DNA from: Balamuthia mandrillaris
Lineage: Eukaryota
DNA: 64,000 nt
Reading direction: 5' to 3'
Assembly: GCA_031835245.2 (NCBI GenBank)
Contig: JAVKOQ020000025.1
Coordinates: 248,001-312,000, forward strand
A program made the position numbers and the translations under genes. The notes under the pieces were generated by a model that was not told where the DNA came from, made no database searches, and saw only the letters and a program-made list of their open reading frames with translations. Positions 1 to 64,000 of the stretch are shown here, piece by piece. Every line of letters starts with the position of its first letter. Positions within the stretch are counted from its first letter, which is position 1.

Positions 1-1536
1 TCCAACAAGAACATCAATCCCTTCAACATCGTACATTCTTCTTCTGTCCTCTTTATTGGCTTATCCTTTGTTATTTCTTTTTGCTTCATTCTTCATTCTT
101 TTTTTCTTATTGAACGCATTGTTATATATTTCTCTTTCTTCATTGTTTAGATACCAATATTGCCGAACGTATTGCCACTTTTACTGATACTCTCGAGTTT
201 CGTGATCGTTTACAAGCGGAACAAAGTAAACTCATCTCAAACTCTCTTCTTTTTCATCTCTTTGCTTTGTCTCCTGTAATGTCTGACTTGACAACAAACT
301 CAAAATATAACAAACATTCCAGATTGTTTAGCGGGTTCCGCGTTAGATGGCACCTATTTAGAGGATTGTTTGCATCAACAAGCGCCTATGCGGAAGGTGT
401 TGCGGCTGCTTTGCCTCTATTCTCTTTGCTCTGGTGGAGTGAAACAAAAAGAGTTTGACAATCTTCGGAAAGAGTTTTTGCAGGTTTCTTCTTCGTAGTT
501 CATTTCTTCTCGTTTTTCTCTTTATGCAGAAACCAAACACTGACAACAACGACAAAAAGACATATGGTTATCATCACATTTGCACTTTGATGCATTTGGA
601 GCGACTCGGGATGTTCAAGAAGAGCGCAACTGGCAAAAACGCGAACGTGATGCCCATCTTGCGGCGAGTATTGAGGCTCAATACTCGATGGCTGATATCA
701 ACGAACGACAACCTCAAGACATTGCTTACGTCTATTCTGGGTTTGTTTTTCTTCTTTCTTCTTTTTGTCTCTATCATTCTTTCGTGATTCTTACTACTGA
801 TTTCATTCTGCATTCTGCATTCTTTGTTCTTTGTTCTTTGTTCTTTGTTGTTGGCCATTCTTTTTTCTATTCTGCTTCCTTCTATTAACAACAAAAAGTT
901 ATGCTCCATTGAGTGTACGCTTGGTGGAAGCAGCGTCGATGAAAGGAGGAGGAGGGTGGTACAACAAAGAGCTCAGAGAGATGGAAGACGTTTTGGGACC
1001 AACATTCGAGATCTCTGTGGATGTTAGAGAAAAGAAGAACATCTCTTCTTCACGATCTCTCCCCTCAAAGTTATCAACACAAGAAAAGAAAGCGGATGCA
1101 GCATCCACAAAGAAGAATAACCTCAAAGCAATAACAACAACGGAAACCGGAGGAAGAAAGACAACAACCTTTTCTTGGAAGATATTGGGCAACAAAAAGA
1201 AGGAAGAAGAAGGAGAGGAGGAAGAAGAAGAGAAGGAGGTTCATCATAGAGTCAACCAAAAGATGAAAGAAGAGAGCGAAGAGCAAACGACAACGATGGT
1301 GTTTTTCATTGGAGGCATTACTTCCACTGAGGTTGCAGCTTTGCGATGGCTCGGCAAACAAGGTTAGTTCTCTCTCTCTCTCTCTCTCTCACTCTCTCTC
1401 TCTCTCTCTCTCTTTACGCTTCCTTCTTTCTTTTAAATAACTGTTACTCTTTGCAGGAAAGCATCGTTACCTCATCGGAACGACAAAGCTTATCAACGGC
1501 GACACTCTTCTCGACAACCTCATTGAACGGATTTAA
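1..1536 (+). CDS. VPS33: Vps33 (Sec1/Munc18 family, HOPS/CORVET subunit), 3' part, multi-exon; apparent 1-nt frameshift near 680-690
   Basis: Exons encode KVLRLLCLYSL, TYGYHHICTLMHLERLG, DIAYVYSG/YAPLSVRLVE, VFFIGGITSTEVAALRWL and IGTTKLINGDTLL, all Vps33 motifs; GT-AG introns; stop TAA ends at 1536. Confidence 0.9.
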
Positions 1537-1565
1537 ACGAGTAAGTTACAAAAAATAGAACTATT

Positions 1566-2024
1566 TTAATTCGTTTTAACTTTAGTTGTCGTTTTACGAA
1601 GTGCAAAGTAAAGAATGATGACCAAGCCGTCAAAGAGAAGAGCGGAGGGAAGTATCCATCCGCTTTGCCAGATGCTCTCCACTCCTTCTGTGGAAGGAGC
1701 GAGGCCTGGCAGCAACGCGTTGCTGCCTTCTTTGCATTGCAAAGCTGCCAATGTCGCCACCGTCTCTTTCGCCAACGACAAATATCTTTATGCAGACAAG
1801 ATAGAGTGTTTTTGTGAGCATGAAGAATAGGAACGAAAGAAAAGACTAGTGAATGAGAATAGAGAATGAAAAGGGAAGAAGAAAAAAGCGCTAGAAAGGA
1901 AGTTACTGTTTGGAACGCCTTTCTAGTTCAGGAAGTAGTTTGATGGCTGGCCCAAACTCCAATTCTTTCACAAATTCGGCGATCTAGTACGGTGGGGTTG
2001 AAAATAACATTAGTGCTTATCAAC

Positions 2025-2059
<35 letters not shown>

Positions 2060-3153
2060 GAGAGAATGAGAAGTATGTAACATACAATTTCCCAATCTCG
2101 TCTGAGGTTGCGGTACGTGACTGTGATGCGAGTCAACGGTAAAGTTGTTCTTTCCTCAAAGTTGTCCCGCGCTGCAAATAGGTTAGTTGAAAGAAGCAAG
2201 AAGAAACATGCAAGAAGCAAGAAGAAGAAACTTACTGGTAGGAACAGCAAGAAGGAGTTCGGTGCCAAGATTGACTTTCTCGATGGAGTCCTCTAAAGCG
2301 TTGATGATGAAGTTGCGATAGAGAATGTCCTTCTGCAGACGTGTAAAGTGGTGGTGATGAGAGGTATGTGCCAACGGGTTGTCTCCAACAGACCAAAGCC
2401 AGTCTTGTGCTGCGCATTTGTTGGCATCATCATAGGTAATGTGCATTGGAATGAGTCCGCCGTAGTGCAGTGCTGTCGCTGCTATAGCGGCTTTCAATGG
2501 TGCTCTGTTTTGTTGCATTACATTACATTAAGAAAAGACTGAAAGAAAGAGAAAAGCTAACAGAAAAGAACAAGGTGATTTTTACAAATAAAGAGTTTTA
2601 GAGAGAGACAGAGACAGAGACAGAGACAGAGACAGAGACAGAGACAGAGACAGAGACAGAGACAGAGACAGTGACAGAGACAGAGACAGAGACAGAGACA
2701 GAGACAGAGACAGAGACAGAGACAGAGACAGAGACAGAGACAGACAGAGACAGAGACAGAGACAGAGACAGAGACAGAGACAGAGACAGAGACAGAGACA
2801 GAGACAGAGACAGAGACAGAGACAGAGACAGAGACAGAGACAGAGACAGAGACAGGGAGACCGAAGAATAGAAGAGCCGAAGAAAGAAGAAGCAGAAGAT
2901 ATGTACTTCAAATCCCAGTAAACAGGTTTTCCATTGCATTGGACCTTGCTTTCATATCTGTGCTGATTGGACTGAACTATAAGGATCATGTCGTCCATGG
3001 CCTTAGCTTGATAGTATCGATCAATGAAGACAGGCAAATCTTCGTTCAAAGAAAAGAGGAAAATGGGAATGTGTCTAGAGAACACTCCTTTTCCAGATCG
3101 TTGGTCCCGTTCTTCCTCTTCTTCCAAAAGATGCTTTCGTTTATCTACCGAAA

Positions 3154-3187
<34 letters not shown>

Positions 3188-6100
3188 AGACGGAGCAAAG
3201 GATTGAAAGGACAAGGAACAGAAGAAGGGCAAGAAGAAGAGACAAACTAGAAAAAGACCAAACCTTCTTCTTCATCCACACCAAGTGCTTTAAGCTGTTG
3301 TTTCAAGGCGCCAGAATCGATGTAACGAATGGAAGATGTATAAAATTTTCCTTGTGGATCCAACAACGGCATCATCATTGTTCGAAGAGAGTCATGTAAT
3401 GCCATTCTCACTTCCTTATCATCGCCTATCTCTATCCTATAAACCCGAAGATATACGAGAATAGAAAAAAGCAGGAAGCAGAAATCACAAGAGTAAGAAA
3501 TGGAAGAAAAGAAAGGGAGCATTGGGGATGGCAACGAACCGTTTTAGCACAAAGCTGAATTCTTGTGTTGGCAGCTTCAGCTTCAACATCTCCCGTTTAT
3601 ACGCCTCATAGTCGAAAAAGTCCATTGGCTTATACTCCTATTGAATAAACGATAAGAAGAAGTAGACTAGAAGGAAAAGCAATAGAAAGCAAACAAACCG
3701 AATGGGTAGAGATGACAAAGAAATGGAAGGTGACTCGCTGCGTGTAATAAGATGGAAAGAGGGGAGCAGGAGGGGTGGCGATGTGATGCAGAGAACGCGA
3801 GATGGTGGCAGCCAAGCTGGATAGAAAGTTATCTAAAAGGACAGAGACATCGCTTCCCTCGTCTTCCCCTCCAGTAAGAAAGCGATCATCATTTCCGCTT
3901 GCTTGCTCGGCCTCTGCCAAAGACTTTTCCAGATCTGTTTTTTTTGTTTGTTTTGTTGTAAGAGAAGAAGCAAGAAGAGAAGGAGAAAGGAAGACAAGGG
4001 AAATGTACATTCGCAGAGTATTTGCTGTTCTCTGGTCAACTGTCTTCCAGAAAGACATGTACTCGAGTAAGAAGCTTTCATGAGCTCCAGGTCATTCGCT
4101 CTCTGATTCTTCCTCAGTGCTCCCAACGTTTCCTCCAACTGTTGCACGCTGTTCTTTTCCTTGTCATCTTTCCCTTGTTCTGCTTCTTCACGCGTGGGAT
4201 CGCTCTCTGGATGAAGGGCATAATATGGAGGAACGGAAGGAAGGGTGGAGAGCGAACGGACACCTTGTCCTGCCACTACCAGTCCCCACCGAAAGGGCCC
4301 TGCTGAGATGTCAATAAAGCCAAAGCGGCTGTGGCCCAGCCATGTGTCCACCAGACAATCCTCTTGAACCAAGCCTTGTCTCACTCGCTCTAAATATTGC
4401 CTCTGAGATGCTGTTCCATTCTCTGCCATCTTTTGTTGGTTGTTTTGTTTTGTTTTGTTTTGTTTTGTTTTGTTTTGTTTTGTTTTGTTTTGTTTTGTTT
4501 TGTTTTGTTTTGTTTTGTTTTGTTTTGTTTTGTTTTGTTTTCAACGTATTTCGTATTGGCAGGCAGAATACAGAAAGAAGGCAAAGTAAGAAGTAAAAAA
4601 AAAGAAGAAAGAAGAAAGAAGAAAGAAGAAAATGGTACGTCTTTAGCCAAAGCAACGATGTCCATAATCTCAGCACGTTGGGAACGCCAAATGCAGGCGG
4701 CATCCTCAGCGGCGTCCTCTCCGCTGTTGCTACATGCACGAGGAGCCTGCTCACCACCACCGGCTACTCTACTCTGAATGTACCATTTGGCCCATATCTG
4801 CAAAAAAAAATAACAAATCAAACAGATTGATTTTTTTTAGAAAGACAAGAACAAGAGGAACAAGCACAAGAAGAAAAGACGAACCTCGGACTTGTGCATG
4901 AGGTTGGTCCAACGTAACCTTTTTTCGTCTTCTTGGTCAGTCACATGCTGAGCCTCTATTTCCTTCTCCACTTCGCTCATGTCTGGTCCTATTTCGTGAG
5001 AGAGAAGTACAAAAATGCTATCAGCATAATTAAAATGAAATGTCGCGTGTTTGAAAGCATTACTACCATTGCGCAACAGAGCAGAAAGACCTTCAGTGGA
5101 TTGTCCTTGTCCCTTGGAGGAAGCCAAGTACATGGCCCATTCGCTTTCCTTTTCTCTCAATACCGCCAACTCTTGCTCTGAGAAGCCAACGCTTTTATGT
5201 TTCTTGTTTTAGTGACAACAAACATATAGAGAGAGAGAGAGAGAGAGAGAGAGCAGAGAGAGCAGAGAGGCAGAAGTTTAATACCGATAACCATAAACCC
5301 CGTTGTCATCAACAGCCTTTTTAGGATTCATGATGAAGAGAGAGTAGCCGTCTGTAAGCTCCAGGGTTTCGAGGAGATGCTGCAACACTCTGCTCATCTT
5401 AAATGCATCCACGTAGAAGGATTCTTTTTCACCATCCAGCAACCTTGGTTTCTCCTTACTATTGTAATTCATTATTTTTTTTGGGTTAAATGTTAGCTTC
5501 TTTGTATTTGAGAATACAAAGGAAGCAAAACAAGACACTTACTTTGGGTTCTCGGGTCGAAGATGCCACATGATAACATCTTCAAGGACCGTGTTAACTA
5601 ATGGATCCAACTTCACCAGGTTGAAATGATATCTGTTGCATGCAATTGTTGATATGATATGTAAACGACAGTACAAAGAAGACAAGAAAAGGGATACCTG
5701 AATTTAATATGAGTAGGAGCTGTCTCATTTCGCTCGGTGGTGGTTTGTTCCTCTCCAACGGGCACTATCGTATGCCGAATGCTGTGATCCAAATGCTCAA
5801 ACCATTCCTCCAAGTTCTCGTTGTCCAACTGAAATGCTTTTTTTTTTAAAAAAAAAAAAGTAAGAATAAGAATGGGAAAGAAGAAGAGAGAAAAAGAGAA
5901 AAGGAAGAAAGAAGACAAAGCAAGAACAAAAACAAGAAATGAAAAAATGAGAAAGAAACAGAAGAAAGCAAAGGAGAAAGAGAAGAATGAAACAAAGATA
6001 GCAAGTCAAAAAGAATAAAAAAGAATGAACCATTTTGCCCATCCCCATCAAAGCCAATAAAGATGAGGTTCACCGGAACGGGCAGAGAGACGGAGAAGAT

Positions 6101-6489
6101 GGGTTGCAGGGTTTGATGCACAGCTACGTTGCCAGAGAGCAGCCACCGCTCCAGGTGAGTGGGTTCGTTTGAGAAGAAGATCTCTGTTTTGATAGGAGGA
6201 GAAATGCATCAGGGACCTCACTAAAGCTTGAGAGAAAAGATAGAAAAGACAAGAAAGAAAGAAAGAAGATAACAACACAGAAAGAACGAAAGAGAAATGA
6301 CGATGAGAAGAGAAAAGAGAGTCTCAGAGAGAGGGCAAGACGAGAGATAAGAGAAGAGAGACGAGAGATGAGAGATACAAGAGAAGAGAACGACGAAGAG
6401 AAGAGAAGAGAGAAGAGAAGAGAACGATGAAGAGAACGATGAAGAGTGTACTGAACTTGGAGGAGGAAGATCTTCAATGACGGAACCAT
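1566..6489 (-). CDS. Uncharacterised single-pass membrane protein similar to plant At5g58100-type proteins, multi-exon
   Basis: Exons encode VPVNLIFIGFDGDG, RFGFIDISAGPFRWG..V.G.GVR, IPIFLFSL..PVFID and DWLWSVG.NP; C-terminal TM helix followed by KVKTN*; start codon approximate. Confidence 0.7.
2601..2856. repeat. (GAGACA)n hexanucleotide microsatellite in an intron
   Basis: About 40 near-perfect units read directly. Confidence 0.97.
4442..4541. repeat. (TTTTG)n pentanucleotide microsatellite in an intron
   Basis: Read directly. Confidence 0.97.
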
Positions 6490-7100
6490 AGAGAAGGGAT
6501 TGTTCGTTGAGGGCCTCCCACGCCCCTGCCCGATGAACCTTCTTCGAATGAGCCTCACTCTAAAACAACAACAAGAGCAGATTAGTAGTCCTCAGAGGAA
6601 AAATATTGTTTGGGAAGAAGCGATAGACAGTGAGAAAAAAGAACAACGAGGGAGACAGGTTTTCTCACCAACTGAACAGACCACAAGCAGAGCAACAGAA
6701 ACACTGTCACCACACAGCCAAACTTTCTCATCTTTCTTGCTTTCTTTTTTCTATTTTTCACTGACTGACCACCATTGCTGCTCGAATGCTGCTCACAAAT
6801 CGTTGGAATTCTTAAGAATGCGCCGTGTCGTCACGGAAATATAAATATTTGAAGTACAAATGTTTTTCTGTTTTCGTGTCGTCACGAACTAACACACACA
6901 AAAAAGATGAGAGAAAGCAAAGAAGAAAGAGTTTCTTCCTCTTCATTGTTGCTCGACACTTTATCAGGTATTCTTCTTCTTCTTCTTCTTCTCCCCTTCC
7001 TTTACGCCCGTTAGGTTAACTCAAGTTACAACAACAAATAGCATGTTGCAAAGCATTTGAGGAAAGCCTCATTGTCGACATTAATCATCCACAAGATGAG

Positions 7101-9791
7101 ATGAAGCCTTCTTCTTCTGCTGTGGTGTCGGCAGCAAATGAAGGTGATGCCGCTCGCCTGCCGTTGAGGGCATACGAGCAACAGGCCAAACGAGTGGAGT
7201 ACCTCCAGAGAGCCCTGAACGTGCACCAACGAATGAAGAGCTGCCAGCAGGAACTGGAGGCCTGTCTCAGCGATGAGCCAGCCGCCTTTCAACCCATCAT
7301 TGGCCACATGCTTTCTCTCCTGTCTTCTTGTTCTTGTTCTGATGCTTCTTCTGCTTCTTCAGAAGAAATTGATGCTACTGGTTTGTTTTTTGAGCTTTTT
7401 TTGTTACTCTCTCCTCTGCTTCTGCTTTTCTCTGTGCTTCTTCTCATTTTTTTAAAATTGGTTTATTGCTCTTCTTCTACTTCTTGTTCTTCTTCTTCTC
7501 CTTCTCCTTTTTCTCCTTGTTCTTCGTCCTTGTCTTCTTCTCCTCCTCCTTCTCCTCCTCGAAAACAAAAACAGATTTACCGAAGTCACTGCAACAAATG
7601 CTTATCACAATGTTGCTCGATGTGACGGAACGTCTTTCTGCTGCTTGGAACCGTTGGTGCGATCCTAGAGCTGGTTCTCTGTTTGCTCCCTCTGTCATTC
7701 TTTCTTCCTCTTCTTCTTGCGTTTTTGATTCTACATTCTTCTGCTTCTTCTTCTTCTTCTTCTTCTTCTTTTTCTTTTTCTTCTCCTTCTCATTCTTCTT
7801 CTTCTTTTCCATTCCATTTGAATTAGATAAGTTATCACCATTATATAAGGACGCTATGCAAACGTGGCGGCGTGTAACCATGACTGGTGATGAGGCTGGA
7901 AGCGTGTTGCTTGCCAATTCAGAGGCAGCACAACAGGATATTTCACAACTTCGTTATCCCCATTTTATTCTTCAACTTCTGCATTCTGTCGTTTTCTCTC
8001 TTACCCGTCTTTCAATTAACGTATCGTCTTCTTATTCTCTTTCTCCCCCTTTGGATCTCTTCTGTCACTTTTTAACAACCTCCACCCATAAACAAAATAG
8101 GATGGATGGAAGGCAGCAAGAAACGTGTTTGGAAGCTATGCCAAGCATCTGGGAGCACTCATAGGAGAGGGCATAGCGGCCATCTCCTCGCAAGCCAAAA
8201 ACGACTTGGCTCCACTCTCCTCACAAGTGGCAGCCCTTTCCACATTCGAAGACAACCTAAACGCCATTTCATCGTTGTATCAGAATGCCTGGATTGTGAC
8301 GAGCCTCTTATATCCTACCGGAAACAAAGACTCTCAGCAGGTAATTTTATTTCTCGATATTTAGCTTCCATCAGAGTATTAATACTAAAAATTCCTTTGG
8401 TCTTTCTTCCCTGTTCTCCTTGCGTTTCTCTCGTCTCTCGTCTCTCGTCTCTCGTCTCTCCCTCTCAAAAATACAGTTAATACCACATGTTGTGTCATCC
8501 ACCTTTTATGTCTGTCATTGGCACGAGATGGAAGTGAAAGAAATCGCTTCCTTTCGAGTGATGGATCAAGAAAGCGGAAAAGGTGCTGGAGAGGAACTGA
8601 AGCAGGTTGCTGTTGACAGTTGCAACAAACATCTGCTCCCTCTCTTGCGTCTGTTTCTGAAGAAGAGAGCCCCACACTCTCCTTCTGAATCATTTTCTCA
8701 TGCTTGTACGCTCTCCTCTTCTCTTTTTTTTATCTCCTTTTTTCCTTCTTTCTCCTTTCTTTATTTATGTAGTTGTGGCTTCACTCTTCCTATAGTTCGT
8801 CTGTTGGGACTTGTGTATAACTTTTACGGAAGCACGCTTGGCGTTTACCATGTGCATTATGTTTCTACGTTTCCTTCATTAACTCCATCTTTCACGGATG
8901 CCTGTTCTGGTTTCTCTCCCTTAATCCTCTTATTCCTTCTTCTTTCTTCTCTTCCGAACACTGGCCTTACCGTTTGACATTACAGAGTTGGTAGAGCGAG
9001 TGACTCCGCTTCTTCGGCAACAAGAGATCCTAAATAATATTGCTCAACACGTTCTCTCCACCATTAAAGAGTATGCTCTTCACTCTCCGTCATCTCTCTT
9101 TGCTCTCTCTTTCCTCACTCGCTTTCCTCTCCCCTATTTCAAATATAGTGCTCCTGAGAATGTAAGAAAAGAAGGAATCGCCAAACTGATAAGTCAAGGT
9201 AACTATTGTCTTCTTCCTTCTTCTTTCTTCCAAGGTTTTTTCTGTTTTGGATTATTGATGTGAATGCTTCATCCCATCTGGATGAAAAAGGCCAAGGACA
9301 AGTTTCAGAGCAGCTCCTGTTGCAGCTCTTCCGGTGGTGCAGCTTATTGCTCTGTCTTTCCCCTTCGGATCGCACAGCTTCTGATCTCATGGTTCTAGCA
9401 ATGAGCATTGCTTCTGGTTTATCTCCTTGTTCTCATCCTTCCACCTCCCTCTGCTTCTCTTCCCTCTTCTCTCTCCTCTATTTTCTGTTCTCTGCTCTCT
9501 CCTCTCTTTGTTCTCGTTTGTTCATCCTAACCAACGCACAAAAAACACTTAGAGGGTGGCCAACAAGGAAAGCGTGCGAGCGGAAGGTTCCTGCAAGAAT
9601 GGAACTCAACCAGCGAGACATCCCGCTCTTCCGCCGTTCCCCCAAACATGTTGGACGTGTTGGCAAAGGGCCTCGTGGAACGGTATCAACACAAAGACGT
9701 GTTGACAGCCCTGCTGCAGCGGGGCGACAGCAGAGCATCCCCCAAAGTCGTCCAGAAGAAAAAGAACAGCCAGGCAAATATGCTTGTCTAA
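7101..9791 (+). CDS. Hypothetical multi-exon, probably alpha-helical protein
   Basis: ATG 7101; chain of coding-like segments separated by pyrimidine-rich GT-AG introns (phase checked at 8021/8100); last exon ends ...SQANMLV* at 9791; no family recognised. Confidence 0.6.
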
Positions 9792-10951
9792 AGCGCTTCG
9801 AAGCGGAAGGAGGGAGAGGAGGGCTGCGAGTGAACTCCTATGTTTTTCATTTGTTGACATCCATAATGCGCAAAAGACAAAACAACAACCAAGGGCATCT
9901 CGTTAGAAAAAGAGAGCAATTAGCAGAGTCTGTGAGAGAGGAGAAGAGAGAAAGGGTCCCAAGTGCCTCGCACAAATCTTGTTATATAATAAGATAGAAG
10001 CAAGAGAACAAAAAGGCCGAAAGAGAGGAAGAAAGAAGAAGGCGAAAGTAGAGGGAAGGGATCGTGTGGTAGTGTTGTTAGGAAGAGGGGGGAGGTCTGC
10101 AACAACTGGGTTCGGTTTTCAAACAAAAAAATGGGTCGGTCCACATCAGCTTCAAAAAAAACAAATAAAATAACAAGGGTGGCTGCCTCCTCCGATCCCA
10201 TTTTTTGTTGCTCCAGTTTTGTTATCGTCGTCTTCGTTGTCGTTCTTATGGGTTCGTTATCGTTGTTGTTGTTATTGCCGTTATTGTCGTTATTGCTATT
10301 AGTGCTTGTTGTTGAGGATGTTATTGTGTGTGCAGTACTTGTAGAAGGTAAGTTTTAAGGGGCATTTTCGAATCGCTCTCTCGCATTTTCTGGTTTGTAC
10401 AGCCGTAGCTACAAAGTGTACAAAAAAAAGGGATATACAGTAGGACTTGTTTACATGTTCGGGCGGGGTCAACGTACACGAGCGCTGCAATAATGTCCCC
10501 AGGGCTTTTTTACGGTTCGGTTATCCGTTCCCGTTGTCAAAAAAGTTGTGGTCACTTGCAGTAAAGAAGTGAAGAAGGAAGGAAAGGGAAAAAAAAAAAG
10601 AGGCGGGCAAAGAAGATGAAGAGGAAGAAGTGTCGCCGCACAACTTCACAATCTCTGCTTGGTAGAAGGAGGAGACAAGGGACCTTTCACGTCATCTCCT
10701 CCGCTCGGTTTCGTTGTTTTGTTGTTCGTTGGTTAGGTTATAGGCTGACGAGGAGAGATGTATCAAGCAGCGTTGTAGAAGGGTTGTTGGCGAAGAAGAC
10801 GAGGGAAGAGATAATAGAAATAAAATAAAAATAAAAATAAAGAAAAAACAAAATCAAAGTGGAAGGTTCGCCGCTGCCGCCACTATAATGATTTACGGTG
10901 TTGATGGTGAAGAAGAATGAACGCGGCGAAAAAAGAAATGAAAAAATCAAC

Positions 10952-13900
10952 TCAGAGGGGACGACTGCCAACCCCTCCAGCCGCCGCCGATAAGGCCATA
11001 AGCTTCTCCAACCTTGCGATGATGTGCTTGCCGTAGGTATATTTTTTCAGAGCGGGCACATGGGGCCGAATGCGCTGGATCAAGAGTTCGCGCTGATTTT
11101 CGTTGACGACATCAAGTATCTTTTGGATCACGTAGTTGGCGTATTGGTCCTTCATCATCACTTGGAGTGCAGTAGTGCTTTTGGAGAGAAAGTTTAGACA
11201 AAGCGAAACAACATAAGTGGAAAAGAGAGTACGAGTGAGAGAACAAGCGAACAGAGCGGCAGAAAAGAAGCGGGGAGATAAGGGAATGAAATACATACCC
11301 ATCAGGGCGCGGTTGCAAGATTTCATCAATAAGAACAGCGCGCTCGGAGTCGTCTCCATGCTGGACGCATTTCTCCACGACATTGCTAGCAAACTTGTGC
11401 TGACTGAGTTGCAAGATCTGGCCGCGAAGCTTCACGAAAATGGGTGCCTTGTCTTGAGGCCTTCCGTGCTCCAGCACATGCTGTATGACGTAATTGCCGT
11501 ATTGGTCTTGCACCAGGCTTATGGTGCAGCGCAGCAGCTCATCCAGAATAGGAGTCTGAGGAAGACAAGAAAGTCAGAGAGAAAAGAGTTAATTTTGCAA
11601 TAAAAGATGGATGGAGAAAAAGCACAAGGAAACAAAGATACCGTTTGTTGGTCGCCGCAGTACTCAAGGATACGTTGGATGACACGACAGCCGTAGGGAT
11701 GAGTGGCCAGGTGATACACTTGGCCGTAGAAGGTATCGACAATGAACTGAATGAGTTGGGAGGGCACCTTCTCGATGCACTTTTGAATGACGTGGTTTCC
11801 ATTCTGATCCTTGACGCACTTCATGACGTTGCCCTCCAGTTCTTTCACCAGTTGAGCTTGTTGCTCGATGCTGATGACCTCGAGCGCCTTCTGGATAACT
11901 CGGCATCCGTACATTTGCATGGAGAGAGGCAACACGTTGCCGACGAGCGTATCTCCTAGCACTTTGATCTGCTCAGGGGTGCCGTGCTCAAAGAACTTTT
12001 GGATGACATAGTTGCCAAAGACGTCGGTCATGAGTCGCAGGGCACTGGGCAGGATCTCGTTGAAGACCAATTGCTTGTCGGCCGGTCCCACCTCTTCCAG
12101 TTTTTGCTGGATGAACCTGGAACCATGTTGATCCCCGCTAAACTCCACGATGTGGCCGATGATGTCCTGCAAGGCGAACTTCCTGTTCTTGTTGTTGCGA
12201 AACTCTTCAAGAAGAGAGCTTCTCTGTAGCACCAGTCCACCAGCATCCTCGTGGGCGTGCATCACCATCTTGGGATGACCAGGGGCAGCAGCGATGGGTC
12301 CTACAGGAGAGACGCCTTTGTGGGGGTGTCCATGTCCAACAGCCACGCCGACACTGGGCGGCCACAATCCTTGCTGTTGATGCATGAGCGGTGAGCCAGC
12401 AGCTCCGCTAGCGCTGCCTCCTGGCGTCAATCCAGCAATAGCAACAGCATTATTCATGGGAGCCGCACCCACTGCTGGCCCGGCCATCATTCGCCTGTCG
12501 TCGAGTACCCGCCTGCCCTGATTGGAGGCTGGTAGGTAGGGAGGGGAGGTCGGTTGGTGATAATTGAGGTGGTTGCCCTTGTGACGATCGCCGCCCATGA
12601 GCTGCCTGGGGTCTCCAGGCTGTTGCTCCCAGGTAGAGGCGGAAGAGGAATAGTAGTCTGGCATCATGTTGATACCAGAGCTATGGCGGCGTTGTTGAGG
12701 CAAACTAGCGGACCCCATTCCCATTCCTTGCACCGAGTTCATGTTGGAGTACATGGGGGACATGGTTGGGCTGGTGGACGAAATGTCGGGAGGAGCTGCT
12801 CGCATTACGCCGCGCATTTGGCCTTGCGAGTGGCGAGCCCCCATACCGTTTGTCTCTGGATATCCCATCATGTAGCTCGTGCTAACAGGAGGTGATGTAA
12901 GAGGGGACATAGCTTCTACATAGCACAAATCGTGGAAAAATGTTAGCAAAGCGTACAAACAAGCGAATTTCATATTCAAAAACCGAGCATACCAAAACCT
13001 GGGTATTGACTGGGATAAAGCTGGTGACCGCCGATACCTTGTTGCATTGGAATGCGGCCTTGACTAGGGATAGGATAGTCTCCATAGTCCGAATAGTCAT
13101 CTTGGAACGCTCTTTTGGCCTCCACTTCAGATCTACTCATGCGAGTTGGAGTCTGGTTGTTTAACAAAGAATGGAAATTGAGTGGATTTGCTGTTTGGTT
13201 TGCTTTGTGATTGTGTGCTGGTTAACGGTACCTGGCCATCAGAGATGGAAAGACCATGCATCTGCGCTTGAAGATCAACAGTTGGATCACGATACTGAAG
13301 TTCAGGATAATACATTAGGTTTGGACGGCCACCGGTGGGGGACGTGTGGGCGTCTCCATGGCCTTGTTTCGAGCGGGCGTTTTCAGGAATATATTGAGCA
13401 ACGTCAGGGCTAGACTCAGGACTCTGTTGCTGTTGCTGCTGTTGTTGTTGAAGTTGCTGCTGTTGTTGTAACAGTTGCTGTTGCTGCTGTCTGGCCTTTT
13501 GGTAAACGGGAGACGGCGTACGAGGAAAATCTTGCTGGATCATGTCCACTGAAAAAGCAAAGGATTAGAAACGCGACTAAAGGGGGGAGAGAGAGAGAGG
13601 GAGTACCTAAAGAAATAGGCTTAACAGGAGATCTGGACCTTTGTGGAGCACCACTGCCTGGAGCTCGAGAGGAGGGCTCAACGTGCTGTGGTTGTTGTTG
13701 ATGCGACTGAGCGCTGTGAGGCCACCTTTCTTCGGAACCGGCATTCCATTCATTGTTAGAGCTTCTGGGTTGCGGAGCCACAATGTTTGAGGAGGAGGAA
13801 GATCCATTATAGTCAGAGTGTTCCGACAGGTGATTCAATTCCTAAAAAATAAATAAGAGAGTTGAAAATAAGTTTTGGTGGTGAGAGAGGGGGGAGGGAG

Positions 13901-28059: not shown

Positions 28060-31000
28060 TTACTTGCCAGCGTGGTAGGCAGCTGCAGCAGCATAGCCTT
28101 GGTGTTGTGGATGGTGGTTTGCGGCAGCTTCCATGCCCGCTTTGGCCACGGCAGCAAATGGACGCATTCCATAGCCGTTGTGGTTGCTGTTATTCAGTTG
28201 TTGTTGGCTTGTGGTAGAGGAAGAGGAAGAGGAAGAGGAAGAGGAAGAAGAGGAAGATAAGCCAAAGTCAGCGAACCCAGGAGGAGGCGCTCTTTGTTGC
28301 CCAACCGAAGTGGAAGAAGAGGAAGAAGGATGAAAGCCAATAGGGGCGATGCCCGGAGGCGGGCCTTGTGGTTTCTGCTGTTGAGAGACGGAGGGGGAAG
28401 CTGATATCTGTGGCACAAAATTGTTGCTTCCCAGTTGGTGTTGTTGCTGCAAGGCAAAGGCAGCAGCGGCAGCATAGGCCTTGTTGTATTGCTGGGGTGC
28501 TGTCACCCCCCATGCGTTGGCCTGTTGTGGTGGTGGTTGTTGTTGGCTCCGATGCTGCTGTTGATGCTGCTGTTGCTGTTGCTGTTGCTGCTGCTGTTGC
28601 TGTTGTTGTTGTGCAAAGGCATAAGCATGCATGAGGTACTGGTGAGAGCGGTGGCTCCAGGGATTATCTCCAACGATGTCCCCTCCCATGCCCATTCCCA
28701 TGCCGCCCATTCCCATCCCGCCCCAACCCATCGATGCCATGGCATTATTGCTTGTGCTGTGGTTGGTACTATTGCTGCTGCCGCCAGCGCTGCTTTTCGA
28801 GGAAGAAGGAGGAGAAGGAGATGGAGAGGTAGCAGTGGGAGGAGGATAAGAGGCTTGATGGGGTAGACCCCATGGTCCAGCACCGCCAAACAGAGGAGAG
28901 GAGAGCTGCTTGTAGGCACCAGGAGGAAAGCCACCCTGTTGGTGAGGATGAGCATGCGCATGTGGGTGCATAGAATGATGAACGGAAGGATGATGAGAGA
29001 GAGGATGTCCAACACCGCTGCTGCCCCAAGCTGAGGCAGAGGATGCGGGAGTTGCGGAGGAGGAAGAAGAGGAAGGATCCATCATCATTCCCGCCACCAT
29101 GTCGTGAGACAGTGAATAGGCGGAGGGTGGAGCCTTCGCAAAACTTATATTTACATTCGGGAGTAGATCTCGTAGGCTTTGTTGCAGGCTCTTTTGGTCG
29201 AGCGCGTTCTGAGTTTGAGTCTGAGGTCGAGTTTGAGGAAGGGGTTGTTGTTGCCCGGAAGGAAGATGAAGCTGGTGCGGCGGCGTCGAATAAGGAGAAA
29301 TGCCCATTCGATGGAGGTCAGGCTGTTCCACAGCAGCCTCATCAGAGGTAGGTGAAAGCACTCTACCGCCGCCTGAAGCAGAAGACGGAGAGAGGGAAGC
29401 AGCAGAGGGAGAGGAAGGTTGAATCTCTCTGGTGGACAAGGCAGCAGGAGGTGAGGTTGGACCTGGTCTGTGTTGCTGTTGAGAGGAAGATATTGATCTT
29501 TTCTCATCAAACTCAGAGGTAGTAGCCTGGGCTTCTGTTCTCGCGGAGGTCTTGCTTGGGCGTTGTTGCGATTGGACGGGAGGTGTGTCTTTTGTTTTAG
29601 CGTTGGTGGAGCGTTGTTGGTTTTGCACTTGTGCTTGTGACCGTTGTTCCTGCGTTTCTCCCGATGGCAAAGAACTCACCGACATCAAATCATATTCCTC
29701 CTGTTGAGCAAATGAAAACCTGGAGCGAGGTCGCTCAGACATTTGCGGCGATAAAGTACGAGAACTCGCACTGCCAGTGGCAACCACGGTACTGGCAGCT
29801 TCTGGTTCAGGGAGCAAGGGTGGCCAAGCGGTTTTGGTGGATGAAGATGACGGTTTTGCAGGAGTAGGAGCGGGGGTAGGGGTTTCATCTTTAAGACCCC
29901 CCTCCTCGTCTTCCACGAGCAGATCTTCCAGACCAAGTTCTGACCAAGGATCAAAGTCCAGGGCGTCGTCCGGCTCGTCGCGGCGAGGCTCGGCGACGGG
30001 CCTTCCCCAAGAGGAAGACATGACTTTGTCTACCCAAGAGGATGACGGAGAAAACGAGGAGGGAGAGGGAGAAGCGGCGCTGCCGTTGGGTGTTTGTTGC
30101 TTGTGATGCGAAGAAGAAGGCTTAGTTTTGTTTGAATCATTGGTGGGTATATCCCAGGCAGAGGTAGTTGTTCGAAGTTTGGTGCTATTACTATTACTGT
30201 TGCTGTTGTCGTTTGAAGTGGGCACAGTGCTTGAATCGGCTTCAGCCTTTGAAGCAGCAGGAGCTGCTTGTTTATTGGCGTCTTTTTTAGTTTCTCTGTT
30301 TTGTGGGGCGACTTTTTGCTTGTTGTTGTTTTCCTTCGCTTCGGCCGTTGCTGTTCCTTTTTGTGGTTTCTCTTTCTGTTGTTGTCGTTTCGTTGTTGTT
30401 TTAGAGGTTTCATTGGCCTTATTGGTTGTATTTGTAGTTGTCGCAGTTGCAGATTTGGAGGAGGTATCGGGGGTGGTAGTAGTAGGGGGCTTCTCGTCCT
30501 TCTTCTTTGCTGTGGTTCGGGACGCTGCAATAGTTTGTGTGGAAACAGCAGGCCCATTTCGCTGGATGGAAGAAGATACGCTTGTGGTTTGGCTTTGTTG
30601 TTGTTTGTTGTTGTTGGTTGAGACGGAGTGGGGTTGCTTGAAGGAAGCATTATTGGAACGGGCACTAATGTTGTCAACGCTGTGGTGGTTGTTGAGCTTG
30701 TTGCCAGCTACCAAGGCAGGAGTTCCATAATGAAGCACGGTGGTACCACCGTGAGAGTGGAGGTGTTCAGACGGAGAGACGCCGAGAAGAGGTGGGGGAG
30801 GACCAAGTATGGAGTCATCATTCTTGATTATTTGGGGGATAGTCGTTCCTTTCTTTGATACAGCGGGGGCAGACTGCGCCAAGGCAGCGTGGTTGCTGCT
30901 ATTATTGTTAGTGGAGGTGGTGGGTGTGTTGTGGTTATTTGTTGGGGTGGAAGTTGTGGTTTTGGCAGCCCAAGAGGCGGTGGCTGGGAGGGCAGAGGCG

Positions 31001-32952
31001 ACACGTTCTCGCTCTTGCAAGGAGTTTGTGCGTGTGTGTTGGTGAGGGTGGCTGTGTTTTTGAGCATTGACCATCTCAGCAGCGGCACTGGCGGATGGCC
31101 ATTCCGATGCGTTGAACTTGACCACTGCAGGTGGGGAGGTAGATACCGCTGTAACGTTCCACACGCTTTTTGGGGGAACGCGGGATGCAGTTTTCGTTTG
31201 TGCGACGTCGGGCTTGATGAGAATAGAAGAAGACGAAGAGGAGGACGAAGAGGAGGATGATTCGGAGCTGCCTTCCTGATTCCGAGCAGGATCTCTGGGA
31301 GAGCGAGGGCTTTTTGGAGAGTTGTGCTCCGAGGGTGCTGTTTGTGTTTGTGTTTGTGTTTTAGTTTTGGTGTCTGCCGTTTGTTCTCGTTTGTTATCTT
31401 CTTCTCTACTTCCCCCACTACCGTTTATGTGGGGGAAATGATCTGGATGATTAGCAAAGCTTTGCTCTGTGTCGTGAGCCGAGGGATCTCCCTCTGAGCT
31501 ACCGTTGTCGTTGGCAGCATGCTCCATCAACTCCGCCATGGCGGAACCAGGGGAATACTCCGGAGAGGCAAAGTCATCAATAGAATCAGGGGGTGGTAGC
31601 CCTTCGTAGGGCAGTTTCCTTCTTCGTAGGCCCGAAGAGGGATGGATTTGGTGATGGAAGCTGCTTTTTCTAAAGATGAAAAGTAACTAAGGGTTAGAGA
31701 TGGAGGAAAACAGAGAGGAAAAGAGCAGGCAGGAAAGGGAGGGAGAAATGCGATACCCTAATGCCATTTCTTCTTTCGTAAAACTGTCATAATCACCGCC
31801 CAATTCATGCAGATACATACAATCAGGGTTTGTGCAAGGGACATTTTTAAGAAAGTATGTGCAATATTTCGTTGTTCCGAATGAGGCTCTGTATATTTAA
31901 AAGAGTTTGATGAAACGCAAATGTAATAATGTGGCCAACAATAGTAAAGTGAGTGAACGATAGAACGATTGAAGCAAAAAGGAACGAGGATTACCTTAAC
32001 GTGCGGCTCCCAAGCCATGCTCCATCCACTGCTTTAATGGCCAAAAGTGCATCCTCATCCTCGTAGTACGTTACATACGCACTAACACTTGGACCTCCGA
32101 CAGAGTTCACGTTGTAGAGATTGTTCTTGTTGATTACAACCTTTTGTATCTTGCCATACTGTCCGAAAAACTCTTGTTTTCTCAAAATCTGGCACGAACT
32201 CGTGTGAGACCCCATGCAAGATTTCACAAGTGTTTTTGAAACAAAAGGGGTGAAAGGCAAAGGAAGCAGCATACCTCTTCTTTGGCATACAAAAGGGCCA
32301 AGTTTGTGATGTAAACGAGATTGCGCTGTATGACGCGCACGTTGGCAAGGTTCTTTCGCGTTGAAGCAGACAAGCCCCCATTTGACATTCCGCCTCCGAT
32401 CACTCCTCCCGAAGAGATAGAAAGAGAGGAAGTGCTATTGGAGGAGTTGGTTAGCCCAGCTTTACTTCGTTTGCGCTCTTTGTTCTTTTTCTTTTTCATC
32501 TTGGCGAGTCTGGGGAGAGGCCACAATTAGTGAAGGGTAGAAAACAAAAAAAACACCAGGACAAATGACAAGAACAAATGACAACACGAAGAGCAAAGCA
32601 GGGAGCAGGAGGGGACAGCGGGAAGCTTACTCTTCCGGGTCAGGAGGAGTGAAGGAATAGTTTTCAGGGTCATAAGGTTTGCGGCAAGCAGGGCATTTGC
32701 CGTTAAGATTCTCTTTGATGTGATGCCAGCAGAAGCGACACATCTTTGGGCAAACAAAAATAAAAAGGGGAGTGTTAGTGAAGACAGGAAGATGGAAGAC
32801 AAAAGATTTTTGGAAGTGAAGCGAAGAAAAAAAACCTGATAGCCGCACTGGCAAGGATGAAAGTGTCTGTCCGTGATGTCTAGCTCTTCCAAACAAAGCG
32901 GACAAAGCACTTCCTCCTCCGATGATGAATTCTCTGCGTCTAGAGCAGACAT
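28060..32952 (-). CDS. CNOT4: CCR4-NOT E3 ligase subunit CNOT4/Not4 (RING + RRM + CCCH, long disordered tail), multi-exon
   Basis: CPLCLEELDITDRHFHPCQCGYQ.CRFCWHHI...CPACRKPY; LANVRVIQRNLVYI; FFGQYGKIQKVVIN; SFGTTKYCTYFL. Confidence 0.95.
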
Positions 32953-33986
32953 ACTGTGGGTTTGTTTCTTGGAGTTGTTTTCTTAAAAAAAAAGCTGGTT
33001 TAAGAAAAATAGTAAGTAAATAATCTCTTTGAGAAACGATCATCAAAAGAGGAGGGAAAAAAAGCAGGAAATTTATCTGAGGTGAGGGGTGGAGAGCGAT
33101 AGATAAAAGGATTTTGCGAAAGAATTAAAAAAAAGGTGGGGAAGCAGAGAAATAGCCTACCAAGGTTTGGTAGCGTTTAATCAAGAGCGGACAAAAAGGG
33201 GTCACGAATGGGAAAATATCAACTGATAGCCCTGAATAAAACAAGTCTACGGATGGGTTGAGCTGTTTGTTGGTACGGAAAATAAAATATTGTTAGTCCA
33301 ACATCAAAAATAAATCCTCCTCCCCCAAGCCGTCGTGTTTTTTTTCTCCCTCCCTCCCTCCCACCTCCAAACAAACGTGCGTACAAGTTGACTAACCAGC
33401 CAGGAGTAGAGGAGAGTGAGAGGTGCAGCCCGCAAAGAGGAAGGAAATCTGGTGAGGTGTGTGGTGCGGCTCAAAAGAAAAAATATTTCTTGTTTTTTTT
33501 TTTGTTGTTTGGATTTATTTTTTATTCCTCCCTTCGCAGCCCACCACACCAAAAACAGTCTGGCCCTGTGTCGACACGTCTTTTCGCGTCGACATTGGCG
33601 CAGTGGCGGGAAATGCGTGGGGCGCCCCAGCCACCGAAGCGGCTTGGGGTAAGAACACACGGGATGGTCGGTCGAACGAGAAGACGACAGTCTTGGGAGT
33701 GCAGGGAAATCTGTAAGGAGCCAACCTGCTTCATGAACTCCCTCCAGTACATCTGCTTGCAACCCTTCGGCGACCGCCTTGTTTGTGGGGTGCACCGGCG
33801 CCGGAATGCACTTACTCTCTCTCCTCTTAGCTCCTCTCCGCTCTCCTCTCCATCGAGGTAGTGAAAGCCCGTTATACTAATAGGTTGCCAACACAACGCT
33901 GATTGAAATCTTCTTTTATGGGCATTATGACGTCAGCTTTAGAGAAGACAGCAAGTTTTGCAGCCGCAGCAGCAGCGATAAAGAAG

Positions 33987-35827
33987 ATGTTGCGCAGCGT
34001 GGTTAGGCAGAGCAGCACAAGGAGCGGCCTCCACCCATGGCCCTCGATGACGGTAGCGCTGCCGCACACGACAGCAGATGGCGCGAGCAACGGTCACGCT
34101 GGGAGGAGAGGCTACGCTAAGCCGCCAGTAGGAAAGAAAGGAGGCAAGCCGGGCGCCGCGGAGGCCATTGACCCGGAGGAGCTCGAACGTAGGAGGCAGG
34201 CATGGAAGGAGCAGAACCTCAAGGAGTTTAACGAAATGTACCAACAGGCCCGGCAGTTGGATGCTCCCCAGCCGGAGCAAGTACGTTCCTTTTCTCCTTT
34301 GTTCCCGAAGTGGAAAAAAATCGTCAAAAAAAAAAAAAACAAGCTAACATTTATTGTGTTTGTGATGAATCGAATCGCTCGCTCACAACGATGACGACAA
34401 AAAGGAACTGAAAGATCCAGAGTCGCCTGTTTTGCTGGAGAGCTTCATCAATGGAAAGGTTGTCACGCTGAACCGACCCAAGCAGCTCAACGCACTCAAC
34501 CTTGAGATGGTTGAGCTTTTGCAGCCTCGCTACAAGGTTCTCTAACTCTCTTTCTCTATTTCTATGCGACGACAAGTCACAAGCCTAACTAGTGCTCTTC
34601 TATGTATTGGCTTTTAGGGATGGATAAAGGACCCCTGGGTCAAGTTCGTTATTTTGAAGGGCTCTGGCGGCAAAGCTTTTTGTGCTGGTGGCGACATTCG
34701 AGGTTTGTTTTCTGCTCTCTGTGCTCTGCAAGCGAACTAACTTTTGTTCAATGCAGCGATCTACGAAGCCGGTTCAAAAAGGATGAAGTTCAAGTTCCCC
34801 GAGTTCAAAGATGTCGACCTCACTCGTCGCTTCTTTGAAGAGGAATACTTTTTAAACTATCGGATAGGCATGTTCAACAAAGCTCACATCAGTTTGCTTA
34901 ACGGCATTACGAGTACTTTCTCTCTCTCTCTCTCTCTCTCCCTCTCACTCTTACTGAAAAATTTATCGCTTGGTTAGTGGGAGGAGGTGTTGGCCTTTCA
35001 GTGCATGGCTCGCACCGAGTAGCAATGCAAAACACACTTTTTGCCATGCCGGAAACAGGCATCGGCTTCTTTTGCGATGTAGGCGGCAGCCACTTCCTTC
35101 CTCGACTGAAGGGTGGCTTTGAGCTGGGCATGTACTTGGCGTTGACCGGTGCCCGGCTCAAAGGTTACGATAACTTGTAAGCAATCCTGATTCCTTTAGT
35201 TTCTTTTCTCCGTCTTCGCCTTCTTTTTCTTTTCGTTTTTTTCTTCTTCCTTGTTTCTTCTTCTGTTCTCTGTCTTTTATTAACCGAGCATTCTTTCTTC
35301 AAAAAAAATTAATAAAAGGCGTGCTGGGGTAGCCACGCATTACGTGAATGGAACCAAGATGGATGAGATGTTAACGGAATTGACAGCCATTTGGGAGGCG
35401 AAAGACATAGATCCCATTTTGGAGGCCTACTCCCTGAAGGAGGACCCCGAGGCCAAGGACAAGAGCGAAATACTCGTCCATGAGGATGCCATCAGACGCT
35501 GCTTCAGCAAGCCTTCTGTCGAAGAGATCTTGATGGCCTTGCAGAAGGAGGGCACCGATTGGGCTCAGAAAACGGTGCACACCATGCTCAAAATGTCTCC
35601 CACCAGTCTTAAGGTCTATTTTTTTTTTGAAACAAATACCCTCCTCTTTCTTTCTGTCGTTTTGGGCTTACATCATAAATTATTAGGTTGTATTCAAGCA
35701 ACTACATGAAGGCAAAAAACTAAGCCTGGAAGAGTGTTTGAAAATGGAGTTCAGACTATCACAATCCTTTATGGTTAGTTATTTTCTCATATTCGCAGTT
35801 ATGTAAGTAATCGTTGCAAGTGAACTT

Positions 35828-35858
<31 letters not shown>

Positions 35859-36024
35859 GCGAGGGCATGACTTCTATGAGGGCGTGAGGGCATTGCTCGT
35901 CGATAAGACCAACATGCCCAAATGGAGCCCTGCCTCCTTGGAAAAAGTGAAGGACGAAGACGTGGATAAATATTTCGGTCCGCTGAAGCGGGAATTATCT
36001 CTGGAAGAAACTCCCTTAAAATAA
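33987..36024 (+). CDS. HIBCH: 3-hydroxyisobutyryl-CoA hydrolase, mitochondrial, multi-exon
   Basis: [74 protein letters not shown]. Confidence 0.93.
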
Positions 36025-36114
36025 AAACACTTTTTTCCCTCTCGTTCTCATTTCTCCTTTCTTCTTTTCTTTTGTACAAAAAGAGAAACAAACAAAACAA
36101 AAACTCTGCAACGT

Positions 36115-38563
36115 TCAGTCGACGTTGTTGCTGCTCACAAAAACAAATGCTTCCATGTTTAAACATTCAAAGTCCTCTCCACTTGCCAAACACCTTTTTG
36201 CGCTCGCATTAAAACAAAGAAAGAATGGAAGAGCAAACAATAAAGCAAAGAGGTACCGGTTGTTAAACGTATCGCATGAATGGCTGGCACCGTGCAGCAG
36301 ACCTTCATCCAACCAAAGCCCCAGTTGCTCCCCTCTTCATACCAAAAAAATAGATTGCAACGATAACAGCAATGTTAGCATTTCTTCTCATGAAGAAAGA
36401 AGCGAGAACAAACCCTCCAATGGTGATAGAATCAGGCTGACCAAGTTGAATGTAGTTGTTGGCGCCGGTCCAAAGGTAAAAGGCCTTATAAGGGTGAATC
36501 TTGAACAAAAAGCTCTCTCCAGTACCATAGTACCGCTGTGCCACTTTCCATGATTCCGAACAAAAAGCACCAAATACCTACATTTTAGCGTTTTGTCGTT
36601 AGTGTAAGGTTCTCAAGTGAGAAGAGGGACACTGAGTACGTGATGATTTGAGTCTTCGACGATGAGAAGGGAAGGCCCACTGTCTTTCATTTTGGCATAA
36701 AATGTGTTGAGACTGATGCCATGGCGGAACGTGCTGTACATTACTTTCCAATCGTATTCCCGCAAATACCCTGGCAAGCACAATTGTATCTATAGAGAAG
36801 ATAAAAAAAAGATTGTCGTACCGCATTACACCAAAGATGAGAGAGAAAGAGAGGGACAACACTTACACTAGCAATATCTTCGGGAGCAAGAAGACAAGAG
36901 CCATGAACAATAGGTTGGTAGAGAGCAGCTTGTAAGTTGGGTTTCAACTCAACATCGTCCGTGGTTAGTGACTGTTTTCTGCGTGAACGACGACCGCTGC
37001 TACCATTACTTCTAGGGCTTTGAGTTTGCAGCACGAACCATTCCTTTAGAGCCTTGGTTTTTCCTGATCGCTTCTTAACTTTGGTGGCTGTTGTTGAAGT
37101 GGTGGTGATGGAGGTGGTCGTCGTAAGAGCAGAGGTAGGAGGGAGAGCCAACTTCCTGCTGGTTTGAGCGCTGTTCGGAGCTTTCTTCTTGGTTTTTCTC
37201 CACGAAGCAGGAGAAGGAAGAGAAGTTTTTCTGGAAAGAGGGGAGGAAGAACCAGAAGGAGAAGCCGAAGATGGGGTTGAGGCAGAGAGTGGAACAGAGG
37301 CAGAAGCAGCAGCAGCAGCAGAAGAAGAAGAAGAAGAAGAAGAAGAAGAAGAAGAAGAAAAGGAGGAGGAGGAGGAGGAGGAGGAGGAGGAGGAAACGGA
37401 GGACGAAGAGATTGACTTCTTTGTATGTACACCATCTTTTGGACTCGGTGCCAGCTTCTCACACAGCTCCTTTGCTCTGTAGACCGTTTGAACACCAAAA
37501 GGTTAATCCATGAAAACAAAAAACAACAACAACAACCACAACCACAACAAAAGGGCCATAGAAACCTGTGTGAGGGCAAAACAAAGAAAAGGATTTTGCC
37601 ATGAGCGGCACTGCTAGGCAACAATACCGAAAGCTGAATGTAGGTGTGATCCGTTGTGATGAAGGAGAGGGCTACTGCGTCGTATTCAGCCGGCAATATG
37701 CTACAATCGACAATATTACTTGCGTCAAAGTTGAGCTGGTAGCAAAGGAAGCCGTGCCGTTGCACCAGCTCTGCCTCCCGGTCCGGGACAAATATAAAAC
37801 GAGAAGACGTGGCCGTGAGAGCTCCTCTCACCTACATTGATCATCACCATCAGAAGAAAAAGAAGAACAGCGAAAAGGAGTGGAGGACGAACAAACTCAG
37901 AGCCCACTCGCTGATATACAGAAGTTTCGTGGAATACATCGTCAGAGGGCACCACGAGCTCCTGCCGTACACGTCCCCACTGAGGACGGCACTGTGCAGT
38001 ACCACCAGTACCACTTCTGCTCTTTCGAGTTCGCTCTTCCGTCTCTTCTTTCTCTGCCTCTACTTCTACTTCCTTGGGTGGAAGAAGTGAAGCAGCGGAA
38101 GTTGGAAAGGAGAAGGCGTGAGGAGGCATGTCGAGGCTAGATATTGGCACGTGGGGCGAAGAAATGGAGCCCAAGCTGGAAACAACGATGTCCTCAAAGG
38201 AGCGAGAGCGAAGCGGCGGTGTCTGTTCGTTTCCCGGCGTTGGTGGCCCAGAAGAGCTCTCCTGGCCGTCCTTGCTAGGTATCACCTGTTCTTTCACGTA
38301 CATTATCTTTTTCAAACAAAACACAGACTCGTTCAGTTAACACCATAATAGATCAAACAAAGGAGAAAGGAGGAGGCAAAACGTACCAATCCCGGCCGAA
38401 TGTTTGCAGCGTTCTTGTTGAGCGAGCGCAGCTCATCCACGCGCATTCCATACTTTAGAGCGATGGAAGCCAACGTGTCGCTTCGTTCCACGAGGTGAGT
38501 GGTAAGCGCTCTCTTGTCGCTCTCCAAGACTTGAGAGGGGGAAGGCAAGCCTTTGCTTTGCAT
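36115..38563 (-). CDS. OXR1: OXR1/NCOA7-like protein (LysM + GRAM-like + TLDc), multi-exon
   Basis: LysM HLVERSDTLASIALKYGMRVDELRSLN; GALTATSSRFIFVPD; TLDc YSTFRHGISLNTFY, YYGTGESFLF, GLWLDEGLLHGASHSCDTFNN. Confidence 0.85.
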
Positions 38564-38920
38564 GGAGGCTTTATTTTTATTTTTTTTGTTCTTTCTTCTT
38601 CTTCCTGGTTTGTTTGATAAAAAAACCGGTGTAACCCTGCAGATGATCGCCAAATGGGTGACATTTATGAGGGACACGTGACTTGACTAAACAAAGAGCA
38701 AATTGTCCTCAAAAAGTAAATCTCGGGTGAATTAGGTGAGCAGCACTTGAGCTCCTCTTCTGCTCTAATAAATAAACGCGTCATCATCCTCATCACCAGT
38801 TTTTCTTTTTTTTTCCTTCTTCTCTTTTCTTTATTCCTAGTCTAGTCTCTTCGCTTTCAGCACACGGAGCTCCATTCAACTTCCACCACATGGCTGCGCC
38901 TCATTGGAAAGTGGAATGAA

Positions 38921-40092
38921 TCACCGCCGTATTTTTTGCAGCCATGTGGTGTAGACCGCTGGTAATAGGTGTGCATTGCAGATATTGGTGTTCATGCAAA
39001 AAAAGCATAAATGGTCAGAAGAAGAAGAAGAAGAAGAAGAAGAAGAAGAAGAAGAAGAAGAATAACAGGCAGAAAAGATTCAACAAACCGATACAACTGG
39101 AAATGATGCCGCCGATGGCCAAGATAGCGGGTGACACAACGTCCTTCCACTGCATGACGCCCACCTGTCAATGCCATCACAACCACCATCTCTAAAAGTT
39201 AGTGACGCCCACTCCCTCAGCAATAGTCCAGAGAGAGAGAGAGAGAGAGAGGAGAGAGATAGGAGCAACATACGACGCCACTAGGAAGATCAGCAACATT
39301 CTTAATAAAGTCCAGCACTATAAGCCGCCGTGCCTCCATCAGCTTTTGAAGTGCCTTCTCGGTATCAAGCTTGGCACCGGCCGTGGAAGCCAACAAAGTC
39401 GTTGTATTCGTTTGCCGCTCTTTGCCTTTCTCCTTGGAGATACCAGCAGCGCTCTCCTCCTCATCTCCCACGCTCCTCTCTCCTTCTTCTTTCTCCTGTT
39501 GTTGTCTTTGCTTCTCCGCCTTCTCTTCTTGAAGGAGGTAAGCCTGAAGTGTGGTCCTCAGCTGCCTTTCCCTCTCCAGGCTGACCATGTAGTTCAGCAG
39601 GTTCATGACGAGCGAGCAGAGCAGGCTGAAGGCCCAGGAGCAGGTAGCCCTGTAGCCGTGCTTGTTGCCATCAAAGAGGATGACGCCGGAGGAGGAGGCC
39701 CACTTGAGGTGGTCGTGGTAGAAGTAGCTGGTCAGGCAGAGGGTCTTGAGCGCCTCCACCAGGGCCAGCAGCGTGATCTCCGGGTACTTCTTGGGCAGTA
39801 CGTAGCGCAGCGTCCAGTACATGGTGCTGATCTTGCCTAACCGCAGCAGCCTTCTTGTGTTGTTGAGGGAGTCCTCCAACTTTTTGAGGCGCTGTGGCAG
39901 CAGGACCAGCCATTGCTTGAGGGCCTCCGTTTGTGCCGCCGCCTGAGAGGAGCGGCCTTTCTGGCAGGCCCAAGCTGCTAGACGACAGACGTTGACGGCC
40001 AGACGGAAGAGCCGGTCCTTGGCGCTGGCATCGCCCACAAACTTGACGAGGTCCTCCAACTGAAAGCCGGCAGCTGTTAATAAAAGAGCCAT
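38921..40092 (-). CDS. PEX11: Peroxisomal membrane protein PEX11 family, 3 exons
   Basis: LVKFV.DASAKDRLFRL, KKLEDSLNNTRRLLRLGK, YFYHDHLKW, LDFIKNVADLP, GGIISSCIAVYTTW. Confidence 0.85.
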
Positions 40093-40568
40093 TCCGCTAG
40101 CACACTTTTGTTTCTTGGCCCGTTCTTTCTGTGTGTTAAGATGTTGTTGAATTCGCTCGCTCTCCCGCAACTCTTCAAAGGTATTGCCCAAACCTGAGGT
40201 CCTCCTGCTTCTTCTTTTATTGCGTTGTTGGTGGGTGGGTGGTGGTGGTGGCAGTGGGTTACAAAAAATGACAAACAATAAGTAACTCTGAGTGACCAAA
40301 AGTTTTCTTCCTGTCTACCTTTTTTTTCCATTTGCCATTTCGCTTGTGTGCACAAGTTGCGCAATTCCCTTGCTCCCTCCCCGGTTTTTAGGATAATTTT
40401 CCGTTATTTTCTTTCCCCGCTTTGCTAGGTTTCGACGCCCACCCTCGACAATTTTATTTGTTGAAAAAAGAGAATGATCAGATCCTGGAGGAATTCAAAC
40501 TAAGGCGGCGCAAAGATCATAAGATCTAAGGACAACGAAAAAAGAAATCCCGACATTAGTCTTTTGGG

Positions 40569-40593
40569 CCAATGAGCATGTTTCCCGCCAAAA
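40569..40593 (+). promoter_or_regulatory. CCAAT box plus E2F-type site TTTCCCGCCAAAA in element left end (also 61060-61084)
   Basis: Identical in both element copies; function inferred. Confidence 0.55.
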
Positions 40594-41054
40594 CAACCCT
40601 TCCTTCTCCCACGTCTCTGAAGGCAAAGTGGTAGGGTGGGTTGTGGGGTGGGGTGAATGGAATGGATGCTCATGCTGCTGCTGCCGCCAATAAACTTTTG
40701 GTACTCGTCAGTCGCCTTGACATTTTTCTGCTACTCGTTTTCTTTTCTTCTCTTCTCTTCTTTTCTTTCTTTTCAAAAGTAAACACACAGACATCCACGC
40801 AGCTCCACGCACCACCGTATTTCTCATTGCTACGCTTCTACTACACAAGGAGGAAACCAGCGGAAGGAGGCAGAGGTGGAAACCGAAGCGGTTCAGCCGC
40901 AAGCAGGGGCACTGCTCCGATTGAAAAGGTAGCGTTCTTTTTTCTCTGCTCGCTCACTACATTTTTTGATGATGGAAAAAAAAATTTGTTACCAACCTCT
41001 CACTAATGATTTCTTTTGTTTAAAAAAGAACAGCATCACGAACCTCTGTGCGCC

Positions 41055-41546
41055 AAGGTCAACCACAGACAACGGCGCCGTCTCCGAAGGGCCGCTGCTC
41101 GGCTTCGCCAGAGGATCCGCAACCTGGTGGATGACCTCCACAAGAAGCTCGTGTCTTGGTTGGTCAGGAACTTCTCCGTCATCCTTCTGCCAGAGTTCAG
41201 GAGCCAGCAGATGGTGCGGCGAGGCCACCGCCGCATTGGCTCGCGAACGGCCAGAGCCATGCTGACCTGGTCCCACTATCGCTTCAGGCAGAGGCTCCTC
41301 AACAAGGCCCAGCAATTTCCGTCCTGTACGGTCTGCCTCTGCGATGAGGAATACACCTCCAAGACCTGCGGCAAGTGCGGCCAAGTCCACCACCAGTTGG
41401 GGGGAAACAAGACCTTTCGGTGCCCTCAACCCGAGTGTGGCTACCAGGCGGATCGAGATGCCAACGCCGCCCGAAACATCTTGATCCGCTTTTTTACGTT
41501 GCAAGCACTTACCACCTCCTCCTCCTCCTCTGTGAGGGGGCGGTAG
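41055..41546 (+). pseudogene. Fanzor2/TnpB C-terminal half (bridge helix, RuvC-II region, Zn ribbon, RuvC-III)
   Basis: RIRNLVDDLHKK..W.VRNF..ILLPEF, MLTWSHYRFRQRL, DEEYTSKTCGKCG, FRCPQPECGYQADRDANAARNIL; N-terminal part deleted at ~41054. Confidence 0.92.
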
Positions 41547-41720
41547 GCGGTAAGGTTGCTTTGGTGCCGGCACCGTTGCTTATAGCGAGTCGTAAGATAA
41601 GCCGTGATTAGGCACGCCGGAGGTGGGTTATTTTTTGTGTCTCTGTTTTTTGTTTTCCTTTTACTAATTTTGCTTTATTTTCGTTGTCCCATTGATCGGC
41701 TTGATCTTGGCGCCGCCTTA
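41500..41720 (+). ncRNA. Candidate Fanzor omega-RNA (guide scaffold) region
   Basis: Lies between the nuclease ORF end and the right TIR, as in TnpB/Fanzor loci; several short hairpins; boundaries unknown. Confidence 0.45.
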
Positions 41721-42146
41721 ATTCAAACAGCGCTGACGTAGGCCAACGTCAACGAACATAAAGCAAGAACATAAAAGTTCCCCAGCGAAGGAAGAACGGA
41801 AGACGTGCGTTGCGTGCCTTGACTAAAGGCGGGCCTTACGCCTTTTCGTCTTTCTCCTTTAACGCAGACGCAGTTTAGCAGTTGGTGAAACTGCAACCCG
41901 CTTTCTCCCTTTCTCCTTCGCCTCCTCTTGCCTTTTTGCTCTCTTCCTGCGTGCTCTCTCGCCTTCCTTTTGTTGGGAAGGGAGAAAAAAAAGAACAGAA
42001 CCTATCAAAAAAGAGGTGAAAGAATAGAAGCGTCAGTCTTTCTATTCTTTCACTTTCTTTCTGCTCACCTGCATATATTTATTGTATGAGGTGTTTGGGT
42101 GGTTGTCGCTCGCGAGAGCTAGCCCACACAGCAAAGCAGAAGCTTG

Positions 42147-45100
42147 ATGGCGGGGGATGAGGGGGGCGTGTTCGACGTGGTTGACTCCTTTTCCAATGAT
42201 GACATATGGCTGCTTCTGGTCATTGTCTACGGCATCATCATAGGTGCCAACTTCCTGTGGGAACTGCTGACGGACGTTCTCGAGCACGTACGTTCTTCAC
42301 ACTCCTTTTTTTAAGGATCAACACTCCGGACAAAAAGAGGATCTCTTCTTTCTCGCCTCTGACTATTTTATTTTAATATGCGTTTCTTCTTTTCACAGAT
42401 TCTCTCGAAAGAACAAACCCATCTGCTTTCTATGTTGCACAAGCTTTACAAGGAACTTACCATCATTGGTCTTATTTCGATGGCCTTTTTCATTGTGCAG
42501 ATTTCAGGACTGATCGACACTCATACAAAGGTACTGCCCTCCTCTTCTTCTTCTCTTTTTCATTTGTGTGCGTAGTCCGGACTTCATTTGCTCATCAGAA
42601 AGCGCTTCTCTCTCTTCTCGTATTTTGCTTTCTCCCTCAATTCTCCCTCATTTTTCCCATCCCATCCACTGCAGCACGTGTTTGAGTTTGTACATATCAA
42701 CTTGTTCATAATGGTCATATTTTATATTTTGATGGTCGTATTCGTCGCCATCTTGAGTATTGGCATTTATCGGCGCTGGGAAAGTCTGGAGAGTGCTGAT
42801 ACAGGTGCTCTTTCCTTTCTCTGCTCTGCGTCTCTCCCTCCTCTCCTCCGACTAACCTTAAATTGAATGATGTAAAGATGAGGTGGAAAGCGAGAGAGAA
42901 GCCATTTCGGAAAAGAACCGAACTCGAAATTGGGTGGTGGTGGCGCTGGACGTTTTTACCCACTATAAGGCATGGCGGTTACGGTCGGCAAGTGGCTATC
43001 ACCAAGTACGAGAGCATTTCCTACAGCAGGTGGGTTGTGTTGTTTGTTTAGGAGCAGTTAATGCGTACTGACAAGCACTCGCTTGTGGTTGTAATATATA
43101 GCACAACCTACCCTCCAATTTCAAATTTCACAGCTACCTTACAAGAGCCATGAAGTCGTTGTTTGTTGAGTTAGCAGAGATACATTGGTCTGTACTGTTC
43201 ATAGTGGTCTCCATTCAGCTGGCGGTGTTACTCCCCTTTGGCTTTACTCAAGGGGAGGAGGATCTCGGCATCCCTTTGCTGGTGTTGGAGCTCCTGCTCA
43301 TCGCCTTCTACTTTATCCTGTACTATAAAACCAATCGCATTTGGAACATCTTAAAACGGAACAAGCAGATCATGAAGGAGTCTAAGCAGGTCAAGCAAAA
43401 GGAAGAGCACAAGTTACAACTCGAGATGGAGCGAATAGAAAAGGTGGAGCAGAAACTGAAGAAGGAAGGTGCTGCCCCATCAGCACCTCCTTCTGACCCT
43501 GCAGCAACAGCTTCTACCCCTACAAATAGCTCTTCCAGAGAGGGACAAGGCAGTGCCGCCTCTCTCGGGACAGAAGATGATCCTCGCCGCAGTTCAAAAG
43601 ACACTGAAGACAGCGGAGAAGAAGGCTTGGGGCGGAAGGAACTGGTAATCGGACCCACTGGACTTAAGGAATCAAGACCCACCAAGCGAGCAAAGAAGGG
43701 CAAAAAGGTGAAGGCGCGTAAGTTGTCTGCGAACAACACGAAACAGGATGGTGAGGCTTTAGAACTTGAGGAGGAAGAGCAAACACTTCCAGCCGAGGAA
43801 GCGAATGCTGCGGCACGAGGTGTTACTGCGAAGACCCACGAGAACTCGGATGAGGAATTAAATCAACCTGCGCGTCCGTTTCACACTCGTAAAAGTGAGT
43901 ATGGAAAGGGAGAGGAATCAACAGTCCCTACGACAACAGATGTAGAGGCAGAGGCAAAGGCCAAGCTCCGTTCCGACAGCGAGGCTATGGGTAGCAGCAA
44001 GGAGGAAGATAAGACAGCAGACGGTGCGCCCGATCATCGGGACAGGAAAAAAAACATTAAAACCTCTCATTATGGACGCATTACCCAATACAATGACACA
44101 AGCAGCTGTACAACCACAACCTGCCGCGATGCTAACGCCGAGAGTGAAAGCGATAGCGACTATGAATTCTCATCTTCATCGCTCTCTATGGATGATGAAG
44201 AGCAGCAAAAGCAGCATGCTCGTGCTGATTTTGCACATTCTTCCAAGCCACCTACTCCCAACCCACAAACAGAAGCACTGGACCCCATGATTCTTGGTTG
44301 GGGAACTCCATTTACGTATCCCGCCCTCGCTGAAGCGCTTGCGCAGAACAATAATAGCAACTGGGCTACGACACGAAGTTCGTCACAAGCGATGCTTGGT
44401 CCCGCTCTTCCTCTCTACAAACAAGGCAATGCCCCTGCCCTTACTGCTTCTTATTCCTACTACTCTTCTTCGGAGGAAAGCTGGGAGAGCGAAGACTGGT
44501 CAACAGATTCAGAGGCCTCTGCTTCTTCTGGCTACAGCAGCAGTTCCAGCAATGGCTGGTATAGCACCAGCAACCGTTCCGGAGGAACCAGCGATTCGGA
44601 TTACAGTGGCGACGGCGTCAGCAGCTCTGGCTTCAACCAGAGGCACGGCGAGGACACTGAGGATGAAGATGCAGGAAAGAGAGCAACAGGGCATCATCAT
44701 GGCCAGCATCACCACCACCATCACCATCACCATCACCATCATCATACAGAACATCATCGGAGCAACCATAAATCCTCTGACGCTCATCACTTTCAAATCG
44801 ATTTGCAGTTCATCACTAACTTTCTGTGGCCTCTGTTTCGATGTAAACTCTCCAAAAAAGACGTGGCCCATATGCTCTGTAGACGAAATTCTGAGCACGA
44901 AAAGTTGTTCTGGTTCTCTTCCCCAAGTTTCCTCTTCTATTGTATTTCAGTGGTGCTATTCTTTCAAGCCGCTCAAATCGCCTTGATCATGGCCTTCGCT
45001 ATCGGCATCATCGAAGTACACATCACGTACCGCATTGCTCCAATTTTCACCGCCCTCCCAAATATCCTCCTCTTCATGCCCGCCATGCTCTACAACTACG

Positions 45101-46023
45101 CCATCATCATCAATGTTGGAGAGTTCACCAAGCTGGATGTGGTTGAGGAAATTATGGCCAAGAGCCACAAGCCCTCTCGCAGGAGCCGAAAAAAGGATCG
45201 CAAACGCCAGAAGGAGTCTAGCAAACGCCGCTTCTTCCTCTTCCGCAGAAGAAATAAGAAGCATGCAGGAACAAACCTGGATCGCATTGGTCCTACTGCT
45301 CCTCACCACCATCACCACCCTCATCGCCATCACCACCATCATCATCGCCAAGAATCCAGTAGTCGTCAACCCTTGCCTTCCTCTTTCCTACCGCCGTATC
45401 TCCAGAATGGAAACAACAGGAACGCCAACGGCGAAGGAGCACCTCTTCCGTATCCTCTTACCGGAGAAGCTCTCATGCATGCCATTGGTGTGCATCAGTC
45501 AATAGACAGCGCGCTATGTCCTAATCCTTGGTTCTCAACTCCTCTTCAAGCAGCTTCCTTTCTCTCCTCTACTGATGCTAAAGTTGACGAAAACGAAAAT
45601 GAGCAGGAAGATGATGACACCCAAAACCAAAGCCAAAATGAGGAGGATCTCCATCATCACCATCACCACTATCGGCGGCGTCCTACTAACAGCACAACTA
45701 CTCTCAAGCAAGGCCGGCAACGAAGCAGCACTTCTTCTAGTGCTACCACAACGACTAGCACCACTAGCAGCAGTAGTAGTAGTACTAGCGGCTCTCGTAT
45801 TTATCACCAACAGGAAGAGGCACATCAGCATCATCGCTATTCGAAGCAACCACTGCAGCAGCATCAGCCATACAACTATCGGCATCACCGATTGGATCAC
45901 TATCTGGCCGCTGATATTGCAGCAACTACTTCTACAGCCCCAATTCCTGACGATGATTATGACAGCGGCACTGATACGGACGACGCTGAAGTGCACCATC
46001 ACCACCATCACCATCACCACTGA
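42147..46023 (+). CDS. MLO-like seven-transmembrane protein with large low-complexity insertion and His-rich tail, multi-exon
   Basis: LHKLYKELTIIGLIS, FVHINLFIM, RRWESLE, NFKFHSYLTRAM..F.EL.EIHW, LFWFSSPSFLF. Confidence 0.8.
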
Positions 46024-46691
46024 CCAAAAGAAGATAGCCGTTTGTCATCCTTCCTAACCAAGTTGCTACCCCCTACTCTTACCAACAATAATAGAACCTG
46101 TTGCTCACTGATCCTCGTAATGCGTATTACGTTGCTGTGAAGCCCGCTGGTTGTGTTGAGTAGCGCAAACTAACTAACAAGCTTGCTTGTTGCAGGAATA
46201 GCGTATTTCTTGTGTGTGTTGTTTGGTTTTGTGGTTGACCAGGTTGTATCGCAGGAACAGCAGTGAAGAAGTTGCTTGTTGAGGCACCACCAGACGTGCG
46301 GTGCGTAAAAACCTTTGCCTACTTTCTACCTTATCGGTTGTCGTTTCACGAAAAGGGGTTTTTTTTTGGGGGGGGATGCCGCAAAGAGCAGGCAAAGGTG
46401 GCTCTCTTGCACAAGCTCAACCTTGGGAAAAAGAATATTGAGCAGATCGCTGCAATAGCATGTTTCAAACGGAAGAGGAGCAGACACTAACACATCTGCG
46501 GGAAGTAACGCCTGACAAATGCCAGTGCTACACTTGGACGACACTGCCGCATGAGGCTGGCAGGAGAAAAAAAAAAGAACAAAAAAGAACTCACAGGAAA
46601 AACCAGTTTAATAAGGGCCTTGTAGGAGGAACTGAGCGGAGCTGTACAACAGCTTCACGCCAAAGACAGAGAGCACATTGGGCACGCGCAT

Positions 46692-47275
<584 letters not shown>

Positions 47276-47627
47276 TTACGCGCGCCTGTGGCCCTTGGCT
47301 GGTACGTGTACTGCTACTTACTGCAAAAAAAGTTCAGAAAATTTGAACCCTATTTTTTTTTGCTGTTTTCCGTCGAAGAAAAAACAAAGAACTCCGGCAG
47401 CCAATGGTGATGTTCCACGTCAGCCGTAAATGTTGTTTTTCCACCACGACGACATGGGTATATCAAATGTTCAGCCCCTCGTGCAACAGAGCAGAAGTCG
47501 TGCAGCAAGTGCAACCGACCAAGAAGGGAAGGAAGGCAAGGAAGGAAGGAAAGGCAAGGGTCCCTTCATTCGCCTTTGCTCTCTTTGTGGTTGACGCTGC
47601 CAAGTTCAAGCATACGCTGCTATCACC

Positions 47628-50600
47628 ATGCTTCCAGTAAGCAAGCACGAACCTTTCAGGCTCACCTTGGTCCTCAACAACATCTCTGGGAGGATCGCCA
47701 GCCTCACCTCCACCGTGGAGCGGTGCTACGTGGGCACGACCGATGGCCACGTGATCGTCTACCATTTGGGCATACAGCAACAGTCCGCCGAGGAGTCTGG
47801 GTCCAATTCTGTCGGCACCGTCATTGAGCTGGCCACCGGCTTTCAGGCCAAGCTGGAAAAGAAGGCCGGCTTGGGGAGGGGCAAGAACCCTGTGCTCAGC
47901 CTCCAAGTCTTTGAACCGCTGGGTCGCCTCGTTACGCTTTGCGGTTCGTTCTGTTACCTTTCCTTTTGTTCCCCAGTGAGCTGCATGCTCATCTTTTTGT
48001 TTCGCGCGCGCGTGAAGATGGGCACATCGACGTCCTCAACTTGCAGACATTGGAGAGGGTGTCGACCATTTCTGGCGTGAAGGAGGCCCTCTGTTTCTGC
48101 TCTGAGAAGAATGGGCTTCACCTTTGCGCTGGTGCCAAAAAGAAGCTGGTCCTCTACAAGTACAATGACAGCCATTACCAGTTCATCAAGGTTGGTTGCT
48201 TCTGCTTCTGCTGCCTCCTCTGCTCCTTGGTTCTTTTTTTCTTTTCTTTAAGGACCCTCATGACCACAACAGGAAGTGCCATTACCGGAAGCGCCCAAAC
48301 AAATAGAATGGGGAAGAGGAAAGATATGTGTTGGCCACAAGCACGGATACATCCTTGCTAGTGTCAACTCAGGCCAATTAGAACACCTTCCTCTTGCCTT
48401 TGACAAGCATCCTCCTCTGCTCAAGCGCTGCCGAAGAAAGATACTGCTTGTTGCCAATCATATCCTCTCATTTTCGTTGTTTTGTTTTTGTACCTGCTTC
48501 GCTTTTTCTCGTATTCTTCAGGAACCCATTTTTATGGTGCTCCTTAACTGCGTGCTACTGACCGGAACGTTTGTGGATCCCAAAGGCAGCCTTGCCACTG
48601 AAACCATCACTTGGAGCCATACCCCTTCATCGATTGGTACGCTCTTTACAAATTTCTTTCTTATGGAGAATAATAACCAACGCTCGAACATTCTCTGTCT
48701 TCATCGGAGAACAGGGTGGCGGTTTCCCTACATTCTTGCAGCAGAGGAAGAGAACCTAGTGGTACATAGCATTTTCGGCACAGAACGCAGTGTGCAAACA
48801 TTTCCCTTTCCAGATGTTTCGCAAAGGCTTTTAACCCTTAGCGACGAAGGTCCATCCACCCTTCCCCCCCCCCTCTCCCTCCCCCCCCCTCTCTCTCTCT
48901 GTCTCTCTCTCTCTCTCTCTCTGCGTACTGTGGCTGATAATTGATTACGGCTTTGTTAAGGTTCCCATCTATTGGCGGCCTCACCCACTCGCATCTATTG
49001 CCTGGTGCCTGTCCCTATTCAAACTCAGGTTTAGCATTCTTCTTTTATTCACCTTCCAACCAAGTCGCCGTTCGTCTGTCGACTCAATTTTCAACAGCAA
49101 CAACTTTAACTCTTTTTCTCTCGCTAGGTCCAACAATTATTGAAGGAGTTGAGGGTGGAGGAGGCAACGACACTGTTTGTCAACGTAATGAAGGATGACA
49201 AAGACTTCAATCGCAAGTTCTCCTCGTTCCATCAGTCGGCGGGATTGGAGTACCTCCGTAATCGGCGGTTTAAAGAAGCCTTTAGCGAGTTTGAGCTCTC
49301 TGATATCGACCCTCGAGAACTCATCGCTTTCTTTCCTGATCTGCTGCCTCAAAATGCTCACTATACACCCAAAAATGCGTTAAACGTAATAGAACTTGGT
49401 ATGCTTTCCTATTCCGCATCGCAACCCTTTCCTTTTCTTTTTTGAGTTTTGCGAGTAACAGGAGTGTGCTGACCTGCTGTACTTACAGTCGCACAACCGA
49501 TAGCTGGTAAGACAACGAACAAGCCAGAGGAAGCAACGCGAGAAGCGCTTGAGGAACTTAAGGGGCTCCTCACACATTTTCTGGAGCAACGTTGGCGTGA
49601 ATGGCTGTCCAAAGCAGGAATTAAGAAACGAACTTCGCCAGAGGGCGTACGCTACGAGCAAACACTGCATGTAGTACTCCTCAAACTGTTTGCAGATGCG
49701 TACCCACAGCGGGTACCAAGCCTGCTTGGTGAGATTGCCAATCACCGCCCTCTCATATTGGCTGCTGTACATGGCCACGGCTCGGTAGAATCCTGCATTG
49801 CGAACAGCGGGATTACAAGCACTATGTTAGAGGAATTGGAGAGCTATTTCCAAGAAAAGAAGGTTCTTGCTTCCGTCTGCTGATGTGCTATTCGATGGCT
49901 TTCTAATATACCCATTCTTTTCTTTTTGCCACAGCATTACAATGCACTTGCACTTGTGTACAGAAATTGTAGTATGTATGATAAGGCTCTTTCCATTTGG
50001 AAGAGGTAATTTTGCCCTTGCTTTTCTTTCTAACACACCTAGCTTGTGTGGTCCTGACTTGTAGCATTGTAAACAAGCTTGGGAAATGGCAAGCTCATCG
50101 ATAAAGAGCATGATGGCATTGAAGAAACAGTTTCTCTCTTACGACAAAGCACAGACCCCGACCTCGTGTTTGCCTATTCGGAGTGGGTACTCTCTCGGGA
50201 CAAACGGAAAGGCTCAGCTGTATGCTCTCTCTGTCTCTCTGTCTGTCTCTTCAATATTTCTCTATTGACCTTCTTTTGAAAGATATTTACTTCAGCAGAG
50301 AGGGACACACCATTACCTCCAGATCGTGTGTTGGAGTTTTTATCTCCTTTTGGTCACGAACTACGACAGGAATACTTGGAGCACCTCATATGGGCGGAAA
50401 ACAATACGGTAAGCAGATTATTCCTGGTGGCCTTTTTTTTTTTTCAAAATTCTAATGCTTTGTTTATTGTGAACGTACTTTTATTTCTTCTTTCATCGTG
50501 CTTTGCGTTGCAGGAAGAGCTCTATCACAATAAACTGGCACTTTTATACTTGGGTCAGGTGGCGGATCAAGTTGTTTTCCCTGTCTCTGCACATGAAAAG

Positions 50601-51758
50601 CCAGTTCTAGCTGGAACCGAACCTGGCGTAGTGGGCCAGGTAAGCAATGCTTTCATGTGCAAGCCAGCTTATTTTGTTGTTCCTGTGTGTATCCTATAAC
50701 TTTGGCTGTCTCTTCTACACCATACAATACCCGCAGGTCCGAACGAAGCTGCTGCGGCTGCTTTCTGACTCATCCCATTATGACGTGCCAACAATGTTGC
50801 AACGGGTAAAGGATACGCCTCTCTATGAAGAAGCGGTTATCATGCATAGCAAGGTAAGATATTCATTATTTTCTCCTTGCTGCTGTACCACGACCATCTT
50901 ACTAGTATCTTTATTTATTGTTCAGCTGGCACAATACAACTCTGCGTTGATGATCCTAGTTCAATATTTAAGAGACTACGAACGAGCGGAAGCTTATTGC
51001 CTTCGCTATCACGCTGTGGATGAAAACCTGTTCCTCTCTTTATTGCAGATATACCTTTCCAGTAACCAATCATCATCTTCTACCAGCCAACATTCAAACC
51101 ACATTCCCGACAATGCTTTGCGACTATTAAACAGATATCCAATGGAACTACCGCCGACCAAGGTTTTGCCGTTGCTTCCACCCAACCTTCCCCTATCCCA
51201 ATTGTCAGAGTACTTGCGGAGAGCTTTTCAACGCACTTCCCACCTGCACAGAGACGGCCTTATTCTCAAAAATCTTCGCAAATTGGAAAACCTTAACGTA
51301 AGTCTTATTCCTCACCCATTATTCAAGAGTATAAGCAATCGCTTATGGACATGAACGCACAGGTATCCTATCAATTGGTGCAGTGGCGGCAACGTAGCAC
51401 TTATCTGGATAGAGAAACCAAGTGCCCTGTATGTAAGAAGCGTATAGGCGATGTGTTCGCCTATTTTCCCAACGGCGTCATGGTTCATTTCAAGTGTGCT
51501 CAAGACAAGCACGTGTGTCCCATAACCGGCGTAGACTTTCGCGGTGCATCATCCACTGCAGGCGGCCGTTATAGACGCGCTAATCGTCCTCCCTCTCACG
51601 CACGACTCTCCGCCAACATCACAGCAGCCTCCCACCGTAACCTTAAAAACTCTTCTTCTTCCTCCGCCTCCTCTTCCACTGCCACTGCTGCCACCAACAT
51701 AAGAAAGGATAGCAACTTCTCCAACTTTGCAGCTGGCAACAGAGCTACCAGCCTTTAG
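47628..51758 (+). CDS. VPS39: Vps39/Vam6/TGFBRAP1-like tethering subunit (CNH domain, clathrin-like repeat, C-terminal Zn finger), multi-exon
   Basis: CYVGTTDGHV, SDIDPRELIAFFPDLL, EYLEHLI, YHNKLALLYL, RTKLLRLL..S.HY, CPVCKKRIG.VFAYFPNGVMVHFKC; Vps39 versus TGFBRAP1/Vps3 orthology not resolved. Confidence 0.85.
48460..48558 (+). other. U12-type (minor spliceosome) AT-AC intron
   Basis: 5' ATATCCTC, branch TCCTTAAC at 48541-48548, 3' AC 10 nt later; splicing gives in-frame ILLVAN-L-TGTFVDPKG. Confidence 0.85.
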
Positions 51759-51866
51759 TCTCCTGTTCCTTTGTTCGATGCTCGGGTTGTAAACGATGAT
51801 GGTAACAACGCCTTTCGGCATCTTTATTTATTCGATACTTGTAAACGCAGCACTACCACCTCCTTC

Positions 51867-52550
51867 TTATAGTATCACCCCTTCTTCCTCTTCTTCCTCT
51901 TCTTCCTCTTCTTCTTCCACCTCCTCGTCTTCGCTGCTGCTAATGATATCAGGAAGGGGAGTTCTCCAAAAGTTAAAGTCATTGAAGGCAGGGTGCTCCG
52001 CAAACAGCCACCTATCAACAGCCACACCGCTCTTGCCTTTCCTTCTGCTCTCCTCCAGATTCTGCTCTTCTTCCTCTTCCTCTTGTGCTCGTTGTTCTTC
52101 CTTTTGTGGTTGTAAAAACTCCTCTGGAGGATCTTTCTCTGCTCGAGTGCGCTTAAGAGGGTTAACAGCCCTGCGGTAGTCTTTGGCTCTCTTTTTGGGT
52201 CTGTTGTGGCTATTGTTCATGGGTTCGATTACAGTCGTTGCTTCCTCTGCCTCCACTCCCAGTGCAGGGCGCTTCTTTCTTGAAGAGGGCGCTCCTTCGT
52301 TTAAGCGAGGAGTTTGTTCTTGTGTAGTGTGGCGCCTCTTCTGTGGCACCACCAGCATGGAGGGCGAACTTGGGACACTAGCAGTGACGTTATAGTCTTG
52401 CTCCTCCGCTGCTTTCCTCTTTTTTCTCAGCGCTGACAGTGATGGTGGTGGAAGGGAGGTCGAGGAGGAGCCAAGAGTAACAAAACTCTGCTGGCCATTC
52501 GTGGAAATGCTGATTTGTGGGTTGGTGGTTGACCCAGCTCGATGCTCCAT
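51867..52550 (-). CDS. Small disordered protein with WRNPLPNID-type motif (C9orf40/MLLT11-like)
   Basis: Basic NLS-like clusters; FNDFNFWRTPLPDI then acidic tail; start uncertain. Confidence 0.6.
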   Translation of the reverse strand: MEHRAGSTTNPQISISTNGQQSFVTLGSSSTSLPPPSLSALRKKRKAAEEQDYNVTASVPSSPSMLVVPQKRRHTTQEQTPRLNEGAPSSRKKRPALGVEAEEATTVIEPMNNSHNRPKKRAKDYRRAVNPLKRTRAEKDPPEEFLQPQKEEQRAQEEEEEEQNLEESRRKGKSGVAVDRWLFAEHPAFNDFNFWRTPLPDIISSSEDEEVEEEEEEEEEEEEGVIL

Positions 52551-53021
52551 CTCACTCGGCTCCACTTATTTCCAAGTTTTATCGTTATGGTAGCTGTTGT
52601 TGTTGTAACCAGTGCGAAATACACGTAACAATAGTCACCTAAAGTTTAGGAGTAATGATGCGAGAAGCCGCTGCACCATAGTCTGATGGTGTGTGGAGCG
52701 CACGCCAAGCAGGCAAGCGGGAGCCCCCTCCTTGCCTCCTCCTTCGTTGGTTTTTTCTTTCGTAGGAGTTCAAGACGACACGGTCTACGTGACCGCCATG
52801 CTGATGATCTGGGCTATGACGTCAGAGAGATCACAGCAGCAGAGGAGATATCCTCTTGCCTGCCAGATTTCTCCACCAGCAGCCACTCACAGAAAAGAAG
52901 AAGGGAAGCAGAAGAAGAAGAAGAAGCCTCGGCGTCCGTAGAATATATTCTCTGTTTGTGGGTGGTGGTGGTTGTTGTTGGGGGCTGGCTGCAGTTAATT
53001 GAGGGAGAGAGTAAGAACAAC

Positions 53022-53141
53022 ATGGGAGGAGTTACTTTGGCAACAGCGAGCTATGACCATACCATCAAGTTTTGGGAGGCCGCCAGCGGCATTCCTAACC
53101 GCACCATTCAGTACCACGACTCGGTAACGAAACCGCTTTTG

Positions 53142-53180
<39 letters not shown>

Positions 53181-53908
53181 TTCTGCCCCGTTTTTCCCTT
53201 CCCCCTAAGTTGACCATGAAAGTTACTTCCACCGCTTCCTCATGCAGCAAGTGAACAAGCTGGCCATCACACCGAAGAAAACGTACCTGGCAGCGGCCGG
53301 CAACCCTCACATCCGCTTTTTCGAGATTGGCACCAACAACCCTTCTCCCGTACGCATACCCCCGGAAATGTTTTTCCCTTTCTCGCCTTCCTCTGACCTT
53401 TTTATACATATTGTTTATTGTTACGTGTGTTGGAGTAGGTGACCAACTACGACGGGCATACAGGCAACGTCACAGATATCGGCTTTCAACGAGATGGCAA
53501 ATGGATGTACAGCGGCTCTGAAGATGGCACCGTAAAGATTTGGGACCTCAAGTACGTTATACCTCCCTTGCTTTTTCTTCCTGTTCGTTTTCTTCTTCTT
53601 GTTCCCTGGTTGCAGAGTGGGGGTTGTATCTCTGCTGTAACGTTGTTTGTTGTGGTTGGTACAGCGCGCCAGGCTGCCAGAGGGACTACGACTGTGGCTC
53701 TCCTGTAAATACAGTAGTTCTGCACCCCAACCAGGTTAGTGTTTGCCAACAGCCGGTATGAGACGGTTAAAAATAACTTCTGCTTATTGGTACTCATGTG
53801 TAGGCTGAGCTGATTTGTGGACTCCAAAATGGAACAATCAGCGTGTGGGACTTGGCGGAGAACAAATGCTCTCGTGAACATGTATTCTCTGCTCCCTCCC
53901 TCCGCCCT

Positions 53909-53950
<42 letters not shown>

Positions 53951-54632
53951 TCTCTCCTTGCGTAAATACGTGTAAGCATACCTCTTCACAAACCATTCCT
54001 GTTCGTACGTTGCATCAAGGTTCCTGTGGTTGGAGAAGTGGCCATACGTTCAATAAGCGTGGCGCCAGACGGTTCTCAAGTGGTCGCCGCCAACAACAAA
54101 GGCAATTGTTTTGTATGGAAGCTTGGACCAGAGGATACCTCCAAGTTTGAAGCCATAAAACAAATACAAGCCCATAAAACTTACATTCTCAAAGCCCTTT
54201 ACAGTCCAGATGCCAAGTATGTATCCTCTCCCCCAGATACACTATCTGCATTTGGCCATTTTCCTCATTAATCTGTGTTATGCACAGATACTTGGCCACC
54301 TGTTCAGCAGATAAGACCATCAAGATATGGAACGTAAAGGATTATAAACTCAACAAAACACTTTCGGGCCATCAACGATGGGTTTGGGACTGCGTGTTCT
54401 CTGCGGACTCGGCCTATCTCGTCAGCGGTATCTCATTCTCACCCCTTTGAAACTGTTTCCTTGATACACAGAAGACTCATCCCTCACTCTCTTTGCGTCT
54501 TTTTGCCTTTGCCGCTAAACAGCCTCTTCGGACCATGTGGCCCGTCTTTGGGATTTGTCGAGCGGGGAAACCATCCGGCATTACACCGGCCACACCAAAG
54601 CCATCTCCTGCGTCGCTCTTTCCGACTGTTGA
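53022..54632 (+). CDS. MLST8: TOR complex subunit LST8 (WD40), multi-exon
   Basis: [74 protein letters not shown]. Confidence 0.96.
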
Positions 54633-54747
54633 GGATGCTACACACAAAACCGCCTGCCTGTTGTTGTATTTGGATGGGAGATACTGATAGAAACGAGTTT
54701 GTGTGTGGCGGACTATCCACTCTCACTATTGCAATCGAAAGAGAAAC

Positions 54748-54787
<40 letters not shown>

Positions 54788-55023
54788 GATGGGGATGTAA
54801 GAGAAACAAAGCTTCATTGTTTAAAACCCACCCGACCACTGCTTCTTCTCCCCATCCTCTTGTTGGCACCACCAAGGCCAAGAGTGGTCCGCCTGAGGGG
54901 TCTATATATAGAAAGAGAGGAGAGGAGAGGCGGAAAGCCCAACAAAGCACCCTGCCCTTCCTGTATTGTATGGAGGAGGGAGGAAGCAACTGATCAGCAT
55001 CATCTTGCAGTTATTGATACTGA

Positions 55024-56637
55024 ATGAAGGCTATTGCGTCTTCTCCGTTCTCTGCCGTGTTACAGAGAGTACTCCAATCGGTGGGTGGCACCCATGCTGT
55101 CCTCTCTTGCTTCGTTCCCTCCTTGATCTGACCTTTGGTTTTTGTTCCCTCTGCTTGACCTTGTTTGTTGTTTGTTGGGGTTGGTGTGCATGCAGTACGA
55201 GGCTGAGGGTGTGGTCCAAGCTGACATCGAGGAGGCACTGAAAGCCTTCCCCTCGTTGTTTCCCAAGGAGGACACGTTCGGTACTTGTTCATAGCCTCAT
55301 CAAAACCATTGCCTCACCAGCCACTAACAAAGGGCTTTTACAGTGAGCAACGACGGCCAGTCTTCGCTGCTTGTCTCTCTGAAAGGGACGGTGCCGATCA
55401 CCTTCCGCAACAACCAGTACAACATACCCATTGAAGTATGGCTTCCCAAAGAGTACCCCCAAAAACCACCGCTTTGCTTTGTTAGGCCAACAAGCAGTAC
55501 GTCTTCCTAATATCTCCTACATATGTGGTGTTCCTTTTACTGAACCCTCTCTTTCTCTTTCGTCGTTTCTCTTTCGTCGTTTCTCTTTCCCACTCTCTTC
55601 TCAATGGACAGCAATGGCCATACGAGAAAAGCATAGGCACGTTGACTCGGCTGGGCAATGTTATATGCCTTACCTTCACCAATGGCAACACCAAAGACAG
55701 CCCGGCAACCTCATCTCACTACTATCTCAACTACAAGAAATCTTTAGCCAGGACCCTCCTGTTTATGCCAAACCACAACCACAGAATGTTATTATGCAGC
55801 AACAGCCTGCTGCTGCCGCCGTAGCTGTTGGGCACACTTTTGTTCAGGTTTGTTCTTCTCAAATGTGTTTGATCTGTGCTGTAACATGTGCTAAGGACTT
55901 TCACAAACAATCAGCACACACCAATCAAAGAAGATGAAAATCAGTTGTTAAACAAAAAGTTGGTGGCACATGCCGCTTCTTTAGCCAGCCAAATAGAAGC
56001 AGATAACGCCAAGATGCTGTTGATTTATGAACGGCTTTCAGACGGCGCACAGTGGCTTACTCACTGTAAAGAGCAAGTATTGCAAACTAAAGTATGACAC
56101 CTTGAGTTTTTTTGTATTGTATTCATATACCTATGCTTATGGTTGTATGGCAGAAAAAACTGGAAGAGATTCTTTTGGTTACAATGCAACAAGATGAAAA
56201 GTTAAGCCACTGGCTTTCAACCCAAGACCACGCTTTACAAGCTGACAAAGCATTTGTCCCTACAGATGCCTTATCTTTGCAGTACGTTCTCCATTAACTT
56301 TAACTAGTTTTGCTTACTGCTTCTTTTCTTTCCAATCGGGCTTAACTCTTCTTCACGCACAGAATCTACCAAGCGGTAGCAGAAGACGCTGCTATCGAAG
56401 ATGTGCTGTACTACTATGATAAGGCTTTACACCAAGGAAAGATAAGCCTGGACTTCTTTTTAAAGGTTTGTTTGTTTGTTTGTTTTTTCCCTAAGATATT
56501 TTTGTTTTTTGTTGTTGTTAGGGCGGTAAGCTAACGGCGCATAAACACAGATGACTCGCTCATTGTGCTGTGAACAATTTCAAAAAAGAGCCATTGCAGC
56601 AAAGATTTTTCAGCATCAACAAAATAACAAATCCTAG
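55024..56637 (+). CDS. TSG101: ESCRT-I subunit TSG101/Vps23-like (UEV + steadiness box), multi-exon
   Basis: LKGTVPITFRNNQYNIPIEVWLPKEYP..PP.CFVRPT, HVDSAGQCYMPYLHQW, FSQDPPVY, AEDAAIEDVLYY. Confidence 0.88.
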
Positions 56638-56710
56638 GCAGCAGCAGTCCTTTTGCTGGAGTCCTTTTGCCTTAGTGTACCTGGCGGAGCTTCAGCCTCT
56701 TTTTTTCGAA

Positions 56711-56743
<33 letters not shown>

Positions 56744-56838
56744 CAGAGAGAGAGACAACAAAAGGAATCCTTTTGTTGCTGTGGGCTTCTTGATAATCTT
56801 CCGTTTGTTTTACAGCAAACATCAAAACAAGGATAAAG

Positions 56839-58071
56839 TTATGTATCGCTATTTTGCCAATCATCCTCAAGGTCATCAGCAGCAGTGCCAGAGGAGGCGC
56901 TTTGGCGGCGCAGCTGCGATGGGGATAAAAGCTCGCAGTCTTCAGCCAGCCCATTAAATAGGCGATGGCAGTGCTCAATGCATTTTTGTACAAGGTTAAT
57001 AAAGAGAGGAGTGGCGAGAAGGACTTCTGAGTGAGAGGCCTTCGCCAGGTATATGAGGTTTGGGGCAAACACGATAGCGAGGTTCGTCGAGTCCATCCTG
57101 TTGGATGGCACTTGGGCCACTTCCTCCAAGAACGAGAACAAGTGTCGTAAGGTGACCCGATTGGCGAGCGGCAGACCTGTCAACAGGGCTCTGGTCTCCT
57201 TGAGCCAAGTTTCCTCATCTTTTGTTTGTCTGAAGGAAGCTATTTGTGTTTTGTAACCCCGCTCAACAAAACAACCCAAGCAAGGCTGGGGGAAGGAAAA
57301 CAAAAATTCGTACTTTCAACTTGAAGGAACTGTTGGCAGGAGGAATGAGGGAATAGTGGCTCTGGCAGCTCTCGCAAATAAAGCTTCAGCAGGTCTGCTA
57401 TCAAATAAGGGTCTTCTACTGCCTCCAACTGAACGGCCTGTCCTGAGTTGTTGCCAAACCATCTTAGCAAGCAACAGAGCGGTTAAAACAAAAAGGCGGC
57501 ACTAACCAGCGTCTATCGTGGCTCTTAGTTGTTGGACTTGTGCGCGGCTTCCAGGTTGTCGGAACAGCCCCTCTGCGGTTAGTCCTTGGGAGAAGTTGAG
57601 TAGCTACTTAGGGTGAGGAGAAGGACAGAACCAAGAGAGGAGTACCTGTTTTTCTCAGAGCTGCAAAGAGTTGCTGAAGGACAAGAGGCAATCCTTCCTC
57701 CTCCTCGCCGGCGGGCACCGTGGCCACCTTGTCCAGAGGCTTTCCAAAGACAGTGGAGGAGGGAGCTCCCCACCAGTAGTAGTAAAAGGCGCTGACGGAA
57801 GCGGCGGCCGCACCACCTACCATCACTTTGATGGCAACACGTCATGCAGAGGAACGTTAAACGTTTTCTTGTTAGTGTGCAACCGACCCCTCCCTTTTCT
57901 TTTCTTTTCTTTTCTTTTGAAGGAAATGGCAAGGAGGAGGAGGCTTGATGGGGCCTCCCCTGCCTGCCTGCCTGCTTGCCTTCTCACTTGAGATAGAGAG
58001 GAAGTTGCTTTTACAAAAAGGGAGGGAGGGAGGGAGGGAGGTAAGGTACCAGCAGAAGCGAATAGAGCCAT
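56839..58071 (-). CDS. RhoGAP domain protein with N-terminal hydrophobic segment, multi-exon
   Basis: VFGKPL, EGLFRQPG, IADLLKLYLRELPEPLF, NRMDSTNLAIVFAPNL. Confidence 0.9.
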
Positions 58072-58317
58072 AGGGGGGGGGAGCTGTGTGTGTGCCGCAC
58101 AGGTTTTTTGTTTTTTTGCAACAACAACAACAACAACAACAAGGAGGAGGAAACTTGGTGGCCAAGATATTACACAACGACGACAGCTGCTCCTTGCCCT
58201 CACCTCCTCTTGTGCAGCCGTCTACCTCAAGTTGTGCAGCAGCAGCAATTGGGCTCCCTCTTCTTCTTCTTCTGCTTTGCCCCAAACAGAAACAAAAAAA
58301 AAACAAAGAAGACACCA

Positions 58318-60726
58318 ATGAGGAGGAGCCCTGCCACCGCCATGGGAAGGCTGCTGCCGCGCCAAGCCAGCCCTGCTGCTGCTGCTGTGGCTGCGGCATT
58401 ATTGCCCTCACGCAGCCCTGCTTACTGCCGTCACCTTGTTGGTGGCGCTGGCAAACCTTTGTGGTTGGGGTCATCACATCCAAGTTGGGGGGTCTCCCGG
58501 CCTCTTGCTCTCTCTGCCTCAGGCAATGGGGGGAGGCACGGCTACCACAGCGAACGTGACTTCAACGTAATGGACGGCACTATTGAGGCCACGCCCGAGG
58601 AAAGAAAGGCCAATTCCGAGAATATGAGCAAACTCGTAGCTGAGCTGCGCCAGCAGATAGATCTGGTCAAACAAGGTTCGTTGGTTTGCTCGCTTGCCCC
58701 CCCCCCCCACTGCTGAGCTCAGGCATGGCAACATGTTTGACTGTCGTCACACCAACATTCCCTCCGTTTTGTTGTTGTTTGAAATTGCAAAAAGGCGGAG
58801 GAGAGAAGGCTCGCCAACGACACACGTCCAAAGGCAAGCTTCTTCCCAGAGAGCGTGTGAACCGCCTTCTTGACCCAGGGTAATACCCTCCCCTCCTTTT
58901 ATGTATTTTTTTTGATGAATTTTGCTTGCTGTTGGCCAACAATTCCTTCCTGTGAATGCCTTTTCTGATCCCTCCGTAGTTCGCCGTTTCTGGAGTTCTC
59001 ACCACTGGCTGGACATGAACTCTACGATGAAGCAGTGCCCAGCGGTGGCATTATCACTGGCATTGGTCTTATACACGGGTATGCTTTTCGAAAATTAATT
59101 CTTCTCTCTCTCTCTCTCTCTCTTGCTAAGCTCTTGATTTTGCTTCTGTCATTAGTCAAGAATGTGTAGTAGTGGCCAACGATGCTACTGTGAAGGGAGG
59201 CACTTACTACCCCATAACTGTAAATAAACATTTGCGCGCTCAAGAAATTGCCCAACAAAATCGATTACCTTGTGTCTATCTCGGTTTGTAACTACCATCC
59301 CTTTCAACTTATGTCTCTCTCTCGCTCTCTTTCACTCTTTCACTCTTAACTTTTACTAACGAATGAAATATTTGGTTGTGTGGATGCAGTGGATTCTGGA
59401 GGAGCAAACTTGCCTCGTCAGGACAACGTATTCCCGGACCGCGAACATTTTGGCCGTATATTTTTCAATCAGGCTAACATGTCAGCGATGCGAATACCCC
59501 AAGTACACCCACTCTTTAGATTTTACTGTTGTAGGTGATCCATTGACTAAAACGGACGGCATTCCATTGCAAACCAAACAAGTAGATAGCAGTGGTGATG
59601 GGATCATGTACTGCAGGAGGAGCCTATGTTCCCGCCATGTCAGATGAGTGTGTGATTGTCAGAAAGAACGGCACGATATTTCTGGGTGGCCCTCCTCTGG
59701 TTAAAGCCGCCACCGGCGAGGTCGTCACTGCAGAGGAACTGGGAGGTGCTGACCTGCATTGCAAAGTATCAGGCGTAACTGATCATTATGCAAATGATGA
59801 TGAGCACGCCCTTATCACTGCCCGTAATATTGTGAAGAACCTGAACATTCAGAAACCTTCACATTATCGCCCTTCCTCACCTATCGAAGAGCCACTTTAT
59901 CCTGCGGAGGAGCTTAACCAAATCGTTCCCTCTGACCTTAGAAAACCTTATGACGTGCGTTCCGTAATTGCTCGCGTTGTTGACGGCAGTCGCTTTGATG
60001 AATTCAAAGCGCTCTACGGACAAACTTTGGTGACAGGTACTCATGCTGTGCATTGCGTGCCACAACACTACCACTAACGCAACCAACGTGATAGGCTTTG
60101 CAAATCTATATGGCCACAAGATTGGAATAGTGGCCAACAACGGCATTTTGTTCAGTGAATCGGCCAAAAAGGGCGCCCACTTTATTGAGCTCTGCAATCA
60201 GAGGGGCATTCCTCTCCTCTTCCTGCAAAACATTACAGGCTTCATGGTGGGTAAGAGCTTCGAGGCAGGAGGCATCGCTAAGGATGGTGCCAAGATGGTG
60301 ATGGCGGTGGCGTGCGCCCAAGTGCCGAAGCTCACCCTGATCATAGGGGGCAGCTTTGGCGCTGGCAACTACGGCATGTGTGGACGAGCCTACAGCCCGC
60401 GCTTCCTATGGATGTGGCCCAATGCTCGCATCTCTGTGATGGGAGGACAGCAGGCAGCTAGTGTATTGGCACAGGTACGCAGGGACGGCCCCCAAGGCAA
60501 GGACTGGCCTGCTGAGGCCGAGCAAAAGTTCAAGCAAGGGATCGAGGCCCAATACGAGCGGGAGGGACACCCTTATTACTCCTCTGCTCGTCTATGGGAC
60601 GATGGCATCATCGCGCCCACCGAGACTCGTGCAGTGCTTGGCCTTGCCTTGACTGCCACTTTGAACGCGCCAGTGCCTTCTCCTCTCTCTCCTTCACAAC
60701 TGCCTTTTGGTGTATTCCGTATGTAG
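58318..60726 (+). CDS. MCCC2: Methylcrotonoyl-CoA carboxylase beta chain, mitochondrial, multi-exon
   Basis: [86 protein letters not shown]. Confidence 0.97.
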
Positions 60727-61322
60727 TCCTGGTAGTTGCAAATGACCCATCCCCGATTTGTCTTGACTGCCACAACACTTTTCAGCAGAAAAAAACTATT
60801 GCCCTCATCTATTGATTGCCATCTTAAATTCTCTCTTCACCTTCACTCTTTCGTCCTATTATTAATGGACATCGGCAGCACCATTGCCAAGGTTGCGACT
60901 AGCCTGGACGCTGCCTTTCAGCGTGAGGTCCAAATCCAAGCGGAGCAATGGAAGGACTTCAGGCAACCACTGCTCCTTGCGACCAGTAATCCTGAGGCGG
61001 CGCAAAGATCATAATATCTAAGGACAACAAAAAAAGAAACCACGAATTAGTCTTTTGGGCCAATGAGCATGTTTCCCGCCAAAACAACCCTTTTCCCTCA
61101 GCATCAGGCAGGGGTGGAAACTGAAGCGGTTCAGCAGCAGGCAGGGGCACTGCTCCGATTGAAAAGGTAGCGTTCTTTTTTCTCTGCTCACTCCACTACA
61201 TCTTTTGATGATGGAAAAAAAATTGTTACCAACCACTCACAAATGATTTCTTTTGTTTACAAAAGAACAGCATCACGAACCTCTGTACGCCTGTTCCACA
61301 ACGCTACTGGAAGCTGGCCTGA

Positions 61323-62420
61323 ATGGCAAGTTGCCCACAGTGCGGAAAACAGTTTACTACCTCTCACGGGTTGGCCATCCACTTCGGAAGGGGTCGCGCC
61401 ACTACTTCTGCTACTTCCACTGCTACTCGGAAAAGAAGAGCGGAAAACGCCCCGGCAGCACCTCACTCAAGGGCATAGAAGCGTGGAAGGCCGCAGGCTC
61501 CACTCGCCCAGCCCTTTTGGAACCAGTTTTCCAGCGAAATCGTGAGAAGCTTGATACGCCCGGAAGCCTTGTCCCTGGAAGAAACCTTTGCCCGTGGTTC
61601 AGGATGGTTCACCGCCTGCAAGCACATTCCAAACGGAGAAACGGTGTTGGAGGAGGAAGAGGAGAAGGAGAAGGAGGAAAAAGAGGAAGAGGAGAAGGAA
61701 GAGGAAGAAGAGGAAAAAAACCAGAAAGGCTTGTTAGACCTCATCGAGGGACTCATTCCGTCTCGCCCAGACGTACAGCTCACCAAAAAAGGCAAGAGAG
61801 CAGAAACCGGTAGTGGGGCGATTGGAGAAGATCCGCCTTTATCTGCGCTCGGAACAAAAGAAGACGCTGGCCAAGTGGTTCGGCACTGCACGATGGACCT
61901 ACAACAAGGCCGTGGAGTTCCATCGTGAACATAAAAGAATGCCTATGAAGGAGATGAAGGAACAAGTCAGGGAAAAATTCCTGAATAACGGCAATTTCAA
62001 CGGAGAGGACAAGAGCCTTGCGAGACTGGCTCTTGTCCACCAGATGAACGGCATAGAGCACCTCCGACGGAGAGCTCATGGGCGAGAGCCAAGCCCGTGA
62101 GCACCGAAGGAGAGAGGCAGGCATCATCGCCTTGGATCCAGGAGTGCGCACTTTCATGACCACCTACAACGGCTGCGGGGAGGTCACCGAGTGGGGCAAC
62201 GCGGACATCAACGAGACAGGCAAGCTGTGCCACCGCCTGGATCGCATGCAGAGTAAGGGCACCAAGGGCAACCACAGACAACGGCGCCGTCTCCGAAGGG
62301 CCGCTGCTCGGCTTCGCCATAGGATCCGCCACCTGGTGGATGACCTCCACAAGAAGCTCGTGTCTTGGTTGGTAAGGAACTTCTCCCTCATCCTTCTGTC
62401 AGAGTTCAGGAGCCAGCAGA
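61323..62420 (+). pseudogene. Fanzor2 N-terminal and central part (C2H2-like finger, NTD, HTH/WED start, RuvC-I), disrupted
   Basis: MASCPQCGKQFTTSHGLAIH; TAG at 61476; PFWNQFS..I..L..P..GWF; frameshift near A6 run 61785-61790; KIRLY...QKKTLAKWFGTARWTYN; IIALDPGVRTF; 62264-62420 differs from 41055-41211 at 6 of 157 nt. Confidence 0.9.
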
Positions 62421-62554
62421 ACGACGGATGGATGGATTTTTTTTTGGGACCCTACTCTCTACCCCAGACTTCTGAGAAAGAAACAACCACAAGCTGCTCG
62501 CTGCAAGTGGTAGAGTGGGGTTGGGATTCGTATGCTCAGAAGGTGGGACATACC

Positions 62555-63015
62555 TCTTGACGGGATACTCCTCTTCCTTCTCGACGGGATGCTCCTCCTG
62601 ATCCTCCTGACGAGATGCTCCTCCTCCTTCTTCTTGATGGGATGCTCCTCTGCCTTCTCGACGGGATGCTCCTCCTCCTTGACGAGATGCTGCACTCCTT
62701 CTTCTTGACAGGATGCTCCTCCTCCTTCTTGACGGGATGCTCCTCTTGCTCGACGGGATGCTGCCCCTCCTCCTCACCACCTTGCTCCTCTTCCTTCTTG
62801 ATGAGATGCTCCTCTTCTTGACGGACGCTCCTCTTCCTTCTTGACGGGATGCTCAGCCTTCTCTTCGACAGGATGCTCCTCCTTTTCCATGGGATGCTGC
62901 CCCTCCTCTAAGACGTTGTGCTATCAATCCTCCTCAACAGGACACTGTCCCTTCCCAACTCTCCGTGCTGGAGTGCCACAACTGAAGGGATGCTCCTCTC
63001 CTTGATGGGATGCTT
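62555..63015 (-). repeat. Degenerate ~24-nt tandem repeat (GAGGAGCATCCCGTCGAGAAGGAA-like, encoding EEHPVEKE-like units) inside element copy 2
   Basis: More than ten recurrences of GACGGGATGCTCCTC-like cores on the + strand. Confidence 0.85.
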
Positions 63016-63087
63016 TCCTTTCTCCTACTGCTCGTCTGGACGTCAGCTGCCCCTTGATGTCCTCCTGCAGGCCAGTATATCCATACT

Positions 63088-63185
63088 GCCAACCCGTGAG
63101 AGGTAGTAAACTGTTTTCCGCACTGTGGGCAACTTGCCATTCAGGCCAGCTTCCAGTAGCGTTGTGGAACAGGCGTACAGAGGTT
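63088..63185 (-). repeat. Perfect 98-bp inverted duplicate of 61278-61375
   Basis: Base-by-base reverse-complement identity. Confidence 0.95.
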
Positions 63186-63376
63186 AGTATATATCTTTTG
63201 TGGTCGGAATAGCCAGTCTCAGCATCCAAGCCAGGGAGTGGAACCACAACAGCTCCATCCGCCAACTCTACTTTGGGGAGGTGGGTTATTTATTTCCTCT
63301 GTTTTTTTCCCTTTTAGCTTTATTTTTTCATTGTCCCATTTGATCGGCTTGATCTTAGGCATTCAAGTGCTGCCTA

Positions 63377-64000
63377 CTACTCAATCATACTAAATAAGTC
63401 ATCTACCGAGGCTTTTTTCTCTTCTATTTCGGTTGCCAGCTGTGAATGTGTTGCGGTTCCTTGTATAAACTGTGTTCAACGACAATGAGCCCAAATATAG
63501 TTTTCAAGAACAAAGAAAACATTACCTCTTTTGCCTCATCAAAAGTAACTGCACTATCTTCGGTTTCTGTGTTCATAATTAAGGATATGCCTGAGTCCAC
63601 GATTGCCCTCCAGAAGGGTTGGCCTTTGTACTTTTCCTGTAACTGAAACAAAAAGTCGTTGAATTGTTGCCCTTCTTCTTCCAAGATACAACCTTCTCGT
63701 AAAGCTTGGAGACACTCCAGAGCCTTAGGAAAGAGTTGATAGCCTAAACTATCATCAACCAGCTGAACAATTCGTTCTTTCATTTGGCCAATAGCTGCAA
63801 AGCACAGTTGTGAATAGATTGTGCTCCGAAAAGGAGAAACAAACCTTTATCCACTAGGTCAATGTCCCGGCGGGCAATCATATCCTTGAAGTCTTTTGCT
63901 GGCTTCACTGAACCAACGTCCATGCAACCTGCTGACATCAATGTTTCCCTACGAATCCAAAGTTAACAAAGGTTGATGCGCTTTGCTGGAAAAGAGACTG
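63377..64000 (-). CDS. XRCC5: Ku80 C-terminal region (gene continues beyond window)
   Basis: VGSVKPAKDF, KALECLQALREGCI.EEE..FNDFL, FW..IV..GISLI...E..S.VT.DEA; final exon EKKASVDDLFSMIE*, resembling the DNA-PKcs-binding tail. Confidence 0.88.

Follow-up and report, generated by a model that had tools for sequence, protein, structure and literature searches.

A 1,220-bp element at positions 40501–41720 of the stretch of Balamuthia DNA analysed here (64,000 nucleotides, 'the window') carries part of a Fanzor2 nuclease between terminal inverted repeats (TIRs), and is likely to be a Fanzor2* of hAT type in an amoebozoan. What is new is that a guide hairpin of the IS607 kind appears to have been kept, that the exact partner of its loop lies ∼100 bp inside the element end, and that the right repeat has diverged from the left where pairing is possible; these features suggest that the RNA boundary has moved to the tip of the element, in which case a variable target site duplication (TSD) would open the guide. 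Our confidence is evenly balanced for the full account, in which a deleted copy of an element with an IS607-derived Fanzor2 is mobilised by a hAT transposase acting in trans and specifies a guide RNA extending through its right repeat.

The element (copy 1) has the inverted ends TAAGG..CCTTA. Its left TIR (40501–40560, plus strand) and right TIR (41661–41720, minus strand) have a 19-bp core in which 18 of the 19 terminal bases match, and a gapped likeness extends to about base 58, so that the 1,220-bp length and the imperfect repeats starting TAAGG described in a first-pass annotation of this DNA are borne out. When three or fewer mismatches are allowed, the terminal 18-mer occurs three times in the window (40501 and 60993 on the plus strand, 41703 on the minus strand) as compared with 0.09 expected. 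The flanking duplication is exact, as was also claimed: ATTCAAAC stands at 40493–40500 and again at 41721–41728, where identity of two random 8-mers of the window has p = 6e-5. From the window sequence alone a 9-bp duplication, with an extra A on each side, could be read. We read 8 bp because loose ends, at which public sequencing runs break from the element into other flanks, fall at exactly 40501 and 41720 and thus place both terminal bases inside the element. A TIR extended to 100 bp was considered and has weak support, the likeness of the inner repeats being reached in 142 of 2,000 shuffles.

Copy 1 encodes the C-terminal part of the nuclease on the plus strand at 41055–41546. The frame reads ILLPEF, in which Pro stands opposite the canonical Glu of TnpB, and continues with a shifted Glu (41346–41348) six residues before the zinc finger (EEYTSKTC), the finger itself (CxxC..CxxxxC, the second Cys pair being CxxxxC), the RuvC-III Asp in DRDAN (41451–41465) and the stop codon. 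The RuvC-I motif DPG is deleted in this copy; it lies at 62135–62143 in a second copy and occurs in 9 of 12 annotated proteins, with 138 aa between DPG and the shifted Glu in six of the annotated proteins, inside the 120–160 aa that mark the DPG/Ealt clade of Fanzors. The Fanzor fingerprint defined in PMC10711439 is matched by DPG, the shifted Glu at its 138-aa spacing, the Pro in place of the canonical Glu and DRDAN; Pfam returned HTH_OrfB (PF12323), OrfB_IS605 and the TNB finger. The best match in the PDB was the mimivirus Fanzor2, by sequence (E 1e-17) as well as by fold: Foldseek of a model of the annotated Balamuthia relative P0126 (mean pLDDT 70.7) retrieved 9b0l at E 3e-17, as compared with 2e-3 to 4e-3 for SpuFz1. 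An atlas search with a 1,208-aa ORF gave no usable match. The motifs, domains and fold confirm that the protein is a Fanzor2, as had been proposed from DPG, the Pro in ILLPEF, the relocated Glu and DRDxN; RNA-guided cleavage of double-stranded DNA is predicted.

Copy 1 has neither a start codon nor RuvC-I, because residues 1–412 of P0126 have been lost from it. The deletion junction (41050–41055, plus strand) shows short microhomology and has also removed the N-terminal zinc finger and WED/REC; in the public runs, loose ends occur at 41053/41054 in other copies. The second copy (60993–63356, plus strand), for which the NCBI gene model is P0275, is rearranged. It contains what is likely to be the true start of the nuclease together with a C2H2-type zinc finger (61323–61400, plus strand), then basic and acidic tracts, and then the HTH/WED part and RuvC-I (61780–62419, plus strand), the middle being deleted and partly inverted. 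An insertion on the minus strand (62421–63188) comprises a 24-bp tandem array (62555–62883) fused to an inverted 101-nt copy of 61275–61375 (63088–63188); past the inverted piece, its translation consists of repeats alone. Besides the inversion and the insertion, the copy carries a stop and a frameshift, and ∼105 middle codons have been lost or moved out of place. The first-pass annotation had taken this copy as a match to copy 1 that supplies the N-terminus and RuvC-I. Three common blocks of 93–96% identity, and the DPG, agree with this; however, identity at the right end is 77%, the copy begins TGAGG, reads ILLSEF, lacks the last 12 bp of its right end and has no TSD, and the two copies taken together leave the protein incomplete.

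The start at 61323 is the same as in P0126 and P0274. The N-terminal finger matches Pfam zf-C2H2 at E 1e-4, which is under the curated cut-off, and a C2H2 N-terminal pattern was found in one of 135 long DPG-bearing proteins, namely P0126; the first 170 residues have matches in Balamuthia only. Catalytic motifs are unchanged in the copies wherever they are present, while all seven landmarks occur together in none of the 12 annotated copies. P0001 and P0122 break at a run of G (41399–41404) in which a one-base loss accounts for 15% of depth in run X1 and 3% in X3, and was not seen in X4 or X14; because the loss varies between runs, some breaks of this type may be read errors. Intact copies elsewhere, which the first-pass annotation thought probable, are thus plausible, although none of the 12 annotated proteins is complete.

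Copies were surveyed in public sequencing runs, four of them as contigs, together with RNA runs. At 40501, loose ends lead into mixed flanks in at least five contigs each of X1 and X3, at least 10 reads of X21, at least 14 reads of X22 and at least three cases in X11; at 41720 they do so in at least nine, at least seven and at least three contigs of X1, X3 and X14, respectively, in at least seven reads of X22 and in at least four cases in X11. As the runs break at the exact ends into many flanks, and an element-free allele exists, the TIR unit is mobile and multi-copy. Its ends are common to many copies, and the nuclease and the TIRs travel together. Numerous internal deletions were seen among the copies in these runs. 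Summed depth in X1 is ∼6,000–23,000 over most of the element as compared with 14–135 in its flanks, and element contigs stand at depth 479 in X3 and 83 in X14, where single-copy contigs have 6–22 and 8. Depth is not copy number; these data imply that the element is present in at least tens of copies, and the summed depth in X1 suggests hundreds. The best protein match (93%) is named 'Transposase [Balamuthia mandrillaris]' and belongs to a cluster of 10 members; two more Balamuthia proteins were found, one of which is P0275. The neighbouring genes in the window are eukaryotic (PEX11, Ku80, Pumilio and L40e, from a scan of 52 of the 227 listed ORFs).

In record 2 of X1 the two flanks meet with no element between them, at depth 20.4; the filled junction has a depth of 17.7. 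An empty allele thus lies beside a filled one in this run, and the site has therefore not been homed. The empty allele is diverged, with 56 letters between matched blocks as compared with 22 in the window, and with a 19-nt gap at its right. We discounted this gap as a cleavage scar, since it is not placeable and also occurs in X3.

The element is transcribed at a low level and its transcripts are partly spliced. A 105-nt GT..AG intron (40929–41033, plus strand) lies upstream of the nuclease frame; X4 shows a skip of 105 nt, and NCBI models join the same exons. X4 is labelled 'DNA?', but its patchy cover resembles RNA; none of the indexed runs containing the element is registered as RNA. Spliced-type loose ends, in seven reads of X21, six reads of X23 and a contig of X11, lead from the upstream exon to the full-length start. 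RNA reads over the element are few, at 78–170 per run, and alike on both strands; their starts and ends do not pile up anywhere, nor are they enriched over the predicted guide RNA.

Related loci point to the source of the nuclease. We gathered 160 of them, the metagenome scan covering 19 of 64 parts; TnpA could be judged in the 130 with sufficient sequence upstream, and 102 of these carried it. All 16 motif-bearing ORFs tested as TnpA were resolvases, and ORF coordinates in the related loci fit an overlap between tnpA and the beginning of the nuclease. In an IQ-TREE phylogeny (66 of 114 rows, midpoint root) Balamuthia forms a long branch within a 44-row clade (SH-aLRT 93), which comprises 19 loci with TnpA, two without, seven too short to judge and 16 proteins lacking context. 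A sister position of L018/P0019, seen with FastTree, was dropped as IQ-TREE did not keep it. Because TnpA-bearing loci dominate both the relatives as a whole and this clade, we infer that the nuclease derives from an IS607-type element. The element itself is not an IS607: it has TIRs and a TSD, and a TnpA profile built from 13 relatives found no trace in copy 1, in copy 2 or anywhere in the window, as expected from the claim that it carries no IS607 transposase. Conversely, among the 21 candidates listed from the 160 related loci, many of which lie on contigs too short to contain both ends, none was a convincing case of TIRs with an 8-bp TSD. Direct comparison of the 3′ region with 69 relatives gave no DNA likeness. 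The first-pass annotation had set against its own reading the possibility of an independent IS607 unit inside a TIR element. Such a landing is probably the origin of the element and not an alternative to it, because independent movement of the unit is no longer apparent.

The 3′ region contains a predicted pseudoknot hairpin (41563–41574, plus strand) with a 3-bp stem and the loop G-CCGGC, homologous to the hairpin of the IS607 relatives. In 37 relatives, picked for this very property, the loop of a 3-bp hairpin is complementary to the right end of the element. The hairpin profile was built from 23 relatives chosen for the pseudoknot, so that only 16 held-out loci count as a test, and nine of these have an exact loop complement. 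The hairpin in the window aligns to those of the relatives without gaps and is the top profile match of the 3′ region; its score with a full stem is equalled at 15 of 127,964 window positions. Its loop has three potential partners: an exact complement at 41616–41620; four pairs, two of them wobble, at 41706–41710; and four Watson–Crick pairs out of five at 41712–41716, within the right TIR. The exact complement is followed by AG (41616–41622, plus strand) and resembles a former IS607 right end, now 98 bp in from the end of the element.

This candidate old end may now be buried. The block 41688–41700 of the right repeat, in which the two repeats differ, is predicted to pair with 41616–41627 at −18.0 kcal/mol, a value equalled or bettered in 20 of 1,000 shuffles, as compared with −7.4 kcal/mol for the left-repeat counterpart; the resulting long stem (41616–41700, plus strand) would close a U-rich loop of 60 nt. 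In a constrained fold that frees the tip, all six right-specific bases are paired, the ensemble probability being low for two of them (0.27 and 0.11). The tip register forms four of five pairs at −5.7 kcal/mol and the internal register five of five at −9.6 kcal/mol, and total energies of −66.1 and −67.7 do not separate the two. The folding energy of the entire 3′ region does not set it apart from shuffled sequences (z −0.88), Rfam gave two weak matches under threshold, and the long stem would be disrupted by minority variants seen in the RNA runs (41698 and 41609). A further stem, 41594–41604 with 41697–41708, was rejected as support because it draws on the repeat block just described, in a different pairing, and is not independent. 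From these folds we lean slightly towards a boundary that has moved to the tip, where 41712–41716 would take over from a buried 41616–41620. We consider it less likely than not that such a shift has been caught in progress, with the TIR tip serving as a new pseudoknot strand and the variable 8-bp TSD as guide seed and not as TAM. If true, this arrangement would differ from every reported Fanzor structure; in the reported structures, as summarized in passages of a 2026 review (PMC13565253), the 5′ TSD lies in the TAM and the 3′ TSD in the RNA scaffold.

We envisage that an IS607 unit inserted into a TIR element, ∼100 bp in from its right end, then shed its TnpA and acquired the zinc finger and introns, and that a hAT transposase encoded elsewhere mobilises the element in trans. 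Read-through across the right end would yield an RNA in which the guide begins with the right copy of the TSD or immediately ahead of it. A TSD acting as TAM, as PMC13565253 reports for short fixed targets, would turn the filled right junction into a self target; the TSD is for this reason the predicted guide seed, with the TAM predicted to lie 5′ of it. The TSD and flank would then direct nuclease supplied by intact copies to versions of the site that lack the element, while copy 1, unable to encode nuclease, would donate RNA only. By analogy with TnpB/Fanzor, it is somewhat more probable than the reverse that sites that have been vacated or were never filled would be cut and repaired from a filled copy, so that the element is kept.

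The Fanzor unit could instead be dead or neutral cargo, amplified by the transposase alone, with the copies amounting to large MITEs. The broken state of both copies in the window, the lack of a complete protein among the 12 annotated, the numerous internal deletions and the low RNA signal would all fit, and since cut-and-paste itself leaves a break, the benefit of a nuclease may be small, a point made in PMC13565253. Nevertheless, the catalytic motifs have stayed unchanged wherever they are present, the G-run breaks of P0001 and P0122 may partly be read errors, spliced transcripts run into the full-length start, and the right repeat differs from the left where pairing is possible. We consider this explanation rather unlikely, though better placed than the others discussed below.

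The guide might also be fixed, the RNA still ending at the old IS607 end with 41616–41620 as its strand and the scaffold end at ∼41622. The constant inner right end would then guide the cutting and conversion of Fanzor-free TIR siblings, making the element a homing element inside a transposon, in which the fixed guide converts siblings and the hAT transposase spreads the result. The strand at 41616 is the sole exact 5/5 complement of the loop and forms the strongest duplex; when loop and strand are left free, 41505–41622 folds into a compact set of stems; six consecutive T begin 8 nt further on; the deletion joint of copy 2 lies at the same boundary; and the relative L018 likewise has AG after the strand. 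In the small hairpins, four variants found in one copy lie in loops or linkers, and at 41598 a G–C pair is regained with the majority base, although both observations fit a tip boundary too. Against this, an exact 5-mer complement arises in 890 of 5,000 shuffles of the region (18%), the distance from loop to strand is 49 nt as compared with 54–199 nt for exact complements in relatives, full-length folds leave the supposed guide base-paired, and L018 was sister to Balamuthia in the FastTree phylogeny only. Furthermore, among the loose ends listed, no Fanzor-free sibling breaks at 41623 and siblings have in common just the last 35–60 bp; the likeness of the inner repeats is weak. We favour a tip boundary over a fixed internal guide, which appears unlikely, and a homing element of this kind inside the transposon is slightly less probable still.

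Assignment of the mobile unit to hAT is likely, and rests on the end motif and one TSD pair. Sources consulted in part give YARNG ends (PMC3014272; see also PMC3942097) and the target consensus nTnnnnAn (PMC10368747) as hallmarks of hAT. TAAGG at both ends of copy 1 conforms to YARNG, and by eye the element end resembles hATm ends illustrated in a supplement. A two-sided TSD could be read at one site only, the one intact site, where it is 8 bp. The nTnnnnAn pattern fits two of five single-locus flanks, that of the window and one in X4, on one side only except in the window, and is not fitted by one flank in X21/X23 or by two at a tandem joint in X1. The hAT-type transposon proposed in the first-pass annotation is therefore no more than likely. 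The ends do not match those of Acanthamoeba hAT-NA3/NA5 (CAGTG..), and no hAT transposase (PF05699) was found among the 52 of 227 window ORFs scanned. The end pattern did not occur in viral contigs, and in prokaryote genomes it gave five matches, with no further likeness, as compared with 8.7 expected by chance.

In our judgement a hAT transposase encoded at another locus is quite probably the mover. TSDs of 8–9 bp are also made by P, Merlin and MULE elements, and one of these or a hATm-like element, or else an IS607 recombinase in trans, might be at work instead, given a single TSD pair that in the window can be read as 9 bp, one copy that ends without the final A (X23, three reads) and one locus that departs from the element at 41624 (X22, four reads). 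TSDs of hATm can be 8 or 9 bp (PMC6004678), but any such mover is distinctly improbable when symmetric TA..TA ends are set by many copies, IS607 yields neither TIRs nor TSDs (per PMC13565253), no pile occurs near 41622 among the loose ends listed, and no trace of TnpA is present in the window.

A TSD that forms part of TAM and scaffold suits short, fixed targets such as TA, whereas a variable 8-bp TSD would leave a filled right junction with both TAM and target. With its many copies and polymorphic sites, the Balamuthia family would show how a Fanzor is re-wired when a low-specificity DDE transposon captures it, an event put forward as the route from Fanzor2 to Fanzor1. It also adds another compact Fanzor2, one that a zinc finger extends naturally. 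Separately, this large repeat family of Balamuthia is misnamed in public annotation, members of the element appearing as BRCT or TFIID-like proteins.

The occurrence of a Fanzor2 in a TIR transposon is not in itself new, and the first-pass annotation overstated its novelty: the sections of PMC10711439 available to us describe Fanzor2*, Fanzor2 in cut-and-paste elements with TIRs and TSDs from Chloropicon primus and molluscs, with TIR and TSD predicted within the RNA scaffold. The TSD lengths of these published elements bear on what is novel here. In addition, hAT is among the neighbours of Fanzor2 in a search within 10 kb (PMC10530073), and PMC13565253 mentions hAT–Fanzor cases in Repbase. We found no paper that joins Balamuthia and Fanzor, and the papers and supplements on Fanzors that we searched do not mention Balamuthia. 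As far as the account in PMC10711439 extends, the Balamuthia element resembles Fanzor2* in having no IS607 TnpA, degenerate TIRs and TSDs, a TIR predicted to lie in the scaffold and a predicted pseudoknot that appears to have been kept; it differs in its amoebozoan host, in ends and a TSD that point to hAT, in its N-terminal C2H2 finger and in its introns.

With the Fanzor2 of IS607 and IS607EU elements and the pro-Fanzors (mimivirus ApmFz2, PDB 9B0L; loci L001–L160) the Balamuthia protein shares the HTH-WED-RuvC-zinc finger order, DPG, the shifted Glu and an N-terminal PFW..WF motif, and the element shares a predicted, homologous pseudoknot hairpin after the stop codon. It differs from them in having TIRs and a TSD and no serine recombinase, in an end that lies ∼100 bp past the candidate old end, and in the loop CCGGC in place of CCTA(C/G). 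NlovFz2 of Naegleria lovaniensis is likewise an amoeba Fanzor2, with motifs that are similar by eye and with no TnpA reported in the relevant parts of PMC10432273; according to the same parts, NlovFz2 and MmeFz2 loci seem to be without inverted repeats, whereas in Balamuthia the repeats and the TSD are clear. The Spu-1 Fanzor1 elements and ghost loci, as outlined in that paper, are comparable in forming a non-autonomous family with TIRs, in which many copies are partial or carry the RNA alone and no transposase lies inside; Spu-1, however, encodes Fanzor1 and has a short fixed target (CATA TAM), while the Balamuthia element carries a Fanzor2 and has an 8-bp target differing from flank to flank. 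Finally, the element shares with non-autonomous hAT elements (Ac/Hermes type; hATm) its YARNG ends, an 8-bp TSD fitting nTnnnnAn at the one site read from both sides and many deletion derivatives, and is set apart from them by its cargo, an RNA-guided nuclease.

Sequencing run X1, a public run compared with the element, contains a joint in which base 41720, the right terminus, is followed by base 40501, the left terminus, with 19 letters in between; two elements stand head to tail, and the joint is present at single-copy depth. Local hopping and a circle junction are both candidate readings of this arrangement. Short MITE-like derivatives, for example with 40521 joined to 41627 or 40608 joined to 41664, are present in X1 and in a second public run, X3. 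In several runs the bins at the element ends are of greater depth than the interior, which suggests the existence of relatives that have only the termini in common.

Copy 1 lies ∼180 bp upstream of a PEX11 frame (window region 40314–40500). The rearranged copy 2 (region 60726–63424) has a carboxyl transferase gene on one side and the 3′ terminus of a Ku80-like gene on the other. The insert in copy 2 (62421–63087, minus strand) contains a 24-bp tandem array that reads as EEEHPVKK-like repeats; fused to it is an inverted segment carrying the start of the nuclease. Elsewhere in the window, a 1208-codon open frame (28060–31686, minus strand) gave no Pfam match and only Atlas matches below 0.9. A 973-codon frame (43102–46023, plus strand) matched the Mlo family weakly (E = 3e-6), an unusual match in an amoeba.

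Two annotated Balamuthia members of the nuclease family, P0125 and P0127, are named in NCBI as a BRCT-domain protein and TFIID subunit 3-like. An Rfam search with the window's version of the 3′ end matched no family. Among the related loci, the 3′ ends of the L002–L087 clade have NTAGG-CG-like right ends and pseudoknot loops that covary with them (loop/end pairs include CCTAC/GTAGG, CCTAG/CTAGG and CTTGT/ACAAG). In many IS607 relatives (L002–L157), the nuclease ORF shares its 5′ stretch with the resolvase ORF, which is read in a different frame. The PFW..WF motif, which derives from this overlap, is retained in Balamuthia after loss of the serine recombinase TnpA, and this persistence in sequence suggests that the motif serves the nuclease.
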